Sequence record: NC_048016.1
DNA length: 64,000 nt
Reading direction: 5' to 3' (one strand)
Of the stretch, positions 1 through 64,000 are shown in pieces (positions within the stretch are counted from its first letter, which is position 1; each line of letters opens with the position of its first letter). Below the pieces are notes generated by a model. It was not told the origin of the DNA. It saw only the letters and a list, made by a program, of their open reading frames with translations, and made no database searches. Both the position numbers and the translations under genes were made by a program.

Positions 1-194
1 CTGGCGACAGTTGGTTAGTCTACCGCAGCCCGATAAACTACAACCTCAAAGAGGCCACGGTGGTTTATAACGGAAAGAACAGCGCAGACTTACCGACCAA
101 TCCGTCAGTTGATAACGTCTTGGTTATCGAACTGTCTTTGTATTGCCTCAACCTTGGCGGACGTTTGTATCTCCACTACAACGACCCTGACTAA
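1..194 (+). CDS. 3' end of a virion structural protein paralog (partial)
   Basis: Frame from nt 3 is open to TAA at 192-194 and reads ...YNLKEATVVYNG...VLVIELSLYCLNLGGRLYLHYNDPD, the same C-terminal motif as the next four ORFs. Confidence 0.8.
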   Translation, partial: GDSWLVYRSPINYNLKEATVVYNGKNSADLPTNPSVDNVLVIELSLYCLNLGGRLYLHYNDPD

Positions 195-214
195 TCCCGA
201 TAAAGGAAGTTAGA

Positions 215-1141
215 ATGAAACCTTTAAACAAAACCTCCGACCTCTTGGTTCTGGACTTCATTAACGAAAAGAACGTCGATGCGGATTTGGAACTCTCCAA
301 AGTCCTGCTGGGGACCCCAGTGGTCAACGACGGCGATGACTCAGCTGACCGTAACACCAAAATGGTGGTAACGGCACGTAAGAACTCTGGTCTGGTCGGT
401 ACGCAGGGCGTGACCTATTCCCGTCTGGCCGGCGAAGCGCTGTTCCGTAACGTGACCGCGTACATCGATGTGAAAACACCGAAGACCACCGCTGACCTGC
501 TGGATAAGCTGAATGCCCAATACGGCCTGAAGCTGACCGTGGACGACATCGTGCCAGCGAACATCCCGGACAACACCAACCCACCGGTGACTGACCCGGA
601 TGCACCAGACCCAGCGCCGGTTGATCACACCCTGACCTTCAAAGATGACTGCTACGCGTTCCTTGGCACCATCCCACTGAAAATCGGTGCGAAGCCACAG
701 GTCGGTGAGCGTCTGTCTCTGGTTATCACCCAAACCCAGCTCGACGGTCTGCAGTATCCGGATGAGAAGTCTGATACCAAAGGTCAGGCGTACATCTACT
801 CGTACGGTATCGACGCTACCCCAATTGCGGCCTTCCTGAAAGCGCAAGCAGTGGCGACACTGGCTGATGACTCTGCGTTCGCGACCGAGCTGAACAAAGT
901 GGTGCCTGAGCTGTGGGTTGATAAAGAGACCGCAGAAGACTACAACCTGCACAGTGCGGCAGTGACCTACAACGGCCCAACCGTTAACCAAGTGCCTGAT
1001 CCAAACAGCACCACGGGTGGCACGATTGACCAACCGGTCGAAGGTGCGAACACGGACTTCAACAGCATCCTGAAACTGGAACTGTCTGATACCCTGTGCT
1101 CTAACTTCCAAGGTGAGCTGTTCCTGCACTATAACGCCTAA
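215..1141 (+). CDS. putative virion structural (tail/baseplate-associated) protein, paralog family
   Basis: 308 aa; N-terminal ...NTK..V.A...G..G...V.Y.RL domain and C-terminal G.L.LHYN motif shared with neighbours; RBS-like AAGGAAG. Confidence 0.7.
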   Translation: MKPLNKTSDLLVLDFINEKNVDADLELSKVLLGTPVVNDGDDSADRNTKMVVTARKNSGLVGTQGVTYSRLAGEALFRNVTAYIDVKTPKTTADLLDKLNAQYGLKLTVDDIVPANIPDNTNPPVTDPDAPDPAPVDHTLTFKDDCYAFLGTIPLKIGAKPQVGERLSLVITQTQLDGLQYPDEKSDTKGQAYIYSYGIDATPIAAFLKAQAVATLADDSAFATELNKVVPELWVDKETAEDYNLHSAAVTYNGPTVNQVPDPNSTTGGTIDQPVEGANTDFNSILKLELSDTLCSNFQGELFLHYNA

Positions 1142-1151
1142 TAGGTGTCTG

Positions 1152-1194
1152 ACTAGGGGGAGGGATTCCTCCTCCTAGTTTACCCTTCTTTTTT
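1152..1194 (+). terminator. rho-independent terminator
   Basis: ACTAGGGGGAGG-GATT-CCTCCTCCTAGT stem followed by a T-rich tract. Confidence 0.75.
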
Positions 1195-1215
1195 AGACCT
1201 GCCGAGGAGGCTATT

Positions 1216-2052
1216 ATGGCGTTATATAGTCTGTCTCAGCGACAGTATTTGTACAACGCGATTAACGCGGAGAGTCCCGGCGCGATTGCACCGATGGGGC
1301 TGGACAATGCCTTGATTGGCACACCGAAGGCGATTCCAGCAACGGCCAGTGGTGCCAATACCGAGATTACCGTACGCGGTCGTCAAGGTCGTGGCTACGT
1401 TGGGGCACAAACCTTCCGCTATAAACGTCTGTCGCTGAACGACTTGTTCAAAAACATGACCCCGACGATCAACGCACCCGATGCGTACGGTCCCCTGTAC
1501 ACCGATGCGAAGAAACTCGCGTTCGCACAGAACCTCAATGGTCGTTACGGGCTGAATCTGGTGAAGGAAGACATTCCTGACCAGTACGTGTATTTGAACG
1601 TCAGCAACACCTTACAGGTAAAAGCAACCTGTATCCAGTACACCGGTTCGATTACGTTCATGTCCATCAAAGGCAAGAACAATCTCGAGGACTTGGTGGT
1701 TAACGACATTCTGGATGAACTGCACCACCCGTCCGATGTCAGTCTTGGGAAACTGTCAGCGTCGCTGCTCAGCTACGGCCACGACTTTACCAATGAACCG
1801 CAGGTGATGATGAACATGACCAACGGTCGACTCGACGTTGGGGTGAACGACACCTCGGGGGCCACGGCGAATCTGATGGCGGTGCTGGTAAATCACGGAT
1901 TGCCGGCGTTTGACACCACCGGGGCCTCCATCAAGCGTATGTTACCGACCGCGGATAAGCGGGGTAACACGATGTACGATAACCTGCTGGTGATAACCGG
2001 CGTGAATGACATCCATGTTGACGGCGACTGGCTGCTGCATTACAACAATTAG
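1216..2052 (+). CDS. putative virion structural protein, paralog family
   Basis: 278 aa; RBS GAGGAGG; same N-terminal domain and terminal WLLHYNN. Confidence 0.7.
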   Translation: MALYSLSQRQYLYNAINAESPGAIAPMGLDNALIGTPKAIPATASGANTEITVRGRQGRGYVGAQTFRYKRLSLNDLFKNMTPTINAPDAYGPLYTDAKKLAFAQNLNGRYGLNLVKEDIPDQYVYLNVSNTLQVKATCIQYTGSITFMSIKGKNNLEDLVVNDILDELHHPSDVSLGKLSASLLSYGHDFTNEPQVMMNMTNGRLDVGVNDTSGATANLMAVLVNHGLPAFDTTGASIKRMLPTADKRGNTMYDNLLVITGVNDIHVDGDWLLHYNN

Positions 2053-2063
2053 GAATAACGCGA

Positions 2064-2951
2064 ATGGCAATCTATCAAGATTCAGCGACGGTGCTATTGG
2101 CAGCAATCAACAGCGCCAACTCGCTCACCATCAAAGCCACGGACTTTGTCTACAGTGCCCCGAAAGATATTCGTGGAACGGATAAAGGCGACAGTACGGG
2201 CAAAAACACCCAGATTAAAATCACCGCGGACGGTGTGGCTGGGTCAGCATGGTCTGGTAAGAAAAGTGTCTGCTATAACCGCCTGCGGATTGAAGACATC
2301 GCGGTGCTGTTGGGTAACACCTTAGCCATTGGGCCGAGCAACGACACCCTGTTTGCCGCCTTGGTGGGTTTAAACCAGCGCTACGGGTTTGTGTTTGCAC
2401 AGTCAGATTTGGTCGATGCACAAATCGAGTGGAACTCGGAGAAGACCAGCGGGAAAGTGCTGGTAAGGGCGAACGCATCTTCCATCGGCTGGATTGGTCA
2501 ATACCAGTTCAACGTGGTGAAAGGTGATGAGACCTTGGTGTCCTCGGTAACGACGACGGTACTGACCGGTCTGAAGTACCCGAACGGCCAGATGGGCTCC
2601 GAGTCGGTTACGGCGACGATGGCTCAAGTCTACTCTTACCCGTTCAACTTCTCAGCGTATCGCGACCAGTTGTTAGCCTTCCAGAAAGGCGTGTTGACCG
2701 GTACACCGCTGACCGACATGACCAACATCCTGAAAGCCATCACAGGCAACCCATGGGTGGCAACCAGCGCTTCCGCTTGGGGTCTGGCTGGGGCAGAAGT
2801 GCTCAGCACCGGTCTGAACGATGCGGTTACTCTGCCGACCAACAGCAAGTACAAATACGTGCTGGCGCTCAAACTCCCTGCCACGACGACGCACATTGCC
2901 GGTACGATGTATCTGCAGTTCAACGACGTGGACGACCCGAACGAGGTGTAA
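2064..2951 (+). CDS. putative virion structural protein, paralog family
   Basis: 295 aa; NTQIKITA...YNRL N-terminal domain, LKYP motif, terminal GTMYLQFND. Confidence 0.7.
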   Translation: MAIYQDSATVLLAAINSANSLTIKATDFVYSAPKDIRGTDKGDSTGKNTQIKITADGVAGSAWSGKKSVCYNRLRIEDIAVLLGNTLAIGPSNDTLFAALVGLNQRYGFVFAQSDLVDAQIEWNSEKTSGKVLVRANASSIGWIGQYQFNVVKGDETLVSSVTTTVLTGLKYPNGQMGSESVTATMAQVYSYPFNFSAYRDQLLAFQKGVLTGTPLTDMTNILKAITGNPWVATSASAWGLAGAEVLSTGLNDAVTLPTNSKYKYVLALKLPATTTHIAGTMYLQFNDVDDPNEV

Positions 2952-2954
2952 TCA

Positions 2955-3782
2955 ATGCTCAACTACGCGAAACCGTCGAACGAACTGGTGTTCGACCTTA
3001 TTAACCGCGACAACCCGGGGCTGCCGATTAAGGCATCCGTCGATAACTGCATTGTTGAGAAACTCACCACGGTCACCGCTAACGCTGCGAACAACTTCCG
3101 TAACACGAAGGCGCGTCTGCGGGGTGTGCAGGGGTCTGGGTTCCGTGACCAAATCACCGTGTACTACGACCGTGTTGATATCGGTCGGCTGTTACCGTGG
3201 TCGAACTCCACCTACGCCCAGTTTGTTACCTTCACGGCACCGAACATCCACAACGCCCTGTCGGTTATCTTCGACATGTACGGCATTAACTTCGGTACCA
3301 TGGACTTGGTTAACAACAGCATGGGTGGGGTGTCAACGCCGAGTTACAACGCCAACGTTTACTTCCAGACGTTGCCTAACTCCCCGGCGTATATCGGCAC
3401 CGTGCTGATGCGTTTCAGTCGCGGTTTACCGGTGTTGGATACCTCGGTAACAGTGGAGGTGATTCCTGCGCTGTCACAACCGGTTGACCCCGCGTTGAAT
3501 AAGAAGTGCGTGGATATGCTGACGTACGGTATCGACTTCACAGCGTATAAAAACCTGTTGACGGTCGATTCCTCAGGTCTGCCACAGTGGGGTGGCTTAC
3601 GTGCCATTCTGGACTCACTGGGTATCCCGGCGTACAGTGCGCCGGTGTCCAGTAACTTGGTGCAGGATGTCCCGACCAGCAGTGCGCAGTTTGCCAACAA
3701 GGACTACGACCGTGTGGTCATCCAAACCGGCATTGACGAAGCCGGTATAAAGGGTAACGCCTACTATCACTACAATAGTTAA
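2955..3782 (+). CDS. putative virion structural protein, paralog family
   Basis: 275 aa; NTKARLRGVQGSGFRDQITVYYDR domain and terminal GNAYYHYNS. Confidence 0.7.
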   Translation: MLNYAKPSNELVFDLINRDNPGLPIKASVDNCIVEKLTTVTANAANNFRNTKARLRGVQGSGFRDQITVYYDRVDIGRLLPWSNSTYAQFVTFTAPNIHNALSVIFDMYGINFGTMDLVNNSMGGVSTPSYNANVYFQTLPNSPAYIGTVLMRFSRGLPVLDTSVTVEVIPALSQPVDPALNKKCVDMLTYGIDFTAYKNLLTVDSSGLPQWGGLRAILDSLGIPAYSAPVSSNLVQDVPTSSAQFANKDYDRVVIQTGIDEAGIKGNAYYHYNS

Positions 3783-3785
3783 CAC

Positions 3786-3812
3786 AAGGCCCTTCGGGGC
3801 CTTTTCTTTTTT
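3786..3812 (+). terminator. rho-independent terminator (UUCG loop)
   Basis: AAGGCCC-TTCG-GGGCCTT followed by a T-run. Confidence 0.85.
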
Positions 3813-3832
3813 GATGGCGGGTAGGAGCCGAT

Positions 3833-5245
3833 ATGCAATTCTATTCGAAGGCAGCATTGCAGCTGGTCTACGATCAGGTGAATCGGGATAACCCCGGGTT
3901 GCCGGCAGTGCTGTCCCCCGATAACGCTGCTATCACGACCGGTCCAACTGCAGTGAGCGTTGGTCAGTTCGGACGTAACACCCGGGCGACGTTCACTGCG
4001 AAACCCGGAACAGGTGTGCAAGGTAATGCGGTTTTGTATTACGACCGTATTGACCTGACATCCATGTTTCCGTTTAACCCCGTGGTGTATTTAAAGTCCA
4101 GCATCACCACCGTGAAAGCCGCACTTCCGTACCTCAACGATGCGCTGGGCATCACCTTATCCGAGTCGGACATCGTCGGGCCAGATACAGCCATCACGCC
4201 CCCCAATGCTACAGTGCGTTCGCTGACACTGACCGTCACTGCGACGTCTCCGGCGTTTTTGGGTAAGCTTACGTTCAGCTACCAGATTAAGTCCTCGGGC
4301 TTTTATCCGAACTCGGGACCGGGACCCAAGAACCTGTTGCAGGGTAACACCGCAATGGGGTATTTCGGGACGGTGGATGCAAAGGACTTGTTCACGCACG
4401 CAGAACTGTCCGCGTTGGCCTTCTTAAAAGGAACGAAGCCGGTGTTGTTGGGCGACACCGAGGGTTGGTATAAGTTTTACTACAATGGCAAGATTATCTA
4501 CTTGCCGATTACACCCCTCGGCAATACGGTGTCGTGGAACACGTTGTACAGTGAAGGACTGGTGTACGGCACAGACGACAACGGCAAGTACCCGGCAGCA
4601 ACGCCTGTCAACCAGAGTCGGATAGTGACCCGTGATTCGGCGAGCGGCGGTCGGTCTTATTTCCGTATTCGCCTGCCGTCGGTAGGGGTTGACCCGATGC
4701 CGGCCGGTACGCCGCCTGATAGCAATATCAGCGGCAGTGAGCTGCAGATGTTTAACTATCTGCGTAACGGCACATGGGCATCACTGACCGGTTCGTGGTG
4801 GACGCAGTGGATGATTACCCAAAACACGGTTAGCACCGCGGTTGCGAATTCCAAAATTGTGACACTGTCGATCCAAAGCTGGACACAGGTACCGAAAACG
4901 GACACCTCTACCGGTTGGTATTGGTTCCCGGTGTTGGAGTTGGTTGATAAGTCCAATACGCTACTGGGTCTGGAGAGTGTGTTTGGAAAAATGGATAGCA
5001 CGCTAACACCAATCGTGTTTGACATTCAGAACAGTCTGCAGGTGCAGCCGTTAGTTCCGGGCATTCCGAAGACCATCGATTTCCTCCCAATCACGTTTGA
5101 TGTCGACCAGTCCTTGGCAGTGAAACCGTTGAACCCGGGCGCACCAAAAACCATTGACTTCCGACCCATTCCGTTCAAGACCGAAATTTACTCGCCAAGC
5201 AAAATTGACCTTGGGTCAACCAGCGGCGAACTTGACGATTTCTAA
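3833..5245 (+). CDS. putative virion/tail protein, cassette gene A1
   Basis: 470 aa; shared N-terminal domain, GPGP..LL.G....GYFG domain, ~26-aa repeat (PKTIDF twice) near the C-terminus; paralog of 7225..8643. Confidence 0.7.
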   Translation: MQFYSKAALQLVYDQVNRDNPGLPAVLSPDNAAITTGPTAVSVGQFGRNTRATFTAKPGTGVQGNAVLYYDRIDLTSMFPFNPVVYLKSSITTVKAALPYLNDALGITLSESDIVGPDTAITPPNATVRSLTLTVTATSPAFLGKLTFSYQIKSSGFYPNSGPGPKNLLQGNTAMGYFGTVDAKDLFTHAELSALAFLKGTKPVLLGDTEGWYKFYYNGKIIYLPITPLGNTVSWNTLYSEGLVYGTDDNGKYPAATPVNQSRIVTRDSASGGRSYFRIRLPSVGVDPMPAGTPPDSNISGSELQMFNYLRNGTWASLTGSWWTQWMITQNTVSTAVANSKIVTLSIQSWTQVPKTDTSTGWYWFPVLELVDKSNTLLGLESVFGKMDSTLTPIVFDIQNSLQVQPLVPGIPKTIDFLPITFDVDQSLAVKPLNPGAPKTIDFRPIPFKTEIYSPSKIDLGSTSGELDDF

Positions 5246-5260
5246 TAGAGGCGTAACCGC

Positions 5261-6262
5261 ATGTCATTTACATTGCGCTGGAGCAATCCCAACACCATCG
5301 CGACGGTGGTTAACATCTATCGCGACACCAAGGACATCTCAGTAGCCGCCCTTCCTGCGCCACTGGCCACACTGAGTAATAATGAAACGTCGTACCGTGA
5401 TAACACGGTCGTTGCAGGACAGACGTATTACTATTTGATGACGGTAACGGCCAACGGTAAAACCGTGGCGACGGCCAGTCAGAAGTACACCGTGGCAGTA
5501 CGTCGGGGCATCGGTCCCAACACGCTTATCACCGGTGATGACCGCTTAGGCTACTACGGGGTGGTGCCACCAGAAGAGCAGTGGTATGGCAATCAATTAC
5601 CCGCAGGGTTTTTGGCCGCGTTTCCCACAGCCTTTGCAGCAACCGATCGTATCCCACTGTTGAAGTTTACCCGCAATGGTAAAATCTTCTACACGCTGGC
5701 CAGCTACTACGCCGGGTGGGCAACGTGGGCAACGCTGTATCAAAACGGCTTGGTGTACGGCACAGGGGATAACGGGCCGGCCAACGGTTACGGTACCCTT
5801 CCGCCAACGTTGCAAGATGCGAAAATCATCTCACAGAACGACACCTACCGGATGCGTCTACCGCGTGGTCTCTCCTCGGCGTCTGCCTCGCCTGTCTTCG
5901 CTTTTAACGACGCGTACAAAGACAAAACGCACGATGAGACTGACCTCATCACGTTCAACGAGTTCAATGACTTGTTGTACCCGCTGGTGATTGATGTGCC
6001 GAACAAGCAGCGCGTGCCGAACGTAATGCAAGCGCAGAGCGGGACACTCGGCTCCCCGGGCAATGCCGCGGGACAAGCGTTTCTCGGCGGGGGGACTATT
6101 TGCATGGAGCACGACAGCGCACAAGACCGTGTGTTGCACCGTGGGCTTTATACCAATGCTGCTGCCACTGTCGTTTCGAATCTGCAAGCAATGCAGCGCA
6201 TCACTTACGTGTCCCCGACACAACAGGGTCGTTATATCCCCCTCTTTGAATTGGTAGAATAA
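5261..6262 (+). CDS. putative virion/tail protein with N-terminal Fn3/Ig-like module, cassette gene B1
   Basis: 333 aa; MSFTLRWSN..VNIYR...Y.D..V..G.TYYY pattern is Fn3-like; paralog of 8663..9652. Confidence 0.65.
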   Translation: MSFTLRWSNPNTIATVVNIYRDTKDISVAALPAPLATLSNNETSYRDNTVVAGQTYYYLMTVTANGKTVATASQKYTVAVRRGIGPNTLITGDDRLGYYGVVPPEEQWYGNQLPAGFLAAFPTAFAATDRIPLLKFTRNGKIFYTLASYYAGWATWATLYQNGLVYGTGDNGPANGYGTLPPTLQDAKIISQNDTYRMRLPRGLSSASASPVFAFNDAYKDKTHDETDLITFNEFNDLLYPLVIDVPNKQRVPNVMQAQSGTLGSPGNAAGQAFLGGGTICMEHDSAQDRVLHRGLYTNAAATVVSNLQAMQRITYVSPTQQGRYIPLFELVE

Positions 6263-6271
6263 GGAGCAGTC

Positions 6272-7213
6272 ATGACCATTCGTTTAAGCTGGCCTTCACA
6301 GGCAAGCAAGGCATTGACGTCCATTGAAATCTACCGCAAGGTGGGGCACAGTGCGACGCTTGACATCAACAACCCAGGCACCCCGACCGCAACGGTTGCA
6401 GGAGACGCGACTCAGTACGTGGAAGACGTGGCGAACCTCACCGAAAAGACCGTTTACACGTATTGGATTGCGGCGGTAAAAGGCACCGAGCGGTTGTTCA
6501 GTGCACCGATTGTTCAAGGTTTCTTCTTGGATACCGGCCCCGGTCCGCAGAAGCTGTTAATGGGCGACTGGTACGCAGGCTACTTTGGGGTTGTCTCAAA
6601 CCAAGAGCTCGCCGCCCGTGAGGACATCATCGGGACTGGGGGCGGATTAACGGCTGCGCAAGCGGCACAGTACAAGTACGCCCAGAACTGGTGGTACAAG
6701 TTCGTCTATAAAGGACGGATTGTGTATTACCCAAATGTTCGAACCGGGTATGCTGCGTACGCAGACACGTATAACGCAGGCATGGCGTACGGCGTTGACG
6801 GTGTGGGACCTATCATTCCTACGGGTGCGAATCCCACTGCTGGGGTTCCACAAACCGCGATGTTCACCAAAAACGGATATAAGTATCGCGTCCGGTTGCC
6901 GTATGGTTTGGATTACAGTGTTAGTGTTGCTTCAACGGACTATGACAACGGCGAGTTTCGTAATACCTTTGCGCGTTTGTTTGCGACCAACACCAGCTAC
7001 ACGGACCCGAAAGACCAAGGGAAGTTTGCCTCACTCGCGCTCCTGTCGAGCGGTACGACAACTACGGAGAATGGGACGACGGCAATGGTGCCCTTGTACA
7101 CCCCGGCAAACGCCTTGTACTGCTACGGCTATAACCCAACGGCCATCACCTACGCGGGCATAAGCGGTCAGACATTCAGCATGTTCTTTGTCCTTGAGTT
7201 GGTCTTACCATAA
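6272..7213 (+). CDS. putative virion/tail protein with N-terminal Fn3/Ig-like module, cassette gene C1
   Basis: 313 aa; MTIRLSWPSQ..IEIYR; ends VLELVLP like 9652..10551. Confidence 0.65.
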   Translation: MTIRLSWPSQASKALTSIEIYRKVGHSATLDINNPGTPTATVAGDATQYVEDVANLTEKTVYTYWIAAVKGTERLFSAPIVQGFFLDTGPGPQKLLMGDWYAGYFGVVSNQELAAREDIIGTGGGLTAAQAAQYKYAQNWWYKFVYKGRIVYYPNVRTGYAAYADTYNAGMAYGVDGVGPIIPTGANPTAGVPQTAMFTKNGYKYRVRLPYGLDYSVSVASTDYDNGEFRNTFARLFATNTSYTDPKDQGKFASLALLSSGTTTTENGTTAMVPLYTPANALYCYGYNPTAITYAGISGQTFSMFFVLELVLP

Positions 7214-7224
7214 CGGAGTGAATC

Positions 7225-8643
7225 ATGGGGTTTTATAATGGAACCGCGATGGAGTTACTCTGCCAACAGGTCATCCGTGACAATCCCAGTATGGCGGGGA
7301 GGCTTACTCCTGACGCTGTCACCGTCAATGGGACAGCGGTTGCCCGTAACAACAACGGGCGCAATACGCAGATCACGTTTGTTGGTATCCCGGGGAAAGG
7401 ATTCTTCGGCGAGTTAACCTTGTCTTACGACCGGATTAACTTACTTAACTTCACCGGGAACCTTTATTTCCCGGTGCAGATGTCCGATGGGGTCACCACC
7501 TACACAGAAGCGTTGCCGGACATTAATGACCAGCTCGGACTGAATCTCACCCGGGCGGATTTGGCCGCCCCGGATACGGTCTTGACGGGTGGGACGGTAG
7601 GCTTCACCAGTATCGATATCGCAATCGCTGCCAGTTCTGCGTTGTACAACGGCACGCTGCGGGTCAACTGGCGACGGACACCGGTGGGCAATTACACGGG
7701 CACCGGGCCGGGTCCTACTATGCTACTGGCAGGCGATGAGCAGTCTGGCTACTTTGGTGTTGTTCCTGCAGCAGAGATGTTTACTGCGCAAGAGCTGGTC
7801 AATGCCATTTTAGAAGGCACTGGACTGAGTGCGAACGTGGGCACGGCCTCGTACGACTGGATGAAGTTCTTCTACAAGGGCAAGGTGTTGTTCATTCCAA
7901 AACGCCCGTTGGTCGGTACTTCGTGGGATAACTACTATAAAGCCGGGTCAGCCTACGGTAGCGACGATCCGAATGGGCCGCTGTATCCGGGCAGTGACGG
8001 TGTGGCAGTCCAGCAAAACAAAATCATTGCAAAGCGCAGTGGGGATAAGTCGTACTACTTCCATCACCGACTGCCGCGTGGTGCAGAAAACATCATCGGT
8101 TCGTCAAGCCTGACCGGGGAAGACTACGGTTTGGTGAGAAAGATACTCGGGGGTGAATGGGGTAACGAGCCGGGCACGACCATTGGTCAGGCGGGCGTCT
8201 ACTACATGTCACAGCACATTGGTAATGCGTCACAGCCACAGCTCTTCTCTATCTACACCATGAAGGGTGAGTATTTCAACTCACAAATCTCCAAAACCCA
8301 GACTTACGGATACGTCCCGGTGTTGGAGTACGTGAACCCAGACGACACCGTGTTACCGGTGAGTGATTTCTCAGGCAAGTACAACATCACGGTGACGCCG
8401 CCGGTTGTGACGTACACCCCGCAGGTGAACGAGCTCAGTCCAATCGTACCGCTCGCAACCCGCACAACCCTGCTGACCCCGCCTGCGACCTCAGTAAGCG
8501 CGGATGACGGGTTAATGCCACTCACACCGCTCGCTGCAGCGACGCCGAAGTTGACCCCCGCGACTGTGACCGCCAGTACCCGGGTGCCGAATGCGAAAAC
8601 CTCGCTTAACACTACCAACGGTGTCCTTGGTGACTTTAAATAA
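7225..8643 (+). CDS. putative virion/tail protein, cassette gene A2
   Basis: 472 aa; colinear similarity to 3833..5245 from start to end. Confidence 0.7.
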   Translation: MGFYNGTAMELLCQQVIRDNPSMAGRLTPDAVTVNGTAVARNNNGRNTQITFVGIPGKGFFGELTLSYDRINLLNFTGNLYFPVQMSDGVTTYTEALPDINDQLGLNLTRADLAAPDTVLTGGTVGFTSIDIAIAASSALYNGTLRVNWRRTPVGNYTGTGPGPTMLLAGDEQSGYFGVVPAAEMFTAQELVNAILEGTGLSANVGTASYDWMKFFYKGKVLFIPKRPLVGTSWDNYYKAGSAYGSDDPNGPLYPGSDGVAVQQNKIIAKRSGDKSYYFHHRLPRGAENIIGSSSLTGEDYGLVRKILGGEWGNEPGTTIGQAGVYYMSQHIGNASQPQLFSIYTMKGEYFNSQISKTQTYGYVPVLEYVNPDDTVLPVSDFSGKYNITVTPPVVTYTPQVNELSPIVPLATRTTLLTPPATSVSADDGLMPLTPLAAATPKLTPATVTASTRVPNAKTSLNTTNGVLGDFK

Positions 8644-8662
8644 TGAATAGGAGAGTCGCGCG

Positions 8663-9652
8663 ATGAACTTTACTTTGCGCTGGCGCAATGACAACACCAA
8701 ACCGGTTGTCGTGCGTATTTACCGCAGCACCACGGTCATCGACCCCACCAAGCTACCGGCCGCAATCGCGACCCTCAGTAACGGGGAGACCGAGTGGGTA
8801 GACAACACTGCACTTTACGGTGTTACCTACTACTACTTCACCACTGTCACTAACCCCGCAACCGGCAAAACGGTGAACGGGGTTAACACGACGTACACGA
8901 TTGAGCAACGGCGTGGCGTGGGACCAAACACCCTGCTGTTCGGCAGTGAAACACTGGGCTTCTACGGGGATGTGATTTATGAAGATCAGTTCCCACTGAG
9001 TGCGTTCCAGCAAAAGGTGCAGGATGCCCTCGCCCTTAACAGCAGCACGTTCTCACCATCCTACCGGTTACCGGTGAGTAAGTATATCCGTAACGGTAAG
9101 ATTCTCTACATCCCGGTCTCGCCGCTCACGACACGTTTAACGTGGGCGCAGCTGTATGCCGCCGGCATGGTGTACGGCCGTGATGACAATGGTCCGGCAA
9201 ATGGGCGTGGGGATTTACCTGCAGCTATTCAGGATGCGGGCTGTACGTGGAAAGGGGACAAATACCGGATTCGTTTGATGCGCGGCTTAACGGATGCGCC
9301 AACAGAACCAGCACTGGCGTTCGATGCGAAATACGACGGTGTGTCCCACGACACATCCGATCTTACCGGCTTCAATGAATTCAACGACCTGTTTTACAGT
9401 GTGCAGAACTTGTTCCCGCTGAAACGCCGGTTGGAGGGTGTGCGTTACGCCAGTCCGCTCACAACAACCAACAGCGCGTATGCTGATGGGTATCTGACGA
9501 TGGAGCACGATACCGCATCTAATAAAGCGTTGTCACGTGGCCAAGTCACCTCGCCAATGACGGCAGATTTACTGACCACGATTCGTTATCGTTTACACAC
9601 CTCAACCGTAACTGCTTGGGTGCCGGTTATTGAATTAGTGGAGGACTACTAA
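8663..9652 (+). CDS. putative virion/tail protein, cassette gene B2
   Basis: 329 aa; MNFTLRWRN; FNEFNDL and MEHD motifs shared with B1. Confidence 0.65.
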   Translation: MNFTLRWRNDNTKPVVVRIYRSTTVIDPTKLPAAIATLSNGETEWVDNTALYGVTYYYFTTVTNPATGKTVNGVNTTYTIEQRRGVGPNTLLFGSETLGFYGDVIYEDQFPLSAFQQKVQDALALNSSTFSPSYRLPVSKYIRNGKILYIPVSPLTTRLTWAQLYAAGMVYGRDDNGPANGRGDLPAAIQDAGCTWKGDKYRIRLMRGLTDAPTEPALAFDAKYDGVSHDTSDLTGFNEFNDLFYSVQNLFPLKRRLEGVRYASPLTTTNSAYADGYLTMEHDTASNKALSRGQVTSPMTADLLTTIRYRLHTSTVTAWVPVIELVEDY

Positions 9653-10551
9653 TGGGTATTAAATTGCAGTGGCCCTCCCAGAGCGCCAAAGGATTAAGTG
9701 CGATTGAGATTTATCGCACAACCGGTGTGACCCCGTCGCTTAACCGCAACAACTTGCCTGCCCCCTTGGCAACCCTTGCAGCGACAGCAACCGCGTACGA
9801 AGACACCACGGTGGTAGAAAAGACTGTCTACAACTATTGGGTCTGCAACGTGAAGAACGGTGAGCGTATCTTTACGGCCCCAATTCAACGGGGTTATTAT
9901 CTGGATACGGGTCCGGGGCCGACGGAGTTGAAGTACGGGAACTGGGATGCGGGTTACTTTGGCACCGTTGCCGTCAGTGACCTGTTTACCTTTCAGGAAA
10001 TGAACTCCCAACTGGGGATTTCTCTGTTCCAATACACGCCGGATTTCTATCACAAGTTTATCTTTAAAGGGCGCATTCTGTTCTACCCAAACATTCGGGT
10101 GATGGTTCAGACGTGGAGCAATGTCTACTTAGCGGGCTTAGCATGGGGCAGCAATGCGGTCGCCTACATTAAACCCAACGGTCCGGCAGACACCCCACAA
10201 GGTCGCACCGTCAGCAAGAATGGTCGAGCGTATAACGTCCGCTTGCCGTTCAGTGCGGAATACAGTGTGACCGGTGGCCCTACCCTCAGCCAAGATGCAA
10301 TTGCCAATTTGGGAGAGTGGCGAAACACGATGGAGCGGTTATTCCTCGTTCCTGGGACGATGTCGCGCTGGGGCAGTGCGCCGCCAGATTCCCCGAGTAA
10401 CACCTCGAGTCTCCAAACGACGATGTTTGCACAAGCCTACGGCACGGCTAATATCTGGGTGGAACTTGGGGGTGCGCCGCAGGCCATTACCACAAACACC
10501 CAAAACCAAGCGATGTCCACTATGCTGGTATTGGAATTGGTCTTACCGTAA
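9652..10551 (+). CDS. putative virion/tail protein, cassette gene C2
   Basis: 299 aa; MGIKLQWPSQ..IEIYR, LDTGPGP, terminal VLELVLP; start overlaps the upstream stop (TAATG). Confidence 0.65.
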   Translation: MGIKLQWPSQSAKGLSAIEIYRTTGVTPSLNRNNLPAPLATLAATATAYEDTTVVEKTVYNYWVCNVKNGERIFTAPIQRGYYLDTGPGPTELKYGNWDAGYFGTVAVSDLFTFQEMNSQLGISLFQYTPDFYHKFIFKGRILFYPNIRVMVQTWSNVYLAGLAWGSNAVAYIKPNGPADTPQGRTVSKNGRAYNVRLPFSAEYSVTGGPTLSQDAIANLGEWRNTMERLFLVPGTMSRWGSAPPDSPSNTSSLQTTMFAQAYGTANIWVELGGAPQAITTNTQNQAMSTMLVLELVLP

Positions 10552-10566
10552 CACAAATAAAAAGAA

Positions 10567-10606
10567 CTACTCTCCCCAAAGGGAGAGTAGCCTTTATTTC
10601 TTTTTT
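10567..10606. terminator. bidirectional terminator between convergent genes
   Basis: CTACTCTCCC-CAAA-GGGAGAGTAG with an A-run upstream and a T-run downstream. Confidence 0.8.
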
Positions 10607-10695
10607 CCACCACCGAGCAGACCGCCGACTGCGCCGACGACCGTCCCAACAGCAGAACCAACCCCACCCACGATGGCTGTGATGGGATCAGTCAC
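10594..10695 (-). CDS. possible 33-aa Gly/Val-rich micro-protein
   Basis: GTG-start ORF VTDPITAIVGGVGSAVGTVVGAVGGLLGGGKKK directly after the upstream stop; no clear RBS. Confidence 0.3.
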   Translation of the reverse strand: MTDPITAIVGGVGSAVGTVVGAVGGLLGGGKKK

Positions 10696-10699
10696 GGGC

Positions 10700-11209
10700 T
10701 TAGTTGAACCCGTTGAGTTCTCCGTTGGTGCCGGAGAGGTCGGTTTTGGCTTTGCTAATCGTCCACACCACAGCTTCACCGGGGAGAAATTTGGCGTGAC
10801 CGGCGTTGATAGCCACGGTCACGTCCGTTTTGGTTGCGTCTTCTGCGTTAGCATTAGAGGTGATGGTGATGTCAGACAGTGCCAGTGCATCGTCCGCGTG
10901 GTCTTGCTGGAGCATGGTGTTGAAATGCGCGAGCACTTCTTCATCCGTATCCCAGTTGGTCATTGAATCCTCAACCGGCATGTCGCCTTTGGCGTACGCC
11001 AGACGGTTGTAGGTCAGTTCTTTTGACCCAGCGAAGTTGGTGCTTGAACCTTTGGCTGTGATAGTCAGCTTGGTGTTCTTCGCATCTTCTTCAGCGGCTG
11101 CAACAACGGCAGCAAAGTCAACATCAGCCACGGTCAGTGGCGTCGGGAGGCTCGGGTTCGCTGCGTTAAACAGCTCAACCAACTGCTCCTGTGGGGTTTT
11201 AGTAGCCAT
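10700..11209 (-). CDS. putative virion structural protein (acidic, carries the shared N-terminal domain)
   Basis: 169 aa from MATKTPQEQ with RBS AGGGAAG; NTKLTITAKG...LTYNRL domain; ends LSGTNGELNGFN. Confidence 0.7.
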   Translation of the reverse strand: MATKTPQEQLVELFNAANPSLPTPLTVADVDFAAVVAAAEEDAKNTKLTITAKGSSTNFAGSKELTYNRLAYAKGDMPVEDSMTNWDTDEEVLAHFNTMLQQDHADDALALSDITITSNANAEDATKTDVTVAINAGHAKFLPGEAVVWTISKAKTDLSGTNGELNGFN

Positions 11210-11240
11210 CTCTCTTCCCTTTATAAAGTTGACAACGGTT

Positions 11241-11293
11241 GTCATAAAAAAGCCCAGTGGGTCAAAATAACGCAAGGCCCACTATAGTATGAC
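11241..11293. promoter_or_regulatory. divergent TATGAC motifs, candidate late (non-virion RNAP) promoters
   Basis: TATGAC on minus at 11241-11246 and on plus at 11288-11293; TATG is the established phiKZ late-promoter core. Confidence 0.4.
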
Positions 11294-11345
11294 CCGTATT
11301 TCCCGGGCAAAAAATAATCGAAAAGCTCACACAGAGGACAGTCTC

Positions 11346-11882
11346 ATGTTACGTTTTATTGCTGCATTTTTCGTTGCAATGTTGTTAGGGGGTTGCGCAC
11401 TTACCACAACCAATGGCCAGTTCTCGACGGCACCTGTCGCCCCAACGGACTTTGTAACGTACACCTGCACCGGTGCACAGGAGACCTTTGTCAACTGGCG
11501 ACCTGATGTGGCACAAGTTAAACTTTACCCGGTTGCCGTGACTGTTATCGACAACGGCAGCAATTGGGTAGCCACCTTCCCCGGTGGGAAAGTGGAATCG
11601 CCTCAGCTCTATAAAGATTTGCTCGGCAAAGTGGACGGCAGTGTTGACCTGTTACAAGGTACACGCTACTACCGCTTGAACACGACCCCGCCCACCTACT
11701 CGTACTCCACGGTTGACATGAGTGGGAACGGTTCGGGAGCCACCTTCTTTCGCTGTCAGGTAGGTACCGGTGACGCTGCTACTGCTGCTGCAACCCCTGC
11801 TTCTTCTCTTACTCCATCTGATGCTGCGCAAGCACCCGCATCTGCCCCTGCGGCTGTCGTAGCCCCGGTGGCGAACAAATAA
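11346..11882 (+). CDS. lipoprotein of unknown function
   Basis: MLRFIAAFFVAMLLGGC lipobox; RBS AGAGGA; Ala/Pro-rich C-terminal tail. Confidence 0.7.
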   Translation: MLRFIAAFFVAMLLGGCALTTTNGQFSTAPVAPTDFVTYTCTGAQETFVNWRPDVAQVKLYPVAVTVIDNGSNWVATFPGGKVESPQLYKDLLGKVDGSVDLLQGTRYYRLNTTPPTYSYSTVDMSGNGSGATFFRCQVGTGDAATAAATPASSLTPSDAAQAPASAPAAVVAPVANK

Positions 11883-11887
11883 AAGCA

Positions 11888-11927
11888 GTACCCCACTCCA
11901 ATGAGTGGGGTACCTTTCTTTTTTTAT
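11888..11927. terminator. bidirectional terminator
   Basis: GTACCCCACTC-CAAT-GAGTGGGGTAC plus a T-run, between convergent genes. Confidence 0.8.
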
Positions 11928-11981
11928 TTGCACACAGAACGCCCTGTAAGCCATTCTAAGCGCTTTACCGTAATAACCGTA

Positions 11982-12668
11982 CTACGCGACCGATTCCAAG
12001 TTAGCGTTCTCGAGAGCGATGCCTGGGTCGGTTAAGAAGGCACGTTTGATGTTGCGGTACTTCACGTTGGTGGCTTCACCGGATTCTAACGCGTGGCGTT
12101 CCCCGATTGGGACTGCCGGTTCAATGTACGGACGAAAGAACAGGTAGTTACGGGCGTACTCCACGGTAGACTCTTTGAACTCGGTGTAGTGGCAATCGGA
12201 GTTGTCATCGTTGTACGCTGACTGGCCGAAGAGGTGCACGGCATCGTAGAACGACGCTGCAATCGCCTCGCCCACACCGGTGGCTTGCATGGTGCGCAAG
12301 AACATCAAGTCCGCAAAGTCTTTATCCACGGCCCCACTTAACCGTCCTGCTGGGGTGTCCGGGTAGGTGGCTACCGACGGGCACTTCTGGTACAGGAGGT
12401 CGTGCAGACATGCCGCCACCGCCCACGGGCCATTGGGTTTCAACACCGACTGAAGCATATCCGGGATACTCGCCATATCGGTGACAAACCCACGGGGTAC
12501 TGTGATGTAGAACAGGTCATCAGGCAGCACACCCGTGAGCGACACCATACGGTCTAGCCCCGGGGCATTACGGTAGATTGTGCGTAGCGTAAACGGGTAG
12601 TGGAAATCCTGCGTCAGGATAAACCATTTCCCCTCCAACACTTTATAAGTGAAATCCATCGGGCTCAT
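11982..12668 (-). CDS. DUF1353 family protein
   Basis: 228 aa; VPRGFVTDMASIP...GPWAVAACLHDLLY and AD.MFL.TM...GV motifs typical of DUF1353. Confidence 0.75.
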   Translation of the reverse strand: MSPMDFTYKVLEGKWFILTQDFHYPFTLRTIYRNAPGLDRMVSLTGVLPDDLFYITVPRGFVTDMASIPDMLQSVLKPNGPWAVAACLHDLLYQKCPSVATYPDTPAGRLSGAVDKDFADLMFLRTMQATGVGEAIAASFYDAVHLFGQSAYNDDNSDCHYTEFKESTVEYARNYLFFRPYIEPAVPIGERHALESGEATNVKYRNIKRAFLTDPGIALENANLESVA

Positions 12669-12778
12669 TCTTCCACCTTGCCGAACAGGCGACTAATGAA
12701 CAACACCAAAGCGACTGCGCCCAATCCTTGTTGAACTACCGCAGGTTTTTCTTGTACAGCTGCTTCGGTCTTTCGCAT
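12665..12778 (-). CDS. 37-aa single-TM micro-protein (holin/antiholin candidate)
   Basis: MRKTEAAVQEKPAVVQQGLGAVALVLFISRLFGKVEE; RBS AGGGGGA; ATGA overlap with the DUF1353 start; not in the ORF track. Confidence 0.55.
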   Translation of the reverse strand: MRKTEAAVQEKPAVVQQGLGAVALVLFISRLFGKVEE

Positions 12779-12786
12779 GTTTCCCC

Positions 12787-13371
12787 CTAGCCAAATAAGG
12801 CCTTCGCGTAAGTACGCATTTCACCCCAGATGCGACCCAACCAACCGTAGGTGAAGGTCTCGTTCGCTTTACGCTTCTCAGAGATATCCACGTAGTGGTA
12901 GGTCTGCATCCCGGTCAAACCAACCAGCAGGTAATTCATGCCCTCTGCACCGCGTTTTGCGAAGAACGCTTTCAGTGCAGTCAGGGTCTTCGTTCCCATG
13001 CCTTTGTCAACCACGAGATCAGCGTAATGGGTCTCTTGGTTGTTCAGCACGTTCAGAAGACGTTGCAGAGATTCCACAGCGTTTGCACGACCGGCATTGA
13101 TAGCATAGTCGAACAGACGGTCAGCCAGAAGCGGATTGAGGGCGAGGATATCATCCAGATAAAGCTTGTTCCACCAAAGTTTAACATAGATGTCTAACGC
13201 CGTTGACTGTGGCATCGAGACCATGGGGCCGGTGTAGCCATAATCCAGTGCCGTTGCTTTTGTGATGCCCCAGATGGTTTCACCACCGAGGTCGTTCTTG
13301 TTGTTGACATATCCCGCCTCGATATTCACTTTGGCGCGGATGATGCCTTCTCGACTGAAACGGTCTGCCAT
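12787..13371 (-). CDS. endolysin, glycosyl hydrolase family 108 with PG_binding_3 domain
   Basis: 194 aa; EAGYVNNKNDLGGETIWGIT GH108 motif, then LFDYAINAG...LQRLLN and C-terminal NE.FTYGWL.R. Confidence 0.9.
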   Translation of the reverse strand: MADRFSREGIIRAKVNIEAGYVNNKNDLGGETIWGITKATALDYGYTGPMVSMPQSTALDIYVKLWWNKLYLDDILALNPLLADRLFDYAINAGRANAVESLQRLLNVLNNQETHYADLVVDKGMGTKTLTALKAFFAKRGAEGMNYLLVGLTGMQTYHYVDISEKRKANETFTYGWLGRIWGEMRTYAKALFG

Positions 13372-13413
13372 TACTCTTTCCTCTTTCTCTTTGTGATTCG
13401 CACTGCGCGAAAG

Positions 13414-13419
13414 GTCATA
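13414..13419 (-). promoter_or_regulatory. candidate late promoter (TATGAC) for the endolysin
   Basis: TATGAC about 45 nt upstream of the endolysin start, just downstream of a terminator. Confidence 0.4.
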
Positions 13420-13429
13420 ACAAACCGCA

Positions 13430-13463
13430 AATAAAAAGAAGAAAGGGTGCCCCGAAGGGCACC
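13430..13463 (-). terminator. rho-independent terminator ending the radical SAM operon
   Basis: On minus: GGTGCCC-TTCG-GGGCACC followed by a T-rich tract. Confidence 0.8.
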
Positions 13464-13467
13464 ACTG

Positions 13468-14109
13468 TTATTCTACCGACGGATTAAACTCCGCCGCGTC
13501 GAGTGAGGCGTAATCGCCCTGCTCCGCAAATGCACGGATACGGGTTTTGTACGCGGTCAACTGAACGTGCAGCTGTGCGTTACGTGCGACAATCAGAGAG
13601 TACAGCATCTCTGTGTCTTTCGCTTCCCACTCTTCCAGCGCTTGGTTATCGGCAGTCACCCAATACTCCGGCACGGTGTTCGTTTGCACGAAGCCGGCCA
13701 GGGTGGTCAGGGTCTCACCTGCGGTCTGGAACATGTGGTCTTTGTACGCAATGTCAGCCGTGACCGCTTCACCGTACGCTGCATTAGTGGCCTGAAGTTT
13801 CTTGGCCAGCAGAGTATAGCAATACGCTTTGGTCGACTGCAACTCTTTGAGGTAATCCTTCACCTGAATCCCCAACACGTCTTTGATAAACGTTTTGGTT
13901 TGGCGTAGGGTGTAGTTGGCTTCGAACTGGGTCTGCCCCTGCTCTTGCAACTGACGCAGTGCATCTTTCTCACTGAGTCCCTCTAAGAGTGCGTAGTGTA
14001 AACGCTTGGCCAGCGTGACATCGCCGTTGGGGTCAAAGAACAACCCGTTGCGGTCAATCTGGCCATCGCCGTTTTCAAACCGCGCTTTTATCTCGTCAGC
14101 ACTAAGCAT
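13468..14109 (-). CDS. DUF4376-like protein (tail-fibre associated)
   Basis: 213 aa; C-terminal HMFQT...YWVTADNQ...LY..IV.R...L...K.RI pattern resembles DUF4376. Confidence 0.6.
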   Translation of the reverse strand: MLSADEIKARFENGDGQIDRNGLFFDPNGDVTLAKRLHYALLEGLSEKDALRQLQEQGQTQFEANYTLRQTKTFIKDVLGIQVKDYLKELQSTKAYCYTLLAKKLQATNAAYGEAVTADIAYKDHMFQTAGETLTTLAGFVQTNTVPEYWVTADNQALEEWEAKDTEMLYSLIVARNAQLHVQLTAYKTRIRAFAEQGDYASLDAAEFNPSVE

Positions 14110-14636
14110 TCTTTCTCTCCCACGAATCCAACTTTGGTCAACATGTCATAGGACATGATTTCAAAGTCGATACGAAGATCCAGACGGTACTGCAAGTTCG
14201 GCAACGGCTGGTCATTTTCTTGGAACGCCTGCATGAACATCATGTCATCGAAGTAATGACACGCGCTCTCGGGGTTGCGCACCATCCAGACCGGGACATC
14301 CGGGAAGGACAGACACAGTGCCACCAGAGAATCACCGCCACGATCGATAGTGCCGGTACGCAGGATGTTTACCTTTGAAGCAGGGGCCGCCAGAATACGC
14401 GCTTCGAAACCCGGGTTACGCTTTTCGATTTCTGCTAACGAGTCGTGGCCGTTCTCCACGCACTGAATCGGCAGGACAACGTTAAGAGCAAAACGGTTAA
14501 TCAAACGCAGCCAGTGATCGTTGAAATCATCGGCAGGCACGATAGCGTGAATGTTAAACAGCTTATAATGCTGTAAGAACGCTTCGATTTTGCGACTATC
14601 GTACTTCGTAAAATTCTGGAGAAGCAGGCTTTTCAT
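14088..14636 (-). CDS. hypothetical protein in the radical SAM cassette
   Basis: 182 aa; overlaps both neighbours (41 and 22 nt). Confidence 0.6.
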   Translation of the reverse strand: MKSLLLQNFTKYDSRKIEAFLQHYKLFNIHAIVPADDFNDHWLRLINRFALNVVLPIQCVENGHDSLAEIEKRNPGFEARILAAPASKVNILRTGTIDRGGDSLVALCLSFPDVPVWMVRNPESACHYFDDMMFMQAFQENDQPLPNLQYRLDLRIDFEIMSYDMLTKVGFVGEKECLVLTR

Positions 14637-15993
14637 TCTTGAATTGTTCCTTGCGGTCAGTTTGTTCCACAGCCATGGTCATCTCACGGATGGCGGTGAC
14701 GTGTAAAGGCTGTTCTGCAGCTTCGCGGGTGAGTTTCTCTTCAACAGCAAAGTTGCGCTTCTGTTGGCACTGGTAACAGTTACAAACAGACTTGTCGTAC
14801 TGCGATTCGTACGACCCGAAACGTTGTTTCCACCACTGCGCCACTAAGAGCTTCGCGGTAGTCCAACCACACTGGCGACGTTCGCCGTGATACTCTTTAC
14901 GAGCGTCTTCTTCACCGTCGCCATTTTCATACGCCGCCGCCACGCACGAGGCACACAGGTGCTTCGCTGGGCAACCGATACACTGGTCAGGATACGACTT
15001 CCACTGTTCCTGAACTTCGGCCAGCAGTTTACCGCCGTCGGTGTTCACGATGGTTTGACCTTCGAGCTTACCGATGGCCTGACGGGTGGTTACCGTGGAC
15101 ATGAAGCGGTTACAACCGAAGATGTTACGGTCGAAGCCGAGACAAGTCATGTACACCGTGGTGCCGCAGTGCGGACGCAGACGTTGTGGGTCGTAGCGTA
15201 CAGAGTCATCATGGATGAGCTTCTCACGCCAGTCCGGGTTCCACAGTTGGTCAACATCCAGACCGTCCGGCAGCACGTGACCGATTTCAGAGTTCTGGTC
15301 TAAGTGCAGACCTTTCTCAATGAAATACTCCGCCACTTCGATGAACTGGTTGGCAATCTCGAGTGCCATCTGGCGCGGTAACACGTCTTCGAAAACGACG
15401 TTACCGTACAGACGACCGCCCCCGGTCACATCAATCAGCGACTTCATCCCAGCACCGTACTGCATCAGCGTTTCTTTCGTGAAGGTGGCTTTCACCCCAA
15501 TCTCACGAACACCGATTTCTTGCAGAAGCTTATAGCCGGCGACCGCTGCTTGGTAAGACCCTTGACGGGACGTGGTGAAGATACGGTACTTATCGTGGGT
15601 CTCGGGCAGACCATCGATAGAGACACCGATCGACAGGTAATCTTTCCAGCGATTCAGAATCTCCAGCGCCAGCGGTTTGTCAAACAACGTGCCGTTGGTG
15701 GAGATAGAGAACACGTAAGGCAGATTGTGCTTTTTGCACAGCTCTTCTGCGGTTTCGAAGGCCGCTTTCAGCAGCTTCGGCTGCATGAAGGGTTCGCCAC
15801 CGATGATATCGATGATGATACCGTCGATACCTTGGTTCTTCGAGAAGAAGCGATGTTTATCGCGATTAAAGCAGGCGTGAATAAAATCAACGACATCAGC
15901 GACTTTGTTATTACGCGGATACTTACGCTCGTAGCAATACTCACAGTCGAGGTTGCACGATAGGTTGGTGACTATCTGGTAGGTTGCATCCAT
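14596..15993 (-). CDS. radical SAM/SPASM-domain enzyme, probable CXXX-repeat peptide maturase
   Basis: 465 aa; CNLDCEYC (CxxxCxxC), IIGGEPF and STNG motifs; C-terminal Cys-rich SPASM-like region HCG...C...GCNRF...CIGCPAKHLCASC...CGW. Confidence 0.9.
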   Translation of the reverse strand: MDATYQIVTNLSCNLDCEYCYERKYPRNNKVADVVDFIHACFNRDKHRFFSKNQGIDGIIIDIIGGEPFMQPKLLKAAFETAEELCKKHNLPYVFSISTNGTLFDKPLALEILNRWKDYLSIGVSIDGLPETHDKYRIFTTSRQGSYQAAVAGYKLLQEIGVREIGVKATFTKETLMQYGAGMKSLIDVTGGGRLYGNVVFEDVLPRQMALEIANQFIEVAEYFIEKGLHLDQNSEIGHVLPDGLDVDQLWNPDWREKLIHDDSVRYDPQRLRPHCGTTVYMTCLGFDRNIFGCNRFMSTVTTRQAIGKLEGQTIVNTDGGKLLAEVQEQWKSYPDQCIGCPAKHLCASCVAAAYENGDGEEDARKEYHGERRQCGWTTAKLLVAQWWKQRFGSYESQYDKSVCNCYQCQQKRNFAVEEKLTREAAEQPLHVTAIREMTMAVEQTDRKEQFKNEKPASPEFYEVR

Positions 15994-16005
15994 CCCTATC
16001 TCCCC

Positions 16006-16890
16006 TTATTTTTTAATTGGATTAAGCCAGTTCATGATGTAACGGTAGCCGTGCTCACCGATGGCCAGTGCAATCTTGTTGCAGCCACGGTCCACGACCA
16101 TCTCAACGTTCTCAGGAACTTGCAGGTCGCCATTCGGTTGACTGACGATAATTTCACTACAGGCATTACACGCATCTTCTTCGAAGAACTTCTCGAGCTT
16201 GATGATGGTGTCACGCTTGTTAATGCGGTTGAGCTTACGCATGTTGTCTTGCAGACGCTCAAAGCCGTACACGAAGTTTAACACGTGGTCAGGCGACAGC
16301 ACTTTCTTCATCTGGTTATCGAACAGGTAGTTCATGCCGAGGAAACCAAGATGGTGAATGGCGTCTTGCATTTTCATCATGCCTTCGTGCCAGCGCATGT
16401 CCCCGATCTTCTCACGGGTTAACACTGACCAGAGGATAACGTTGTCCAGCTGGGCGATGACTTCAAACGCTTCGGTATCACCGGAACGAGCAAAGTCCAT
16501 TAAACCACGGGCATCATCTTCGTAACCGTCGATGGAGACCACAACACGATGGAAGGTTTTCAAAAACTCGACTTGCTCTAAACGTAACTTACGTCCGTTT
16601 GTGAAAAGATAGTGCACGGCAGAAGGACGTTCTACGCGCATCATCTCGACCGACTCGACGAGTTTACGGTAAGACAGTAACGGCTCACCCCCCGTCCAGA
16701 TGATCTCTTCCACACCGGGATTCTTTTTCAGTAACTCCATCATTGCCTCTTCATGGGTTTTACGAGACACGTCCCCTTTGACCATGTGAATCTCACCCGC
16801 ACAAAACGAACAATTGAGGTTACACTTCGACGTCAATGCTACGTTAATGGTCTTTGCAGGTGAGTAAACATCTTTACTTAACGTTCTCAT
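16006..16890 (-). CDS. second radical SAM protein (short C-terminus)
   Basis: 294 aa; CNLNCSFC, WTGGEPLL, FTNG, VVSIDG; only a short CNAC...GC tail. Confidence 0.85.
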   Translation of the reverse strand: MRTLSKDVYSPAKTINVALTSKCNLNCSFCAGEIHMVKGDVSRKTHEEAMMELLKKNPGVEEIIWTGGEPLLSYRKLVESVEMMRVERPSAVHYLFTNGRKLRLEQVEFLKTFHRVVVSIDGYEDDARGLMDFARSGDTEAFEVIAQLDNVILWSVLTREKIGDMRWHEGMMKMQDAIHHLGFLGMNYLFDNQMKKVLSPDHVLNFVYGFERLQDNMRKLNRINKRDTIIKLEKFFEEDACNACSEIIVSQPNGDLQVPENVEMVVDRGCNKIALAIGEHGYRYIMNWLNPIKK

Positions 16891-17800
16891 CCGTCATTCC
16901 GTACAGGCGACGTTGGAAAGAGAACAGTGGGTCGGTGTCTCGTACATCTTCACCCGCCTTTAACAGACGTGGTGAGCGATACGCATCGTACAGTGCGTTA
17001 AGAACGGATTGACGCTCACCCATGCGGATAAGGTCGTCCAGTTCAACCGGGGACGAAATAAACGGTTCCAGCGCAGCCTGTTGTTCGTCGGTGAACTCTT
17101 TCAGCTGTGACTGGAGCAGGAAGCGAATCAGTTTGCGATCATCCGCCGTGGAGTTCGGGACAGCGCCAAACTCAGTCTGACAGAGATAGGCCATCCACGG
17201 TTTACGGATGCGGAGTGTTTGCGCATGCGGGTCTGCGATGTAGACCCACTCTTGCTTCTCTGCATCCCATGCAAACTTATAACTAAACGCGAGTAAGTCT
17301 GCCAAGCAGTCGATATTCGCGGCTTCAAGGCCAGAGAACGGGTGATACATTTCACGGTCTTTCTCCACGCTTCCAGTGCCGGCTTCCACCAGTTTGAATA
17401 AGTGGGACCAGCTTCCGCAGTAATCGCTGCTGTAGCTACGCACGCACACCGGACGCATGCCGAGTTCTTTAAAGGACTCGAACATCAGTTCCAGTGGTGC
17501 ACTATAGTTCAGTACCGAATCTGTGAAAAAATACTTGTCGTTGACAAGCTTCCCGGTAAAACCAGAACCGCCTAAGGCGAACTGAATGGATTTCACGTTC
17601 AGCTTGCCCACCGTGGTCGCATCAATCACGGTGTACTCTTTTTTCGTAAAGTTGCGACCGCGAAGCTTAGGCCATTCAAACTGGTCCATGGCAATCAGCC
17701 GCAGCTCGTCGTTGATGTGTGCGTTAACACTGTCCGGTGACGAGATGTGAATTGGGTAATTCATGCTCGTGCGGTACGCAAGATGATCGTTACTCTTCAT
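16874..17800 (-). CDS. hypothetical protein in the radical SAM cassette
   Basis: 308 aa; RBS AGGGGA; 17-nt overlap with radical SAM 2; no family recognised. Confidence 0.7.
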   Translation of the reverse strand: MKSNDHLAYRTSMNYPIHISSPDSVNAHINDELRLIAMDQFEWPKLRGRNFTKKEYTVIDATTVGKLNVKSIQFALGGSGFTGKLVNDKYFFTDSVLNYSAPLELMFESFKELGMRPVCVRSYSSDYCGSWSHLFKLVEAGTGSVEKDREMYHPFSGLEAANIDCLADLLAFSYKFAWDAEKQEWVYIADPHAQTLRIRKPWMAYLCQTEFGAVPNSTADDRKLIRFLLQSQLKEFTDEQQAALEPFISSPVELDDLIRMGERQSVLNALYDAYRSPRLLKAGEDVRDTDPLFSFQRRLYGMTDENVK

Positions 17801-17812
17801 TAGGTTCCCCTG

Positions 17813-18022
17813 TTAACTCGGGAAGGAGACTGATTTCGCACCGCCTGAGCTACTCCAGCTACAGGTTCCGCCGCAGTTGTACGCGCCAGCACGAATCCCA
17901 CCCAAGTTGTTGGTGTTGTTACACGTTCCACGGTTGGCGATATAATCAACCGCCTGTCCCGTGGTAATATAGCGTTCGATGCTCGCCACGCGGTTACCGA
18001 TGTCTTTCAAGCTTACTGCCAT
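17813..18022 (-). CDS. short precursor-like peptide (leader plus truncated Cys core)
   Basis: 69 aa; MAVSLK leader and CGGTCSWS motif homologous to the two long peptides; RBS AGGAG. Confidence 0.75.
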   Translation of the reverse strand: MAVSLKDIGNRVASIERYITTGQAVDYIANRGTCNNTNNLGGIRAGAYNCGGTCSWSSSGGAKSVSFPS

Positions 18023-18031
18023 AGCCTACTC

Positions 18032-18460
18032 CTACGGTCCAGAACAGCCTGCTCCACAACTCCCGCCACAGCCACTACCGCAACTTCCCGAGCACCCGCC
18101 AGAACATTTGCCTGAACAGTTACCCGAGCATGTGCCAGAACAACCGCCGGAGCAGCCGCCGCCACAGTTACCGCCACAGCTGCCACTACAACCACCGGTG
18201 CAGCTAGATGAACAGTTGCCCGAACAGGATGACGAACACCCAGACGAGCAGTTACCCGTACAGCCACCAGAACAGCCGTTACCGCACGTCCAGCTACAAG
18301 AGCCGTTACAGTGCAGTGCCGCTGGGGTGAAACCGTTGAGTAAATCAGCATTATTAGTAGTGCGTCCACCGATGTAGTTTTGCACGCCTGCTTCAGTTTT
18401 TAGTGCGGTGTTCTCAATATTGACAACACGGTCACGCACCGATTTTAATGAAATCGCCAT
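18032..18460 (-). CDS. CXXX-repeat Cys/Ser/Gly-rich precursor peptide (23 perfect repeats)
   Basis: 142 aa = 50-aa leader + 23 x C-X-X-X; RBS AGGAG. Confidence 0.9.
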   Translation of the reverse strand: MAISLKSVRDRVVNIENTALKTEAGVQNYIGGRTTNNADLLNGFTPAALHCNGSCSWTCGNGCSGGCTGNCSSGCSSSCSGNCSSSCTGGCSGSCGGNCGGGCSGGCSGTCSGNCSGKCSGGCSGSCGSGCGGSCGAGCSGP

Positions 18461-18468
18461 TTCCGCTC

Positions 18469-18858
18469 CTAAGGGCTGCTACAACCAGCACTGCAGTTAC
18501 TGCTACAGGTGCCAGAGCAACCGCTAGAGCAGCTGCTGCCACATGAACCTGAACAGCCGCTTGAACAGCCACCAGAACACGAGGATGAGCAACCTCCCCC
18601 GCAACCACCAGAACACGAGCCCGAACAGTTACCTGTACACACGCCGCTACAGCTTCCTGAGCAGCTCGAGCAACCGTGACTACAACCTGACGAACACGTC
18701 CAACTGCACGACCCGTTACAACGGGCCCACGTATCAGGTTGGCCTGCCAATAGATTCGCATTGTGAACTTTGCTGTTCACCTGCCCCTCTACGGACGCGC
18801 CGGTTGCTGCTTGGACTCGGTCAAGACGGGCACTTAGTTCTTTAAGTGATATCGCCAT
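18469..18858 (-). CDS. CXXX-repeat Cys/Ser/Gly-rich precursor peptide (21 Cys)
   Basis: 129 aa = 46-aa leader + 20 x CXXX + one CXX; RBS AAGGGAAGG. Confidence 0.9.
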   Translation of the reverse strand: MAISLKELSARLDRVQAATGASVEGQVNSKVHNANLLAGQPDTWARCNGSCSWTCSSGCSHGCSSCSGSCSGVCTGNCSGSCSGGCGGGCSSSCSGGCSSGCSGSCGSSCSSGCSGTCSSNCSAGCSSP

Positions 18859-18878
18859 TACCTTCCCTTTTTAATAAG

Positions 18879-18912
18879 ACACGGGCACTCGCCATATAGA
18901 CGAGGCCCGTGT
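18879..18912 (-). promoter_or_regulatory. stem-loop upstream of the precursor peptides
   Basis: ACACGGGC/GCCCGTGT plus CTCG/CGAG stem; loop contains TATG on the minus strand; only a weak U-tract. Confidence 0.45.
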
Positions 18913-18921
18913 GTAATTATA

Positions 18922-20121
18922 TTAACGTGAACCGGCATCAGCCTGTACATCGTCACGTGTGGTCAAGTTGGCGTTGACGTGCACGTTTGCCTGAACCACG
19001 CCGCCATACTGCTTGTGCAGGTACTGGGTGTGTGGATCGGCGGCAGACAGGTGGTTAGCGAGCGTCTGGTTAACACTGGCGATGTTGCCCTCGGTCGTGG
19101 TGACACGACGGGTCAGTGCGGTCAGGTCAACACGCAGCTGGTCAATCTGCTGCTGTGCGTCACCGGCTCCGGACTTGAGGTCATCAATCTGGTCTTGCAA
19201 CCCAACGGCCGTTTGCTTCAACTCATTCACGGTTTTCTGTAACGTCAATACCAGTGAATTGAGGTTGGCCACAATCAACGTCATCTTCTGGTAGTTTTGG
19301 TCTACCGTGTTCAGTTGGTCGTTGAAGGTGGTCAGCGAACTGACGATGGCATCAATGCGCCCACCCAGTGCCGTATCAGCAGCCTTAAGGTCGCCAATCT
19401 GGACGAGGGTTGCATCGATAGCTGCCTGCACGCCGGCAATCAACGCACGGATTTCGGTTGCGGTCAAACCATCAATATCGTGGATATCAAGGTTGTGCAC
19501 GTTACCCGTGGCATTGATGTGGGCATTCAGCGCGTCCAAGAAGTTATTCTTGATGTCGCCGATGATGTCTTTGATTTTCTCAAGCTGAACGGCATCGCCT
19601 GAACCAATCGCATCCAGAATACCCGAGAGCAGGGTAATGACGTATTCAAAACCAAAGATATCGCCAACGTCTTTAAACGCCGGGGCACCCGGTAGCGTAT
19701 CCGGGAAATCGATTAAGTCGGCAAAGTTCACCTTCTTATTATCAATGCCCAGAATCGCAATCGCATTTTCAATCGCAGTCACGTTCGCAGACATTGGCCC
19801 ACCGACAACCTGAGCGGTCACGATGATGTCTGTTGGAATGCTGCTGTTGGTCACTACAACTGCCATCACGACTTCTTTGTTGCCCGAGAGCTTCATGTAG
19901 GCCGGATGAGCGAAAATCAGTTCGTAGTCGGTACCACGTTTATACGGCGTGGTGGGCGAGTTCGTGGCACGCAGTTTAAAACTGTCTGCGTAAAACGGAC
20001 CTGCCGGAAAAGCAAAAGACCGGTTAACTTTACCGGAACCCAAGACCACGGGGATACTTACCGCGTTCGATGTCAGAGTTCCTTTAAGGTCAAGCGGATA
20101 CTGGAAAATAATATCACTCAT
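18922..20121 (-). CDS. coiled-coil tail-fibre-like virion protein
   Basis: About 399 aa from MSDIIF; N-terminal GPFY...DYELIF domain shared with the giant fibres; long heptad region; NHLSAADPHTQY fibre motif. Confidence 0.7.
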   Translation of the reverse strand: MSDIIFQYPLDLKGTLTSNAVSIPVVLGSGKVNRSFAFPAGPFYADSFKLRATNSPTTPYKRGTDYELIFAHPAYMKLSGNKEVVMAVVVTNSSIPTDIIVTAQVVGGPMSANVTAIENAIAILGIDNKKVNFADLIDFPDTLPGAPAFKDVGDIFGFEYVITLLSGILDAIGSGDAVQLEKIKDIIGDIKNNFLDALNAHINATGNVHNLDIHDIDGLTATEIRALIAGVQAAIDATLVQIGDLKAADTALGGRIDAIVSSLTTFNDQLNTVDQNYQKMTLIVANLNSLVLTLQKTVNELKQTAVGLQDQIDDLKSGAGDAQQQIDQLRVDLTALTRRVTTTEGNIASVNQTLANHLSAADPHTQYLHKQYGGVVQANVHVNANLTTRDDVQADAGSR

Positions 20122-20165
20122 CTCCAAGCTCCCTTACGAGAGGGCATCCCTGCCCTCACCAGTGG

Positions 20166-23100
20166 TTAAGACGACAAATTACTCGTTGGGATTAACATAA
20201 GATTGATGGTTACCTCACCCAGCGTGACCATCTTTCCGTCAGGCCCGAAGAACTTCGAGGCGACAACGACTTCCCGGTTCGACCCATTCGCGCGCTCCAA
20301 GAACGGCGGACAGTAGCTGATTTCCGGAGCCACCACACTCACCACCCCTGTGGTGTCTGCCACCGGAACATAGACATGGGAGACGGTCTCCAACACGTTG
20401 AGGTTACCGGACTGCGTACCTTGGTCTGAGGTGAATGCCACCACCGACGTCCCACTCGAGCGGATTAACTCGCGTTGGGTTGTCCCATTCCAATCGTAGG
20501 CAATAAAAGCAATGTGGCAGATGGTCCCACCGGCGGTACCTGCCTGAATGACTTCGATCCCAACCGTGTGCTGCCCGTTAGACACCGGGAAGTCCTGGGT
20601 GGCGAGCGCGTTTGACCCTTTCGAGGTAATGCCGGATGCCACACGCACGCCATCAATGTAGACGTGACACATGTCATCCACCGCAAACTTAAGTCGCAGC
20701 GTGCCCCCGGTGGTGGTCACTTTGAACTTGGTCGCATACGTACCGTAGCCCGGAATCGTCCGTGGGTTGATGTCAATCCAGATAAGCCCCAACGCATTTG
20801 CATCCGGGTTCTCCGCTGCTGTCACGGCCACTGCACGGGCAGGAGCCCAGAACAGCTCAGGCAACACTGCCCCGGAATACCACGGCTGGGAAGCCGGGAC
20901 ATAACGGTTAATCAGCGGACGAGACAACAATGATCCCACCGCCAGTGACAGTGCGGACTGACCCACGTACCCATCACCCGAGGTCGCAATCGGTAACGGT
21001 TCCAGCAGACCGAGCGGTGACTCTGCCCGTTCACGCACCACGTTCGAGCCGTGGCTGTACGCAACCCCCTCATGCTCCTCTAACTGACGTACCGCCCCCA
21101 GACGTTTCACCGGGGTAATGTTCTCCTCGATGATACGGCTGCTGTCGGTCTTGACGTAACCCACGTAAAGCAGGTTACTGCTGTCAGGGTAACGTTCGGT
21201 ACTGACCCGGTACCGCGCCTTCGTGGTGCCTTCGTCTGGGTAGACTTCAGCGTGGAAATAGAAGGTCTGGTTTCGGTAGTCACTGAACGCCGACGAGAAG
21301 TCAATGCTGTACTGGTCGAGCACGTACTCTTTCGAGTTAATGAACAGTCGCTCTGACTCGGTCAGGTAAAGAATCCACCCTTCCGCCGTCTTCACGCCCG
21401 CCAACACCACCGGTTGCGCATTCGCCGGGGAACCAAACGGACTGGCCATGAAGTCCGCAATCGGATACGCGTCGCCTGAGGAGAACACCGGGTCCAGTTT
21501 GAAATACGAATTCACCATCGCATTCAAATCTTTCACCCACACCCACGTGTTTGGGCTGTACGTTGGTCGGTCAAGCCCCAGTGCCCCGGTGGAGCTGGTC
21601 CACTGGTTACCGGTCAGGGTCAACACCGCACGGAAGTTCAATGCACCCCCATTCCCGACTTGGGCGATACGCAGCACGGACGGCAGATAGAGCACAAACT
21701 TCTGCCCATCGTTGGACACGAGTTGCGGCTGACCAAAGCGGCGGTCTTTTCCACCAAAGCTGAAATCCAATCCGACGTTGGCGATGTTCAAGTCAAGGTC
21801 GTTCTGGAACGTCAACAGTTGGAGGGTGCTGGAGCTAAACGCGAGAATCCCGTTGGAAACCGACGGGTACATCACAAAGTAGTAATGGTCGATTTTATTC
21901 ACACCGTCTACAAAGCGTTGTGCCGTGGCCTGTCCCAAGAAGAGCTGCTGCGGTGTCCCAATCGCAAAGCCCCACAGTGCGACATACAGTTTCCCGATTT
22001 GGTCAGCGGCCATCAGTCGCTCGGATGCGTAGCCGTTCGCTGCACCCGCTGGGGCGTTAGCCAACATGATACTGCGGACTTTCGCCCACTCGGTATCGTT
22101 CAGCGTCAGTTTGTCGGCGGTAAAGTTCGGGTTCCCGGTCACGTTCTTGTACTGCACCGTTTCAGGCTTAGTAAAGAAGCACCCGTTCAGCGTGCCTTTA
22201 TCTGCCGCATTCACTTTCACCATCGCCAGCTGGGACATCGCAGCGTAGGTTGCCGTGGTGATAACACGCCGGTTGTTGGTTGGACCAAAGCCCCCGTAAC
22301 CCGGTACGTCGTAATCCGTGTCGGTTGAATACAACACCTCAACGCACAACGCATCCTTGGTACCGGTGAGCCAGATGGCTTTAGAGTCCCCACCGAAGAA
22401 CAGCGGGTAGGCCATGCCAGAGGCGTACACAGACCCACGTCCTTGGTCGAGTTTGGTGGTGTTACCCACAACCGCACCTGTCGTCACATCGGCTGACAAC
22501 GAGTCGTAATGGTCACCCCCGCCCGGAACACCCATCGTGACTATCTGCACCGGGACATCACTGTCATTACCAACCGAAAGCACAGCGACCTTGTCATCGT
22601 GGTGTGCCACAAAGGCACGCTGGTTGGCTTGGGTCCCTGTCCACTTCAGTGGGTAGTTCGTGGTCAACAAATCCACGCCGGTTTTGTACTTCGCACCGGT
22701 ATCCAGTAACTGCAGTGGGAAGATTTCCGGGTGCTCCAGTGTCACCGTCAGGGTATCGAAGTCGAGCGTGAATGTCGTGTACCAGTTCTTGAAGCTCAAT
22801 GACTCGGTTGCTTTCGCCAGCCAAATCGTTGGCGTCATTGCCACCCGTAACACTTCATCCTCTTGCCCCAACACCCGGTTACACGTTGGCCCGTGCACCA
22901 GATTGCGCCCTACCGTGAAGGTACTGAGTGCGGCTGGGCTGATGTACGCTACCCGGTCGGTCTCGGTGTTGGCGGTGTCGTACCCCCCTTCGGCACGGAG
23001 CAGTAACCACGAACCTGCCACGCCCTTCATCCCGTTCAAGGTTTCAAGGGTAAAGGCCACGTCTTGTGCGCCGATGCTATTGAGTGAAACCGACGCCAAG

Positions 23101-25253
23101 GCCACACGGTAACTGTCGTTCGCCAGTCGGGTGCGCAGCAGATACACTTTACTGCCGTAGACCACGAGGTCATCCGTTTCCCCGGCGGGCACCATTGCCG
23201 CATTACTGCCTGCCACATCCATGATGGTCGGGAACGTCACTCGCACCACATTCAGGTGGCGATTGTGGTCGGCTGTCCCGGCGAGGTCAACGAGGTAATA
23301 CGCCCCGTCGCTGCCTAAACAGATAAGGGCATCCTGCCCCGGCACCACCACTGCACTGAGTGTCACCCCCGGGTACTTGGTGGTCATCCCGGCTGGCTGA
23401 TAGCGCTGTGAAGTTTGTTGGACGTTGCTGAGCGTGTTGTCGTCGTTAAAGGTACCGTAAGCGTAATAGATGTGGCGATCAGTCAGACCGTCCGTTCCGT
23501 TACGCAGAATATACAACCGGTCCCCTTCAAAACGCATCGCCCCGTAGAACTGGCTGTTGTTCTTGCCATACCCTTCGTAGTTACCCTGTGCCGGGATAGG
23601 CAGGAACCCGAGGTTGCCGTACGACGCCCCAATAACCGCCCACGTTGGAATCAGACCGTTGGCTTTGCTTTCCAAATCCGCCAAAGTCTTCTCAAAGAGA
23701 TACCCCTGTTTAGCCGTCACCACACGGTCTGTGCTGGCATCGATAATATCCCAGAGTAACACCAAGCCGGCTGCCGAAGAGCTGGCGTAGGGTACGTTGG
23801 TCACGTCTGCGAGGGTATGGGTGTGGTTGGTCAGGGATTTGTTGGCCACGGCGGCGGTTAACGCTTTGGTTACCGGCTTATCAAGCGGTGCGGTGTTCTG
23901 CATCTTCTCGACACCGACGTCCGCAGGCGTCAGGGTTAAGGTCTGGTCTGCATCAAAACCTTTGCCGTTGACGGTGTAAGTGTCATCGACGTAGTTCCCC
24001 AGCAAATCCCGCATCGCGGTAATACCCGCCTGTGAAATTGCATAACCGTCACTGAGTGAGGTACGGTTGGACGTGACCTTGATCAGACCCCGCACCCCCA
24101 CTGAGGCTTCGGGCAGGTTCGCTTCCAGACGGAACGGGGCGTAGGACTTGCCTGACCCGTAGACCTTCACGGTTTCCGTAGAGGACATGTACGCGTTAGC
24201 TGCTTTGAGTTTCACCTCGTGCAGGTACATCTCCACCATGTCGGGTGTAATCAAATACACCCCGTTGAAGACCGGAGCCAATGCATCAGGGCCCGAGTGC
24301 ACCATTAAGGTGTTCAGCCCCGCTGACATCTCCACCGCCACACCCGGGTTCGTGTTCGCACTGTCTGCGGTGAACCGTAAAGTCTTTTTGGTGGAGACCA
24401 ACACGTTCGGCCCTTTGAAGGTGATAACGTGGTCGTTGTTGGCGGTGGTGTACGTCAGGACATTGTTGTTGAGAACACGCAAGCGACCGAACACGTCATT
24501 AAACGCGGTGTCGTTACGCATCAGCAAATCAACGTGCTTTTGCTGCAAACCGGTTGTGGCCATCAGGGTCACGAGCTGGTCAATGGTGCGACCAAATGCC
24601 CGGGTGGCGTCCACGGCTTTATCCGTGACCTTCAAGGCCCCGATGTCATCCGCAGTGTACGAATGCCCGTGGGACTTCAGCAGGTGGTGCTGATACATCC
24701 CATCGTCGAACACTTTCTTGCCGGTTTGATAGATGAGCTCAGTGACTTCACTGTACGCGGCATCCATGTCCCCTGCCCGCTTAATCAGGCCCAAACGAAT
24801 GTCATTTAACGCGGAGACAATCTCATCGCGGGCAATGGCTTCGTCCAAGTCCTGTGGCGGGTCGATAGCTGGAATGGTCGGCGCATAGCGCATCAACGCA
24901 GACCAGTCTTCGTTACGGGGGTCTTTCAGGTCACTGCTGACCAGCCATTTGCCAATCTCGCTCTGCGGTACGCGGTAATCACGCCCCACAGCGTAGATGC
25001 TGTATTTGATGGCATCGTGGTTCAGCAGCATTATCCCGCCAAACACCGCGGCTTGGAATGCCTCAGCGGCTTCTTTGTAATAGTAGCCGAGGTAATAGTC
25101 CATGCCCTCGATAAGCGGGACATCATTTAAATCGGTGATAACCAGCCCGGTGCGGTAGAAAGGGCCTTCCGGCGGAATAACCGTATTGAAACGGTTTGGG
25201 AACGTCGAGACTTTCAACGTGCCTTCAAACTGGGCCGGGGTTTCCGTCGCCAT
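20166..25253 (-). CDS. giant tail fibre / tail-associated virion protein
   Basis: 1695 aa; shared N-terminal domain, NTAPLDKPV...NHTHT fibre motifs, C-terminal beta-sandwich (PA14-like) segment. Confidence 0.75.
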   Translation of the reverse strand: MATETPAQFEGTLKVSTFPNRFNTVIPPEGPFYRTGLVITDLNDVPLIEGMDYYLGYYYKEAAEAFQAAVFGGIMLLNHDAIKYSIYAVGRDYRVPQSEIGKWLVSSDLKDPRNEDWSALMRYAPTIPAIDPPQDLDEAIARDEIVSALNDIRLGLIKRAGDMDAAYSEVTELIYQTGKKVFDDGMYQHHLLKSHGHSYTADDIGALKVTDKAVDATRAFGRTIDQLVTLMATTGLQQKHVDLLMRNDTAFNDVFGRLRVLNNNVLTYTTANNDHVITFKGPNVLVSTKKTLRFTADSANTNPGVAVEMSAGLNTLMVHSGPDALAPVFNGVYLITPDMVEMYLHEVKLKAANAYMSSTETVKVYGSGKSYAPFRLEANLPEASVGVRGLIKVTSNRTSLSDGYAISQAGITAMRDLLGNYVDDTYTVNGKGFDADQTLTLTPADVGVEKMQNTAPLDKPVTKALTAAVANKSLTNHTHTLADVTNVPYASSSAAGLVLLWDIIDASTDRVVTAKQGYLFEKTLADLESKANGLIPTWAVIGASYGNLGFLPIPAQGNYEGYGKNNSQFYGAMRFEGDRLYILRNGTDGLTDRHIYYAYGTFNDDNTLSNVQQTSQRYQPAGMTTKYPGVTLSAVVVPGQDALICLGSDGAYYLVDLAGTADHNRHLNVVRVTFPTIMDVAGSNAAMVPAGETDDLVVYGSKVYLLRTRLANDSYRVALASVSLNSIGAQDVAFTLETLNGMKGVAGSWLLLRAEGGYDTANTETDRVAYISPAALSTFTVGRNLVHGPTCNRVLGQEDEVLRVAMTPTIWLAKATESLSFKNWYTTFTLDFDTLTVTLEHPEIFPLQLLDTGAKYKTGVDLLTTNYPLKWTGTQANQRAFVAHHDDKVAVLSVGNDSDVPVQIVTMGVPGGGDHYDSLSADVTTGAVVGNTTKLDQGRGSVYASGMAYPLFFGGDSKAIWLTGTKDALCVEVLYSTDTDYDVPGYGGFGPTNNRRVITTATYAAMSQLAMVKVNAADKGTLNGCFFTKPETVQYKNVTGNPNFTADKLTLNDTEWAKVRSIMLANAPAGAANGYASERLMAADQIGKLYVALWGFAIGTPQQLFLGQATAQRFVDGVNKIDHYYFVMYPSVSNGILAFSSSTLQLLTFQNDLDLNIANVGLDFSFGGKDRRFGQPQLVSNDGQKFVLYLPSVLRIAQVGNGGALNFRAVLTLTGNQWTSSTGALGLDRPTYSPNTWVWVKDLNAMVNSYFKLDPVFSSGDAYPIADFMASPFGSPANAQPVVLAGVKTAEGWILYLTESERLFINSKEYVLDQYSIDFSSAFSDYRNQTFYFHAEVYPDEGTTKARYRVSTERYPDSSNLLYVGYVKTDSSRIIEENITPVKRLGAVRQLEEHEGVAYSHGSNVVRERAESPLGLLEPLPIATSGDGYVGQSALSLAVGSLLSRPLINRYVPASQPWYSGAVLPELFWAPARAVAVTAAENPDANALGLIWIDINPRTIPGYGTYATKFKVTTTGGTLRLKFAVDDMCHVYIDGVRVASGITSKGSNALATQDFPVSNGQHTVGIEVIQAGTAGGTICHIAFIAYDWNGTTQRELIRSSGTSVVAFTSDQGTQSGNLNVLETVSHVYVPVADTTGVVSVVAPEISYCPPFLERANGSNREVVVASKFFGPDGKMVTLGEVTINLMLIPTSNLSS

Positions 25254-25285
25254 GTGTAAACTCCCACTTCTTAAAGAAAACGGAA

Positions 25286-25331
25286 GCCGTCCCCCGAGAG
25301 GGACGGCGCTTACGGACGGGTTGTCCGTAAG
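25286..25331. other. two adjacent GC-rich hairpins without a U-tract
   Basis: GCCGTCCC/GGGACGGC (25286-25307) and CTTACGGAC/GTCCGTAAG (25309-25331). Confidence 0.55.
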
Positions 25332-25340
25332 GACTTCCCG

Positions 25341-28300
25341 TTAGTTCCAAACACCGAGGTCGGTGCTGACCCCTTCTTCTGTTCGCATGATGCCCGTGAC
25401 CCAGTCCCACATTGCGGTGGTCAGGTTAAACGGATGGTATTTGCACAGGAAGAGGGTTGGGGCAGTGTCTTCCATCACCACAACCGCAGCATCGTCATTA
25501 AAGTCGATGGTGCCCACAGTCTGTGCCCCGCTCTTAAAGATAAGTGTGGACTCTAAGAAGAACGGGCTGGCAATGGCCAGTGGGACAAACTCAATGTACA
25601 ACAAATCACCGGCAAAGCCTGTGACCGTTGGCGTCAAACGACTGCTTGCCACGGCCCCGTTCTGCGGGCTGTTGTTGTGCACCGATTTCCCATTGACATA
25701 ACTGCGGAAGTTGTAATTGGCGTTTACCGTCCAATCCAGCGCATCGAAGTCCGCAGGGGCTTCCACGACCAAGGCAAAGCGTCGGCTGTACGCAGCGCCC
25801 CGATAAGGGTTGGCTGTGCTTGACCAGACTTTCGCCCGGGTAATCTCGGCACCCACACGCTGTTTCGACAGGATACGATCCGGATGTGCTACCAACGGAC
25901 TGTACTTACTGCGGGACGGCATAACCGCATTACCGGCAGTGGGCAGTCCGATAAACTCCGTTGCCCCCGACAGTGCTGCCCAGTTTGCAGGTATCCCACC
26001 ACTGAGTAACTTCTGAACCACTCCACGACCATTCCCCTGTACCGCGTAATCGTTGGCACGGGTGTAGGCTTCAAAGAGGCTACGGAAGTAACTGTAGTTG
26101 TGGTAATCGGCAGACGGGTAGATACCGGCATGCAGGATATGCTGACTTGTGGAGGCCAGCTCCTTACGGTTAAAGCCCACAAAGCCATTCATGCAATCCC
26201 GAACATCAAACGGCAGTTCGTACGTAACTTTGCGAATAATCGGTGTTGACCGGTTGTCCTCAAACCGCACCAGTTCCACACGCAAGGTGTTGGTCTTCGG
26301 TACGTAGCGGTAACGCACGATATAACGCGACGCTCCTGTCTCCTTGACTTCCTCACCCCAAACACTCGGGTCAGTTGCCTCCACCAAACTCATGTCGTAC
26401 GGGTGCACATCGAACGGCGTAACCGCCGGTGCTGCACGGTTAGCACTGTTGGCAGCGTTTACGGGCAACTCCGGCATGTACCCATATTCGGCCTCATTGG
26501 TGAACACGTTGATGTGGAAGAATTTGTGCTGACCGTTACGCGCTTTCTGTGCAAAGGTCAGCCACAAGTCCAACTGGGTGTTACCCAGCACACGACGAAT
26601 CGGAATATACAGCGCCAGTGAGCCCTCGTACGTGAGCAGGTTGTTCTCATACGGGTTCGCCGGGGTCATCCACTGCTGCGGACCACTGTACCGGGTATCC
26701 ATCCACATCGTCAGGGGGCCGGTACCGTCAACCGTCGGTTTGAGTGTGAGCACACTCGCTGCGAGGTTTGCTGTACCCGCCACACCCGCCACAATGTAGT
26801 CAGGTTTGTCGGAGGCAATGGGCAGACGTTTCATCCCCGGGTTATCCGAGAGATACCAGTCACTCGACTCAGGGACATGTGCCGGAATCAGATTCTGGTG
26901 CGTACCCATCTCTTGGAACTGACCAAAGTCTGCCACCGTGTCAAACTCAACCGTTGTCGTGGTCATTCCTGCCGGACCACAATCCACATACCCGACGTAG
27001 GTCTGGGTAATGCTGATGTCGTTGGAGGCAATCGGTTCAGCACGACCAAACAGTGAATTGGTGCTCATGTTGAGATACACAAAGTGGCGATTGTTACGCG
27101 GGTTGATAAACTCGCTTAACTGGGCCAGCTTCGTATCAGGCGATGATGCCACGATAGGATAGTTGTTATCCCAAATCTCAAATGCCAATGCTGCCGGTTT
27201 GGTGCTGTCGTTGCAATCCGCCCGTAAGGCGACCGTGTGCACCGGGGATGCCGTATCCACATCAAATACCCCGTCAACCGTCGGCGCACCGGAAGTCACG
27301 AGGGTGCCGTTGATGTAAACACTGATGTTTCCCCCGGCCGAGGCGATCACCCTCAGACGGCCTGAGGAGCACGCTACGCGCTCTTTAGCCAGAACTGAGA
27401 TAATGGACAGATCGCCCTGCTGCGAGGCGCTGAGGCCGATTGTGCGTGCGTATAAAGGAAGTGTGGTGGCACTGGAGGTTAAGGCCAACTGCGTATTGTG
27501 CAGAACACCCTTTGCCCAGTTACGCTCGATGACATTCGTCGGCTGGTACCAGTTGAACATCGGGGTGGTTTCCAAGTTCACTGACCCGGTTACCCGGCCT
27601 TCTTTGCGACCACCGTTGGCCATGTAGAAGTATTTCAAGTCCTGCACTGACAACGCCAGCTTGGAACTCGCTACCGACCACGTTGCCCCGCCAATCACCG
27701 CATAGTCCGTCACGGCTTTGGGGTTGGCCCCTTTGAGGTTCTCTGCCACGGCTGCCAGTTGCAGCTGCAGTTGATACAACACATTGGGTGCCACACCCCG
27801 ACCGTCTGCCAGCGAGGCTTCGGTTGGCGCAATACGAATCACCCCAAGGTCGGCTTCAGTAGCATTCGGGATATTGAGGGAGGCCCACGCATGTTTGTGG
27901 CCTTTGTCAGACTTGCCCGCGAGTGCGGTTTGCAAATCACCTGACAACGGTTTGTCCACATCCGCGGTGTTGTCCGCATCCCCTAACCCGATATCCGCTT
28001 TACTGAGGACACGGGCACCGTCGTCCATGGCCACCGAGTTCAGTCGGGTCGCTTTCGGGACGAACTGCCCAAGCGTCGTATCGTACGCTGCCACTGCACC
28101 CGGGGTGACTGCTTGTCCGGTTGCCACATCGCTCTTCGCAGTCACCAATGTCACCGCGCCGTCGGTTGTGGTCGTGGCATCCGGCAGGGTGACGTTCCAT
28201 TTCACCGGGTCGGCTTTAGAGCCTTTCCCACTCGGGGTCAAGCCTTGCGTTTCAGACTGGACGTAAAGCTTGGAGTCATCCGGGTCAGTTCCGCCCCCGT

Positions 28301-29375
28301 CATCTTCGGCTTGGTAGTCCATCAGCGTAGTGGTGGTCAGTAGGGTTACCCCATTCACCGAGAGCTTATCCATGCCGAGTGCGTTGCCTGAAGACTCGAT
28401 ACGCATGACGTTCGAACCCGCGACCCATTCGAAATACGCCACATCGCCTTTATAGCCTGCCCGCAGTGCAATCCCACCCGTGGTGGTCAGGTCAAAGCCG
28501 GTGTCCGTAAAGAGCACGCTGGACGCCCCGTTCTTGGATTTAAAGAGTGGACGGTTGGCCTGTACCAACTGCACAAACGTACCTTGGATGTCTTTAAACG
28601 CCCACGTCTCGATATACTTGTCGATATCGGACTGCTGCAAACCCAGTGCCCGAATCTCTGCGGTTAACTCCCGCAGGGTTTTCCCGTAGGCGAGGAAGGT
28701 ATCCGCCGCTTTCAGGGAAATCGGGTGTGCCCCCATTTGGGTGACATTGGTTCCGTGGGGGTTTTTGGCATTGACGTGTGACGGATAATCGAAGGCTTCA
28801 ATCTCTGTGTGCAGACTTTCGACGGTGACTTTCAGCTGGTCAAGTTTGGCTTTGATTTGATCGTTGGCCGAACCGGCATCGAGTTCCACGTCATGAATCG
28901 CAGACGCCACGTACTTCTTGTTCAGCAGGTCATGCCACGAGGTGGCTGCCGGCATCACGGGATACAAAGAAGGGCGGTTGTCCACATTCAGCCAGCGTGC
29001 ACTGGTTGGGTTGTTCAAATACTTCACTAACGTGTCGAAGGATTCCAACAGTCCGTCGTAATACGTCCCGCCCAAGTGCTGACCGGTGAAAATCAGTGAG
29101 CCCTTGATGGCCGGGTTAATCACGTTAACCCCGCAGAACACCGGACTGGCCACTGAGTCGTCCAGCTCTGTCAGCTGATAAGCCAACTCGTAATCGACGC
29201 CCTGAGTCAGAGGGTTAGAGGCAGTTGCCTGCCTCACGGAAAACCCAGACTGGAAGAACGGACGGTGCTGGAGTACCAGCACACGTTCCGAGGCGATGTC
29301 CGATTCGAGAATACGCTCCTCAGTAAACTGATTGGTCTTGGCGGTGCCTTTCCAATCGTAAGGAATCGCACTCAT
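25341..29375 (-). CDS. giant tail fibre / tail-associated virion protein
   Basis: 1344 aa; RPFF...DYELAY N-domain, NTADVDKPLS..HKH motif, two beta-sandwich-like segments. Confidence 0.75.
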   Translation of the reverse strand: MSAIPYDWKGTAKTNQFTEERILESDIASERVLVLQHRPFFQSGFSVRQATASNPLTQGVDYELAYQLTELDDSVASPVFCGVNVINPAIKGSLIFTGQHLGGTYYDGLLESFDTLVKYLNNPTSARWLNVDNRPSLYPVMPAATSWHDLLNKKYVASAIHDVELDAGSANDQIKAKLDQLKVTVESLHTEIEAFDYPSHVNAKNPHGTNVTQMGAHPISLKAADTFLAYGKTLRELTAEIRALGLQQSDIDKYIETWAFKDIQGTFVQLVQANRPLFKSKNGASSVLFTDTGFDLTTTGGIALRAGYKGDVAYFEWVAGSNVMRIESSGNALGMDKLSVNGVTLLTTTTLMDYQAEDDGGGTDPDDSKLYVQSETQGLTPSGKGSKADPVKWNVTLPDATTTTDGAVTLVTAKSDVATGQAVTPGAVAAYDTTLGQFVPKATRLNSVAMDDGARVLSKADIGLGDADNTADVDKPLSGDLQTALAGKSDKGHKHAWASLNIPNATEADLGVIRIAPTEASLADGRGVAPNVLYQLQLQLAAVAENLKGANPKAVTDYAVIGGATWSVASSKLALSVQDLKYFYMANGGRKEGRVTGSVNLETTPMFNWYQPTNVIERNWAKGVLHNTQLALTSSATTLPLYARTIGLSASQQGDLSIISVLAKERVACSSGRLRVIASAGGNISVYINGTLVTSGAPTVDGVFDVDTASPVHTVALRADCNDSTKPAALAFEIWDNNYPIVASSPDTKLAQLSEFINPRNNRHFVYLNMSTNSLFGRAEPIASNDISITQTYVGYVDCGPAGMTTTTVEFDTVADFGQFQEMGTHQNLIPAHVPESSDWYLSDNPGMKRLPIASDKPDYIVAGVAGTANLAASVLTLKPTVDGTGPLTMWMDTRYSGPQQWMTPANPYENNLLTYEGSLALYIPIRRVLGNTQLDLWLTFAQKARNGQHKFFHINVFTNEAEYGYMPELPVNAANSANRAAPAVTPFDVHPYDMSLVEATDPSVWGEEVKETGASRYIVRYRYVPKTNTLRVELVRFEDNRSTPIIRKVTYELPFDVRDCMNGFVGFNRKELASTSQHILHAGIYPSADYHNYSYFRSLFEAYTRANDYAVQGNGRGVVQKLLSGGIPANWAALSGATEFIGLPTAGNAVMPSRSKYSPLVAHPDRILSKQRVGAEITRAKVWSSTANPYRGAAYSRRFALVVEAPADFDALDWTVNANYNFRSYVNGKSVHNNSPQNGAVASSRLTPTVTGFAGDLLYIEFVPLAIASPFFLESTLIFKSGAQTVGTIDFNDDAAVVVMEDTAPTLFLCKYHPFNLTTAMWDWVTGIMRTEEGVSTDLGVWN

Positions 29376-29385
29376 TTAGTTCTCC

Positions 29386-32300
29386 TTAATCACGAAGCAC
29401 CACGCCGGTGTATCGTTTATTCACTTTGTCGGTGTAAAGGATGAGGTCAGCCGTGGAGATGAAGCGCGGAATGCCACTGTAGTGCGTGTCGGTGTTTGCT
29501 TTCACAATCGCCGTTCGCAGTTGGGTGTCAGTCATGGCCAGCATCTCGGTGGTCAGCACGCCTTCAATGTACCGTGCACGTTCCAGACCCGAGAAGTTTT
29601 CTACAAAAGAAACGAGGGTGTTGTAAACGTTGTTGTCCGACATTGCAGCCGGGGCGTCAACGCGACAACGGAACAGGCCACTAAAGCTCCCACCAACGCC
29701 GTAGTGACGTTTTAGGTTAACATTGGTAGCTTCGGCTAAGGTAATGCCTGCGGCGCTGAGACGGCTGTTCAGGTCGATTGTCTGCGTACCCATGGTGAGC
29801 ACACCGGTAGCGAGGTTTAAGGTCACCACCGCACTCGACGGTAACGACACCGTAAAGCGCAACGTCGCCGCATCCGCAAAGACTGCGACCGTGGCAAGCA
29901 GGCTGGCCCACGTGTTGGCATTGTTCACCGGGTAGTCAGACGCCCCGATGATAATCTGCTTGGGACTGCCGTAGTTAATGGCAAACCCTAAGTGGCACAG
30001 ATTACCGTTGACATCCGAGATGTAGTTCGAGCGACTCACCAACACCGAGAACCGGTTAAAGTTCCCGCGACTGTCAGTGAAGCCCAGCCCCATCACCTCG
30101 AACAGGGTGTCATCGTTTCCGGTGACATCGGTTGGGGTAAACGTGACGGACGCATCCTGCATCGCGTAGTAGGGGGTAATGCACTGCATGATAAGGTGGT
30201 CAGCAGCGTTGACACCGCCCGCACTGAAGACCAGACCCTCGTAGGCGGCGTTTAACGCACCCCAGCGCACGTTCTCACGGCTACGCCACCCATCCACACC
30301 ACGTGCCCGCCAATCGGCGTCACGACGCAGTGAACCCTTCATTCCGCCTACCCACTCTTCACCTTTGTTGTTAAAGGTAAAGCCGAACTCCGCCTGTGTC
30401 ATGGCCCGGTGACTATGGTCGTTTTTCGACGCCGCATGTTCGACCAGTTCACGGAACTCACCCAACCGCGTAACGTTGCTGATGGTTGAATCCAACACAC
30501 TGCTGTCATCCGTGGTAAAGCTGCCAATCTCCGTCAGCGTTGCCGACTCAGGAAGCTTGGTCAAACTCACCCGGTACAACCCGGCATTGTTCACAACGTC
30601 CACGTACACAAAGAACGTTTTGTTGCTGGGTGAAGACGTCAGCTGGGTCAGGTTAAAACTCCCCAGAGGCACATCGTAGCGCAGACGCACGAAATAGGTG
30701 TTGGCTTTGATGCTCACCATCCAACCCGATGCAGTTAACGCATTCGGAATGGCGGTTGCACCCGGGGTACCGTAACGGATGATGTCAATCACGGCACCGG
30801 AGTCAACACTGCCTGCGGTGGTGGCCAGAGTGTCGGTACGGGTCACCAACGGGGTCACGGCAGCAGCATCAAGTGCGGCCGTGTTATCGTCAACCAGCTT
30901 ACCGGTTTTCACCAACCCTTTAACCTTGTCCGTTCCCGCCACAATACCGAGCTGCGCCGGTGTGTGGGTATGGGTCGTGTCAGCGTACTTATCCAACTCC
31001 GTCTGCTGCGCGGTGGAAACCGGCAACAGGGTATCCGGGGTGTTGGACACGGCACTCAGGTTAAAGGTGAGCTTGTCGATGGTCACAGACGAGGAGAGCG
31101 CCATACCGTTGATATTGGCTTTGGCTAACAACAACTTACCGGTGAACAGGGCATCGAGCTTACTGAGCAGCGCCGGGGTCGCCAGCAAGTCATCGCTGGT
31201 ACCGAAGTCCACGGTCAGTTTACGCAGTGCCGAGGTATCCCGGTTCGCGTTGCTCGGTGCTTGCCACTGCACCTTAAACGGCACGGTTTGAATCCCGTTA
31301 CCGTTAATGGTAAAGGTCGCGGTATTCTCGCCGTAAAACAGCCCATCCCCACTGCCTGTGACGCCCGGCAAATACGGAATCACGGTCGTCGGGTCAAGCA
31401 GAGGCTTACCTTTCCACTGCAACTTACGGCTGTCGCTGTACAACACCAGTTCGTTGGTACCCGCTTTTGCCGAGGCATTTTGGGTGGTCACATGCCGTTG
31501 GAAGGTTTTTGACAGAAGACGAATCATCTTGTCATCAACGGTACCAATGGTTTCCACACCGGCCGTTTCATTGGCAGCCGACGTTGATGTGATTTGACCC
31601 AAGCCCGGTTGCAGGGTGAACGCCCCCGGTACCGGAGTGTTGTTCCCGATACGCAGAATGCGGTTGTTCAGATCCGTTGCTTTTGGTAACAGGTTATTGA
31701 TGTACACGGCCAGTGCCGCTTGTGTGCGACCAAACGCCAAGGCCGAGTCAAAGGCAATGTCGTTTAACGGCAGTGCACCAATTGAACCCGGGGTATCTTC
31801 GTGCGGGTCGTTCGTGTCCCCCACGTGGTCGTGTGCCGGCGCACCACGGTACAACTCGTTGACAATCTCGGCGTAGTCTTTCAGTAATGCTAAGACCGGC
31901 GCGTTATCATCTGCGCTATACCCGTATCCCGGGAAGTCATTAAACGAGAACGTATCGTTAACGCCGACATCGAACTGCAAACGCAAATCAGTTGTGCGGT
32001 CACTGAGTTTCGAACGGACATTAAACAACGTCCATTCCGCAGAAACCGACGCCGGTGGGTTTTGGATATCCACCGTGTAGTTAAGAACAGTTTGCCCTTC
32101 CTGCGTCACAACCACCGACACTGTGTCGTGCGTCTTGCTGTTAATGACGGTAACCGTAAAGGGCTTGTTAAAGATAGCCAAGCCCTTCCCTGCTGCCGCA
32201 ATTGGGTAATAGGTATACGTGTTGTCACCGGCGTAGAGCGCCAGTTTCAAATCACCATCCATGTACCGCAGATGCAGACCAGCAAAGCCACTGCCCCAAT

Positions 32301-33048
32301 AATTGCGCAAAAGCATCGCAAAAATAGGCGGGGTCACTTGACTATACAACGACTTCAGATTGAAATTAACAATCAGCCGGTAATCGCCCATCCCGTTTGA
32401 ATTATACCCGGTAATGGTATAAAACGGCCCGGTGGGTTTCTTCTTAACCAAATAACTGAGGTCGTTCTGGTAAACCACTTCGCCACGACTGAAAAAACCT
32501 TCGTGGTTGGTTGTGGGTACAGACGAGGTGGTGTAGGGGTCAGGCAGGGCGGGTTTTTCGGCAATCTTCTTACCGATGGCCGCGATGGCCTGCATCAGTT
32601 CTAACTCACCTTGCCAGTTGGCTTTGTCGAATTGGATATCGACCGGGGGGAAATAGACTTCACCAATCACTTCTTCCCACTGGCAATCAACCGGGTACTT
32701 GTCGGCGTTTGCCTGACGTTCCGCTGCGATTTGTGCTGGGGTGGCGATACCACTACCAACTGCATGGTAGTCCACGGCAAAGTTATTGACGTAGTCTTCG
32801 TTGGTTATCCAGATGCTGGCATGGATGTTTCTGCCGGTGCGTTGGATGCCGGTCATGAAGCGATGCCCAAACACGTAGTCACGACCGAATTTCAGTGTTT
32901 TACCGTTAGAGGTAACCACGACAGAGCCGGTGTAAAAAGGGGCGTTTGCAGGAATGAGCACTCGGTACTTCGAACCGATAGGCGTTACCGCCTCTTGGGG
33001 AATGAGATTCCCGCTTTCTTTCTGATGTGGGTCAAAGACGACTGCCAT
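29386..33048 (-). CDS. giant tail fibre / tail-associated virion protein
   Basis: 1220 aa; APFY...DYVFGH N-domain, NTPDTLLPVS..HTHT motif; shares a YRVS...RLG...EH segment with the 1695-aa protein. Confidence 0.75.
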   Translation of the reverse strand: MAVVFDPHQKESGNLIPQEAVTPIGSKYRVLIPANAPFYTGSVVVTSNGKTLKFGRDYVFGHRFMTGIQRTGRNIHASIWITNEDYVNNFAVDYHAVGSGIATPAQIAAERQANADKYPVDCQWEEVIGEVYFPPVDIQFDKANWQGELELMQAIAAIGKKIAEKPALPDPYTTSSVPTTNHEGFFSRGEVVYQNDLSYLVKKKPTGPFYTITGYNSNGMGDYRLIVNFNLKSLYSQVTPPIFAMLLRNYWGSGFAGLHLRYMDGDLKLALYAGDNTYTYYPIAAAGKGLAIFNKPFTVTVINSKTHDTVSVVVTQEGQTVLNYTVDIQNPPASVSAEWTLFNVRSKLSDRTTDLRLQFDVGVNDTFSFNDFPGYGYSADDNAPVLALLKDYAEIVNELYRGAPAHDHVGDTNDPHEDTPGSIGALPLNDIAFDSALAFGRTQAALAVYINNLLPKATDLNNRILRIGNNTPVPGAFTLQPGLGQITSTSAANETAGVETIGTVDDKMIRLLSKTFQRHVTTQNASAKAGTNELVLYSDSRKLQWKGKPLLDPTTVIPYLPGVTGSGDGLFYGENTATFTINGNGIQTVPFKVQWQAPSNANRDTSALRKLTVDFGTSDDLLATPALLSKLDALFTGKLLLAKANINGMALSSSVTIDKLTFNLSAVSNTPDTLLPVSTAQQTELDKYADTTHTHTPAQLGIVAGTDKVKGLVKTGKLVDDNTAALDAAAVTPLVTRTDTLATTAGSVDSGAVIDIIRYGTPGATAIPNALTASGWMVSIKANTYFVRLRYDVPLGSFNLTQLTSSPSNKTFFVYVDVVNNAGLYRVSLTKLPESATLTEIGSFTTDDSSVLDSTISNVTRLGEFRELVEHAASKNDHSHRAMTQAEFGFTFNNKGEEWVGGMKGSLRRDADWRARGVDGWRSRENVRWGALNAAYEGLVFSAGGVNAADHLIMQCITPYYAMQDASVTFTPTDVTGNDDTLFEVMGLGFTDSRGNFNRFSVLVSRSNYISDVNGNLCHLGFAINYGSPKQIIIGASDYPVNNANTWASLLATVAVFADAATLRFTVSLPSSAVVTLNLATGVLTMGTQTIDLNSRLSAAGITLAEATNVNLKRHYGVGGSFSGLFRCRVDAPAAMSDNNVYNTLVSFVENFSGLERARYIEGVLTTEMLAMTDTQLRTAIVKANTDTHYSGIPRFISTADLILYTDKVNKRYTGVVLRD

Positions 33049-33079
33049 TATACACTCCTCTTATCACAAGGTCGTCGAG

Positions 33080-33092
33080 TTCATACTATGAC
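33080..33092. promoter_or_regulatory. back-to-back TATG motifs, candidate divergent late promoters
   Basis: TTCATACTATGAC: TATGAA on minus and TATGAC on plus, between divergent virion genes. Confidence 0.4.
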
Positions 33093-33116
33093 CTTTACCC
33101 TTAGAGGAATTCGCCT

Positions 33117-34373
33117 GTGGCCGCTGTATATCAAGTGCAGGCTGACCGTGCGTACGGCTTTAATCGTTCTACCCGCAGATGGGAAGCCGTCGACGTTTCA
33201 CGCCCGCTCAATCAACTGGTGAGCGACTACCAAACCTTCGAAGTGGGTCTGGAGTCATTAGATCGCCAATACACGTTCTTCAGCCAGTACCATCTGGCTG
33301 CATTACAAAACCGAACTGACACCCTGCAAGACTGGTTGAACGAACAAGCCGGTGTTGCGATTCCGACGCTGAAAGAGGGCTACCCGGTTCTCGAGTATAA
33401 CTTCGCGCATTACCAATCCCTGTTCTGTGACTTCCAACCACAGCCGCACTTATGTCCGCCGGGGTATCACTTCACGCAGGACTTTGCCTTAGAAGATGCC
33501 ACCGATGTAGTGCTGGAGCTGCCGGACGAATACAAAGACCAGTATCGTCACAATGTGCTGTTTAATGTGGCAGGGCAATGGGTCTCGCACCAGAACGACA
33601 GTGTGGGGGTAAGACTTAACGGTGCGGGTCGGATTGTGCAGAAATGCCACGAACCGGGCATGGGCTGTTTGGTATTAAACGATGTGGGGGAGTTGCGTAC
33701 CTATCCACTGAGTGGCTTAACGGTCACGCGATTGGATGAGACCCGCGACTTCTACAGTCGACTGATGGTGTCGCTGCCAGAAGACCTGACGGGGAAAACG
33801 GTGGCGTACGTTATCGGGGGGATTTTGCATTGGCTGCCTGCGTCCATGTACTTCAGCCAAAAGGCGGTGATGTTATCACTCTCGAACCTGAGCGTGTTAA
33901 AGCTGATTCATGAAACCCGGGAGTATTACCACTGGGATGACATCGGTGTGGATGACTTGTCAGTACCGAGCTCCACCTACCGTATCCTGAACTCCTCAAC
34001 CCTGCAAGCGTTGCTTAAACACGAGTCCTCCTTTATGGTGGTGATTGACACCCCGTATCTGGAGATTGATGAAGTGGCACTCAACCTTGCCAGTTCTTAC
34101 GGCCGGTTCCATTTACGTGACCCGAATGACATTGACAGTAAACTTCCGCTAGGAATGATTGTCAACGATTTCGGTAAGTGCGTAAACTACTGGCCAACGT
34201 GGGAAGAGGGGGAGTGGACGTTTCACACCCAAGAGCTGGACCGTCCGAATCTGGTGGCGTCTCATGCCCGTTGGAAGCAGCAGTCTGTGGTGAACGATGC
34301 CCAGCCGATTGCAACGGAACGTGCGTGGCGAGACACCCAAGTCTGGATGCGTCGACTCAAGGCACGCAAATAA
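33117..34373 (+). CDS. putative virion structural protein
   Basis: 418 aa ORF with RBS AGAGGA; location next to the tail genes; family not confirmed. Confidence 0.6.
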   Translation: MAAVYQVQADRAYGFNRSTRRWEAVDVSRPLNQLVSDYQTFEVGLESLDRQYTFFSQYHLAALQNRTDTLQDWLNEQAGVAIPTLKEGYPVLEYNFAHYQSLFCDFQPQPHLCPPGYHFTQDFALEDATDVVLELPDEYKDQYRHNVLFNVAGQWVSHQNDSVGVRLNGAGRIVQKCHEPGMGCLVLNDVGELRTYPLSGLTVTRLDETRDFYSRLMVSLPEDLTGKTVAYVIGGILHWLPASMYFSQKAVMLSLSNLSVLKLIHETREYYHWDDIGVDDLSVPSSTYRILNSSTLQALLKHESSFMVVIDTPYLEIDEVALNLASSYGRFHLRDPNDIDSKLPLGMIVNDFGKCVNYWPTWEEGEWTFHTQELDRPNLVASHARWKQQSVVNDAQPIATERAWRDTQVWMRRLKARK

Positions 34374-34529
34374 AAGAAAAAGCGCCCCACCCCTCGGAGG
34401 GTGGAGCTGTCCAATGGACAAAGTCGATACTCGTAACTGAACGCGTGTTATAGGGGGTAGGTCTAATTGGCGTCATCCAATGCAACTCATATCCCCACAT
34501 AAAGACTCAAGTGTACGTAATTTTTGAGA

Positions 34530-34568
34530 CAAACAAAAGAAGGGTACCCCACTCCCGAAGGAGTGGGG
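34530..34568 (-). terminator. rho-independent terminator
   Basis: CCCCACTCC-CGAA-GGAGTGGGG (UUCG loop on minus) with an A-run on its left. Confidence 0.8.
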
Positions 34569-34577
34569 ACCTTTTAC

Positions 34578-35138
34578 TTATTTGGTATCTTGCTCTGAAT
34601 CCAGTGTAGTCTCTGGGGCTGCACCGGTATTCTGCTGTGGAGCAGTACCTTTTTCAACGTCGGCATCCTGCGCAACCGGATCAGGCTCTACAGCATGATG
34701 CTCGGTTTTACCCGCAGTTGGATCGGCACCTGTTGACGCTTGGTTAGCACGTGCGATGTCAGACTTGGCATTCGGGTCAATGTTGTCATTGCCCGGGAAC
34801 ACGGTCTGCGCGGTGTCACGTTCAACTAACGCTTCGCCACGGTTAACGTTTTCCATGCCCGCCACTTCTTCGCGTCGTAACGCGATAGCTGCGGCTGCGT
34901 CTTCCTTTGTCGCGTGTTCGTACTTTTTGGCACGGTCACGACGATACAGGATGGCTTCGCCAGCGATACGGTCTTTGCCGGTGTAACCGACAATTGCGTA
35001 TGCCTCAGCGCCGTTGTCTTCTGCCTGTTTCGCAAGCAGGTTCTCAACGCCGTCTGGGCTATCCGCTGCAGCCTGAACACGGTGGTACTCTTTCCACTCG
35101 TCCAGTTTAACGTCATCAGGTGATTTGAATACTTCCAT
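34578..35138 (-). CDS. DUF1471 (YdgH/BhsA/McbA)-like domain plus acidic disordered tail
   Basis: 186 aa; LAKQAEDNGAEAYAIVG...GEAILYR resembles DUF1471; no signal peptide. Confidence 0.6.
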   Translation of the reverse strand: MEVFKSPDDVKLDEWKEYHRVQAAADSPDGVENLLAKQAEDNGAEAYAIVGYTGKDRIAGEAILYRRDRAKKYEHATKEDAAAAIALRREEVAGMENVNRGEALVERDTAQTVFPGNDNIDPNAKSDIARANQASTGADPTAGKTEHHAVEPDPVAQDADVEKGTAPQQNTGAAPETTLDSEQDTK

Positions 35139-35202
35139 TTCGTCCTCCAGAACGTTTAGTTGAAAAACAACTTTCCCCGCCCAGAACGAGCGGGGTTAAG
35201 TT

Positions 35203-35424
35203 TTACTCAGATACAGCGTCTGAGTGTTTGTAGATGATGGCAGAACCGTGCTGCTTGTTGTTGCCGCCAGCAGAGATGACTTTGAAAGCGTCAGCACCTT
35301 TTTCTTCGGCCTTGCGAGACAGGGCTTCAGTAACTTCATCCAGCGTGCTTAAGCCAGAAACCGACACGTGGCCGATTTCTTCGTATTCTGCTGGAATGGT
35401 CTCAGATGATTGAAACTCTTTCAT
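35203..35424 (-). CDS. DUF1471 (YdgH/BhsA/McbA family) protein lacking a signal peptide
   Basis: 73 aa from MKEFQ (RBS GGAG); IGHVSVSG.STLDE..EALSRKAEEKGADAFKVISAGGNNKQHGSAIIYK is a strong DUF1471 pattern. Confidence 0.8.
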   Translation of the reverse strand: MKEFQSSETIPAEYEEIGHVSVSGLSTLDEVTEALSRKAEEKGADAFKVISAGGNNKQHGSAIIYKHSDAVSE

Positions 35425-35494
35425 TTTACTCTCCATTATTGGTTGAACTACAGTGGGTAGCTAACATATCCTACATACAAATGCTCAGACCCTG

Positions 35495-35532
35495 TAAAAA
35501 AGAAGAGTCCCTACCCCGTAAGAGGTAGGGAC
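35495..35532 (-). terminator. rho-independent terminator
   Basis: GTCCCTACC/GGTAGGGAC stem flanked by A and T runs. Confidence 0.7.
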
Positions 35533-35651
35533 GCCTGCAATCTTTTTTTGCTGAAAAAAGTGGCTTTGCAAGCGACGGGTTGTGTGTAGTGCTACAAGTG
35601 TAGCCATCGACAGTATCGTCACAATACAGAGACCATCTGTATTTTTGTAGT

Positions 35652-35810
35652 CTATTGAACCATCGGCATTTCGCACGCACGAATCTGTCGCATAAGCTGC
35701 CAGTAACGTGTTGGGTTCTTTAATGCAATTTCAATACCCCGACGGGTACGGTGTGGCAGTTGCTTACACAACTTATCGACACGGGCCTTGTGTAGCGCCT
35801 TGGCGTCCAT
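35652..35810 (-). CDS. 52-aa basic hypothetical protein
   Basis: MDAKALHKARVDKLCKQLPHR...; RBS GGAG; below the ORF-track length cutoff. Confidence 0.45.
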   Translation of the reverse strand: MDAKALHKARVDKLCKQLPHRTRRGIEIALKNPTRYWQLMRQIRACEMPMVQ

Positions 35811-35827
35811 GAGCTGTTCTCCAGAGG

Positions 35828-36754
35828 TTAATGTGGTAGTCCGACATCATTACCGTCGCCCTGCTCTTTGTGCGAGTGTTTCGAGAACGTAATGTTTGCG
35901 ATGATGGCTTCGCTGACCGTAAACGTACCAACACCGGTACCTTTACCGCCGTACTTGAAGTCTTCGGTGACTTCGAGTGGGCCTTTGAACATCGACATCT
36001 CAGACGTGGTGAGCCAATCTTTGGTGGTCCACTGCATCGAGGCGGTTGCACTACTGATACGTTTCTCGCACTTCTCACTGATGAGTTTGGTTTCGAGGTA
36101 AATCGCTTTTTTAGAGAAGATGAAGACCTCCTCTTTATTGGCATTCACCTTGGACAGCATGGCGTTCTCAAACCCCACATCGTCCTCAATGGAATTAATC
36201 CAATACTTGTTACCTTTGTGGTCCTGACATACCCATGTACCGTCACGTGTATTAAACTGGTGCATAAAGGCGGCTTTCTCGCCATTCACCATACAGGTGC
36301 GCAGGGTAATGTGGCCTTCTTTGGGTGACACGTTCAGCATGTACGCATTCGAGAAGTCGTCCGCCATTTGGTTGGCAGGGTCCGCTGCCCAGGCGTAGAT
36401 GACGTTCTCCAGTCGCTTCACGTTCGAGATGTTAAAGTCCATCCAGAAATACATGTCGGTATCACCCAACTGGAATAGCATCACCGAGTCTTCTTTACAG
36501 ACATCGGGCGAGGTCACGCGGTTGGTGTTCCATTTCCACCACCGAGCACGAATGCTGTTGCCCCCTTTGATTTTCAGGTTGTCCTGTGACCCGTTACTGA
36601 TATGAGTAAATTCATCCTCCGACGTTTCTGCGTCGACGTTGGTCGGATCGACAAAGTTCACCTCAATGGCGATAGCGTCGATATAATCGGTACCTTGAGG
36701 CTTGTCTTTCGCCACAATACCGATTGAGTAAAACTTCACCTGTGAGTTGATCAT
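35828..36754 (-). CDS. baseplate central spike (gpV/gp138/gp5-like)
   Basis: 308 aa; OB-fold-like N-terminus, beta-strand repeats, terminal FSKHSHKE HxH metal-binding tip motif. Confidence 0.7.
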   Translation of the reverse strand: MINSQVKFYSIGIVAKDKPQGTDYIDAIAIEVNFVDPTNVDAETSEDEFTHISNGSQDNLKIKGGNSIRARWWKWNTNRVTSPDVCKEDSVMLFQLGDTDMYFWMDFNISNVKRLENVIYAWAADPANQMADDFSNAYMLNVSPKEGHITLRTCMVNGEKAAFMHQFNTRDGTWVCQDHKGNKYWINSIEDDVGFENAMLSKVNANKEEVFIFSKKAIYLETKLISEKCEKRISSATASMQWTTKDWLTTSEMSMFKGPLEVTEDFKYGGKGTGVGTFTVSEAIIANITFSKHSHKEQGDGNDVGLPH

Positions 36755-36934
36755 GTCGGTCTCCTGTTATCATACAAACAGGTACCTCAGTTTTTACAGA
36801 TAAGCGATCTATTGTGTCTGAAATAGAACACACGGGGGTAGGGGGACTATGTGATACCCTTTGACAGGGGCGGAGTCTGAGGGACGAAGACGACTTCCTT
36901 TATCTTGGGTTTGGGTTTAACGAGGAGAACAAAC

Positions 36935-37351
36935 GTGGAAGCGGTGTTACGAGGTATTCGACACAAAGACCCGATCGAGATGCTCGAGGGGTTTGTCAAA
37001 GAGGTGTTGCCGGCAGTCTTACCCGAATGGGTAGTGGGCAATATTGAAACCTACATTCAAGGGAAGTTGCTCTACCCCTACACGCACATGATGATGTGGG
37101 AAACGCAAGCGCCGTTAAGGACGGTCGCCGGGCCGTTACTGGACGCTGTGGAGTTGGAGATTGCCCGCACGGGGATGTTGGTCTACGGCATGAACTGTCG
37201 GGGGATGGCACAGGTGCGCTTGGCCGACCACCCGCAGTTTACGTACGCGGTGCGGGTTGAGCTTGCGGTGATTATCCAGCCGCTAGGCCACCCACCGAAA
37301 CACCCGCTGCGAATACAGGCGGTGGTCTCGTTACGTCAACCCTTAAAATAA
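36935..37351 (+). CDS. hypothetical protein
   Basis: GTG start after RBS GAGGAG; 138 aa. Confidence 0.55.
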   Translation: MEAVLRGIRHKDPIEMLEGFVKEVLPAVLPEWVVGNIETYIQGKLLYPYTHMMMWETQAPLRTVAGPLLDAVELEIARTGMLVYGMNCRGMAQVRLADHPQFTYAVRVELAVIIQPLGHPPKHPLRIQAVVSLRQPLK

Positions 37352-37354
37352 TAC

Positions 37355-37374
37355 AGATAGATATCATCTTTGTG
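37355..37374 (+). promoter_or_regulatory. conserved intergenic motif AGATAGATATYAYYTYNGTG, candidate early promoter (copy 1)
   Basis: Four near-identical copies, each directly upstream of a plus-strand gene block. Confidence 0.6.
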
Positions 37375-37442
37375 CACTAACGTTTCCTAAACCCCTCACA
37401 TTGAGTTGGGTTGGAGGTTAGTTGCTCTAAAAGGATACTACC

Positions 37443-38099
37443 ATGGCTTTTTACGATGAAGACCCATCTGAATGCAGCTCCTCTCTTGCCCGTGACTACC
37501 CTGTTTCGGAGTTCTTCCCGTCGATGGAGAGTAACTGGGAGAAAGCCTCGCGCTGTCTCCAACCGATTTTACCCCGTTGGATTCAGAGTTTGATGTACGG
37601 GAAGGTGCTTTCGCGCAACAACGTCAAAATCATTCACCAGTACGAAGAACTCGCCGAGGTGCAAAAGTTTGTGTCGAAACAACTACAGCACAATCTGCAG
37701 CAGGAACTCAAAGGCGGGTCGCAGGTCACCGTGTCGGCGGCGTATTGCAAGGTGGAGATTAATAACATCGTGTCGTTTGGTGCGATGATTAATATCACCC
37801 AAATTAACAACCCGGATAAGCCACACCTCTGTCGCACCTTTGAAGGGTTCGTGAACTTCCAAGACCGTACCAAATGGGACATCATGGAAACAGCGGATGC
37901 AGACGACCGCAGCATCAACGACCCGGCATGGCTCATTCCCTCAACCCGGACCCGTCAGAACGGCCATCCCGAGTTCCCCATGGCGATGCGCCTTGACATG
38001 GCGGGGCAGTTTCTCGTGGAGAAAGGCTGGACTGCGTACCGGGTATTGGGCCAACAGTTATTATTAACAGTTGAGCTGGTTATTAAGAAAGGGCAGTAA
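37443..38099 (+). CDS. hypothetical protein
   Basis: 218 aa; RBS AAGGA. Confidence 0.65.
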   Translation: MAFYDEDPSECSSSLARDYPVSEFFPSMESNWEKASRCLQPILPRWIQSLMYGKVLSRNNVKIIHQYEELAEVQKFVSKQLQHNLQQELKGGSQVTVSAAYCKVEINNIVSFGAMINITQINNPDKPHLCRTFEGFVNFQDRTKWDIMETADADDRSINDPAWLIPSTRTRQNGHPEFPMAMRLDMAGQFLVEKGWTAYRVLGQQLLLTVELVIKKGQ

Positions 38100-38109
38100 C
38101 ATTCAGTAC

Positions 38110-38135
38110 AAGAGGGTCCCGGCCCTCTTTTTTTC
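38110..38135 (+). terminator. rho-independent terminator
   Basis: AAGAGGG/CCCTCTT stem plus a T-run. Confidence 0.7.
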
Positions 38136-38154
38136 TTACCTCTAAGGAGCAATC

Positions 38155-38706
38155 ATGCTGTTACGTCGCTATAAAAAAATTGAAGAATTCAAAGCAGACT
38201 TTCCAAAGCAGTTAGCGCAGTTAGATTTTTCCAGCATTGAAGACAACATCATCAAAAGCGGTGGACGCCTGGCCGTGGCCATCGACGGTGACGCCATCGT
38301 ATCCATCTTTGCCGAAGTGCACCCCAACCCGATTGTGACGGTGCTGACCTGTGTGGCGAACTTTGCCCCGGTCATCGCCCAAGACCTGTTTAATGACTAT
38401 CGCCTTGAGCACAAGCTCGGCTTTTTGCTGGTTGATGTCCCGACGTGGTTAAACGTCGACGGTTCCGACCCGCTGTCTGTGATTTGTCGCAGCCCCCGCT
38501 CGACGCTGGGTACCCCGCTCGAACAGTTTCAGGTCAAAGACCAAGATAACCTGCGCAAGCGTCTGCGCCACATTCGCAACAGTAACCAGCCCTACGACTA
38601 CCAAATCCAAATCATGGGTTGGTCAGCCGAGGAGGTCGAGCGTGGCCGTGCGCACCTGTCTGCGCTGTCTTATGAGCCCGTACGGCATCAGTACGCGATT
38701 AACTAA
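38155..38706 (+). CDS. hypothetical protein
   Basis: 183 aa; RBS AAGGAG. Confidence 0.7.
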   Translation: MLLRRYKKIEEFKADFPKQLAQLDFSSIEDNIIKSGGRLAVAIDGDAIVSIFAEVHPNPIVTVLTCVANFAPVIAQDLFNDYRLEHKLGFLLVDVPTWLNVDGSDPLSVICRSPRSTLGTPLEQFQVKDQDNLRKRLRHIRNSNQPYDYQIQIMGWSAEEVERGRAHLSALSYEPVRHQYAIN

Positions 38707-38717
38707 GAGGCAAACCA

Positions 38718-39254
38718 ATGAAGGTCACCGCATTTCTGGCAGTTCCCGGTAAATCTGATTCCCTGCCGGAACTCACGCCCAGTTACACACTGGTAAAAGA
38801 CGCCAATGCACTCAAGGCATCTATTGACCGCCAGCGCGGCGAGTCAAGTGACCCGTACACGCTGATTGAAACCGAAGTGAACATCAACCGTTTCTTCGTC
38901 AACGATCGCAAAGGCACTTACGTCAAGCTGCAACAGATTGAAGATTTGATGGGCCGTGATTTCGCCATCACCTTCGCTGTGCGTAACGAACACGAAGTGC
39001 AAAAGACCCCGCACTACAAAAAGATTCGCGAACTCAATCCGGGTGTGAATCTGCGTAGCCTGCTGAAAGACACCCTGCCGGTGCTGCCGGACGTTGACCT
39101 GTTACCGGGCACCGTGTTTGGCAACAAGCAGATTGTCGAGCGCCTGATTAAAGAAGGCTACGACGGAGCCAGCCTGCTGGGCAGCGACGGCATCCCGCAA
39201 TACTTTGTCTTCAGTGCTGAACAGCTGAAGGTCAAACGTACCAGCACCGTCTAA
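38718..39254 (+). CDS. hypothetical protein, possible divergent ADP-ribosyltransferase-like fold
   Basis: 178 aa; terminal LIKEGYDG...YFVFSAEQLK resembles the GYDG...VF.P.QIK tail of ART-PolyVal domains. Confidence 0.45.
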   Translation: MKVTAFLAVPGKSDSLPELTPSYTLVKDANALKASIDRQRGESSDPYTLIETEVNINRFFVNDRKGTYVKLQQIEDLMGRDFAITFAVRNEHEVQKTPHYKKIRELNPGVNLRSLLKDTLPVLPDVDLLPGTVFGNKQIVERLIKEGYDGASLLGSDGIPQYFVFSAEQLKVKRTSTV

Positions 39255-39260
39255 GAGTAA

Positions 39261-39296
39261 AGGTTACACCTTCGGGTGTAACCTACTTTTATTTTT
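39261..39296 (+). terminator. rho-independent terminator (UUCG loop)
   Basis: AGGTTACACC-TTCG-GGTGTAACCT plus a T-run. Confidence 0.85.
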
Positions 39297-39344
39297 TACG
39301 TCTAATTTTCATCCTTTGGGGTATGTTTGAACGAAAATGATTTC

Positions 39345-39364
39345 AGATAGATATTATTTTCGTG
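39345..39364 (+). promoter_or_regulatory. candidate early promoter (copy 2)
   Basis: AGATAGATATTATTTTCGTG. Confidence 0.6.
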
Positions 39365-39424
39365 GAGTTGTGCATTACTCCTTTCATCCTAACTTAACTC
39401 GTCGCTATCGACAGGACCTCCCAC

Positions 39425-40999
39425 ATGGCCTTTGGTTCCGTGTGCCTGCTTCGAATCCGACACCCAGAGTATTACCGCATGAACAACCAACAGAAATTCC
39501 AAACCATCGTCGAGCGTGAACTTGCCAACTTAAAAGGTAAGTTTCAAAAGAGTTCTGAACTGGCAGTGGCGCTGCACGAAGCCGTTGTGGCAGCCGCAAA
39601 GAAAGAAACTGATCTTTCTGTTATCCGGCTTTCAATTCACTCGCCCGACCTGAAGAACAATGTAACCGATATCAATGCCGATTTGCGACTGTGTCTTAGT
39701 TTAGCCAACGGGGAAGAATTAACCGCTTACATTGCCACCGAAGCATGGTTAAACGCCCTTCCACTTGAGTGGAGTTTCCAAGGCATTCTTCCAGGGCAGG
39801 TGACGACTACCATTGGCACGCTTCTCGTAAACATTGATGGGGCAAACAGTCTCGAAGAGGCGGCGCTAGTCGTTGCGCAAACTGCCGCCAAAGAATTCCC
39901 GGGCTATGTCATCTACCACACAATGGACCGTGACGGGATGTGGGTGGTCTATTTCCTTGAAAGAAAAACCACTAAAGTAGCGATTGTCGGTTCGTGGGCG
40001 TTAGCGGATTTCTTCCCGCGTTTAGCCACACAATCTACACAGTCTGCCATTAAGGTCACGGTCGACAGTATCCTGAACATGTTAACTCCACCACAAGAGC
40101 TGCAGGGGTTGGGTGGGATACAACGTTCGCCTGAGAACCTTTTCATCGCAGTCAAAACCTACCTGCGAAATCTGCGGGACTATTACCGTGTGGCGTTCCC
40201 GTTCACCTACCAAGTGCTGTGGGCAACCTCCACCGATAACTTGGCGAAACCGGTGTTGGAATTGATTGGCAGTGCTGAGCTGTCACTGGTTGCTGAAACA
40301 GATGCCATCATTAGCATCATCGAGCGTAGGATTGGCGATGATGCGGAACTGCGCGAGAAGTTCATGGCGCACGTGCGCAACCCCATGCATATCGCAACCC
40401 ACATCATGGTCCGTATTACCGTTGACGTAGGGGTTACCAAAACGTGGTTCAGTCCGATTGCGGGCATGGTTCGAGCCTCGGGGTCTTATGATGTCAACAC
40501 CAATAACCCACACCTGCCTTTGTGGGTCGTAGCGTCGTTCCGTGAGGTCATGACACCACCACCTCGGCCGCGTAACACACGCAATGCACTGGAAGACCAT
40601 GTTCATGACTCGGTTGAAAGGCTGGGTCAGGAGTTTGGTAAAGGGTCTGTCTTTGTCCCGTGTCTGAAGGCCAACATTGCGACACTGTGGGGTTCAGTCG
40701 TTGAGAACCACGCGAAGCCGCAGTTAGGTTTCCAAGCGCCGTACCGCATGGTGCGCACCATCGTTGCGGATTTTGCTCAGTGGCTCGACCACCACGGCAA
40801 AGATCTGATGATGTCTGATGACGACTTCTCCATGCATGTTGTGCCAGCGCAGTTCGCAATTGAAGTTGTCTTCACCGACCACAGGACAGGCCGTACCGAA
40901 ACCGTGTTGTTCACCTATGCGGATTTAGACGGGCAGATTAAAGCGGGTCTGGATTGGCACCCTGAAGCGCCAACCTTCTTCATCCCCCGCGAGTTCTAA
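39425..40999 (+). CDS. hypothetical protein
   Basis: Up to 524 aa; the true start may be MNNQQKF at 39479. Confidence 0.7.
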   Translation: MAFGSVCLLRIRHPEYYRMNNQQKFQTIVERELANLKGKFQKSSELAVALHEAVVAAAKKETDLSVIRLSIHSPDLKNNVTDINADLRLCLSLANGEELTAYIATEAWLNALPLEWSFQGILPGQVTTTIGTLLVNIDGANSLEEAALVVAQTAAKEFPGYVIYHTMDRDGMWVVYFLERKTTKVAIVGSWALADFFPRLATQSTQSAIKVTVDSILNMLTPPQELQGLGGIQRSPENLFIAVKTYLRNLRDYYRVAFPFTYQVLWATSTDNLAKPVLELIGSAELSLVAETDAIISIIERRIGDDAELREKFMAHVRNPMHIATHIMVRITVDVGVTKTWFSPIAGMVRASGSYDVNTNNPHLPLWVVASFREVMTPPPRPRNTRNALEDHVHDSVERLGQEFGKGSVFVPCLKANIATLWGSVVENHAKPQLGFQAPYRMVRTIVADFAQWLDHHGKDLMMSDDDFSMHVVPAQFAIEVVFTDHRTGRTETVLFTYADLDGQIKAGLDWHPEAPTFFIPREF

Positions 41000-41008
41000 T
41001 ATCGACAC

Positions 41009-41034
41009 GGGCAACCTTCGGGTTGCCCTTTTTC
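41009..41034 (+). terminator. rho-independent terminator (UUCG loop)
   Basis: GGGCAACC-TTCG-GGTTGCCC plus a T-run. Confidence 0.85.
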
Positions 41035-41051
41035 ATGGCAAGGAGTAATCA

Positions 41052-41297
41052 ATGGAACTGGTTTATACCGATAAGAATCACGAAGTCATCGATAGCTATC
41101 GGGTGATTTCTTGTAGCAAGAATCTGGGCGACGTGGAAACTGTGGTCATCACGTCAGCGGGAAAAGTTGCACTGTTGTTAAGCAACGGACTCTCACAGCC
41201 GAACCTTTCGGACTTTAGCCTGCATCTGGCTCACTCAGACAAAGACCGCATTAACCGTCGTGTGAACGTCGTGGATAACCACGTACAGCCACACTAA
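41052..41297 (+). CDS. hypothetical protein
   Basis: 81 aa; RBS AAGGAG. Confidence 0.65.
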   Translation: MELVYTDKNHEVIDSYRVISCSKNLGDVETVVITSAGKVALLLSNGLSQPNLSDFSLHLAHSDKDRINRRVNVVDNHVQPH

Positions 41298-41340
41298 CCT
41301 TACCGGAGACAGATGTCTCCTCTTTTTGGGATTACAAGCA

Positions 41341-41706
41341 ATGCGCAAAGCAGTTCTTTTGGCGTTCCTGTTGGTCGCCACCACCACCGCCGTTTCAGCC
41401 CCGAGTGTGTTACCGGCCGTGTTTAAACCCACCGAAGACTCTATGCCGGTTGACCCGGATGAAGTTGTTGTCGAGCTGGCCAGTAAAAGTGAATGGACGG
41501 TCTATCGTCTTGCCACGGTCACCAACCGCTGTACGGGTCTGGTACTGGCGAACACACGTACCCACTATTTCCAACGCTTACGGGATATCTCCTGTGACGA
41601 TGGTGTGACCTCTGCGCACATCATCCCACTGCGTCAGAATGGGGTGTACGCGGTGGACTTCTACAACGAGTCAGAGCTTATCGGACGCTTAACCGTTAAG
41701 CGTTAA
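41341..41706 (+). CDS. exported protein with signal peptide and two Cys
   Basis: MRKAVLLAFLLVATTTAVSA signal-like N-terminus. Confidence 0.6.
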   Translation: MRKAVLLAFLLVATTTAVSAPSVLPAVFKPTEDSMPVDPDEVVVELASKSEWTVYRLATVTNRCTGLVLANTRTHYFQRLRDISCDDGVTSAHIIPLRQNGVYAVDFYNESELIGRLTVKR

Positions 41707-41776
41707 ATTTACGTGTTCACCTCATCCTTTATAGGGTGGGGATTCCTTTATTTATTTTCCTATAAGGAAAGTCAAA

Positions 41777-42172
41777 ATGAAACGAGTCTTTATCGCCCTA
41801 GCGCTCCTCATGAGTGCATTCGCTGCCCAAGCATTGACATTGGAAGTGCCCGATGTTGTAAAGGATGGGGACGCTCCTAAATCTAACGCGCAGTTCTGGT
41901 GTAATACAAAGACCACCGCTACCGGCCAGTGTGAAACTGTGCAGGTTGACCAAACCTTTACTTACATCTTAGTTCACCAACCCGGTACGGAACAGTGCCA
42001 AGCCGGCCGTTGGAGCTATATCAACATTGATACCTCAACAGGTTATCGGGTTCACACCAAAACCAACACCTGTCGGGGTAACATCCATGCGAAGCTCTTT
42101 ACCGTGGATAACAAAATGGCGGTTGTCTTCTTAGATGACACCACCCCTGTTGAAATCGTTTACATTAAATAA
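41777..42172 (+). CDS. exported Cys-containing protein (paralog 1)
   Basis: MKRVFIALALLMSAFAAQA signal peptide; C...C...ILVHQPGTEQC...C. Confidence 0.75.
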   Translation: MKRVFIALALLMSAFAAQALTLEVPDVVKDGDAPKSNAQFWCNTKTTATGQCETVQVDQTFTYILVHQPGTEQCQAGRWSYINIDTSTGYRVHTKTNTCRGNIHAKLFTVDNKMAVVFLDDTTPVEIVYIK

Positions 42173-42190
42173 TCTTTTTAGGAGAAGTCC

Positions 42191-42589
42191 ATGTTTCGTG
42201 CCATTCTGATTGTTATTGGTTTTATCGTTGCTGCGGCTAACATCTCGGTTGTGCGTGCTGCCCCCTCGTTTGACGGTGTGTTGATTAAGCCCTACAAATA
42301 CCAGCCAGCGGGCTTTGACAAATGCTCCAGCAATCCACTTGTGGCGAACAGTTGCCGGGAAACCGAGAAGATGGAACAGTTCACAATCCTGCATCAGCCG
42401 GGCGGTGAAACCTGTCCTGCGGGCTACTTCTATTTACTCGACGACAAACAGCAAGCCGCGTCAGCCCTGCCCACCGAGGAATGCGACCCCTCAGTTGTAC
42501 TCAATTTTGTGAAGAACCCCACGAATAATCAGGTCTTCATTGTCATGTCACTGCATGGAGAGCCAGTGTCGAAGTTCACGATACAATAA
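42191..42589 (+). CDS. exported Cys-containing protein (paralog 2)
   Basis: Signal peptide; C...C...ILHQPGGETC...C; same Cys framework as paralog 1. Confidence 0.75.
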   Translation: MFRAILIVIGFIVAAANISVVRAAPSFDGVLIKPYKYQPAGFDKCSSNPLVANSCRETEKMEQFTILHQPGGETCPAGYFYLLDDKQQAASALPTEECDPSVVLNFVKNPTNNQVFIVMSLHGEPVSKFTIQ

Positions 42590-42601
42590 AAGGTAGGTCG
42601 C

Positions 42602-43009
42602 ATGTTCAGATTGTTTGCTTTGCTTGGGATATTAATTGCGGGGGTCGCACACGCAGAATTCGATGGGGAGCAAATTCCCCATTACCGTGTGAACAACGGC
42701 ACCCCGATGAAACGCTGCACAGTGGAAGCATTCAAAGATGGACGCTGCTTCGAGGTTGCCGAACAGGGCAACCTCGTTATTCTGGCGTTCGAGCTTGGGC
42801 CCTGTAAACTCAAACGACCAGAAGACTACGGGTATGTCTTGTTGAATACCCGCTCTAAACTGGTCACCCCATTGAACATCACTGGCGAGCACTGTGGCGA
42901 AATGCCGGTGCCACGTTTTAGTGTGTCGACGGATAACGAAGGCGAGACCCAGCCGGTTATTTCATTTTTTGCCAATAACCAACAGATTCAAACCTTCTAC
43001 TTGAACTGA
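42602..43009 (+). CDS. exported Cys-containing protein (distant paralog 3)
   Basis: MFRLFALLGILIAGVAHA signal peptide; four Cys at similar spacing. Confidence 0.7.
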   Translation: MFRLFALLGILIAGVAHAEFDGEQIPHYRVNNGTPMKRCTVEAFKDGRCFEVAEQGNLVILAFELGPCKLKRPEDYGYVLLNTRSKLVTPLNITGEHCGEMPVPRFSVSTDNEGETQPVISFFANNQQIQTFYLN

Positions 43010-43018
43010 GGGTAGTCT

Positions 43019-43399
43019 ATGTCTCAGAGTGAACTGGCAGAGTATGCCGAATCGTATCGAAGCGATAACAACGACGGAAGCGAATTCTTCTTTCCCGCTC
43101 ATGAAGGGCATTGGGAGGAACGGGTTTTACACCCATCCGACTTTTCTGATTTGTGGTCAACTTCGGCTGAAGCCAGAGAGTATCTGGAAGCCGAAATCCG
43201 CATGCGAGTGAAAGATGAACTGCCCCACGCTGATTTTGTAGATATGTTACGCCACGGGGTTAAGTGTGCGGTAATTGCCACCTGCATCAATGGCCGGTAT
43301 CGACTCTGGGATGGACACCACCGAGTAGCCACGGCTATTATCCGAAACGAACCCATCACCGCCGTGGTGGGTTACCGTTGTCTATCCCAAGTAATTTGA
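43019..43399 (+). CDS. stand-alone ParB/sulfiredoxin-like domain protein
   Basis: YRLWDGHHRVATA motif. Confidence 0.65.
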   Translation: MSQSELAEYAESYRSDNNDGSEFFFPAHEGHWEERVLHPSDFSDLWSTSAEAREYLEAEIRMRVKDELPHADFVDMLRHGVKCAVIATCINGRYRLWDGHHRVATAIIRNEPITAVVGYRCLSQVI

Positions 43400-43418
43400 G
43401 ATAGATATTACCTTGGTG
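43399..43418 (+). promoter_or_regulatory. candidate early promoter (copy 3)
   Basis: AGATAGATATTACCTTGGTG. Confidence 0.6.
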
Positions 43419-43538
43419 AGAGAACACATCACTCTCTCACATTGGTAGTCTGTTGGCCCTGTAGTTCAACCCCCAGAGTTTTTGGCTACAGGGCCCTTTT
43501 TAACTTAATCGACTTTTGTTACACCCTAGGAGCCCATC

Positions 43539-44048
43539 ATGTTAGAAGTTAAAAATATCCACGACCATGCGAAGTATTTCGTTAATCTGATGACAGCGTT
43601 TAATGTTGACGGCGATGCCCTGCGCAGTATGGTATCAACGACTACCAAAGTGCTGGAACTGCAGCAAATGATGCACCGGAATGAGAACGTCGGGGTTATC
43701 GCGCAAGCTGCTACGAAAATCAGCCTGACGTGGTTTAACCATGCGTTCCGTCATCCTCTCTTTAACAAACACACGCAGAACTTCTTCTACGTGAAGCGTC
43801 AGCTCCATGCACTCGACATCGAGTTGCAGGACACCTCACGCAACTACCCGCACGACGCCACCACGCGCTACATGGTCATTGCTGACCCGACAGCCGGCGG
43901 TATGGAGATTCTGGATTTAGAATCCGGTGAGCGTCTCCCGGCAGTTGCGGCCTTTACCACCAACGGTGCACTGTCTTCGGGCAAGGCCACCATTAACCAC
44001 AAAGAGGAGCGCGTCTGGAACAGTTCTCCAGATGCTCGCTTCCTCTAA
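43539..44048 (+). CDS. hypothetical protein
   Basis: 169 aa; RBS AGGAG. Confidence 0.7.
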   Translation: MLEVKNIHDHAKYFVNLMTAFNVDGDALRSMVSTTTKVLELQQMMHRNENVGVIAQAATKISLTWFNHAFRHPLFNKHTQNFFYVKRQLHALDIELQDTSRNYPHDATTRYMVIADPTAGGMEILDLESGERLPAVAAFTTNGALSSGKATINHKEERVWNSSPDARFL

Positions 44049-44052
44049 CAGT

Positions 44053-44080
44053 GGCCCCTGCGGGGGCCCTTTCTTTTTGT
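44053..44080 (+). terminator. rho-independent terminator
   Basis: GGCCCC-TGCG-GGGGCC plus a T-run. Confidence 0.75.
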
Positions 44081-44096
44081 TTGATGAGAAGAGAAC

Positions 44097-44645
44097 ATGA
44101 CCGACATCAAATTGATTGCCATGCTGGAAACGCTGACCAGTCTTAAAACCAACAGCTACATGAAAGTCCGTGTCGAGATTTCCGAAGACGAGTACAAAAC
44201 GCTGGTGAAGAATGCCTTCATCAAAGCCTACCTCGACAAAACCTTCCCCGAGCAGATCAAAGTGCTGGACGAGTGGGTCGCCACTCCAACGAACCTGCGG
44301 GATGCCAGCAAGAAGCCGTTCTGGCCACGTGCGATGACAGGCCGTATGCCACAGCGGGTTGTCTGGTTCTACAAAGACGGTGACCGCCTGAAAGGGAAAA
44401 TCATCGGCTGGGATGCACCCGATGCGGATATCGATATTTGCCCAGTGGGTGAGTGTCAGCAGCCTACCTTCGTGGGCGCACTGTATCCGTACAACAATCC
44501 ATCGACCGGGTACCTGACACCGGTGTTTGTGGATGGCGTGGTGCCGCCGTATTATCACGAGCTGGCTATCTGGCAGACCGAGCAAGGCTTAAACGTCATG
44601 CGCTCGTCCGATGGCTACACATGGGGTGACATGTTAGAGGCATAG
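44097..44645 (+). CDS. hypothetical protein
   Basis: 182 aa ORF with phage-like codon usage. Confidence 0.7.
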   Translation: MTDIKLIAMLETLTSLKTNSYMKVRVEISEDEYKTLVKNAFIKAYLDKTFPEQIKVLDEWVATPTNLRDASKKPFWPRAMTGRMPQRVVWFYKDGDRLKGKIIGWDAPDADIDICPVGECQQPTFVGALYPYNNPSTGYLTPVFVDGVVPPYYHELAIWQTEQGLNVMRSSDGYTWGDMLEA

Positions 44646-44653
44646 CGGTGCAG

Positions 44654-44692
44654 CGGGAATCCTTCGGGATTCCCGTGGTACTAATTTTTTTA
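44654..44692 (+). terminator. rho-independent terminator (UUCG loop)
   Basis: CGGGAATCC-TTCG-GGATTCCCG, T-run downstream. Confidence 0.75.
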
Positions 44693-44747
44693 CAGCAAGG
44701 GTCTAGGATATGGTAGATGTTTTGTTTCCTTTTTGGAACTCTTGCAA

Positions 44748-47261
44748 ATGTTAAAAGTCGAACGCATTATTCTCAAAGGTTTCACCGGTATGGGCTTGCA
44801 CGATATTGTCAAGTTCGACTTCACGGTGACCACCCCTGTGACCATTATTCTCGGTGGTAATGGCTCAGGAAAAAGCAGTCTCCTTTCCGTATACCTTCCT
44901 TTATGTCCCGCAAAAACTGATCTCTCTGATGGGGGTGAGTACACAAACTTTTCTCTTGTTGGTATCCAACGTTTTAAATTCCATGTCCGCCGTAAAGGCA
45001 GCAGTCTGATTTGTTGTATCGATAACCTCACCACCGGTGAGAACGTGGTCACTGACGTTAACCCGAAAGTGTATAACACCCACGTGGAATCCATGACCGG
45101 TCTTACCAAAGAAATCAAAGAACTTATTAACGGTGAGATCCAGCTGACGCGCGCGAATACCCCGCTGCGTAAAACGTGGTTCAGTAAAATGTCCACCTCG
45201 GACTTGGCCCACGCCTTGGGCTTTTATACCCGCTTGCGCAAACACTACAATGCGCTCGGTAACCAGATTGATTACGTCAGTGGCAAAATCTCGGACTCGC
45301 GTGTTCGCGTCATCGAAGACCAAGAGGCCCGTGAACGTTTAGAAAGTCGCATGGAAGAGATGCAGCAGGAAATCTCGCAACTCAACCGTGTGCTGGAAAA
45401 GCGCCCACCCACTGACCGTGCAATGACCCCCGCTGCGTTAAAAGAGCAGATGGAGAAGATGCGCAAAATCACCGACATGATTCTTGACGCAGACACCGTC
45501 ATTCCGACGCAAGAAATGATTGATGAAGAACAGCGTCTGTTGTTGGAAGCCCGTGAATGGGTTGCCTCCTCAGAAGCCACGCTCAAGGCGTATAACCGTG
45601 AACTGTCACAGTTAACCGATGAGCAAAACCGTCAGTCTTATTTGATGCGTAACCACAGTGGCCTGCAGACCACCATTGCCAGACTGGATGGTGAGTTGAC
45701 GACCCTGAAAACGGTGCGTCGGGTCTTCAGTGATTTGTTCGATGCCCAACGTTTCGTGGTGCCGGTGTTAGTAGATGCGGAAAGTCATGCCACTGAATTC
45801 ACAACGACCCTGACTCGCCTGATTGACCGCTTGCAGACCAACCGCCGTCTCAAGGAGATGGAAGAGGAATTGCAGCAGTACGACGTCAAGTGTTCGTACC
45901 AGAACGAAAAGATTGGACGCTGTGAGAATGTGTTGCGTAACCTGCAACACGATTTAAAGCATTACCACGATACCAGTGAAGTGGATTGCCCACAGTGCCA
46001 GTTCCATTTCCGTCCGGGTGTGACCCGCAGTCTGGAAGCGTTAACCGGTGAGTACAACCAGAACGAGACGTATCTGGCCCAGCTCAAAACGGACATGGAC
46101 ACGTTGATGCGTGACCGGGGTGAGATAGAGGAGGAGGTATCGAATCTGCGCAACATTCGCGGCATCATCATGACCTACTCCCGTGACCCGGTGCTGTCTA
46201 TCCTCTTCAAGCGTCTGCAGGAAGAGGAGGCGTTTACCACCAACCGTTCACGCTTCGGTAGTTTAGTGATGGCATTCTTTGATGAGCTGCGCGAAGCCCA
46301 GCATTATCTGCGCTTGGTGGAGCAGCTGGATAAGGCCAATCGGGAGTGGCAGGAAGCCGCCATGACGGTCGGGAATGTCGATACGGTGTTGCCTGAGAAG
46401 ATCCGTCGTTTAGAGGAACAAATCAACACTACCACACAGGCGCTCTCAGAGCACCGTCAGTACGCGCAAGAGAAAAACCAGAGTGTGAGTCGACTGAGTG
46501 TGTTAAACACCTCTGTAGCGGCGTTTGAGGCTTTCTACGCGGACTTCCAGCGCAGTTTGGTTGTTGCCCGTAACACAACGATTGTCGAGCACCTCAATCA
46601 AGCCCGTGAAAGCAAGCTGGATGCTTACGCCACGGCCCGCGACCGTTATCGTCAAATGACCAACGAGTTAGACCAGTTGGCCACCATGGAAAAAGATTTG
46701 GCTGCCCTGCAAGCTGAACGCCATGAGGCAAGGCAGATGATAACGGCATGGTCACCGGAGCAAGGTGTGCTGCGCAAATATTACTACAAAGCCATCGTGC
46801 GTATCACCGAGATGATGAACCACTATGTTGACTTGGTCTGGTCGTACCCAATGCGGGTCATGCCCTGCGACATGTCCGACGGCGAGTTGGATTATTTATT
46901 CCCCTTTAAGCTCAAAGACAAGGAAGAGCTGGCACCCGATGTCTGTAAAGGATCGAAAGCCCAAAAGGCAATGTTTGACTTGGCATACCGCTTAACGAGT
47001 TACAAGGGACTGGGTTTACAGAATTTCCCCTTGTTATTAGATGAGCCTTCTGAGGGCATGGATGAAGCCCACCGTCACCGTTTGGTTGATTTTATTAAAC
47101 GGTTATCTTCCAGCGGTGAGTTTTCTCAGTTGATCGTTGTATCGCACGATTCGGATGTGCATTCCAAACTGAACGAGGCCTCGTATTGCGTGGTCGAACC
47201 AGAAGGCGTGACGTTGCCGGACGTGTATAATGAACATGTCAAGATTCAATACGCGGAATAA
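44748..47261 (+). CDS. sbcC: SbcC/Rad50-like SMC ATPase
   Basis: Walker A GGNGSGKSS, long coiled coils, central CPQC zinc hook, Walker B LLLDEP, VSHD; ATG at 44748 preferred to TTG at 44733. Confidence 0.9.
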   Translation: MLKVERIILKGFTGMGLHDIVKFDFTVTTPVTIILGGNGSGKSSLLSVYLPLCPAKTDLSDGGEYTNFSLVGIQRFKFHVRRKGSSLICCIDNLTTGENVVTDVNPKVYNTHVESMTGLTKEIKELINGEIQLTRANTPLRKTWFSKMSTSDLAHALGFYTRLRKHYNALGNQIDYVSGKISDSRVRVIEDQEARERLESRMEEMQQEISQLNRVLEKRPPTDRAMTPAALKEQMEKMRKITDMILDADTVIPTQEMIDEEQRLLLEAREWVASSEATLKAYNRELSQLTDEQNRQSYLMRNHSGLQTTIARLDGELTTLKTVRRVFSDLFDAQRFVVPVLVDAESHATEFTTTLTRLIDRLQTNRRLKEMEEELQQYDVKCSYQNEKIGRCENVLRNLQHDLKHYHDTSEVDCPQCQFHFRPGVTRSLEALTGEYNQNETYLAQLKTDMDTLMRDRGEIEEEVSNLRNIRGIIMTYSRDPVLSILFKRLQEEEAFTTNRSRFGSLVMAFFDELREAQHYLRLVEQLDKANREWQEAAMTVGNVDTVLPEKIRRLEEQINTTTQALSEHRQYAQEKNQSVSRLSVLNTSVAAFEAFYADFQRSLVVARNTTIVEHLNQARESKLDAYATARDRYRQMTNELDQLATMEKDLAALQAERHEARQMITAWSPEQGVLRKYYYKAIVRITEMMNHYVDLVWSYPMRVMPCDMSDGELDYLFPFKLKDKEELAPDVCKGSKAQKAMFDLAYRLTSYKGLGLQNFPLLLDEPSEGMDEAHRHRLVDFIKRLSSSGEFSQLIVVSHDSDVHSKLNEASYCVVEPEGVTLPDVYNEHVKIQYAE

Positions 47262-47264
47262 TTA

Positions 47265-47444
47265 ATGCGCACTTTACTCACAGCAATCATTTGGGTTTTT
47301 GGTTTCCTCATCGCAATGGGTTCGATTATCGCCCTTGCCCTGGCCTCGTTTTTGTATTACATCGTGCCAATGGTCTTTGTTATTCCCGGTCGCGTCATCG
47401 GCTGGACTGAACAAGGTGCGGAGCCATGCCTAAAGAAACGTTAA
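47265..47444 (+). CDS. 59-aa membrane micro-protein
   Basis: MRTLLTAIIWVFGFLIAMGSIIALALASFLYYIVPMVFVIP..., strongly hydrophobic. Confidence 0.55.
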   Translation: MRTLLTAIIWVFGFLIAMGSIIALALASFLYYIVPMVFVIPGRVIGWTEQGAEPCLKKR

Positions 47445-47812
47445 GTAAACTACACGACGTTGCCATTCCGCTGTACGGCATTAACTTATTGGTGGCGGTC
47501 TGTCCTGACGCTGCCCGTGAGTTTGACCCGTACATGGACCTGCACCCAGATTGTTCGGCTGAGGTGTACGTGTTCCATCACGGTGAACGCCGTCATGCGT
47601 ATATCGGTGTGGTGTTTGAAAACGTGAACGCTGCGGATGCGAATACCGTGGCGCACGAAGCAGTTCATGCGGCGTGGCGAACGTTGGAGTGGGTTGGGAT
47701 TAAGGCTACGGTTGACAACCAAGAAGCGCTTGCGTATCTGGTGGGATGGGTGGCTCAGGAAATAACTGATTTTGTTACGCCTCATCGTAAGGCAAAAAGG
47801 AAGAAGAAATGA
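47426..47812 (+). CDS. small zincin-like protein (HEXXH)
   Basis: 128 aa; NTVAHEAVHAA motif. Confidence 0.6.
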   Translation: MPKETLSKLHDVAIPLYGINLLVAVCPDAAREFDPYMDLHPDCSAEVYVFHHGERRHAYIGVVFENVNAADANTVAHEAVHAAWRTLEWVGIKATVDNQEALAYLVGWVAQEITDFVTPHRKAKRKKK

Positions 47813-47916
47813 TTACTGGACTCGTGTTATCGGGAGTATGTCTGTGGATTATCGCCAAGGCATTCGGTTATATCCTCCGGGATGTAAAACGCAAGGAGGC
47901 CTTTCGTGAAGGGTGA
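47809..47916 (+). CDS. 35-aa single-TM micro-protein
   Basis: MITGLVLSGVCLWIIAKAFGYILRDVKRKEAFREG; ATGA overlap. Confidence 0.5.
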   Translation: MITGLVLSGVCLWIIAKAFGYILRDVKRKEAFREG

Positions 47917-48046
47917 CTTGTGGTTTAGTGTTCTCACCAAAGGTGAGATGGTAGTAGGCGGCCTGATGGCCGTGGTGTTTGGTTTGGCCGTGTTACTTGA
48001 TCAATATAAACGGAGAAAGCGTCATGGAAGAGATGACCATTTTTAG
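47906..48046 (+). CDS. 46-aa single-TM micro-protein
   Basis: GTG start with RBS AAGGAGG; hydrophobic core then KRRKRH. Confidence 0.55.
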   Translation: MKGDLWFSVLTKGEMVVGGLMAVVFGLAVLLDQYKRRKRHGRDDHF

Positions 48047-48329
48047 AGTAATCTGCAACAGCATCTGTTTGTTTGCGTTGTTTGGTGAACTGGCGCTGTT
48101 GACATTGGTGCGCGCTCGTTGTAATTGGGTTTGCCCCTGCACAGCGGAACTGCGACCGGTTGCTTGGCTGATTGTGATTGACACCATTGGCTTCACAGTC
48201 GGTATGGTCTACGCCAACTTGAGTGTCATGATACCGTTGACGTTGTTTGTCAGTACGTTATACATGGGACGCACAATCTGGCGTTGGGAAAAGAATGTTG
48301 ATACAAAGCGCGGATCTTCCTTATGCTAA
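48024..48329 (+). CDS. multi-TM small membrane protein
   Basis: 101 aa from MEEMTIF; RBS GGAG; about three hydrophobic segments. Confidence 0.6.
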   Translation: MEEMTIFRVICNSICLFALFGELALLTLVRARCNWVCPCTAELRPVAWLIVIDTIGFTVGMVYANLSVMIPLTLFVSTLYMGRTIWRWEKNVDTKRGSSLC

Positions 48330-48430
48330 AATTTATCGTGTGGTGTGGTAAGATGGTAATCTACGTTGGCGCAGCCAGCGTAGCCACTGTTTTCGGTGCT
48401 GTCTTAGCACTCACGCAAGGCTGGTTCTAA
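48323..48430 (+). CDS. 35-aa hydrophobic micro-protein
   Basis: MLKFIVWCGKMVIYVGAASVATVFGAVLALTQGWF. Confidence 0.45.
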   Translation: MLKFIVWCGKMVIYVGAASVATVFGAVLALTQGWF

Positions 48431-48447
48431 TTTCAGAGGAGTAAGGT

Positions 48448-48639
48448 GTGGACAAATCTGAAGGACGATTGATACGACGGGTTGGCGGTGCGGTTATGCC
48501 GGACAGATGTCGAACGTTCACGTTCGAGGTCGAGCAGCAACCAAAGGAGAACCCCGAACGAATGCGGGGCGATGGGCGAAGGGAACTTCGCAGTACGCGG
48601 TCTGGGTTTACCTACCCGGTGGCGAGGCGACGTGGCTGA
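48448..48639 (+). CDS. hypothetical protein
   Basis: 63 aa; GTG start with RBS GAGGAG. Confidence 0.4.
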   Translation: MDKSEGRLIRRVGGAVMPDRCRTFTFEVEQQPKENPERMRGDGRRELRSTRSGFTYPVARRRG

Positions 48640-48867
48640 CGAACCGTTAGATGAACGTGAAGTGGTAGTGGTGGGCATGGGTTACATCGGTTTGGTTGGT
48701 TCCAGGCTGCGACCCGACCCTGCCAGCGGGTTTCCTTTTGCACAGGAAGCTGAGGTCATGGGTACTCGCAAACTAGCACGCTACGAATCCGGTGAAGACT
48801 GGAGAGGGACTCAGCGACGCCATCAGGCGAACCGTAAGTATCGGAGGTAAATCTGGAACTTTCGGAT

Positions 48868-49323
48868 TTGGGTGTAGAATACGTGACGGACGAGCAAGCG
48901 CTAGCTCAAGCAGATCACAATACACTCTTAGCTATGTATCAGCACTTTCTGGAAGAACACGGCAGAATGGTGCAGGGTACAGACGTAGTAAAACCAAGTG
49001 TGCATGCGCTGCTGGATAACGACATGTGCCTTGTTACTGCCCGATGGAAGGGCGGCTTAATCGGTTTTGTGACGTTCGGTATAACGGAAACACGCAATAT
49101 AGCGTTGCACGTTGTCTATACGTTACGCGAACGACGAAGGCGGGGCGTTGCGTCTGCATTGTTGGATGAAATACGCAGACAGCATCCGGAAAAAAGAATG
49201 GTAGCGGAAGTCTACCAGCGTAACCAACCTGCTTTACGTTTGTTCACGAAACATTATTTTACTTTCGTATTCTGTACTGGCTGGGCTAGTGCAGTTCGAG
49301 AAATAGGAAATCCGTATCCATGA
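48868..49323 (+). CDS. GNAT family acetyltransferase
   Basis: LIGFV...LHVVYTLRERRRRGVASALL...NQPALRLF motifs. Confidence 0.8.
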   Translation: MGVEYVTDEQALAQADHNTLLAMYQHFLEEHGRMVQGTDVVKPSVHALLDNDMCLVTARWKGGLIGFVTFGITETRNIALHVVYTLRERRRRGVASALLDEIRRQHPEKRMVAEVYQRNQPALRLFTKHYFTFVFCTGWASAVREIGNPYP

Positions 49324-49802
49324 CCACCGTTACAATTTTGGCAGACATTCATTCGTTATCTGATTCACAGCAAAAGCAGTTGTTGGCATTGCATTATAAA
49401 TTTCTTAACTATCAGCGAATGGTTTTGAAAGTCGACCATGTTGTACCAAATGTAACGCTGGCGGCCATCGCTGCAGGCAACCAGTGTGCAGTTGCATTTG
49501 ACGATAACCAGACCGTTATCGGTTATTGCTTCTTCCGTTCGAATGCTGTCCAGATAGGCTTGCGTTGCCTGTTTGTCTCTGAGGCACATCGTCGTAAGTA
49601 TGTAATGACTGCTATCCTTTCTGCCGTGTCAGAAAGTTCGAACCACGAGTCTATTTCAGCCACTGTCTTCAAAGACAACTACCTCGGTGTGCAGATGTTC
49701 AAAGCACTGGGGTTTGTTGATGAAGAACGCAACGGATGGCTTGACTTTAACCTGAAAGTCAAAGCAGGCATTACTCATCCTAATGCCCTGCAGTCTGCCT
49801 AA
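49320..49802 (+). CDS. GNAT family acetyltransferase
   Basis: VIGYC...LFVSEAHRRKYV...N...MFKALGF; ATGA overlap with the first GNAT. Confidence 0.75.
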   Translation: MTTVTILADIHSLSDSQQKQLLALHYKFLNYQRMVLKVDHVVPNVTLAAIAAGNQCAVAFDDNQTVIGYCFFRSNAVQIGLRCLFVSEAHRRKYVMTAILSAVSESSNHESISATVFKDNYLGVQMFKALGFVDEERNGWLDFNLKVKAGITHPNALQSA

Positions 49803-49815
49803 GTAACACTACCTC

Positions 49816-49879
49816 GCTTCCCTTACGTATTGAGCCTATTACTCTGAGAGTAAATTCGCTCTTTTTACGTAGGGGAAGC
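49816..49879 (+). promoter_or_regulatory. 64-nt extended hairpin covering the downstream RBS
   Basis: 14-bp basal stem GCTTCCCTTACGTA/TACGTAGGGGAAGC, then GAGC/GCTC and TTACTC/GAGTAA. Confidence 0.55.
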
Positions 49880-49990
49880 TTTTTATGTTAAAACGCCAAA
49901 TTGCTGTCAACACAAAATCCTCCGGTATCAATACGGATCTGTGTTGGAATGAATACCAGCGCGCTGCGCCATTCTTACAGGAGTTTCTCA

Positions 49991-50290
49991 ATGGAGTTAA
50001 GTCAAAACGAGCGGATGTTGGACGGGTCGAAAGGGCACCCCTGCTCGCTGGTCCTGAGTTGGCAGCCGCCTGAGCCCGTGAGTCGTCGTAACGTTCTGGT
50101 TTCTTTTTTTGCCCAGAACGGAAACACCTTTTGTAACGTGGGCACTATTGGTCACGTTGATTGGGGGATGTCGCCTTTAACGGCTGCTGTACTTTATAAT
50201 CTCCCCGCTGCCCGTCACAAACTAAAAAGAGGTCGCGACTGGCTGATGCCTGATCACGTCCCCTATTACACACAAGCCCCAGTTTTTTAA
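49991..50290 (+). CDS. hypothetical protein
   Basis: 99 aa from MELSQ (RBS AGGAG); overlaps an alternative 62-aa ORF at 49885..50073. Confidence 0.4.
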   Translation: MELSQNERMLDGSKGHPCSLVLSWQPPEPVSRRNVLVSFFAQNGNTFCNVGTIGHVDWGMSPLTAAVLYNLPAARHKLKRGRDWLMPDHVPYYTQAPVF

Positions 50291-50302
50291 GCAGGTAGCC
50301 GT

Positions 50303-50689
50303 ATGGATTGGCCCATTTACCACGTCTTTGGAACATCGCAGTTGGATGACTCTGATTACGCTGCGTTACTGAATCAATTGGCACGTATTGAGTCTACGCG
50401 TCTTCACATTGGCAACAGTGTCGAGACGCCGCTTTCTCGTTTAGTCGGTTCAGACTTTCGGTTGTTCGATGCAGAACACCTGAGGGAGTCTTGGATAAAC
50501 ACAGCACTGTGGCGTGAAGCGTACATGCTCCAGTGGGCAAAAGTGGATATCGAGAAAGTATGGGATTCCTTCGTGGATGACCGCCAGAAAGCCCAAGTCA
50601 TGCACGTGATTGAACTCATGAATCGCAAGACGGTTCGGCATGAGGGCTTGGACGCCGTTTTTGCGAGTTGGCAAAAAAGGAATAAATAG
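50303..50689 (+). CDS. hypothetical protein
   Basis: 128 aa. Confidence 0.6.
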   Translation: MDWPIYHVFGTSQLDDSDYAALLNQLARIESTRLHIGNSVETPLSRLVGSDFRLFDAEHLRESWINTALWREAYMLQWAKVDIEKVWDSFVDDRQKAQVMHVIELMNRKTVRHEGLDAVFASWQKRNK

Positions 50690-50946
50690 TGGTAGACGAG
50701 AAAGGGGATTGGCTGGAACGATTGTTGCGGCCTTTCCATTCGAAGAAACCCGAGGAGAGAAAAGAACCGGAGTTGGCATACACTGCCATGGCGGCCCTTG
50801 AGTTGGATATCGAGCGGTCGATGGCGGATGAAGGCTATACGCAGGCGTTTGTGCGGGTGAGTACCAACACAACCACGATGCGCTTTACGGGGGACGGTAG
50901 ACGCACCCCCATCACGGTAACTATCAAAGTAGAGGAGGGATCATGA
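50689..50946 (+). CDS. hypothetical protein
   Basis: 85 aa; start overlaps the upstream stop. Confidence 0.5.
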   Translation: MVDEKGDWLERLLRPFHSKKPEERKEPELAYTAMAALELDIERSMADEGYTQAFVRVSTNTTTMRFTGDGRRTPITVTIKVEEGS

Positions 50947-51188
50947 AGATTATCAGTATTAAGTCCATGCCGGATAACTCCGGTATCGTTGAGATGTTTA
51001 ACGATGATGGCACGCTGTTTGGATTCGCTTTTGAGCCTTCGAAGGCCCACCGCGACGCGATGAAAGCTTGGACTGTCCCAACGCCCATCCCGAGCGGGAA
51101 TTTGCAGTGGGGTCAGTGGACGACGTACAACTCGCCCCTCACGGCAAAAATGGCACAGGTCACGTTGGCGGGGTTGCAACATGGATAA
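50943..51188 (+). CDS. hypothetical protein
   Basis: 81 aa; RBS GAGGAGG; ATGA overlap. Confidence 0.6.
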   Translation: MKIISIKSMPDNSGIVEMFNDDGTLFGFAFEPSKAHRDAMKAWTVPTPIPSGNLQWGQWTTYNSPLTAKMAQVTLAGLQHG

Positions 51189-51274
51189 CGAACAGCGAAA
51201 ACACCTCAAGGTGATCGTTGCTCGCTATGCCAATCGCCTTCTCAAGCAAATGAAAGAGAAAGAGAAAAACTAAT

Positions 51275-51766
51275 ATGTTAACATTGCACGATGAACTGAC
51301 CATACGTCAGAATCTGTTTAATGCGCCTCAGCGCTATAAGGTTGTGACGGTCAATTGTGTCGGAGCAATGGGCAAAGGCATCGCTCTCGAATGCCGTGAA
51401 CGCTACACACAGCTCTACCATGATTACCGTGCGCGTTGTCGCGCGGGTGAAATCGTCGTTGGTGAACTGACGGTTTATCAAGACGAAAACGTTATACTCT
51501 TCCCGACGAAAGTCCATTTTAAAGACCCCACACAGGTGTCTTATGTAACTCCTGCTTTGCATCGCCTAGCAGAACTTGCAGAACGGCTCGAGGGTGGCAT
51601 CGCACTGCCGCCTCTGGGTATGGCAAATGGTTGGCTTAAGTATTATCAGCGGGTGGAGGTTTGGAAAGGCTTACAGAACATTATTGCACCACTTGACGCG
51701 ACCGTGGACATGTACTTACCAACATGGCTACTGGAAGAAGCACAGCAAATATTCAGTGAAAAATAA
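51275..51766 (+). CDS. macrodomain protein (DarG/Appr-1-p processing-like)
   Basis: VVTVNCVGAMGKGIALEC...Y..Y...C...G...ILFPTKVHF...IALPPLG.ANG motifs. Confidence 0.85.
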   Translation: MLTLHDELTIRQNLFNAPQRYKVVTVNCVGAMGKGIALECRERYTQLYHDYRARCRAGEIVVGELTVYQDENVILFPTKVHFKDPTQVSYVTPALHRLAELAERLEGGIALPPLGMANGWLKYYQRVEVWKGLQNIIAPLDATVDMYLPTWLLEEAQQIFSEK

Positions 51767-51877
51767 TTGAGACATATTTTATCAGCTTGAACTATCACAG
51801 AGGAGTGAATTGGCTGACCGCGCCGTTACGAATCGTTCGAAACGGAAAAGAAATACATCCTTTCGGAGAACCCATCC

Positions 51878-52585
51878 ATGTTTAAGTTTCTAACCATTTC
51901 CCTGTTAAGCTTAGTCGCCTTTACTGCACAAGCTTCTTATCAGGCAGAATACCAGGACCACTTGCAAGACCGTTTCGAAAAAGTACAGCCACTCATCTTA
52001 GAAGTGGCCCGTCAGCAGAATGTTGACCCGGTGTTACTCACCACCGCAATGTATAAAGAGTCGCGCTTTGACGTCAAAGCCAAGAACCCCAAAAGTACCG
52101 CCCGGGGTGGCATGCAAATGCTCAAGGGTACTGCGAAGGCCATGATTAGCAAACACGGCAAGGAGTTAGGCATTGCGCACGGCGCGAACCTAAACAATCC
52201 CCGTGTGGCGTTGAAACTCTCAGCGGCCTACCTTAAAGACATTGAACAAGAAATGAACGGTCGTCTTAAACGACCAGTGTCGAACAGCGAGATTTACCTC
52301 GGCTATAAGTTTGGCCCCGGTACCGCCGCTTCACTGATTAAATCCGGTAAACACCGCAAACGCAACGGCACCATTGCACAGTTCCGACGTGCAGCTGCTT
52401 TCTACGCAGACCTTACTCCAGCAGCCCCGAAGAAAAAGGCTGGGAAGTCCGTGCGGTTGGCTTTTGCGAAGACAAAGGATAACGACCTGAAAGAACTCCA
52501 AGGGGTCTGGACATCGCTTTACGGTAACGCTGTAACGAAACCGAACCCTGACACTGTACTGGCATCAAACCGCAATCTCTTTTAA
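51878..52585 (+). CDS. soluble lytic transglycosylase (SLT domain) with N-terminal signal or SAR
   Basis: AMYKESRFDVKAKNPKSTARGGMQML, Y..YKFGPG; hydrophobic N-terminus ending AQA. Confidence 0.85.
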   Translation: MFKFLTISLLSLVAFTAQASYQAEYQDHLQDRFEKVQPLILEVARQQNVDPVLLTTAMYKESRFDVKAKNPKSTARGGMQMLKGTAKAMISKHGKELGIAHGANLNNPRVALKLSAAYLKDIEQEMNGRLKRPVSNSEIYLGYKFGPGTAASLIKSGKHRKRNGTIAQFRRAAAFYADLTPAAPKKKAGKSVRLAFAKTKDNDLKELQGVWTSLYGNAVTKPNPDTVLASNRNLF

Positions 52586-52596
52586 TAAGGATCAAT

Positions 52597-53112
52597 ATGA
52601 ACATCGTAGAACAACCGTGGTATCCTAAGCTGGTTCTCGCTGCCCAAGAAACGGCACGCGACGTTTACCAATTGGTGAAGGGCAGTGTGTCCGCAGAAGA
52701 CTCAGAGCAGTTTGATGAGAACTTCGCCGAGCTGCATGATTTCTTTGATGCGTTCCCAAGCGCCTTTGGGGATGACGAAGAAGAGATGATCGAGTTCGAC
52801 TGGAATGCGAACTTAGCACTGCTGTGGATCTGCGGTCTGCGTCCGGTTGTGGAAGAGACCGAAGTGGGTCATGTGCTGCTGTGGTTGCCGAAAGCCGGTT
52901 ACAGCCAAGACCTTATCTTCCGCGACGCGTACATGCAGGCAACGGTTGAACTGCAAAACCTCTTCTTTGAGAAGAGTGAGTATGCACAGCGTAGCTTCCT
53001 GACGATTCTGGAAAAGCTGGCCCGTACCCACACCCTGTGGCGTTCGGACGAAGCCCCGGAACATCAGTTCGTACTGGAATATAAAGTGGTGCCAAACCAA
53101 CCACTTATCTAA
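52597..53112 (+). CDS. hypothetical protein (acidic)
   Basis: 171 aa; RBS AAGGA. Confidence 0.7.
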   Translation: MNIVEQPWYPKLVLAAQETARDVYQLVKGSVSAEDSEQFDENFAELHDFFDAFPSAFGDDEEEMIEFDWNANLALLWICGLRPVVEETEVGHVLLWLPKAGYSQDLIFRDAYMQATVELQNLFFEKSEYAQRSFLTILEKLARTHTLWRSDEAPEHQFVLEYKVVPNQPLI

Positions 53113-53124
53113 AAGTAATCCTAC

Positions 53125-53158
53125 CCCGGTGGACTTCGGTCTGCCGGGCTTTTATTTT
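53125..53158 (+). terminator. rho-independent terminator (UUCG loop)
   Basis: CCCGGTGGAC-TTCG-GTCTGCCGGG plus a T-run. Confidence 0.75.
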
Positions 53159-53170
53159 AAGGAGTGCCTG

Positions 53171-53482
53171 ATGCAGGCTTTCTTATCATTCATCTCCGGT
53201 CGTGTTTGGTTGTGGTTAAACCGCAACGAACATTGGTTGATTCCGCTTCTACGCAAAGCAGAGCACCCCATTCCTGAGAAGTCAGTGTGGCTTGTGTATT
53301 TCACACTGTGGATTCTTTTCGTCACCTTGCCGTTCCTCATTGTAGGATGGCTCTTTACACTAACACCCATCGCCGAGATATGTCGGATGGCCCTGTACAC
53401 AGTCTGGCTGATTTTGATGGTACCTGTCAGTCGCGCTGTGTTCGACCCGTTTACAGTCTGGCGTCGCACCAGGATTAAGTAA
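53171..53482 (+). CDS. membrane protein
   Basis: 103 aa from MQAFL (RBS AAGGAG); two hydrophobic segments. Confidence 0.6.
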   Translation: MQAFLSFISGRVWLWLNRNEHWLIPLLRKAEHPIPEKSVWLVYFTLWILFVTLPFLIVGWLFTLTPIAEICRMALYTVWLILMVPVSRAVFDPFTVWRRTRIK

Positions 53483-53749
53483 ATGAAAACCCCCACCACG
53501 TTAGAACGCGCGGTCGCCCGTGATTTGTTTCTCGCACTGGCATGTGTACTTGGGCAGTTGGCGTATACGTCAATTGCAGTATTGGTACTGTACCATTACA
53601 CGAAAGTGGATCTTGATGATTTGCTAGCGTGGTGGTTTACCTATTTAGGTATTGGTCTTCCTTTAATCACAGCTTACGTGGTTGACTATGTCACCACACT
53701 CGAAGAACGCTCCCACTACGGTCGTCGTCTGGGAGACATTAAGCAGTAA
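53483..53749 (+). CDS. membrane protein
   Basis: 88 aa; two hydrophobic segments. Confidence 0.55.
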   Translation: MKTPTTLERAVARDLFLALACVLGQLAYTSIAVLVLYHYTKVDLDDLLAWWFTYLGIGLPLITAYVVDYVTTLEERSHYGRRLGDIKQ

Positions 53750-53779
53750 ACCCTCATCTACCTTTAAGGATACTTTATC

Positions 53780-54700
53780 ATGTCTTTACCTTTAGTCGTT
53801 ATCGAGCAACTGGCCCGTACCCTGCGTAACCGCGAAACCACCATCGCCCTGCAAGCCATGAACGCCTATACCCGTATCGCACGTCGTGCGCTGCTGGCCG
53901 TGGGTCAGTTCACTGCCGTCGACGCCATGGAAGTTTACACCAGCCGTGTCCATGACGTGCTGCCACTGCCGTTTGCTGAGCACACCTTCTCTGATGACCA
54001 CTCTTACGTCAAGTTCGATTCCCACCATCTGGTACCCAACGACGGTGTACGCACCGGCCCGGTTGAGTGGATGATTGTTGCCCGTGGTGACCTCGGTGTG
54101 AGCTATGTGCTGGCTGCGCAAGACCCGCATGTTTTCAATCCGGGTGAGCTGGTTGCGCCAATCGACTTGGCGGCGTACGAACGTGAAACCCCAGTCAAGT
54201 ACAACAACCTGATTCTGGCGTCGAACGTTGCCATCTACATCATTGATAGCTGGGCAGATGCCGCAGTGATTCTGAACGGCCTGTTCAACCCGGTCGGTAA
54301 CGAACAGTTCACCATTGACGTTACGGTGGATATTGCGCCAAAAGAACCAGAGCAGACCACCGCCGAACTGACGCTGCCGGGCACGCATGTGCATCCAAAC
54401 GGCGTCTCTATTCTGGGTGGCGTGCAGAAGAGCAGCGGTGTGACGATTGATCTGCCAGAAGACTTCACCGCAGAGCAACGCGGTCTGGTAATCGAATACG
54501 TTGAATCGTTGGCGGCTAAAACTTCTGCGCCGGCCGATGAGAAAGACGCCGCAGTGGATGCGCTGGTTAGCCGCCTGTACACCCTGTACGGTGCGGACTT
54601 CCGTAAACTGCTGGGTCGTATTGACGGTAACGTGTCGGATATCAAAATCCGCAAAGCGTTCAAAGACTACTTCGTTGCGAAGTGGAACCTGAACAAATAA
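53780..54700 (+). CDS. hypothetical protein
   Basis: 306 aa; RBS AAGGA; high-expression-type codon usage. Confidence 0.75.
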   Translation: MSLPLVVIEQLARTLRNRETTIALQAMNAYTRIARRALLAVGQFTAVDAMEVYTSRVHDVLPLPFAEHTFSDDHSYVKFDSHHLVPNDGVRTGPVEWMIVARGDLGVSYVLAAQDPHVFNPGELVAPIDLAAYERETPVKYNNLILASNVAIYIIDSWADAAVILNGLFNPVGNEQFTIDVTVDIAPKEPEQTTAELTLPGTHVHPNGVSILGGVQKSSGVTIDLPEDFTAEQRGLVIEYVESLAAKTSAPADEKDAAVDALVSRLYTLYGADFRKLLGRIDGNVSDIKIRKAFKDYFVAKWNLNK

Positions 54701-54752
54701 AATAAAGGTGACCCACTCCTTCGGGAGTGGGCACTGCCTTTCTTATTTTTTT
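54701..54752. terminator. bidirectional terminator (UUCG loop)
   Basis: CCCACTCC-TTCG-GGAGTGGG between convergent genes. Confidence 0.8.
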
Positions 54753-55378
54753 GCCTCGGGAGCGTTCTCGGCATTAGCAGCAACAATCGCCATCAGGCTA
54801 TCATTGAGCTTTTGCAGTTCGGCATTACGAGACAAGGCATTCTCCAGTTGCTCAGACAGCGGAATCGTTTCGCGAATCCGGGCTTTGCGTTCAGCTTCCA
54901 TACGTACGTGGTCTTCATCACTGATAACCCCCTCGTACGCAAGCGTGGTCACACTGGCGGTGACCTGCACACCCAATCCCTTTGCCAACACAGCCACAGC
55001 ATCGGCATTCATCGCATTGATATCCACGTAGTCCGGTACCGGGCCACAATCCCACACCAACACATTCCTTACGTAACTGACCCCGGCAGCACCGGGGTAG
55101 GTTTCGATGTAGGTATCGGGGATAAACACCAACTGTCCGTCATTGGACTTAAAGGTGATTATCGAGGCCCCGACTTTGGCATCCTCCAAGTAATCGCTGT
55201 TGCTGATTCCCAGCGGGGCGTAATACTTGGCGTACGGGTCTTCGTTACGGCGCACCACGTCAGCGAAGTTCGAGATGGCATCCACCCGGAACATCACATC
55301 TTGCGGTAAACTAAACGGGGTGTTGACTTTAAAGATACCCTCGGTGTTTACCGGGGGCGTCAAGGGTATACGCGCCAT
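54743..55378 (-). CDS. putative virion structural protein
   Basis: 211 aa; RBS GGGAGG; co-transcribed with the 460-aa gene; C-terminal coiled coil. Confidence 0.55.
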   Translation of the reverse strand: MARIPLTPPVNTEGIFKVNTPFSLPQDVMFRVDAISNFADVVRRNEDPYAKYYAPLGISNSDYLEDAKVGASIITFKSNDGQLVFIPDTYIETYPGAAGVSYVRNVLVWDCGPVPDYVDINAMNADAVAVLAKGLGVQVTASVTTLAYEGVISDEDHVRMEAERKARIRETIPLSEQLENALSRNAELQKLNDSLMAIVAANAENAPEAKK

Positions 55379-55388
55379 TTAGCCTCCC

Positions 55389-56771
55389 TTAGCTATTGGT
55401 GGGTGCAGCAGGTGTACCCCAGACCGCTTTGCGGGCGACGATACGATACTCCACGTTCTGGTATTCGAACACAAAGAAGTAGAGTGCCGGGTCCGTGTCG
55501 TCCACGAGTTTCACCACATCCAACGGCGTGTCGTACGGGTGGTATTCTTCGGCCGCAACCAGTGCTTGGAAGAACAGCTTCAGCCACTCCGTTGTGTTCT
55601 TCGACACACGAGCAATATCTGCGTTCTGGGTAGAGATAAGTGCGTAGTCAGGGATGACCTTGTTTAAGGTATCCTTGTCAATCGCATTCTCTGGCCCCGC
55701 AATCACTGCACATGACAGTGACTTATAAATGCTCGGGAAGAATTGCACATCGGTTGTCGGTTTCGGCAACTCGTTGGAATTTTTTTGTGCGACGGTTTGT
55801 GCGCCCCACTCACCAAACGCTGTAACGGCATCCGCAAGAAAATCATATGGGAGGATGGGCGAATACAATGCCGCAATGTCTTCTTCGTTGGGCACTCCTC
55901 GGATGGCCCAACCCGGCACGAACGTGAACTTGGTCGTGGTGAAGATTTCTGGAAACACTTTCACCCAATCCGACACCGGGTAGTCAGAGTTCTCGAGGAT
56001 GTACTCTCGCAGTGCCTCTTTCTGCTTGGTCGGATTTAGCCCCGCACGACCATAGATGAGTAGGGAGATGGGGACCAACAACGTTGCATCGTAGTCCTCA
56101 CGATCGTGCCATGTATAATTATGGGTCACCAGTGCGGTGTACGGGTAGCCGGCCGCACGGGCATTGATGGCATTATGATGGTCGGGTAAGTTAAACGCCT
56201 CCATCGCTTTCGCCACCGCAGATTTGACACCCATGAACACATCCACCGGTGAGATGGGCATTTGGGGATAAATCTCACAACCGGTGTAGTTCTGACTGAA
56301 GTCGGCATCGTCGAACCAAACGATAATGGTGTTATCCACATCGCTTGGGTCTTCTACCCCCGACGCCGTGACTTCTAATTTCCAGCTGACCCAACGCGGG
56401 AACCAGTTCGAGCCCGAGGCAATCATGGAACCCGATTGAACATCGCCAATCGTGGTACTGAATTGACCTAACAGGAGACGCTGGAATTCAACTTCATCAT
56501 TTTTGAAGTTACCATTAATGGACTGGGTGTAAATCCATTGACTCAAAGTTAAGATGTGGTCTGAAAAGACCGAAGGAACAGTGATCGTTGTTTTGTCACG
56601 CTTCGATGTGAAGGAAACCAACTCCACCTGAAGGCCTGCTTTGGTGAAGTATTGTTTGCTGCGCGCGAAGGAATGTGACAGTTCTGACAGCTCGCCCACG
56701 ACCGCTGTCTGACCGGGTTCGTTGTTAATTAGCGCCCCGATTTGGATAAAGCCTTGTATATCTAAACTCAT
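55389..56771 (-). CDS. putative virion structural protein
   Basis: 460 aa; resembles conserved jumbo-phage structural proteins in my recollection (not verified). Confidence 0.55.
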   Translation of the reverse strand: MSLDIQGFIQIGALINNEPGQTAVVGELSELSHSFARSKQYFTKAGLQVELVSFTSKRDKTTITVPSVFSDHILTLSQWIYTQSINGNFKNDEVEFQRLLLGQFSTTIGDVQSGSMIASGSNWFPRWVSWKLEVTASGVEDPSDVDNTIIVWFDDADFSQNYTGCEIYPQMPISPVDVFMGVKSAVAKAMEAFNLPDHHNAINARAAGYPYTALVTHNYTWHDREDYDATLLVPISLLIYGRAGLNPTKQKEALREYILENSDYPVSDWVKVFPEIFTTTKFTFVPGWAIRGVPNEEDIAALYSPILPYDFLADAVTAFGEWGAQTVAQKNSNELPKPTTDVQFFPSIYKSLSCAVIAGPENAIDKDTLNKVIPDYALISTQNADIARVSKNTTEWLKLFFQALVAAEEYHPYDTPLDVVKLVDDTDPALYFFVFEYQNVEYRIVARKAVWGTPAAPTNS

Positions 56772-56795
56772 TATAAAAATACCTCGAGGTGAGCA

Positions 56796-57296
56796 ATGTT
56801 AGCATCACTGTTAAAATTACTTCCAATCTTGCAGTTGCTGATGGAAGTCTTTCGGCCGGGTGACGGTGAGAAGGTTACCCGCACAGCAAAAATTACTTCA
56901 CTTGCAATGACGTTAATCTTGGTCTATTCCGGCTTCGTCTCGTACCTGTACTTCCAGCAGTATCATTTACTGGTGCAGGTGCGCGAGCACGATCGCTACA
57001 TGGCGACCGGATACGACGAGAAAAAAGGCCTGGCTGACAAGCAGGCCGATGACATAAGAGACCTGTACAGGCAACTGTTTGTCTGCTTGGGCAAGGAGCC
57101 ATATGATAGTTCGAAGAGTGCACCTGTAACGATGTCTACCATGCCCCCACCTCCGGTGGTTGCGCCCGAAGTGCCGGTTCACTCAGACCCAGCACCCGTA
57201 AAGAAGCGCGAAGCAGCCAAACGCCCCGTTGGGGTGGCTGAGACCAACATGTTTCGTCAATCCATAATCGACCATCTCAATGGGGAAATAAAATGA
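56796..57296 (+). CDS. membrane-anchored protein, i-spanin candidate
   Basis: TM segment near the N-terminus, short coiled coil, Pro-rich linker. Confidence 0.5.
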   Translation: MLASLLKLLPILQLLMEVFRPGDGEKVTRTAKITSLAMTLILVYSGFVSYLYFQQYHLLVQVREHDRYMATGYDEKKGLADKQADDIRDLYRQLFVCLGKEPYDSSKSAPVTMSTMPPPPVVAPEVPVHSDPAPVKKREAAKRPVGVAETNMFRQSIIDHLNGEIK

Positions 57297-57763
57297 AACC
57301 TTTCTGTCTGGGGGCACTCCTGCTGTTGTTGGCAGGCTGTGTCCCTCACGACAAAGGTACCCCGCTGCAACCGCAGCGGGCATGGCCGACGAGGCAGCTA
57401 GACAGCCCACCAGTGGCCGCGAAATATCCTTTGGGTAACGACGATCAGAAAGCGTTTGAGACATATGTTATCGACGTGAACATCTATGCGTATTATGTCT
57501 ACACGTACGCACGTAACCTTAACGAATATGTCGCCGCGCGTGGTTGGCATCCACCTCGGGTCGCACCTTTGTGTGAAGAGTTTGAAACACCGGACCTCCA
57601 TCCGATTCCAGACCGCATTACGCTTGACCGCAACTCACGAACCCCGGAGCAGATTAGTCAGGACATCGCTAATCAGTTTCGTCAAATTCTTGAGAACTAC
57701 CGGGCAGACCGTAAGGCGTTTCGGCATAACTTCTCACAGCACGAGCAGACTTGTTTAAACTAA
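57293..57763 (+). CDS. lipoprotein, o-spanin candidate
   Basis: MKPFCLGALLLLLAGC lipobox; ATGA overlap with the upstream TM gene. Confidence 0.55.
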   Translation: MKPFCLGALLLLLAGCVPHDKGTPLQPQRAWPTRQLDSPPVAAKYPLGNDDQKAFETYVIDVNIYAYYVYTYARNLNEYVAARGWHPPRVAPLCEEFETPDLHPIPDRITLDRNSRTPEQISQDIANQFRQILENYRADRKAFRHNFSQHEQTCLN

Positions 57764-57769
57764 GCGTAT

Positions 57770-57810
57770 CCTCCACCTCCTTCGGGCGGTGGAGGGTATC
57801 TTTTATTTTA
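57770..57810 (+). terminator. rho-independent terminator (UUCG loop)
   Basis: CCTCCACC.CC-TTCG-GG.GGTGGAGG plus a T-rich tract. Confidence 0.75.
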
Positions 57811-57838
57811 CATCATCAACATTTCTAATGTATATCCA

Positions 57839-58552
57839 ATGGAGCGCAAAATAATGCAAAACGTAGTTATCCCCTCAATTGTAGTAGGCACAGACGTTGA
57901 AACCAAGTCGTTACGACCGGATGCGTATATCCTGAGTATTGGCTTGGCTGCGTTCGATATCGCAACTCTGCGCCTAATTGGGGCGTCGTATCAGGCCATC
58001 GATCCTAACGATGCAGACGCCGATCGTGTCTTCCATACTGACCCTGCAACTATCGGTTGGTGGGAAGGTAAAGATAATCCGGACTATGCTCCGTCTGAAG
58101 CCGCTCGCAAAGAAGCGTTCTCAGGCACCACGAACATCAAAGATGCACTTTGGACGGCTAAGAAGTTCCTCGACGATTTGGGGAATAAGCCGATCGTATT
58201 GGCTATGCGTGGCCCAGACTTTGATTCACCGATTTTGATGAACGCCTTCGCCCAGTGCGATGTGCCACCGGGTAAGTTCCGTAAGTTTTCTATGCTGGAC
58301 TCTGACCGTACCACAGAACGTCTGGCACATGCGTTTGGTCTGCAACCGGATATGGAAGCAGAAGCCCACAACTGGACACGCGGCAAAGACTTCGTCCTGC
58401 ACCACTCAGGTTTCGATGCTGCTAAAGAAGGGTATCTGACGGCACGTTTCTATCACCTTGCGCTAGTTGCGCGTACGCACGGTTTCCCGCGCATGCTGGA
58501 AGCTCACGAGCAAATGCGTACCGGTGAGTACATCCCGACGATGTTCCTGTAA
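57839..58552 (+). CDS. DEDDh 3'-5' exonuclease (DnaQ/ExoVIII-like)
   Basis: GTDVETKSL..DAYILSIG (ExoI), GPDFD (ExoII), HHSGFDA (ExoIII). Confidence 0.8.
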   Translation: MERKIMQNVVIPSIVVGTDVETKSLRPDAYILSIGLAAFDIATLRLIGASYQAIDPNDADADRVFHTDPATIGWWEGKDNPDYAPSEAARKEAFSGTTNIKDALWTAKKFLDDLGNKPIVLAMRGPDFDSPILMNAFAQCDVPPGKFRKFSMLDSDRTTERLAHAFGLQPDMEAEAHNWTRGKDFVLHHSGFDAAKEGYLTARFYHLALVARTHGFPRMLEAHEQMRTGEYIPTMFL

Positions 58553-58562
58553 GAGAGGATTA

Positions 58563-60083
58563 ATGAAAGAGTACGACGTCGCCGTGCTATACACGGACGG
58601 GAGTCACACCACTGCCCCCTTAGGTTCGGGGGCGGGTATTCATGGCTACCTGTACAATAAAGCTGATTTTAAATCAGAACGTGGCTATTTCGCCGACGGG
58701 GTACCGGAGGCGGTTACGCCAGAAGAGTACCAAATCATTTCGCAGGCGGAGAAATTGCCTGCTATGCCTGAGGGCTTAGTCGAATGGGTTAACTGCACGA
58801 TTCCTGTACCCAAAGAACAATTCTCGGATGTCGGTGAACTGGTGGCCTTTATCTCGGCCTTTGATGGTGCACCGTTTAAGGCAAAGAAATACGTTATCCA
58901 CGTGGATGCGACCTACGTACTGAACTCCTTCAATAAGTGGCTGGAAGGTTGGGCCAGTCGGGGTTGGTTACGGGCTGACGGGACACCGGTTGCGAACCTC
59001 AAACTGATGCAGCGTATCTGGGAGCTCAAACAGGGCTTCAAGAAAGACGGCATCTCAGTTAAGGTCGTGAAGATTAAAGGGCACTCTGACCGCTACGGCA
59101 ACGACCAAGCGGATAAGATGGCCCGTCTTGGTTCGACTATGACGGCGACGTTTGAGAATGTGGAGTATCGCCCATTCTGGACAACCGAAGAGATGCCTGC
59201 GAAGGAAGAGAAAGAGCAGGCAGTCGATGTTGGTATCAATCTCTCTTTACTGCCGGCTATCAACACGCAGAAGTTCCACTACGTGCAGGTGAATGAACCC
59301 CACCCGATGTGCACCGTGAACGGCGAGCAGTGGTATTATCTGTCCTCAGGCAACCATGCCAAAGACAAAGACGATATCGTGCTGCTTGGGAAGATGATTC
59401 CCGATGCGATGTTCTCGGTGACCTTTGCTAAGAAACCGTGGGAGAACCTTTACTTCCTCGCCAACGCCCATGCCAACACCGCGTGGCAGGACACCCCGGC
59501 ACTGAAGCGGTTTGACCCGATTGCGATCATCACCGGTGATTTCCTGAAGCGTAAGAAGTTTCAGGAGGCGTGCAAGGAGGGAATACCGATTGAGCGCATG
59601 ACCTTCTCAGAAGACCGCAACGTGTGGTTCTTTGAGGACTTGGCCATCAGTCGTATTCTGCGCCCTGCGCTGCTGTCGTATCGGGCGATTGGTTTTCGTG
59701 ACGAACTGGCTCAGATGCTGAAGTCGGTCATGCAAAAGGAAGCGCATATCGTTTTAAACGACATCACCGATCTTCTCTTTGATGAGAAGGGGAAACCTTC
59801 CAAAGAGGTCTACCGTAACGTTGATAAGTCGTTTGAGATTCAGGCGAAGATTCCCTTCAACGACACGCAAACCATTCCCATCATCCTGACGCGAGGTATT
59901 GACCTACCGCAACGTACCGACATTAACCGCATCAAAGAACCCACTGGTCGCTTCTACGTGGCTTGCTGGCGTCCTGAGGAGCGTTACGTGCGTTATGCAG
60001 TGATTTATCTCGGGGAAGAGTATAACGGGTTATGGATAGCCTACTACGCTGCAAACCGCATCCTGCCGACTGACATTAAGTGA
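58563..60083 (+). CDS. rnhA: ribonuclease HI with long C-terminal extension
   Basis: LYTDGS, GEL.AF, HVDATYV, W..RGW, KIKGHSDRYGNDQADKMA; start MKEYDV with RBS AGAGGA. Confidence 0.9.
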   Translation: MKEYDVAVLYTDGSHTTAPLGSGAGIHGYLYNKADFKSERGYFADGVPEAVTPEEYQIISQAEKLPAMPEGLVEWVNCTIPVPKEQFSDVGELVAFISAFDGAPFKAKKYVIHVDATYVLNSFNKWLEGWASRGWLRADGTPVANLKLMQRIWELKQGFKKDGISVKVVKIKGHSDRYGNDQADKMARLGSTMTATFENVEYRPFWTTEEMPAKEEKEQAVDVGINLSLLPAINTQKFHYVQVNEPHPMCTVNGEQWYYLSSGNHAKDKDDIVLLGKMIPDAMFSVTFAKKPWENLYFLANAHANTAWQDTPALKRFDPIAIITGDFLKRKKFQEACKEGIPIERMTFSEDRNVWFFEDLAISRILRPALLSYRAIGFRDELAQMLKSVMQKEAHIVLNDITDLLFDEKGKPSKEVYRNVDKSFEIQAKIPFNDTQTIPIILTRGIDLPQRTDINRIKEPTGRFYVACWRPEERYVRYAVIYLGEEYNGLWIAYYAANRILPTDIK

Positions 60084-60090
60084 GGTCTTT

Positions 60091-60828
60091 ATGCTGCGTG
60101 TTTTTAGTCACGTATTGACGCTACACAGCGACAAGTTAGTTGAAGCCTTGGCCGAGTATTACGCACTGACGTTTTACCGCTACGGCAAAGCCATGAAGCT
60201 TACCCCAACGGAGCAGAAGGCGATTGAGGAAACCACCACTGCGGCAGCGCGGTGGATGGTGGCCAACATCCTGCTGGAAGGGATAGCGCTGGCAAACGCC
60301 CGGACACATCTCTCGCCGTCATTGAAAAGCTTCGATGTTTATGGCGATGCGATGGCTGATTACTTCACCGACCCCGCGTTAGAGAACCACCTGTCGCCGA
60401 GTGTGACCGTGGGTGAGTTCTTTGCCCACATCGTTTCTACCCGACCCCTCTCGGCGTTGCTGGAAGGGGCGATGAAATGGTTCGTCGATCAGTTCATGGA
60501 CGAGGTGTATAACCTGCTGGGGAAAGACTCCTTCTCGATTGATAAGTACACGGGTATCTACATGACCCGCGACATGCTTATCAAGCAGATGGAAAACCAT
60601 AAGGTTATCCTGCCGTTCATTGAGCCGTTGGAGTGGACGTTCATTGCCATCGTCAAATGTGAAGATGCGCATGAAGCAGTGCTGGGTCTCGACCACGCGT
60701 TTGTCGTGCAGGGCGATGCGTTTATCCTGCCGGAAACTTTCCCCACCATGATTGCCCCCGTGCCGGGTGAGGATGTCGAAGTCTACGAGCTTCTGCCCCG
60801 TATCGTTGAGGAGCTGAAAAAGCTTTAA
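60091..60828 (+). CDS. hypothetical protein
   Basis: 245 aa; RBS GAGG. Confidence 0.7.
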   Translation: MLRVFSHVLTLHSDKLVEALAEYYALTFYRYGKAMKLTPTEQKAIEETTTAAARWMVANILLEGIALANARTHLSPSLKSFDVYGDAMADYFTDPALENHLSPSVTVGEFFAHIVSTRPLSALLEGAMKWFVDQFMDEVYNLLGKDSFSIDKYTGIYMTRDMLIKQMENHKVILPFIEPLEWTFIAIVKCEDAHEAVLGLDHAFVVQGDAFILPETFPTMIAPVPGEDVEVYELLPRIVEELKKL

Positions 60829-60847
60829 GATAGATATTATCTCCGTG
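60828..60847 (+). promoter_or_regulatory. candidate early promoter (copy 4)
   Basis: AGATAGATATTATCTCCGTG. Confidence 0.6.
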
Positions 60848-60868
60848 GTAAATCGTTAGGAGTCATTT

Positions 60869-61588
60869 ATGTTACGTGTGGTTATGCCCGAACTCTTTCA
60901 GTTTACAACGCCTACCGCGACGAAGCTGTTTGAGAAGATATGGGATCGCTACTGCCCGGAGAAGCTTGCTACTCGACCTGAACTGTGGGTACGCCGAGAT
61001 GAGTTCTATCTGGGCGCTTTCCCACTGTTCGTTAAAACGTTTGCAGTGGCCATTACCGGGATGTTGGATGCGGTCAACCTTGGTCGTGATTTTGACATTC
61101 ACGAGTTGGAATTTAGCTACGAGGATATTTATAACGATTATCAGCATGAGGAATTCGACGGTGAGATGGAAGGGGAAGTGTTACTCTTCATGAACTTCGT
61201 CGAAGGTGTGTTGGGTGAGAAGGACAAGTTCTTAAACGAGCTGGCGGATAAACTGACAGGGGCGTATCAGAACCTGTTGGCACTGCGCAAGCAACACGAC
61301 ATCGTTGGCTTTTGGCTGGATGTCTATTCGATGGACATGCGCATCTGGGAAGACAACCCGTCGGTGTTCGCTATTCAGAACGGGGACTTTGAACCGCAGT
61401 GGCATGACCGTTACACCACCGGCCCCGGCAGTATGTTCTACGAGCTTTCAAAAGACGACGGTATGGAGTTCTACCTGTGGATGGATTGCATCGTGGCCGA
61501 GTCGCCACGCATCACGATTCCCGAAGGCGAACCGGTAACGTTGTGTCATTTAACCCATGAAGCCATTGCCTTTATGGAACCCGTCTAA
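60869..61588 (+). CDS. hypothetical protein (acidic)
   Basis: 239 aa; RBS AGGAG. Confidence 0.7.
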   Translation: MLRVVMPELFQFTTPTATKLFEKIWDRYCPEKLATRPELWVRRDEFYLGAFPLFVKTFAVAITGMLDAVNLGRDFDIHELEFSYEDIYNDYQHEEFDGEMEGEVLLFMNFVEGVLGEKDKFLNELADKLTGAYQNLLALRKQHDIVGFWLDVYSMDMRIWEDNPSVFAIQNGDFEPQWHDRYTTGPGSMFYELSKDDGMEFYLWMDCIVAESPRITIPEGEPVTLCHLTHEAIAFMEPV

Positions 61589-61610
61589 AATAAATCGTAA
61601 GGAGTAATAC

Positions 61611-61991
61611 ATGAAACTGAATGACCTGATTGCAACGATGATCAAAACCAGTCGGAAGAACACCACTTTTGAGGGGGGGCTGATTCTCCTCACGGTTGAC
61701 CAGAATGCCGAGCCGCTAGTGCGCCTCCAACTTCCGGACGCGCTGGTCGCGGAACCCAACGATCGTGGTCTGCTGCGTACCCTGCGTGAGGACAGTGTGC
61801 GTGACCGTACTGATTGGCCGCGGGTTGTGGTGTGGTGTCACAATCCGCACATCTCCCTTGGTAATGAAGCTGACATTGTGCTTCACGTCTGGAAGGATGG
61901 CGACGATGTCAAAGTTCGCTGCGAGAAGTTCCGCAGCCTGATGGACCGCCCAAGCGATGTGTGGACACTCGGGGAAGAAGCTACCGCGTAA
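61611..61991 (+). CDS. hypothetical protein
   Basis: 126 aa; RBS AAGGAG. Confidence 0.7.
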   Translation: MKLNDLIATMIKTSRKNTTFEGGLILLTVDQNAEPLVRLQLPDALVAEPNDRGLLRTLREDSVRDRTDWPRVVVWCHNPHISLGNEADIVLHVWKDGDDVKVRCEKFRSLMDRPSDVWTLGEEATA

Positions 61992-62003
61992 CCTGATTGA
62001 GGA

Positions 62004-62450
62004 GTGGTGATGTTAACCGTTCAAAGCGAAACACTGATGAACGTGGATAGGCTCTTCCTCCGTAAGTACGATAAGATAATCGCCGCCGAGCCCCTTAACT
62101 GGACCCGTGTGGCGGTTAAATATTTTTTAATGCGTACGGTACTGGGCGATCGGGATATTGCAGGTGAGGAGTTGGTGACAGCAGTCCAAGAAACCAAAGC
62201 CTGCTGGGTGGAGGCCGGTCTACCTGATATCAGTTGGTTTCGGGTAAACCAGTTCTTGCTTTACCTCGGGCAGTTCTCGCAGCATCCCATCCACGCACTT
62301 AACCACGAGCTGCAACGTATGCTCGAACAGAATTACGTTGAAATACAATACAGTGCCCACAATCTGGTCTTCAATCAGTATCAGGTTGTTCGCGCAACTG
62401 ACTTGTTGATGTCCCATGCATTATTGGAGCCTTTCAATGCAGCAAGTTAA
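62004..62450 (+). CDS. hypothetical protein
   Basis: 148 aa; RBS GAGGAG. Confidence 0.65.
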   Translation: MVMLTVQSETLMNVDRLFLRKYDKIIAAEPLNWTRVAVKYFLMRTVLGDRDIAGEELVTAVQETKACWVEAGLPDISWFRVNQFLLYLGQFSQHPIHALNHELQRMLEQNYVEIQYSAHNLVFNQYQVVRATDLLMSHALLEPFNAAS

Positions 62451-63069
62451 GATGCACATCCTCATGTCGTTGGAATCTTATCTCAAAGGTCTGTCGTTTC
62501 ATGAGGAGGCCGTGAAAACTGCCTACCTTATTGTTGCAAGAGAAATCGCAAAGCAGGATTACATCGAAGATTGGGCACCCCTTTCCGGAATGTGGCAGGC
62601 GATGCGCTTTATTGTTCACGAGGGCGGCCTTGAACTCGCCTTGGCCGAAGAGTACGTCGAGCCGCGGATGGTGAAAAAAGTACGTCAGCTTCTCTTAGCT
62701 TTGATGGGGGACTTTGATAACTTTCCGCGACACTCCATGGATGTGAACCGCAGTTACCTCGGTAGCGTCAGTGAAGTGAAAGCCGCACTCGACATGCCGC
62801 TTGTGTTTGCGCGGGATGAAGACCTGCTGAATCACAACCTGTGGTTTGCCGGTTCCATGGAGAGTCCATGCTACGTGGAAGAGCGGGAGATTATCAGCTC
62901 AGAACAAGAGTGGGGTAATCTGGTTGTCAAATACCCACACGGTCCGTATATGTGGCGAGCCGATTGGGATGCGTTTGTACCGCGTGCTGACTCGATGCGT
63001 CACAAGCACGTTATGATTCTTGATGTTGAAGCAGAGCGTGAGCGTTTCTACGCGCTCTTTAAGGAGTAA
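62416..63069 (+). CDS. hypothetical protein
   Basis: Up to 217 aa; start probably MQQVK (RBS GGAG). Confidence 0.65.
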   Translation: MHYWSLSMQQVKMHILMSLESYLKGLSFHEEAVKTAYLIVAREIAKQDYIEDWAPLSGMWQAMRFIVHEGGLELALAEEYVEPRMVKKVRQLLLALMGDFDNFPRHSMDVNRSYLGSVSEVKAALDMPLVFARDEDLLNHNLWFAGSMESPCYVEEREIISSEQEWGNLVVKYPHGPYMWRADWDAFVPRADSMRHKHVMILDVEAERERFYALFKE

Positions 63070-63071
63070 CC

Positions 63072-63674
63072 ATGCAAGTCATTTTAAACATGGCTCTCGG
63101 TGAACAGGCTAACCAAATCAGCGAACTGATGGTCGACCTGCGTAAAGACCTGAACTTTGAGCTGCACGACATTATCAGTAAATACGAACGCAGTCTGCGC
63201 GAGGACACCGACAAAGTGCACCACGTTGTTGATGCTCCGAAGATTGTCGATGAGTTAACCGCGCTGATTGTTGACCAAGCCAAGGACGTGTTGCAAAAGA
63301 CGTTCACCATTGGCATCAACGGTTGGGACACCGTGGATGAGCTGGCCCTGCGGGTAGAAGAAGCGTTCACGAAGGGGGTAACGGACTTAGAAAGTTACGT
63401 GCACCTGAATGCCCACGAAACCTTTGTGGCCTGTGGCAACTCCGGTGAACGCACACTGACGTTCCAAATGGAATCGCTCCACGATCTCTTTGGGGCAACC
63501 GACACCATGAAGGTGGAAGGCATTGTGATGAAAGCCAAAGAGAAGGTTGGCATCCTTGCCCGTCAGGAAATGGAAACCCTTCTGAGCAAGCTCCAACTGT
63601 ACAAACTGACGCCAGAGCAAGTGGATGGTGTTCATGAGATGGGCCGTGGTGAAATGACCGTTAGTCGTTTCTAA
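63072..63674 (+). CDS. hypothetical protein
   Basis: 200 aa; RBS AAGGAG. Confidence 0.7.
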   Translation: MQVILNMALGEQANQISELMVDLRKDLNFELHDIISKYERSLREDTDKVHHVVDAPKIVDELTALIVDQAKDVLQKTFTIGINGWDTVDELALRVEEAFTKGVTDLESYVHLNAHETFVACGNSGERTLTFQMESLHDLFGATDTMKVEGIVMKAKEKVGILARQEMETLLSKLQLYKLTPEQVDGVHEMGRGEMTVSRF

Positions 63675-63718
63675 GAAAGGCGCAGTTAATAATCAACTTC
63701 AACGAGTAAGGATAAATC

Positions 63719-64000
63719 ATGAAATTGTACCTAAATCTGACTACCGATGAAAACCGTAAAGTTTGGCCTGCTCTGATGATGTCGATGTACGACGATGTCG
63801 AGCACATCATTGCCCACCACTACGCCTCTCAGCCAGACAAAGGCCCGCTGATCCGTCAGGCGGCTACCCAAGCGCTGTTACCGATCACCATGGGCATGTC
63901 TCGTTTGCAGGATACTTTGCTGGAATTCCGCTACGATGATATCGACAGTGCTGAAGGTGTTATCGACACCACCATCGATATCTTTACGGCAGATAACAAC
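63719..64000 (+). CDS. hypothetical protein (5' part, runs off the window)
   Basis: ATG at 63719 with RBS AAGGA; frame open to the window end (MKLYLNLTTDENRKVWPALM...). Confidence 0.65.
   Translation, partial: MKLYLNLTTDENRKVWPALMMSMYDDVEHIIAHHYASQPDKGPLIRQAATQALLPITMGMSRLQDTLLEFRYDDIDSAEGVIDTTIDIFTADNN

Follow-up and report, generated by a model that had tools for sequence, protein, structure and literature searches.

The gene cluster at positions 13468-18858 of the analysed window, a 64-kb stretch of the genome of the jumbo phage Wellington (Erwinia phage; 244,950 bp), which has the fire-blight bacterium as its host, most likely encodes an undescribed enzyme kit for hardening phage tail-fibre tips, and not a free antibiotic-like peptide. 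The proposed product is a split tail-fibre tip covalently cross-linked, probably by thioethers, by two radical SAM (rSAM) enzymes, a reading to which we assign a probability of about 60% and in which both the chemistry and the virion location are inferred. No publication describing a thioether cross-linked tail-fibre tip of this kind was found.

The organization of the cluster was determined by an open reading frame (ORF) check, which confirmed the eight tightly packed minus-strand genes described in an earlier note on this DNA. The genes are separated by 8-12 nt or overlap. Three small genes, pepA, pepB and pepC, each with a canonical Shine-Dalgarno site upstream, are followed by genes for a 308-aa protein (gp180), a 294-aa rSAM enzyme (gp179), a 465-aa rSAM/SPASM enzyme (gp178), a 182-aa protein (gp177) and a DUF4376-family protein (gp176), and then by a terminator. 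The single terminator reported at about 13450 was recovered at 13446-13463 (minus strand) as an intrinsic hairpin with a T-run (dG -17 kcal/mol, z -4.0, then a U-run). Another strong stem-loop with a U-rich tract (18862-18925, minus strand; dG -26.5 kcal/mol, z -6.1) lies between gp184 and pepA and could act in RNA stability or as a partial terminator; SPN3US and the related locus L006 carry a stem-loop of different sequence at the equivalent position. Since this conserved element splits gp184 from the peptide genes, co-transcription of the peptides with the fibre genes is not assured, and the designation of the cluster as a late operon is suggested by its structural neighbours. Searches of the cluster proteins against Pfam, NCBIfam and PHROG revealed no peptidase, transporter/exporter or immunity gene.

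The three small genes encode paralogues; their lengths are 129, 142 and 69 aa and their Cys counts 21, 23 and 3, respectively. PepA (18469-18858, minus strand; Shine-Dalgarno site GGGAAGG; phrog_6085 at 7e-28) begins with some 46 residues (MAISLKELSARL...NANLLAGQPDTWAR) and then has the junction CNGSCSWTC and a C-x3 ladder, with 19 Cys spacings of 4 and one of 3. PepB (gp182; 18032-18460, minus strand; Shine-Dalgarno site AGGAG; PHROG match) has the same architecture, with all 22 Cys spacings equal to 4. PepC (gp181; 17813-18022, minus strand; phrog_6085 at 7e-25) shares the N-terminal segment and the C.G.CSW junction, and has no ladder. The common segment contains a heptad-like stretch and, after it, the motif NA-x-x-L-x-G...[YF]-x-C-x-G-x-C-S-W-x-C. 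As anticipated in the earlier note, the TIGR04114 repeat model (cut-off 20 bits) recognized pepA (23.7 bits) and pepB (24.4 bits); pepC gave no TIGR04114 match. Across all six frames of the 64 kb, such Cys runs occurred in the pepA and pepB ORFs only, and the use of all six Ser codons in the repeat shows selection on the protein and rules out a simple DNA repeat. The cores of both peptides contain no Asp or Glu and are nearly devoid of tryptic sites. Orthologues of pepA were found in SPN3US, L004, L005-L008 and L168, and the short third paralogue is kept in every jumbo relative.

The peptide ORFs are missing or misframed in the RefSeq annotations of Wellington and SPN3US: in Wellington, pepA is absent, with gp183 called in another frame (18432-18761), and the start of gp182 is placed 7 codons too late. 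The published SPN3US proteomes searched annotations that lack these ORFs, and therefore could not have detected pepA, pepB or pepC. Judged by sequence layout, a conserved N-terminal segment plus ladder beside maturase genes would agree with the RiPP definition, that is, a precursor with a recognition part and a core next to its modifying enzymes. The earlier description of three precursor peptides with leaders is refined by the relatives, in which segment and ladder are the C-terminal end of tail-fibre proteins; the three proteins are probably better read as short subunits of a tip, each having a fibre junction as its N-terminal part.

The big rSAM/SPASM enzyme, gp178 (465 aa, CNLDCEYC; 14596-15993, minus strand), is encoded about 2 kb downstream of pepA and pepB in the same strand run. 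The SPASM-like Cys clusters noted before in this protein correspond to seven conserved C-terminal residues in a SPASM pattern (C276, C294, C338, C341, C347, C350 and C375), which accompany the CX3CX2C rSAM motif (C13, C17 and C20); the rSAM and SPASM Cys are invariant in 14 sequences, and gp178 relatives occur in at least 302 viral contigs. The best NCBIfam matches were TIGR04115 (113.8 bits, cut-off 350) and PapB (NF047865; 107.7 bits, cut-off 340), and the TIGRFAM range given previously for CXXX-repeat systems proved correct. QhpD (TIGR03906) was matched at 2e-18 (66 bits, cut-off 453). The best PDB sequence match was CteB (5wgg, 1e-9), residue 106 of which aligned with gp178 residue 12; no N-terminal RRE domain was recognised in gp178, which opens directly at the Cys motif, and none of the eight proteins gave a Pfam or NCBIfam match to RRE/PqqD. 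The curated cut-off rules out gp178 as a TIGR04115 equivalog. Assignment to the PapB type was rejected on its score and on the lack of an Asp/Glu acceptor at the fourth position after each Cys, since PapB-type Cys-Asp chemistry cannot apply to cores without these residues.

The small rSAM enzyme, gp179 (294 aa, CNLNCSFC; 16006-16890, minus strand; Pfam Radical_SAM at 1.2e-14), carries CX3CX2C at residues 23-30 and the further conserved residues C241, (C244) and C270, without a full SPASM domain. Its best NCBIfam matches were peptide maturases, all far under cut-off, and its best PDB sequence match was SkfB (6efn, 8e-6); orthologues were present in all clade-1 loci. Both enzymes lie far below every curated family cut-off, with anSME, YydG and other non-thioether families also among the weak matches. 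They group with peptide and protein maturases (best matches TIGR04115, PapB, CteB and SkfB), not with nucleotide or cofactor families.

The third non-substrate member of the conserved core module is gp180 (308 aa; 16874-17800, minus strand; phrog_8030), which aligned with the ~250-aa proteins of fibre-fused loci at an hhalign probability of 97.5% (E 6.5e-12) and belongs to a family of 102 clusters at 50% identity among 1.84e9 proteins. Its AF2 model (pLDDT 83, pTM 0.80) had no PDB match and retrieved from BFVD only the Asesino orthologue; we propose that gp180 is a substrate-handling partner of the rSAM enzymes. The accessory protein gp177 (182 aa; 14088-14636, minus strand; phrog_7988) has homologues only in Wellington, L002, L004-L008 and L168, which are the jumbo-phage versions with separate small tip proteins; its AF2 model (pLDDT 86), a partial alpha/beta barrel, found no significant match in the PDB. 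The last gene, gp176 (213 aa; 13468-14109, minus strand; phrog_8169), is confined to the SPN3US-like clade. Its earlier description as DUF4376-like is upheld by orthology, as the L005 and L006 orthologues pass the Pfam cut-off of 25 (43.5 and 41.6 bits), but DUF4376 was undetected by Pfam in the Wellington protein itself.

Analysis of related loci revealed that tail-fibre proteins of P2-like, lambda-like and other jumbo contigs have the junction motif and Cys ladder as their C-terminal tip, and that these fibre-fused loci keep the gp180-like protein and both the small and the big rSAM enzyme, the two enzymes being fused into one 686-aa protein in L011. Fibres ending in junction plus ladder matched a tail collar fibre PHROG in L009 (384 aa; 1e-52 to 1e-55), a tail fibre PHROG in L011 (451 aa; 2.7e-32; phrog_6085 at residues 356-444) and tail and minor-tail PHROGs in L012 (401 aa; phrog_6085 at residues 270-357); in L169 the fibre (273 aa) lies downstream of a lambda-like GpJ. 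In L003, phrog_6085 is fused to a tail-fibre N-terminal domain (236 aa). The pepC profile matched the fibre C-terminal parts in L012, L013, L010 and L003 (E 1e-10 to 1e-14). A link to tail fibres was indicated both by this homology, given that the fibres concerned match tail-fibre PHROGs, and by location in tail/baseplate gene modules.

In the relatives, the modules have baseplate J/I or GpJ genes to one side and genes for sheath, lysis or tail-assembly chaperones to the other. Co-occurrence of rSAM and Cys-repeat genes across genomes, on which the earlier note had made its case depend, was observed in 68 of 80 related viral loci, where a Cys-repeat ORF lies no more than 2.2 kb from the rSAM gene. 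The true TIGR04115 members examined (clade-2 phage enzymes, 362-498 bits) also sit in phage/prophage tail modules, a location for which no report was found in the literature, and among the 25 commonest neighbour PHROGs of bacterial MAG loci all annotated ones are tail families, except the rSAM family phrog_1802. The Wellington cluster itself is flanked by gp184 and gp185 (virion and tail proteins) and by an endolysin and a DUF1353 chaperone. The tail-collar-fibre-like virion structural protein gp184 (401 aa; 18922-20127, minus strand; phrog_2163 at 1e-101) has a long coiled coil (Pfam coiled-coil matches at residues 225-390); its homologues adjoin the module in L004 and L168, phrog_2163 also adjoins the rSAM gene in the clade-2 locus L056, and SPN3US gp167, its orthologue, bears the annotation 'putative virion structural protein'. 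[quoted passage not shown]

The gene content, the families, the co-occurrence, the ladder-fibre fusion in relatives and the tail-module location were established directly. According to the model that we build on them, pepA, pepB and pepC would be short distal subunits of a baseplate fibre, with their N-terminal 35-50 residues as the last piece of the fibre shaft. This segment would dock on the fibre, probably on the coiled coil of gp184 as the proposed proximal partner, and may also be the part that the enzymes recognise. Within the host cytoplasm, gp178 and gp179 would modify the Cys-Ser/Gly ladder, and gp180 is proposed to assist them, since no RRE is recognisable in either enzyme. Formation of many thioether cross-links from Cys sulfur to carbon would be the likeliest chemistry; the best enzyme relatives (TIGR04115, PapB, SCIFF/CteB, QhpD and SkfB) are thioether formers, which by analogy supports this choice. 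Such cross-links would convert a floppy, low-complexity tail into a compact, stapled, protease-resistant tip retained on the virion. The proteins gp177 and gp176 may be lineage-specific helpers of the split three-subunit version, in which the two long paralogues and the short one of the jumbo phages could assemble into a tip that is a heterotrimer. Extending the model, the distal tips of some fibres of P2-like, lambda-like and phiKZ-like jumbo phages would be Cys-x3 ladders cross-linked by dedicated phage-encoded rSAM enzymes into a poly-thioether rod, and the 'bacterial' TIGR04114/TIGR04115 systems would be phage or prophage tail parts; this generalization is offered tentatively, at slightly less than even odds.

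Several points count against a cross-linked fibre tip: pepC has no ladder, the cores offer no Asp or Glu, both rSAM enzymes score far under the curated cut-offs, gp180 and gp177 have no informative fold match, and a stem-loop stands between gp184 and the peptide genes. The jumbo-phage proteins are also short and free-standing and could have been co-opted for another role. One such role would be that of free RiPPs, in which leaders of 46-50 residues are cut off and the cross-linked Cys/Ser/Gly cores act as a toxin, signal or anti-competitor peptide, released at lysis or active inside the cell. Separate small peptide genes in the jumbo clade, a leader-like plus core layout, the occurrence of three paralogues, which many RiPP clusters also show, and enzymes from RiPP-maturase families are all consistent with this, but genes for a protease, an exporter or immunity are missing from the cluster, and the supposed leader is homologous to the segment that links the ladder to fibre shafts in other phages, where it is internal to the fibre protein. 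The module is, moreover, always found in tail-fibre regions, and with its 80-90 residues and 21-23 Cys the core is far larger than known sacti- and ranthipeptides, so that we consider free peptides unlikely. The earlier note had left the choice between a virion component and an effector; the fibre-fused relatives and the tail modules favour the former, and the effector is not favoured.

Two other explanations keep the fibre and change what happens at its tip. The Cys-rich tip could bind metal or form disulfides after release, with the rSAM enzymes doing non-thioether work, which could be oxidation of Cys to formylglycine (anSME), epimerisation (YydG) or C-C cross-linking. Non-thioether families such as anSME and YydG do appear among the weak matches, the cores have no Asp/Glu acceptors, and two distinct rSAM enzymes suggest two chemistries; against this, the top-scoring characterised relatives form thioethers, and the strict Cys period over very divergent loci fits Cys as the modified residue, which makes such chemistry improbable. 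Very unlikely, in our estimate, is a transient assembly device, a ladder that serves as a chaperone or cap for fibre trimerisation, intramolecularly or in trans, much like Peptidase_S74 domains or T4 gp38/gp57A, and that is removed from or absent in the mature virion. It is hard to rationalise two Fe-S enzymes spent on a disposable segment, and the ladder has no associated protease domain, even though fibre C-termini are the classical site of chaperone domains, neighbouring fibres in L004 bear Peptidase_S74, and DUF1353 and Phage_tail_APC chaperone genes are adjacent.

If the cross-linked fibre tip is real, it would be the first virion adhesion organelle to be cross-linked covalently by an enzyme, and would join radical SAM RiPP-type chemistry to phage host recognition, fields hitherto apart. 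An rSAM target family that has been catalogued for more than 10 years would then gain the biological role that it has lacked, and a new type of virion maturation would be defined, by Fe-S-enzyme-dependent modification, so that fibre function could depend on oxygen and on how much Fe-S and SAM the host supplies. Some of the fibre density still unassigned in SPN3US-like jumbo phages may be accounted for in this way, and a naturally hyper-cross-linked, genetically encoded rod would be a scaffold for protein engineering. These small genes have escaped proteomic and genetic screens because the Wellington and SPN3US references miss or misframe them; the question is approachable in SPN3US, for which a genetic system is already established.

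Compared with known systems, the proposed tip shares its goal, a stable and properly folded virion or fibre structure, and its neighbourhood of fibre and chaperone genes with the HK97 isopeptide chainmail, Peptidase_S74 and T4 gp57A/gp38. These are autocatalytic or non-covalent, and to our knowledge none relies on a dedicated Fe-S radical enzyme. Among enzymatic systems, QhpD is an rSAM/SPASM enzyme that puts several Cys thioethers into a structural subunit of a larger complex; QhpD/QhpC, in maturation of the quinohemoprotein amine dehydrogenase gamma-subunit, resembles the phage system as proposed here in having an rSAM-modified subunit, and also in the TIGR03906 match, but is distant (66 vs 453 bits), uses Asp and Glu as acceptors and has no phage or fibre context. 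CteB (SCIFF) and SkfB are the closest solved structures by sequence to the big and small rSAM enzymes, respectively, although the alignments are limited to the rSAM core (E 1e-9 and 8e-6) and CteB has an N-terminal RRE domain with no recognisable counterpart in gp178. PapB, which forms Cys-Asp and Cys-Glu links within C-x3-D/E units, aligns over the whole of gp178 including SPASM and likewise has no extension N-terminal to the rSAM motif. Its substrate PapA (freyrasin) also has repeated C-x3 units, but the Wellington cores are without Asp/Glu, and PapA is a short secreted-type peptide, unlike a fibre part. The best NCBIfam match, TIGR04115, belongs to the TIGR04114/TIGR04115 CXXX-repeat system, which was catalogued in silico and of which we know no characterisation: here, too, an enzyme with CX3CX2C and a 7-Cys SPASM adjoins a protein in which every fourth residue is Cys. 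The Wellington enzyme falls in a sister clade (113.8 vs 350 bits), which, unlike TIGR04115, adds a second, smaller rSAM enzyme and a gp180-like protein, and whose substrates carry the C.G.CSW.C junction, whereas at true TIGR04115 loci a ~100-aa N-terminal domain is present.

The gene cluster at 13468-18858 (minus strand) was placed in the genome of Erwinia phage Wellington (NC_048016.1; 244,950 bp; genus Wellingtonvirus), to which window positions 13400-19000 are 100% identical; record coordinates equal window coordinates plus 124,000. The same segment showed 98.8% identity to phage Kwan and 82% to pEa_SNUABM_11. All ORFs described in the earlier note were recovered at their positions on the minus strand. 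The small paralogues pepA (18469-18858, 129 aa), pepB (18032-18460, 142 aa) and pepC (17813-18022, 69 aa) share an N-terminal segment of the family phrog_6085, with the motifs MA[IV]SLK..., N-x-x-L-x-G and C-x-G-x-C-S-W. In pepA and pepB a ladder of, respectively, 21 and 23 Cys with a period of four residues was found, in which the intervening positions are nearly all Ser, Gly, Thr or Asn, with one Lys and neither Asp nor Glu. The ladders use all six Ser codons and both Cys codons, thus indicating selection at the protein level. This synonymous diversity, together with a good Shine-Dalgarno site before each of the three genes and the orthologue-specific conservation of A-, B- and C-types, excluded both an artefact at the DNA level and a chance ORF. 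When the entire 64-kb window was translated in six frames, such Cys runs were confined to the pepA and pepB ORFs. Exactly three paralogues, namely an A-type, a B-type and a short C-type lacking the ladder, are present in each jumbo relative examined (phage SPN3US and the viral loci L004, L006 and L168), and each type is orthologous between jumbo phages; those of SPN3US have 130, 134 and 68 aa. A gene call at 10297-10623 in L004, made in the wrong frame, was left out of the comparison. Current annotation obscures these genes: RefSeq gp183 (18432-18761) covers the pepA region in the wrong frame and has no Shine-Dalgarno site, gp182 (18032-18439) starts seven codons late relative to pepB, and in SPN3US (L002, 4094-5123) the three real genes are missing and a single wrong-frame ORF, gp166, is called.

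Sequence analysis of the large radical SAM (rSAM) protein gp178 (465 aa) revealed a CX3CX2C motif at residues 13-20 and seven more invariant Cys in a SPASM pattern. Its best family matches were the CXXX-repeat maturase TIGR04115 (113.8 bits, cut-off 350) and PapB (107.7 bits, cut-off 340), followed by the peptide or protein maturases of geopeptide, QhpD, HxsB, SCIFF and CcpM. The solved structure nearest in sequence is CteB, which carries an N-terminal RRE, whereas gp178 has no recognisable RRE of this kind because it starts right at the Cys motif. The shorter rSAM protein gp179 (294 aa) has three further conserved Cys near its C-terminus, and SkfB is its best PDB match. Neither protein resembles nucleotide or cofactor rSAMs more than it does peptide maturases, and the clustering with those families that had been named beforehand as contrary to peptide-maturase kinship did not occur. 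In the 284-kb jumbo viral contig L011, a single 686-aa protein (7134-9194) unites the small rSAM with the big one, a Rosetta-stone fusion which argues that both enzymes act jointly. The module of the Wellington-like contig L168 (3492-11239) contains four rSAM genes (390, 370, 277 and 412 aa), three Cys-ladder proteins, gp177-like, gp180-like and DUF1353 proteins and a GH108 endolysin.

Homologues of gp178 were present in 67 phage records, all of SPN3US-like jumbo phages, with Erwinia, Salmonella, Cronobacter, Escherichia and Proteus as hosts. An alignment of big rSAM sequences, used to scan IMG/VR, yielded at least 302 viral stretches, 80 of which were used for a neighbourhood count. In 68 of these 80 loci the rSAM gene has a neighbouring ORF, no more than 2.2 kb away (median gap 742 bp), that contains a long C-x(1-4) run, which bears out the expectation that rSAMs and Cys-repeat peptides co-occur in other genomes. 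Synteny supports their pairing as putative enzyme and substrate as strongly as evidence of this type can.

Structure prediction of the accessory protein gp180 (308 aa) gave a confident AF2 model (pLDDT 83, pTM 0.80) with a curved N-terminal sheet and a C-terminal helical bundle. The model had no PDB match (best E 0.07) and in BFVD retrieved only its own orthologue; a recognisable RRE, protease or chaperone was rejected on these grounds. Plain BLASTP of gp180 against L3_264 and L4_322 found nothing, and profile methods were needed. The family is small but real, with 102 clusters at 50% identity among 1.84 billion representatives. Its conservation as part of the invariant core suggests that gp180 may supply substrate recognition for the rSAMs, which have no recognisable RRE. 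The remaining genes are more restricted, gp177 (182 aa) being limited to jumbo versions and gp176 (213 aa, DUF4376) to the SPN3US-like clade. For gp177 (14088-14636), the AF2 model was an alpha/beta partial barrel without significant match. Its nearest, non-significant structural matches include the QueE radical SAM core, and gp177 itself has no Cys motif; the likeness to TIM barrels or the QueE core fell short of significance (E at least 0.007, TM 0.4-0.5), and no claim was drawn from it. From the model, gp177 could be a degenerate rSAM-like domain; the roles proposed for gp180 and gp177 derive solely from conservation.

In the Wellington genome, gp185 and gp184 immediately precede the cluster, and downstream of it are genes for a GH108 endolysin and for a "tail assembly chaperone" of the DUF1353 type. 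The protein gp184 (401 aa) is a virion structural protein of phrog_2163 with a long coiled coil, and gp185 (1695 aa) is a homologue of SPN3US gp168. [quoted passage not shown] On the minus strand, the cluster ends at a terminator (13446-13463; hairpin and U-run), and a strong stem-loop with a U-rich tail (18862-18925; dG -26.5 kcal/mol, z -6.1) separates gp184 from pepA. A stem-loop of different sequence occupies the equivalent position in SPN3US and L006. Partial termination or RNA stabilisation at this element may determine how much fibre is expressed relative to tip and enzymes. The element may also reduce the expression of the genes that follow it, or uncouple it from that of the genes before. 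A sigma-70 promoter scan was uninformative (5 sites versus 8.4 expected); phiKZ-like phages transcribe with RNA polymerases of their own. Between the DUF1353 gene and a convergent plus-strand ORF (11289-11882; annotated as gp172, 11346-11882), a perfect bidirectional terminator hairpin (11887-11914; stem of 11-12 bp, T-runs on both strands) was also observed.

The relatives were divided by their big rSAM into clade 1, at least 31% identical to the Wellington enzyme and including it, and clade 2, about 25-28% identical. Clade-1 loci always carry a further, small rSAM as well as a gp180-like protein (hhalign for the latter 97.5%, E 6.5e-12). Outside jumbo phages, the clade-1 ladder is not a small peptide but forms the C-terminus of a tail-fibre protein. 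In the P2-like locus L009, a 384-aa tail-collar fibre ending in ...GCNGCSGSCSGSC... lies between baseplate genes V/W/J/I and those for sheath and tube, and L012 encodes a 401-aa collagen-like fibre ending in ...DAETLNGQAPDYYRCANGCSWTCSSGC... Ladder-ending fibres of 255, 247 and 451 aa occur, respectively, in L010, L013 and the jumbo contig L011, while in L003 a tail-fibre N-terminal domain is joined directly to the phrog_6085 segment. In the lambda-like L169, a 273-aa fibre behind GpJ ends in ...DAEKLEGKTGSYYRCTGCTWTCMTGC... and is followed by genes for the gp180-like protein, small rSAM, big rSAM, tail assembly chaperones and endolysin. A pepC profile matched the C-termini of the clade-1 fibres in L012, L013, L010 and L003 (E 1e-10 to 1e-14), and therefore the "leader" of the Wellington peptides is homologous to the shaft-ladder junction of these fibres.

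True TIGR04115 members fall in clade 2 (362-498 bits). The clade-2 Cys-repeat proteins (170-660 aa) have an N-terminal domain unlike that of clade 1, and their genes follow baseplate J/I and tail-collar fibres and precede holin and endolysin; in L056, the gene adjoining the module belongs to phrog_2163, the family of gp184. Around 18 bacterial genome or MAG loci with the clade-2 system, the annotated families among the 25 commonest neighbour PHROGs were all tail families (including baseplate wedge, tail fibre, tail collar fibre and minor tail), except phrog_1802, the rSAM family itself. In L028, L056, L017 and L097, an rSAM at about 7900-9240 or 9803-11239 passes the TIGR04115 cut-off and lies inside a phage or prophage tail module, and thus the CXXX-repeat system catalogued as "bacterial" may for the most part belong to phage tails. 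A conserved protein of ~100 aa is encoded directly upstream of, and overlapping, the clade-2 rSAM gene (L056, 7616-7909; L017, 7594-7902; L028, 7568-7897; L021, 7601-7900; L076, 6909-7184). The L056 and L017 members had no PHROG or Pfam match, and the protein may be a recognition partner, the counterpart of gp180.

The leading reading of the cluster is a tail-fibre tip cross-linked by rSAM enzymes. The proteins pepA, pepB and pepC would be distal tip subunits of a baseplate fibre, with an N-terminal segment that would attach to the fibre and present the ladder to the enzymes. Before assembly, gp178 and gp179, with gp180, would introduce multiple covalent cross-links at Cys in the cytoplasm. 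We infer the virion location of the three proteins. One rival is a free RiPP; the earlier note had considered a virion component or an effector against host or competitors. The enzymology in that note is supported, but a free effector appears less likely than a virion fibre tip in view of the fibre-fused ladders and tail modules.

With respect to chemistry, thioether formation is, by analogy, most likely, because all well-scoring characterised relatives of the rSAMs form thioethers; other chemistry or metal binding by the ladder is the rival explanation. PapB-type Cys-Asp chemistry was rejected, as the pepA and pepB cores lack acidic residues, and Asp or Glu cannot be the cross-link acceptor. 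The cross-linked tip would be compact, would withstand reduction and protease and would be retained on the virion; the alternative to such a retained tip is a cap that serves assembly and is then disposed of.

In the full-text literature, whose coverage leaves out most subscription journals, neither a published description of this gene system nor a tail-fibre link for clade 1 or true TIGR04115 members was found. To our knowledge, the CXXX-repeat rSAM system is catalogued but uncharacterised. Compared to that system, the Wellington set differs in having two rSAMs together with gp180 and a distinct junction motif, and the split into three small proteins is a feature of the jumbo phages.

Follow-up and report, generated by a model that had tools for sequence, protein, structure and literature searches.

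A cassette of Cys-rich peptides and radical-SAM enzymes in Erwinia phage Wellington that probably matures a tail-fibre tip

The gene cassette that follows the fibre gene gp184 in Erwinia phage Wellington most likely serves, as judged from sequence comparison, to mature part of a virion fibre chemically rather than to make a secreted peptide. This reading is favoured because its three Cys-rich peptides are free-standing copies of a module found at the tips of tail fibres in other phages, beside the same types of radical-SAM enzyme (rSAM). The idea put forward in an earlier note on this DNA, of a cassette that works on a virion appendage and does not produce a secreted RiPP, is thereby supported, both by the fibre fusions and by the co-location of rSAM genes with them. 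We consider it probable that pepA, pepB and pepC are a free-standing tail-fibre tip module and that the rest of the cassette is its maturation machinery, operating by the mechanism proposed below. Our literature search found no publication describing such a fibre-tip cassette.

Organisation of the cassette and its neighbours

Wellington is an SPN3US-like jumbo phage of Erwinia. Coordinates are those of the window, the 64,000-nucleotide stretch of DNA that was analysed, whose position 13468 is position 137468 of the phage record (NC_048016/MH426724, 100% identity). All cassette genes are on the minus strand. They follow gp184 (18922-20121 from an ATG, 399 aa, or 18922-20127 from a TTG, the 401-aa reading), a fibre gene, and 63 nt separate its stop from the start of pepA. 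This gap holds a strong RNA hairpin on the same strand (18879..18912; -26.5 kcal/mol, z-score -4.9), after which comes a ribosome-binding site, and SPN3US has a comparable hairpin with a T-run in the matching gap before pepA. The Cys-rich ORFs pepA (18469-18858, 129 aa), pepB (18032-18460, 142 aa) and pepC (17813-18022, 69 aa) come first, followed by the accessory protein gp180 (16874-17800, 308 aa, phrog_8030) and the radical-SAM enzymes rSAM2 (16006-16890, 294 aa) and rSAM1 (14596-15993, 465 aa). The next gene, gp177 (14088-14636, phrog_7988), overlaps both of its neighbours and is confined to jumbo-phage versions of the cassette, and the DUF4376-like gene gp176 (13468-14109) closes the unit. 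The packing is operon-like, with spacings of 8-12 nt or gene overlaps, and a terminator-like hairpin occurs only 3′ of gp176: a GC-rich stem with T-runs on both strands (13446..13463), directly past the gp176 stop, which resembles a bidirectional terminator. The co-directional arrangement with a fibre gene and a DUF4376-like gene, as first described from the letters alone, is borne out by these minus-strand ORFs. The RefSeq gene gp183 is in a different frame (18432-18761) from the pepA ORF.

The gp176 protein by itself did not match Pfam DUF4376 (PF14301) at E≤1, but five of the six members of its aligned family did (best E 7.7e-12), so that the label 'DUF4376-like' is probably correct; gp176 is 33% identical to SPN3US gp161. 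On the other side of the cassette, gp184 is a long coiled coil without a distal domain, with coiled-coil-type matches over residues ~225-385 and a match to the phrog_2163 'virion structural protein' family at E 1e-101. Its HLSAADPHTQY motif occupies residues 359-369 of the 401-aa reading and leaves 32 residues to the end, in agreement with the earlier note, which had described a coiled-coil fibre ending shortly after this motif. The SPN3US orthologue of gp184, gp167, is found in virions (PMC5694885). The three giant fibre genes reported upstream are also there: gp185, gp186 and gp187 (20166..33048, minus strand) are fibre or baseplate paralogues of 1695, 1344 and 1220 aa, orthologous to SPN3US gp168, gp169 and gp170 (45, 39 and 39% identity, respectively), which are virion 'baseplate/tail fibre candidates' (PMC5694885).

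The SPN3US virion proteome includes gp167-173 and is without gp161-165 (PMC5694885), the orthologues of gp176-180; the orthologues of the cassette enzymes are thus absent from SPN3US virions. The peptides are not listed there either, but their absence is uninformative, since the database that was searched had gp166 in the wrong frame and the true ORFs unannotated; a search for other virion data sets found none.

The three peptides

The pepA, pepB and pepC proteins are paralogous and all match phrog_6085 (E 7e-28, 5e-35 and 7e-25, respectively), and pepA (23.7 bits) and pepB (24.4 bits) also exceed the cut-off of 20 for the NCBIfam CXXX-repeat family TIGR04114. In pepA an N-terminal helix and a junction precede a 21-Cys CXXX array, which finishes three residues before the stop; pepB has a helix at residues 5-18, the junction 'NNADLLNG' and an array of 23 Cys; pepC shares the helix and junction (CGGTCSW) and is without the long array. 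Of the 20 Cys-to-Cys steps in pepA, 19 have a spacing of four, as do all 22 in pepB, a periodicity far above chance expectation. A quarter of the array core (25%) is Cys, the residues in between are all small, and among 36 phage array cores not one Asp or Glu was found. The order pepA-pepB-pepC is kept in the 18 SPN3US-like loci examined, pepA has exactly 21 Cys in each of them, and the cassette lies directly after the fibre gene in the window and in all 18.

Only ~45 residues precede the array in the Wellington peptides, which have no fibre shaft of their own. The heptad-like leader strings quoted in the earlier note are exact, and a helix is predicted at pepB residues 5-18 in the AlphaFold monomer (pLDDT ~80), where the array has no confident structure (pLDDT ~45-53). 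The claim that the leaders have no double-glycine site stands in so far as no such site is conserved; GG dipeptides do occur in Wellington pepB (IGGR) and pepC (LGGI), and they are not kept in the SPN3US orthologues, which read IRNK and LAGL at these places. None of the cassette proteins matched a peptidase or transporter family in Pfam, NCBIfam or PHROGs, as had been noted. By these searches the cassette has neither the encoded peptidase and exporter nor the conserved leader cleavage site of a classical exported RiPP, although an enzyme of the host could still cut the leader.

The same module at the ends of tail fibres

A profile built from the three peptides was searched against 1.84 billion representatives and gave 421 matches. 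The module has a constant order: it opens with a short amphipathic helix, which a linker joins to an invariant junction (consensus …L-x-G-x5-aromatic-x-C-x-G-x-C-S-W-x-C), and closes with a CXXX array in which every fourth residue is Cys, set among Ser, Gly and Thr, up to the C-terminus. The resemblance of the leader ends to the 'NAD.L.G' motif of trimeric fibres, which had been pointed out before, is real and belongs to this conserved junction (for example '...VPNADKLDGYDGDYYRCNNGCSWTCSSS...' in protein P0145). Among the best 150 of the 421 matches the full junction was present in 36, and 22 of these are long proteins (185-559 aa) that carry the module at their extreme C-terminus. All 22 match phrog_6085, and their annotated co-matches are to tail or tail-fibre families only. 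By hhalign, the peptides align with the fusions at a probability of 99.8% (E 2.9e-30), onto the last 100 columns. In every fused or free form with a full array, the array ends 2-7 residues before the stop, and several short fibres (185-260 aa) have no C-terminal domain other than this module.

The enzymes lead to the same proteins. Distant rSAM1 homologues (32-36% identity) adjoin proteins of 236-568 aa whose C-terminal ends match phrog_6085 and whose N-terminal parts match tail-fibre PHROGs (E 1e-55 for the fibre of locus L032; E ~1e-6 for residues 1-70 at L008). In the reverse test, Radical_SAM genes were found within 5 kb in five of five informative fusion loci. Homologues of gp180 and of the rSAMs come after the fused fibres, which occur in uncultured phages of P2-like, lambda-like and other kinds. 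The module follows P2-type GpU, GpW, Baseplate_J and Tail_P2_I genes at L008, lies between baseplate wedge/tail proteins and the tail sheath at L032 and L035, and comes after the lambda-type central fibre J at L033 (E 1e-167) and L138; the tail modules that house the cassette represent three distinct phage architectures. Homology to recognised fibre parts and a position in tail or fibre modules are what is expected of a distal tail-fibre part, the exception being the lineage of L009 and L010, where a free-standing cassette sits among nucleotidyltransferase, Acb2/Tad1, GIY-YIG and Cpn60 genes.

The 'leader' of the Wellington peptides aligns with internal shaft segments of the fused fibres. Since the module forms fibre C-termini elsewhere, these 'leaders' would correspond to the last shaft segment of a fibre and not to RiPP leaders. 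In the window, the junction motif is not present in the giant fibres, and comparison of gp184 with the fused-fibre shafts gave no significant similarity. Together with the L009/L010 setting and the lack of a shaft in the peptides themselves, these observations stand against the fibre-tip explanation, as do the array without a confident AlphaFold structure and the distance of rSAM1 from all named families (see below).

Radical-SAM enzymes and accessory protein

The rSAM1 protein has its CxxxCxxC motif at residues 13-20 and no N-terminal RRE domain. Ten Cys are invariant in comparison with nine diverse homologues (C13, C17 and C20, then C276, C294, C338, C341, C347, C350 and C375), and the seven C-terminal ones are, by their arrangement, of the SPASM-type pattern predictive of two auxiliary clusters; the Pfam SPASM model itself gave no match to rSAM1 at E≤0.1. 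In rSAM2 the CxxxCxxC motif is accompanied by three conserved C-terminal Cys, which therefore indicate one auxiliary cluster. For every named family, rSAM1 scores well short of the curated cut-off. The best NCBIfam family is the CXXX-repeat maturase TIGR04115 (113.8 bits, cut-off 350, residues 7-365), and the second best, for both enzymes, is PapB (107.7 bits for rSAM1, cut-off 340; 49.2 for rSAM2), while TIGR03906 (QhpD type) scored 66 bits and the SCIFF/CteB maturase family 58.8 (cut-off 425). The closest solved structure by sequence is CteB (PDB 5WGG; E 1e-9 with the single sequence and 3.7e-30 with a profile). Anaerobic sulfatase-maturating enzymes (anSME) are among the relatives of rSAM1 as well, with scores much weaker than those of the thioether-forming maturases. 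One homologue carries the JGI name 'AslB'.

An HMM of the gp180 family matches a neighbour of ~250 aa in 10 of 12 loci. The protein has been kept with the cassette in different types of phage and, on this distribution, can be counted as part of its core. Its confident predicted fold found no match in the PDB, solved peptidases included.

Proposed maturation of the fibre tip

On the fibre-tip reading, the peptides would be synthesised late, alongside the fibre genes. While the array is still unfolded in the cytoplasm, rSAM1, as a SPASM-type enzyme, and rSAM2, with its single auxiliary cluster, would act on it, probably assisted by the gp180-family protein, which could substitute for the RRE domain missing from rSAM1. 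The enzymes are proposed to put in carbon-sulfur cross-links of the thioether type, so that the array becomes a rod with a covalent ladder, and to stay out of the virion themselves. No leader would be removed: the N-terminal helix, as the counterpart of the helix that ends the shaft in the fused fibres, may oligomerise the tip and dock it onto a virion fibre; gp184, which ends without a distal domain, or one of the giant paralogues, three in number, are the candidates for this fibre.

A wider picture can be offered only tentatively, and we would not call it probable. Many tailed phages (P2-like, lambda-like and SPN3US-like) might cap a fibre with a rod of little but Cys, Ser, Gly and Thr, laddered with thioethers by two rSAMs, with the tip of the jumbo phages split into A, B and C; these could cap the three giant paralogues one-to-one, or form one heterotrimeric tip. 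If true, this would be the first case of a virion protein cross-linked by radical enzymes, and in gp180 a novel type of partner would take over from the RRE in presenting the substrate.

Comparison with known systems and other readings

The phage cassette shares with the TIGR04114/TIGR04115 system (Pfam PF27846 tSAM_targ_Cxxx_rpt, a family that is recorded on the fused fibres) a Cys at every fourth residue and an rSAM gene adjoining that of the substrate, but it has in addition a second rSAM and an accessory protein of novel fold, and its substrate is, or derives from, a fibre C-terminus with an invariant C-S-W junction. For the TIGR04114/TIGR04115 family itself, we came across no publication on function or chemistry. 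PapB makes Cys-to-Asp thioethers in the CX3D repeats of the ranthipeptide freyrasin and is alike in acting on a repeated Cys motif with a period of 4-5; however, the phage score is below its cut-off, the phage cassette has no leader-removal context, and the PapB-type acceptor is missing, since the 36 arrays have no Asp or Glu. CteB, the thioether-forming SPASM maturase of SCIFF, resembles rSAM1 in its rSAM core with auxiliary clusters, although the match is limited to that core (CteB residues 102-283) and the N-terminal RRE of CteB has no counterpart, since rSAM1 starts at its CxxxCxxC motif; SCIFF is a 45-residue peptide with six Cys, compared to 20-23 in the phage peptides.

An alternative is an ordinary RiPP pathway, in which the N-terminal ~45 residues would be a leader for the rSAMs, a host protease would remove it, and the free modified core would act inside the host or be released at lysis, for instance against competitors, host defences or metals. 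The layout is like that of precursor and maturase, with several precursor paralogues, two of them above the TIGR04114 cut-off, and both the best families of rSAM1 and its closest structure are those of RiPP maturases. Short CXXX peptides (52-88 aa) also adjoin related rSAMs in Lachnotalea and Clostridiaceae genomes and look like RiPP precursors, so a free-peptide role does exist in the wider family, and at L009 the genes around the cassette are non-structural and counter-defence ones. For Wellington we nevertheless regard such a pathway as unlikely, given that the 'leader' aligns with an internal fibre shaft, that bona fide fibres in many lineages end with this module, that the cassette sits in the tail modules of three architectures, and that the Cys number of pepA is strictly constant. 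The missing peptidase and transporter, a gp180 fold unlike any solved peptidase structure and the lack of the RRE domain that CteB uses also argue against it.

The slot directly after the fibre gene is where P2 and lambda have fibre chaperones (P2 gpG, lambda Tfa; compare T4 gp38/gp57A and Peptidase_S74), and like these the cassette presumably acts on the distal end of a fibre before or during assembly. The Cys-rich module, free or fused, could be an assembly aid, a trimerisation or folding clamp stabilised by the rSAMs and, as with the C-terminal intramolecular chaperones of some fibres, absent or cut off in the mature particle. In its favour, a gene annotated 'tail assembly chaperone' adjoins the cassette, as does the DUF4376-like gene; fibres adjoining the L011 cassette bear self-cleaving Peptidase_S74 chaperone domains; and the SPN3US virion proteome is without the peptides. 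That absence, however, is accounted for by mis-annotation, no cleavage domain or site is recognisable beside the module, several of the 185-260 aa fibres would have no tip without it, and two radical enzymes with an accessory protein would be a high cost for a disposable clamp. The known chaperones are non-enzymatic folding helpers or self-cleaving domains, whereas here two radical enzymes occupy the slot, and the cassette proteins showed no sequence or fold similarity to them. We give this role a low probability.

It is highly improbable that the CXXX repeats are a metallothionein-like store or an iron-sulfur scaffold serving the rSAMs, or that their Cys is turned into another residue such as formylglycine: the Cys-dense core of small residues and the kinship of rSAM1 with sulfatase maturases (and the 'AslB' name) would suit these ideas, but they leave the fusion to fibre C-termini and the invariant C-S-W junction unexplained, the sulfatase target motif is absent, and the anSME scores are the weaker ones.

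The fibre-tip reading may also be set beside QhpD, an rSAM/SPASM enzyme that cross-links Cys in the small QhpC protein, which then stays a structural subunit of a larger complex. QhpC, the gamma subunit of quinohemoprotein amine dehydrogenase, is a different substrate in another setting with other acceptors (Asp and Glu), and the sequence relation between the two systems is weak.

Organization of the cassette in phage Wellington

The window comes from Wellington, a jumbo phage of Erwinia amylovora (NC_048016/MH426724, 100% identity, window position 13468 corresponding to position 137468 of the record). Wellington is one of the SPN3US-like phages, a phiKZ-related group. On the minus strand, gp184 (18922-20121/20127), a virion fibre with a long coiled coil, is followed by three paralogous Cys-rich ORFs, pepA (18469-18858, 129 aa), pepB (18032-18460, 142 aa) and pepC (17813-18022, 69 aa), and by the genes for the accessory protein gp180 (308 aa), the radical-SAM enzymes rSAM2 (294 aa) and rSAM1 (465 aa), gp177 (182 aa) and gp176 (213 aa), with a GC-rich terminator-like hairpin at 13446-13463. 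The genes of the cassette lie close together, either overlapping or separated by 8-12 nt, and pepA, pepB and pepC each have an AGGAG-type ribosome-binding site of their own. The 63 nt separating gp184 from pepA contain a strong hairpin (18879-18912, minus strand, -26.5 kcal/mol, z -4.9), which might act as a partial terminator or stabilise RNA, setting how strongly the fibre is expressed relative to the cassette. The counterpart gap in SPN3US (L002, about 6038-6075) holds a comparable hairpin, formed from a different sequence and followed by a T-run. Scanning for sigma-70 promoters is uninformative in this type of phage.

The earlier note had placed the cassette between a fibre gene carrying an HLSAADPHTQY motif and a DUF4376-like gene, downstream of three giant fibre genes, and our data agree with this description. 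The motif lies 32 residues ahead of the gp184 C-terminus, five of the six members of the gp176 family match DUF4376, and the three giant fibre or baseplate genes upstream of gp184 (gp185, gp186 and gp187) are orthologues of SPN3US gp168, gp169 and gp170, which are virion "baseplate/tail fibre candidates" (PMC5694885). As had also been noted, no peptidase or transporter is detectable in the cassette. The reported lack of a double-glycine site in the leaders holds in the sense that GG is not conserved, although GG dipeptides do occur in two of the Wellington leaders.

The peptides recur as the C-terminal end of tail fibres

Homologues of rSAM1 at 32-36% identity were found on small phage or prophage contigs, each with a protein of 236-568 aa encoded just upstream, the C-terminal end of which is the same module as in the peptides (a helix, an NAD-L-G-type junction with C-x-G-C-S-W-x-C, then a CXXX array). 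In locus L008, the 236-aa protein comes after P2-type GpU, GpW, Baseplate_J and Tail_P2_I; its residues 1-70 match tail-fibre PHROG N-termini and residues 66-176 match phrog_6085, the family of the three Wellington peptides. The 384-aa protein of L032, encoded between baseplate wedge/tail proteins and the tail sheath, matches families of tail collars and tail fibres (best E 1e-55) and bears the array at its end. L033 and L138 are lambda-like loci, where the gene for the tipped fibre comes after that for the central fibre J.

When the profile of the three window peptides was compared with 1.84 billion proteins, 421 representatives were obtained (E<=1e-3). The full junction was present in 36 of the best 150 of these, and 22 of the 36 were proteins of 185-559 aa with the module at their C-terminus. 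All 22 fused proteins match phrog_6085, and all annotated co-hits are tail or tail-fibre families. Their junctions show no variation at the two Cys, at the Ser and Trp or at the Cys that comes next, and the upstream Gly and Tyr are conserved in at least 90%. In free and fused forms alike, a full array ends 2-7 residues before the stop without exception. The junction is near-identical between the free and fused forms ('...NNADLLNGFTPAALHCNGSCSWTC' in pepB, '...SNADMLEGQHGDYYRCSGCTWTC' in the L036 fibre and '...NIDAETLNGQAPDYYRCANGCSWTC' in the L035 fibre), and hhalign matched the peptides to the fusions with 99.8% probability. Several of the fusions are matched from profile positions 5-13 on, so that the "leader" of the Wellington peptides aligns with a helical segment inside the shaft.

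In the reverse test, Radical_SAM genes were found within 5 kb downstream in all five informative fusion loci, and the gp180-family HMM matched a neighbouring gene of ~250 aa in 10 of 12 loci; tip module, accessory protein and rSAM(s) thus make up the conserved core. Only jumbo-type loci have gp177, and gp176 is outside the wider system. The fused forms were sourced from metagenomes and prophage-like contigs, and among the cultured phages of the collection searched, the only rSAM1 relatives were in 67 SPN3US-like records. Searching DNA with a strict, back-translated version of the junction recovered a single contig, already known, and allows no census, and a word-based search with the leader alone gave no candidate.

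Cysteine arrays, enzymes and accessory protein

Both pepA and pepB pass the repeat cut-off of TIGR04114, the CXXX-repeat target family. The order of the three paralogues is kept in 18/18 SPN3US-like loci, with 21 Cys in pepA in every one of them, 20-23 in pepB and 2-5 in pepC. The constant 21 Cys in pepA, despite rSAM1 identity down to 59%, points to a fixed structural chain length. The 36 arrays from these 18 loci have a core of Ser (29%), Cys (25%), Gly (25%) and Thr (9%), of the 714 Cys-to-Cys steps 590 have a spacing of 4 and 112 a spacing of 3, and Ser or Thr directly follows Cys in 78% of cases. That the array binds metal is an alternative of appreciable probability. A PapB-type acceptor (Asp or Glu) is excluded by the core composition, as the 36 arrays contain zero Asp or Glu. 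No recent tandem repeat was found in the DNA of the peptide genes, and the AlphaFold model of pepB has helices at residues 5-18 and 23-32, the array being without confident structure.

rSAM1 starts directly at its CxxxCxxC motif, and nine homologues at 34-64% identity to it have seven more Cys in common, all invariant and arranged in a SPASM-type pattern. Of the curated families, it scores best with TIGR04115, the CXXX-repeat maturase (113.8 bits against a cut-off of 350), and with PapB (107.7 bits against 340). Among solved structures it is most closely related to CteB, the thioether maturase of SCIFF (5WGG, profile E 3.7e-30); only the core is matched, since the N-terminal peptide-recognition domain of CteB is without counterpart in rSAM1. 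rSAM2 has the cluster motif and three conserved C-terminal Cys. An extra rSAM2-like gene (303 aa) lies between pepA and pepB in two SPN3US-like viral contigs (L019, 4542-5453, and L028, 4543-5454), giving three rSAM genes per cassette.

The structure model of gp180 is confident (pLDDT 83, pTM 0.79). It has no match in the PDB (best E 0.087, TM about 0.1) and its sole match among the BFVD viral models is its own orthologue. The fold suggests no function. Comparison of solved structures with profiles of gp176, gp177 and gp180 gave no matches.

Annotation errors and virion proteomics

RefSeq gp183 (18432-18761, minus strand) is called in another frame than pepA, the 129-aa frame of which matches phrog_6085 (E 7e-28). 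In SPN3US, gp166 (L002 6570-6905) is a wrong-frame call and the three true Cys-rich ORFs (L002 6094-6486, 6497-6901 and 6917-7123) are unannotated, while CR5, Phobos and Caitlin have opposite-strand calls across the arrays, where the calls in phiEaH2 are short or out of frame. With the substrate genes missing or mis-framed in the reference annotations, existing proteomic data are thus blind to the peptides. Mass spectrometry of SPN3US virions lists gp167-173 and not gp161-166; because of these annotation errors, the missing peptides are not meaningful, but the missing enzymes and accessory proteins are, and indicate that these are not packaged. Later SPN3US papers do not mention gp161-167.

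Predicted maturation of a fibre tip by radical-SAM enzymes

The evidence best supports a role of the cassette in maturing a predicted fibre tip. The rSAMs would cross-link the Cys array, to which end the accessory protein probably presents the substrate to them, and the enzymes would remain in the cell. We infer the cross-link chemistry solely from family resemblance. The N-terminal helix would be retained and dock the tip onto a fibre. There is also an appreciable probability that the peptides are a disposable assembly clamp.

The lack of significant similarity between gp184 and the fused fibre shafts counts against the fibre-tip reading, and leaves unsupported the idea that gp184 and a peptide are the split version of one fused fibre. 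The junction motif is absent from the giant fibres within the window. In the jumbo-type L009 lineage (5877-6098 and surroundings), the cassette is free-standing among non-structural genes and not beside tail genes, its neighbours being genes for a protein of the Acb2/Tad1-hairpin counter-defence family, a nucleotidyltransferase, another rSAM, a GIY-YIG endonuclease and a chaperonin. This gene setting is counter-evidence to the fibre tip, as are the short RiPP-like peptides that the wider family has in Clostridia-type genomes, and a free RiPP has an appreciable probability.

The pieces of the cassette are listed in NCBIfam, Pfam and PHROGs as families of unknown role, and we found no paper in the literature tying these rSAMs, CXXX repeats and tail fibres together. 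Maturation of a Cys-repeat substrate by rSAM/SPASM enzymes is known; what is new here is its predicted application to a virion fibre. Virions can be covalently stabilised by self-catalysed links, as in capsid chainmail, and we know of no case in which this is done by dedicated radical enzymes. If the fibre-tip reading is true, RiPP-type chemistry was recruited into the host-recognition apparatus of phages, and the CXXX-repeat targets, a curated yet unexplained family, gain a function. It would also explain the conserved rSAM gene pair in the tail module of SPN3US, a well-studied model phage, and of its Erwinia, Cronobacter and Salmonella relatives, and would define a new accessory protein fold.

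Other Cys-rich proteins and a putative paralogue array

More distantly related Cys-rich proteins of 216-667 aa with 31-122 Cys form a second class. This class, with another junction ('...HLEEVRQV.DD..NNARC...'), occurs in L037 (7177-7956), L038-L042 (7301-7951) and L053-L055 (Margulisiibacteriota and Termititenax genomes). These proteins adjoin rSAMs 23-28% identical to rSAM1 and, on viral contigs, are encoded downstream of tail proteins (phrog_3267, E 2e-58). Elsewhere in the window, ten co-directional ORFs of 275-472 aa (215-10551, plus strand) fall into recurring groups sharing similar N-termini, for example 'M..Y....ELV.D.INRDNPG..' and 'M.F.LRW.N.NT', and resemble an array of paralogues, putatively structural proteins of the virion.

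Follow-up and report, generated by a model that had tools for sequence, protein, structure and literature searches.

A probable RRE-independent complex of two radical SAM enzymes for the proposed thioether cross-linking of tail-fibre cysteine ladders in Erwinia jumbo phage Wellington

Two adjacent radical SAM enzymes, gp178 and gp179, are best read as supplying the catalysis in a four-part module, specific to phages, for the maturation of a tail-fibre domain, a reading to which we assign a probability of roughly 0.6. The pair probably forms a complex that works independently of a RiPP recognition element (RRE) and matures a cysteine ladder, meaning a series of 20 to more than 60 cysteines at period 4, by means of thioether cross-links. 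The window, which is the whole stretch of 64,000 nucleotides analysed from sequence record NC_048016.1, derives from the Erwinia jumbo phage Wellington. An earlier note on this DNA had proposed that the two enzymes act sequentially or as a heterodimer and that leader binding is supplied in trans or by a new mechanism, an interpretation that is partly supported by the results below.

The enzymes belong to a string of minus-strand genes that extends from gp185 to gp176. Its features are as follows, in window coordinates:

13446..13463, no strand assigned: GC-rich hairpin with T-runs on both strands, just past gp176 (consensus match only)
13468..14109, minus strand: gp176, 213 aa, phrog_8169, final gene of the unit
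14088..14636, minus strand: gp177, 182 aa, phrog_7988, with a 41-nt overlap with the end of gp178
14596..15993, minus strand: gp178, long radical SAM/SPASM enzyme, 465 aa (RefSeq gp178, motifs, HMM)
16006..16890, minus strand: gp179, short radical SAM enzyme, 294 aa (motifs, HMM, predicted fold)
16874..17800, minus strand: gp180, 308 aa, phrog_8030, fourth module component (conservation, predicted fold)
17813..18022, minus strand: gp181, 69 aa, phrog_6085, short paralog of the CXXX proteins (sequence)
18032..18460, minus strand: CXXX-repeat protein B, 142 aa, 23 Cys (TIGR04114 match, coding signal)
18469..18858, minus strand: CXXX-repeat protein A, 129 aa, 21 Cys (TIGR04114 match, coding signal)
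18922..20127, minus strand: gp184, 401 aa, coiled-coil virion structural protein (phrog_2163)
20166..25253, minus strand: gp185, 1695 aa, giant fibre protein (position matches SPN3US gp168)

Together with a second hairpin at 25286-25307, the hairpin at 13446-13463 brackets this string, both being consensus matches only. Scanning for sigma-70 promoters found 5 sites where 7.3 were expected, hence no enrichment; for a phage that brings its own RNA polymerases this result carries no information. Scans for tRNAs and Rfam families across the whole window returned no matches. The cassette is covered by contigs from RNA libraries, in which DNA carry-over is possible, so this coverage is no proof of transcription.

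The interval from 14596 to 16890 consists of exactly two minus-strand open reading frames, gp178 and gp179, and both score above the Pfam Radical_SAM gathering cut-off of 29.5 bits (46.7 and 55.3 bits, respectively), in agreement with the earlier note. Its placement of the CxxxCxxC motifs was likewise exact: the motif starts at residue 13 of gp178 (C13, C17 and C20, with 12 residues ahead of the SAM motif) and at residue 23 of gp179 (C23, C27 and C30). These positions leave no room for an N-terminal RRE. Indeed, the long-enzyme profile, whose top match among solved structures is CteB (E 1.8e-40), aligns to that protein only from CteB residue 102, just past the CteB RRE. The two enzymes are also as dissimilar as had been claimed, and profile-profile comparison aligns only their radical SAM core (columns 9-196, 21% identity). 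Radical SAM enzymes rely on host Fe-S assembly and a reductant.

In gp178, the cysteines C276, C294, C338, C341, C347, C350 and C375 are invariant across an alignment of 21 homologs and form a near-canonical SPASM pattern with two predicted auxiliary clusters. The extra CNCYQC seen previously corresponds to a C-terminal CxCxxC motif that is conserved only within the jumbo-phage clade of this alignment; gp178 also ends in a conserved FYE(V/A) tail. Its top family is TIGR04115, the CXXX-repeat maturases, at 113.8 bits (cut-off 350, not reached) over positions 7-341 of the 359-position model, and the gap between gp178 and this family contains intermediates at 169, 262 and 304 bits (loci L005, L040 and L048). 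Scores against the PapB family NF047865 (107.7 bits, cut-off 340) and the SCIFF maturases CteB/ScfB of TIGR03974 (58.8 bits, cut-off 425) are below cut-off as well. On these comparisons gp178 is a divergent relative of the TIGR04115 maturases, from which it appears to descend, with CteB and PapB, which are thioether synthases, as further relatives. True TIGR04115 members, which score 385-586 bits and also occur in phage tail modules, begin 13-81 residues past the preceding stop codon. Judged by these sequences, absence of an RRE is normal for the CXXX-repeat maturase family and no oddity of phage Wellington.

The short enzyme has the reduced C-terminal pattern that had been recorded as CNAC...GC: the C240-x2-C243 pair is mostly conserved and C270 is nearly invariant, suggesting a truncated, Twitch-like C-terminus. 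A search with the AF2 model of gp179 (pLDDT 90) ranked CteB first (E 3.6e-11) and SkfB second (E 5.5e-11; TM 0.58, rmsd 4.5), with the epimerases YydG/EpeE also among the matches.

The substrates stapled jointly by gp178 and gp179 are most likely the CXXX-repeat proteins A and B, judging from their sequence and position. Both are encoded on the same strand just upstream of the enzyme genes, and their 21 and 23 cysteines are spaced by 4 throughout, in repeat units of C-[S/T]-[G/S]-[G/S/T]. Both exceed the curated cut-off of 20 bits for TIGR04114, a cysteine-rich repeat target of radical SAM enzymes (23.7 bits for A, 24.4 for B). A run of at least seven cysteines at period 3-4 lies beside a gp178 relative, on the same strand, at 84 of 87 viral or metagenomic loci. 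For more remote rSAM/SPASM relatives in bacteria the figure is 10 of 80 loci, and those 10 score highest.

These genes are poorly annotated. The reading frame of protein A is missing from RefSeq, where gp183 (18432-18761) lies in another frame; RefSeq gp182 is the frame of protein B with its start placed 7 codons downstream; and the SPN3US annotation lacks CXXX genes, though the same cassette is present. The earlier note had named no substrate, although the CXXX-repeat proteins are encoded immediately upstream. We consider the CXXX frame to be coding because of four sequence signals: codon-position differences (15/11/87 for protein A, a third-position bias, and 48/36/166 in a second set), all 21 cysteines of protein A invariant in 8 orthologs of 45-81% identity, Shine-Dalgarno sites ahead of the starts, and no DNA-level array beneath the repeats according to Tandem Repeats Finder. 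Recent slippage as the source of the periodicity was rejected, since there is no such array.

Proteins A and B share an N-terminal region of about 45 residues with gp181, followed in A and B by the cysteine-rich core. In both, the ladder starts at an entry motif, N-x-x-L-x-G-x5-6-aromatic-x-C-x-G-x-C-S-W-x-C; gp181 shares the N-terminal domain and, as CGGTCSW, the entry motif, and lacks a repeat ladder. The Wellington repeat regions contain no Asp and no Glu. Similarly, when the commonest residues at each of the three repeat positions are listed for all class I repeats, down to a share of about 1%, neither of the two appears. Protein B matched no PDB chain by sequence at E<=1, and a language-model Atlas search with its first 62 residues (the N-terminal domain plus the first ladder cysteines) stayed at chance level, with scores of at most 0.81.

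The pairing of the two enzyme genes is not a chance juxtaposition, since gp178- and gp179-type genes lie side by side in 62-67 phage records, as they do in each of the complete class I loci examined. In fact, a CXXX protein, a short and a long radical SAM enzyme and a gp180-like protein occur together in 24 of 24 complete class I loci, in varied gene order, and a tree branch with support of 100 sets the class I long enzymes apart. Moreover, the short and long enzymes are fused in four divergent lineages (L027, P0122, P0124 and P0127), giving proteins of 634-686 aa with two CxxxCxxC motifs each. In the fused forms the CxxC...GC pattern seen in the short enzyme is absent, and P0127 has other cysteines in that stretch. 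Because the two enzymes co-occur despite shuffled gene order and are repeatedly fused, we place gp178 and gp179 in a single pathway, in which they very probably function as one physical unit. The joint action proposed earlier is upheld to this extent, on comparative sequence evidence.

A place for the products in the tail is suggested by other lineages. At loci L024 and L028, Baseplate_J and Tail_P2_I are followed in turn by a fibre that ends in a CXXX domain, a gp180-like gene, the radical SAM genes and the sheath. In L024 and L027, the proteins with CXXX repeats hit tail-fibre PHROGs (E 1e-55 and 3e-32, respectively), and their C-termini belong to phrog_6085, the CXXX family of the jumbo phages. 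In P2-like phages the CXXX domain therefore forms the end of a genuine tail fibre, while the chaperone slot is taken by the enzymes. This slot, after Baseplate_J/Tail_P2_I and before the sheath, is what we take to be the position of the P2 gpH fibre and its gpG chaperone. The likeness to that fibre/chaperone pair lies in a CXXX-tipped fibre and gp180-like and radical SAM genes occupying the same slot; however, ordinary fibre chaperones aid folding non-covalently, and the slot in L024 and L028 holds two radical enzymes instead. The Wellington cassette follows gp185 and gp184. The SPN3US counterpart of gp185, gp168, is a baseplate/tail-fibre candidate of the virion by mass spectrometry and is missing from tailless particles. 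The jumbo-phage CXXX proteins are small, separate and unfused to a fibre, and we infer their place in the virion from the other lineages and from gene neighbourhood. SPN3US proteomics is mute on them because the CXXX genes were not annotated and so were missing from the databases used. Overall, by their sequence context the products look more like tail-fibre domains than like a leader-dependent diffusible RiPP.

The remaining cassette proteins were inspected for a recognition function. The fold modelled for gp180 (pLDDT 86) is an orphan and matched no RRE in PDB, AFDB, BFVD or VIA-align. The protein is a candidate adaptor or chaperone; its language-model Atlas hits (0.86) fall in unnamed clusters only and amount to a chance-level lead. 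A conserved ORF of about 100 aa upstream of canonical CXXX maturases was rejected as a gp180 relative (hhalign probability 0.3%). Assignment of gp177 to glycosyltransferase family 2 was also rejected, its Atlas score of 0.75 being under the level reached by shuffled sequences; this protein is found only in the jumbo-phage and L008 versions of the module. The SPN3US homolog of gp176 carries DUF4376, and another DUF4376 gene flanks the CXXX fibre in L172. Pfam PF05402 (PqqD) matched none of gp176, gp177, gp180, gp181 or the CXXX proteins, HMMER being a weak detector of RREs, and a Pfam re-scan of gp176, gp177 and gp180 at E<=10 again gave no PqqD. The in-trans element that the earlier note had thought might lie among the cassette genes thus found no support from Pfam or from the gp180 model, although gp176 or gp177 may still harbour a recognition domain.

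These observations bear on two other readings of the cassette. Were this a RiPP pathway of the classical kind, each CXXX protein would open with a leader of ~45 residues, an in-trans RRE would be hidden in gp177, gp176 or gp180, and a cleaved, diffusible core would serve as a bacteriocin, metal chelator or host-takeover factor. The shared N-terminal region followed by a cysteine-rich core does resemble a leader/core layout, and for the first 62 residues of protein B the Atlas lists radical SAM-modified cysteine-rich RiPP precursors, at chance-level scores of no more than 0.65. However, no protease or transporter was recognised in the cassette, its proteins give no PqqD signal in Pfam and the gp180 fold is not an RRE, while the canonical CXXX family does without homologs of gp180, gp177 and gp176. 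Furthermore, elsewhere a CXXX domain with the same entry motif forms the C-terminus of tail-fibre proteins of 236-451 aa; since the sequence upstream of these fibre-borne domains is unrelated, the shared N-terminal region is not a general leader. We therefore regard a classical pathway as improbable. It is more improbable still, to the point of being far-fetched, that gp179 has no functional tie to gp178 and takes a small-molecule substrate, modifying nucleotides in the manner of viperin, MoaA or QueE, for instance. Viperin, MoaA and QueE models do match the N-terminal part of gp179 at 31-45 bits, and viperin folds rank just under CteB and SkfB by a small margin (7e-9 for viperin-like folds versus 4e-11 for peptide maturases). 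These model matches span only the generic SAM core and lie far under cut-offs, however, and the top two folds are peptide thioether maturases. Moreover, gp179-type genes accompany CXXX, gp180-like and long-enzyme genes in all complete class I loci, and four lineages have joined the two enzymes in one protein.

The same complex might act on the same substrates by another chemistry, such as formation of formylglycine or dehydro residues as in anSME, epimerisation or C-C links; in one variant, free thiols would form a metal- or disulfide-bonded fibre ladder that the enzymes only prime. Among solved relatives of the long enzyme, anSME ranks second, epimerases are found among the gp179 matches, and the repeats lack the acidic acceptors of PapB and CteB substrates, being almost without the Asp, Glu or Asn-rich acceptor positions used by known ranthisynthases. 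On the other hand, anSME models score only 56.1 bits against gp178, far under their cut-off of 349, and the sulfatase motif C/S-x-P/A-x-R is missing from the repeat regions, which contain no Arg and whose only Pro is the last residue of both proteins. The strongest family and structure matches are thioether synthases, and the sole characterised enzyme acting on a large cysteine-repeat protein makes ranthionine links. A different chemistry consequently seems unlikely, if a more serious contender than either reading above. Thioether chemistry is favoured because, for both enzymes, the nearest relatives of solved structure are maturases that form thioethers, and because of the CrpC precedent described below.

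Under the thioether reading, gp178 and gp179 would act as one complex, probably aided by the orphan-fold gp180, that recognises the entry motif at the start of the ladder, perhaps together with gp180, in place of a leader/RRE pair. The complex would then walk down the ladder installing intramolecular thioether cross-links, turning the glycine/serine-rich tail into a covalently stapled rod or tip, and the CXXX products would join gp184 and gp185 in baseplate-associated fibres.

Several known systems share parts of this scheme. Like the TIGR04115/TIGR04114 pair, it places an rSAM/SPASM enzyme that starts at its CxxxCxxC motif and has no RRE beside a long Cys-Xaa-Xaa-Xaa protein. The Wellington-type module, however, adds a short radical SAM enzyme and a gp180-like protein, both missing from the canonical version, and its entry motif reads C-x-G-x-C-S-W rather than the canonical C-x3-C-[ST]-G-L-C. 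We found no experimental work on the canonical family in the literature and, subscription-only papers aside, no description of a phage CXXX/twin-rSAM tail-fibre system. CteB and PapB have the same rSAM plus SPASM architecture as gp178 but carry an N-terminal RRE (residues 1-86 in PapB), and their substrates are short leader-containing peptides, whereas the CXXX proteins are protein-sized. PapB is active in vitro without RRE or leader, so RRE-independent engagement is chemically feasible. PapB joins Cys to Asp or Glu, and the PapA unit is CSANDA; an acidic acceptor stands a few residues after each Cys in PapA, in contrast to the Wellington repeats.

CrpC of Methanococcus voltae is an rSAM/SPASM enzyme that makes thioether cross-links on a protein-sized, repeat- and cysteine-rich substrate, CrpA, and the paralog CrpB, which shares the N-terminal 47 residues without the rich repeat region, may assist (PMC13692751). 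This arrangement resembles the Wellington trio of A, B and the short paralog gp181. However, CrpC belongs to another family (TIGR04463), has a predicted RRE, targets 17-residue repeats with C-x-x-Q/D, and is a single enzyme of an archaeal cell for which a metal-related role is proposed (PMC13692751). By analogy, the best precedent for a two-enzyme, two-substrate arrangement is TrnC/TrnD of thuricin CD. Both are full-length SPASM enzymes. Each is inactive alone, and in a tight complex they jointly cross-link two precursors (PMC12093266). Their products are both peptides of a two-component antibiotic, whereas the Wellington complex is deduced from co-occurrence and fusion. The His-Xaa-Ser system also combines a SPASM enzyme (HxsB) with a shorter radical SAM enzyme (HxsC), its short-period repeat target being deduced from family names only; it is bacterial, with H-x-S rather than C-x-x-x repeats, and gp178 and gp179 score below cut-off against its enzymes (65.9 bits for TIGR03978, cut-off 370, and 45.2 bits for TIGR03977, cut-off 267.9). 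We know of no characterisation of that system.

More generally, we tentatively propose, at somewhat less than even odds, that there is a widespread, so far undescribed class of phage tail fibres whose end is a cysteine ladder, stapled covalently by radical SAM enzymes that the phage itself encodes. SPN3US-like jumbo phages would assemble this ladder as a heterotrimer in which two chains bear ladders and the third bears none; its maturation would fall to two radical SAM enzymes and an orphan-fold adaptor acting together without an RRE, with a short entry motif at the ladder start for recognition. If true, RiPP-type post-translational cross-linking would be seen for the first time in a virion structural protein. 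Enzymologists working on RiPPs and radical SAM proteins would gain a natural RRE-less system with protein-sized substrates, more than 20 repeated sites and two radical SAM enzymes, separate or fused; because large-scale mining has been anchored on RRE association, RRE-less families have been systematically overlooked. SPN3US is an established genetic model with the same cassette, and correcting the annotation of its CXXX genes is useful in itself. For phage biology, receptor-binding fibres covalently reinforced by radical chemistry would represent a new kind of virion maturation, with a bearing on how stable particles are, how hosts are recognised and how robust phages might be engineered.

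The window matches Erwinia phage Wellington, an SPN3US-like jumbo phage of 245 kb that infects Erwinia amylovora, at 100% identity. An earlier note had placed two adjacent, dissimilar radical SAM enzymes at 14596-16890, and this interval corresponds exactly to two neighboring minus-strand genes:

14596-15993, minus strand: gp178, the long radical SAM enzyme (465 aa; Pfam radical SAM match)
16006-16890, minus strand: gp179, the short radical SAM enzyme (294 aa; Pfam radical SAM match)

The CxxxCxxC motif starts where it had been reported, at C13 of gp178 and C23 of gp179. Likewise, the SPASM-like region described for gp178 reappears in an alignment of 21 homologs as seven further invariant cysteines (C276, C294, C338, C341, C347, C350 and C375), which by sequence make up a near-canonical SPASM pattern. 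The additional CNCYQC of gp178 is present as a CxCxxC motif that homolog alignment restricts to the jumbo-phage clade, and the C-terminal cysteines seen in gp179 (C240-x2-C243 and C270) are kept in its homologs. The two families align over the SAM core only, at 21% identity, as expected from their noted dissimilarity. Therefore, the motif, cysteine and alignment results confirm this observation in every detail. At its C-terminal end (14596-14640) gp178 also carries an acidic/aromatic tail (…EFYEVR, …QFYEA) that is conserved across jumbo phages, preceded by a poorly conserved linker, within a region overlapping the start of gp177 by 41 nt; this tail may be a docking peptide.

The top-scoring families for gp178 were TIGR04115, the CXXX-repeat maturase, which reached 113.8 bits across positions 7-341 of the 359-position model, and, at 107.7 bits, the ranthipeptide maturase family of PapB; both scores are far under the curated cut-offs. 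A profile of the phage long enzymes matched the thermocellin thioether synthase CteB at E 1.8e-40, with anSME next-best; CteB contains a RiPP recognition element (RRE), whereas the phage family aligns only after it, opening at CteB residue 102, directly past that element. Scanning IMG/VR with the family alignment returned 409 relatives. Among the viral and metagenomic loci examined, 84/87 encoded a cysteine run with a period of 3-4 beside the enzyme, as compared to 10/80 control loci from bacterial genomes with remoter radical SAM/SPASM relatives, these 10 being the top-scoring ones. The viral loci fall into two classes. Class I, which includes Wellington, lies to one side of a branch with support of 100; class II possesses one enzyme and lacks a gp180-like gene. 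Several of the class II enzymes tested exceeded the TIGR04115 cut-off (385-586 bits against 350), while others scored 262-304 bits. Class II enzymes likewise begin at the SAM motif, and the absence of an RRE is thus normal architecture for the family rather than a local oddity.

The cysteine runs of Wellington reside in two CXXX-repeat proteins, the putative substrates, which the earlier note leaves unnamed and which are accompanied by a short paralog; all three ORFs lie just 5′ of the enzymes, on their strand:

18469-18858, minus strand: CXXX protein A (129 aa, 21 Cys)
18032-18460, minus strand: CXXX protein B (142 aa, 23 Cys)
17813-18022, minus strand: short paralog S, gp181 (69 aa, no ladder)

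Both A and B exceed the curated cut-off of TIGR04114, the 'Cys-rich repeat' target of radical SAM maturases. Their cysteines are spaced by exactly four residues, apart from one spacing of three. Compiled over class I, the repeat unit reads C-[S 59%, T 18%, G 13%]-[G 53%, S 21%]-[G 34%, S 30%, T 19%], and the Wellington ladders contain no acidic residues. The 69-aa paralog has the N-terminal region of ~45 residues in common with A and B, as well as the first two cysteines of the ladder. The CXXX reading frame is a true coding frame: in comparisons with two related phages, differences are concentrated at the third codon position (15/11/87 and 48/36/166 for positions 1/2/3), eight orthologs of 45-81% identity retain every one of the 21 cysteines of protein A while the intervening residues vary, a Shine-Dalgarno site precedes each CXXX-gene start, and no DNA-level tandem repeat was found under the arrays. 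Protein A has exactly 21 cysteines in every jumbo-phage ortholog, and so does the distant version at L008, a related locus. Ladder length is therefore fixed despite this divergence, which makes the ladder a defined structure and not a loose tail of low complexity. Existing annotation overlooks these genes or puts them in the wrong frame. RefSeq gp183 (18432-18761) runs across protein A in a different frame, and the gp182 start is seven codons late relative to protein B; in SPN3US (L002 3950-5068) A and S are unannotated and only a wrong-frame ORF covers B, and in CR5 nothing is annotated under protein A.

Each complete class I locus (24/24) brings together four parts, namely a CXXX protein, a protein resembling gp180, a short enzyme and a long enzyme. 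The set covers jumbo phages, P2-like myophages and phages from gut metagenomes (L007, the one remaining locus, is a fragment of 1.5 kb), and the order of the parts varies between lineages. On the 284-kb phage contig L027, a single 686-aa ORF with two CxxxCxxC motifs contains both the short and the long enzyme, and exhaustive searching revealed three more fused representatives (P0122, P0124 and P0127; 34-51% identity, two motifs each). The fused forms are scattered over different class I sub-branches. Strict co-occurrence and repeated fusion provide strong comparative evidence that both enzymes work on a shared substrate as a single unit, which lends support to the joint action proposed in the earlier note. 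The two-radical-SAM complex TrnC/TrnD of thuricin CD offers a biochemical precedent for such a unit. Separately, the SPN3US-like contig L017 contains two copies of the short enzyme (3530-4450 and 6043-6981), one of them placed between CXXX-A and CXXX-B.

The contribution of the short enzyme can be approached from its predicted structure. The gp179 model is confident (pLDDT 90). Among solved structures it lies nearest to CteB (E 3.6e-11) and to SkfB, a thioether maturase with a Twitch domain (E 5.5e-11, rmsd 4.5), with viperin-like enzymes close behind (about 1e-8). On this model, together with the three conserved C-terminal cysteines, gp179 is best described as a peptide-maturase-like radical SAM enzyme whose auxiliary domain is truncated and may hold a single cluster. 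Its role could be to add a further set of links, to serve one of the two substrates, or to assist as a non-catalytic partner, in part like TrnD of thuricin CD. Thioethers are the best-supported guess for the product of gp178 and gp179, based on homology and on the precedent of CrpC/CrpA, which, as with the CXXX proteins, involves a protein-sized cysteine-repeat substrate; formylglycine, epimerisation, or a metal or disulfide ladder are possible alternatives.

How these substrates are engaged is suggested by the ladders themselves. No PqqD/RRE signal was obtained with Pfam in any cassette protein at E<=0.1, nor in gp176, gp177 and gp180 at E<=10. An entry motif, N-x-x-L-x-G-x5-6-aromatic-x-C-x-G-x-C-S-W-x-C, precedes the class I ladders whatever sequence lies upstream, with L024 and L027 as exceptions, and class II has its own (C-x3-C-[ST]-G-L-C). 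From the missing RRE signal and the retained class I motif we infer that the enzymes would recognize this core-proximal motif, possibly via gp180 as an adaptor. PapB is active without its RRE or a leader, so RRE-independent engagement is feasible for this enzyme class. The predicted gp180 fold is confident (pLDDT 86, pTM 0.81), and the model matches nothing beyond its own family: the best Foldseek hit against the PDB was only E 0.25, AFDB clusters returned no more than its own family and one uncharacterised protein, BFVD returned the Asesino ortholog alone, and the best VIA-align Z was 4.3. For gp177 (14088-14636), language-model look-alikes were all family 2 glycosyltransferases at a score of 0.75 that shuffled sequences also reach; as an unconfirmed lead, the cassette might include a glycosyltransferase. 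In class II, a conserved ~100-aa ORF that has no Pfam match and is unrelated to gp180 lies directly 5′ of the radical SAM gene and could serve class II as a partner or recognition protein of its own. Examples, among others, are:

L049, 6568-6894: ~100-aa class II ORF
L035, 6594-6899: ~100-aa class II ORF
L054, 6613-6918: ~100-aa class II ORF
L056, 6577-6930: ~100-aa class II ORF
L041, 6601-6897: ~100-aa class II ORF

Modules of both classes lie among tail genes. For example, the P2-like loci L024 and L028 encode, in order, Baseplate_J, Tail_P2_I, a protein that ends in a CXXX domain, a gp180-like protein, the radical SAM enzymes and tail sheath; in P2, this position is occupied by the fibre gene gpH and its chaperone gpG. 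CXXX-bearing proteins matched tail-fibre PHROGs in L024 (E 1e-55) and L027 (E 3e-32), and the jumbo-phage CXXX family phrog_6085 lies at the C-terminal end of such proteins in L027, L028, L172 and L005. Similarly, the fused enzyme of P0124 is preceded, in order, by a fragment of a fibre, a DUF4376 gene, a fibre that ends in a CXXX domain and a gp180-like gene, and DUF4376 is also found in the SPN3US homolog of gp176. Canonical class II systems also occur in tail modules, beside Dit, minor tail, baseplate wedge and tail fibre genes. The Wellington cassette is dense (gaps <=63 nt, three overlaps) and comes after gp185 (1695 aa) and gp184, a coiled-coil virion protein, with strong hairpin/T-run sites on both sides of the gp185-gp176 string. 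The positional equivalent of gp185, SPN3US gp168, is a virion baseplate/tail-fibre candidate absent from tailless particles. Three successive giant minus-strand ORFs precede the cassette (20166-25253, 25341-29375 and 29386-33048; 1695, 1344 and 1220 aa); two gave no Pfam match, and by position and size alone they resemble the SPN3US baseplate/fibre paralog family C (gp168-170). On the 3′ side are an endolysin with Glyco_hydro_108 and PG_binding_3 domains (12787-13371) and a DUF1353 protein named tail assembly chaperone in RefSeq (11982-12668).

Metagenomes from plants, soil, leaves and seeds contain near-identical phage sequence; for 13400-19399, 92-100% word-identical sequence was found in metagenomes from plants, leaves, soil, food and seeds as well as in seed metatranscriptomes, which suggests that this phage lineage is common on plants. 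One seed metatranscriptome contig of 4,585 nt, from a library that may carry DNA, spans 13481-18065 and starts next to a terminator-like hairpin. In records of SPN3US-like phages the enzyme pair is labelled 'putative radical SAM superfamily protein 1/2', and in open-access text and bioRxiv we found no paper tying it to CXXX-repeat substrates, TIGR04114/04115 or tail fibres. The CXXX-repeat radical SAM maturase is, as a type of system, already known to database curators; what appear to be new are its setting in phage tail fibres, a second enzyme that is obligatory and a partner of orphan fold, the naturally occurring fusions between short and long enzymes, and the hidden substrate genes in a model phage.
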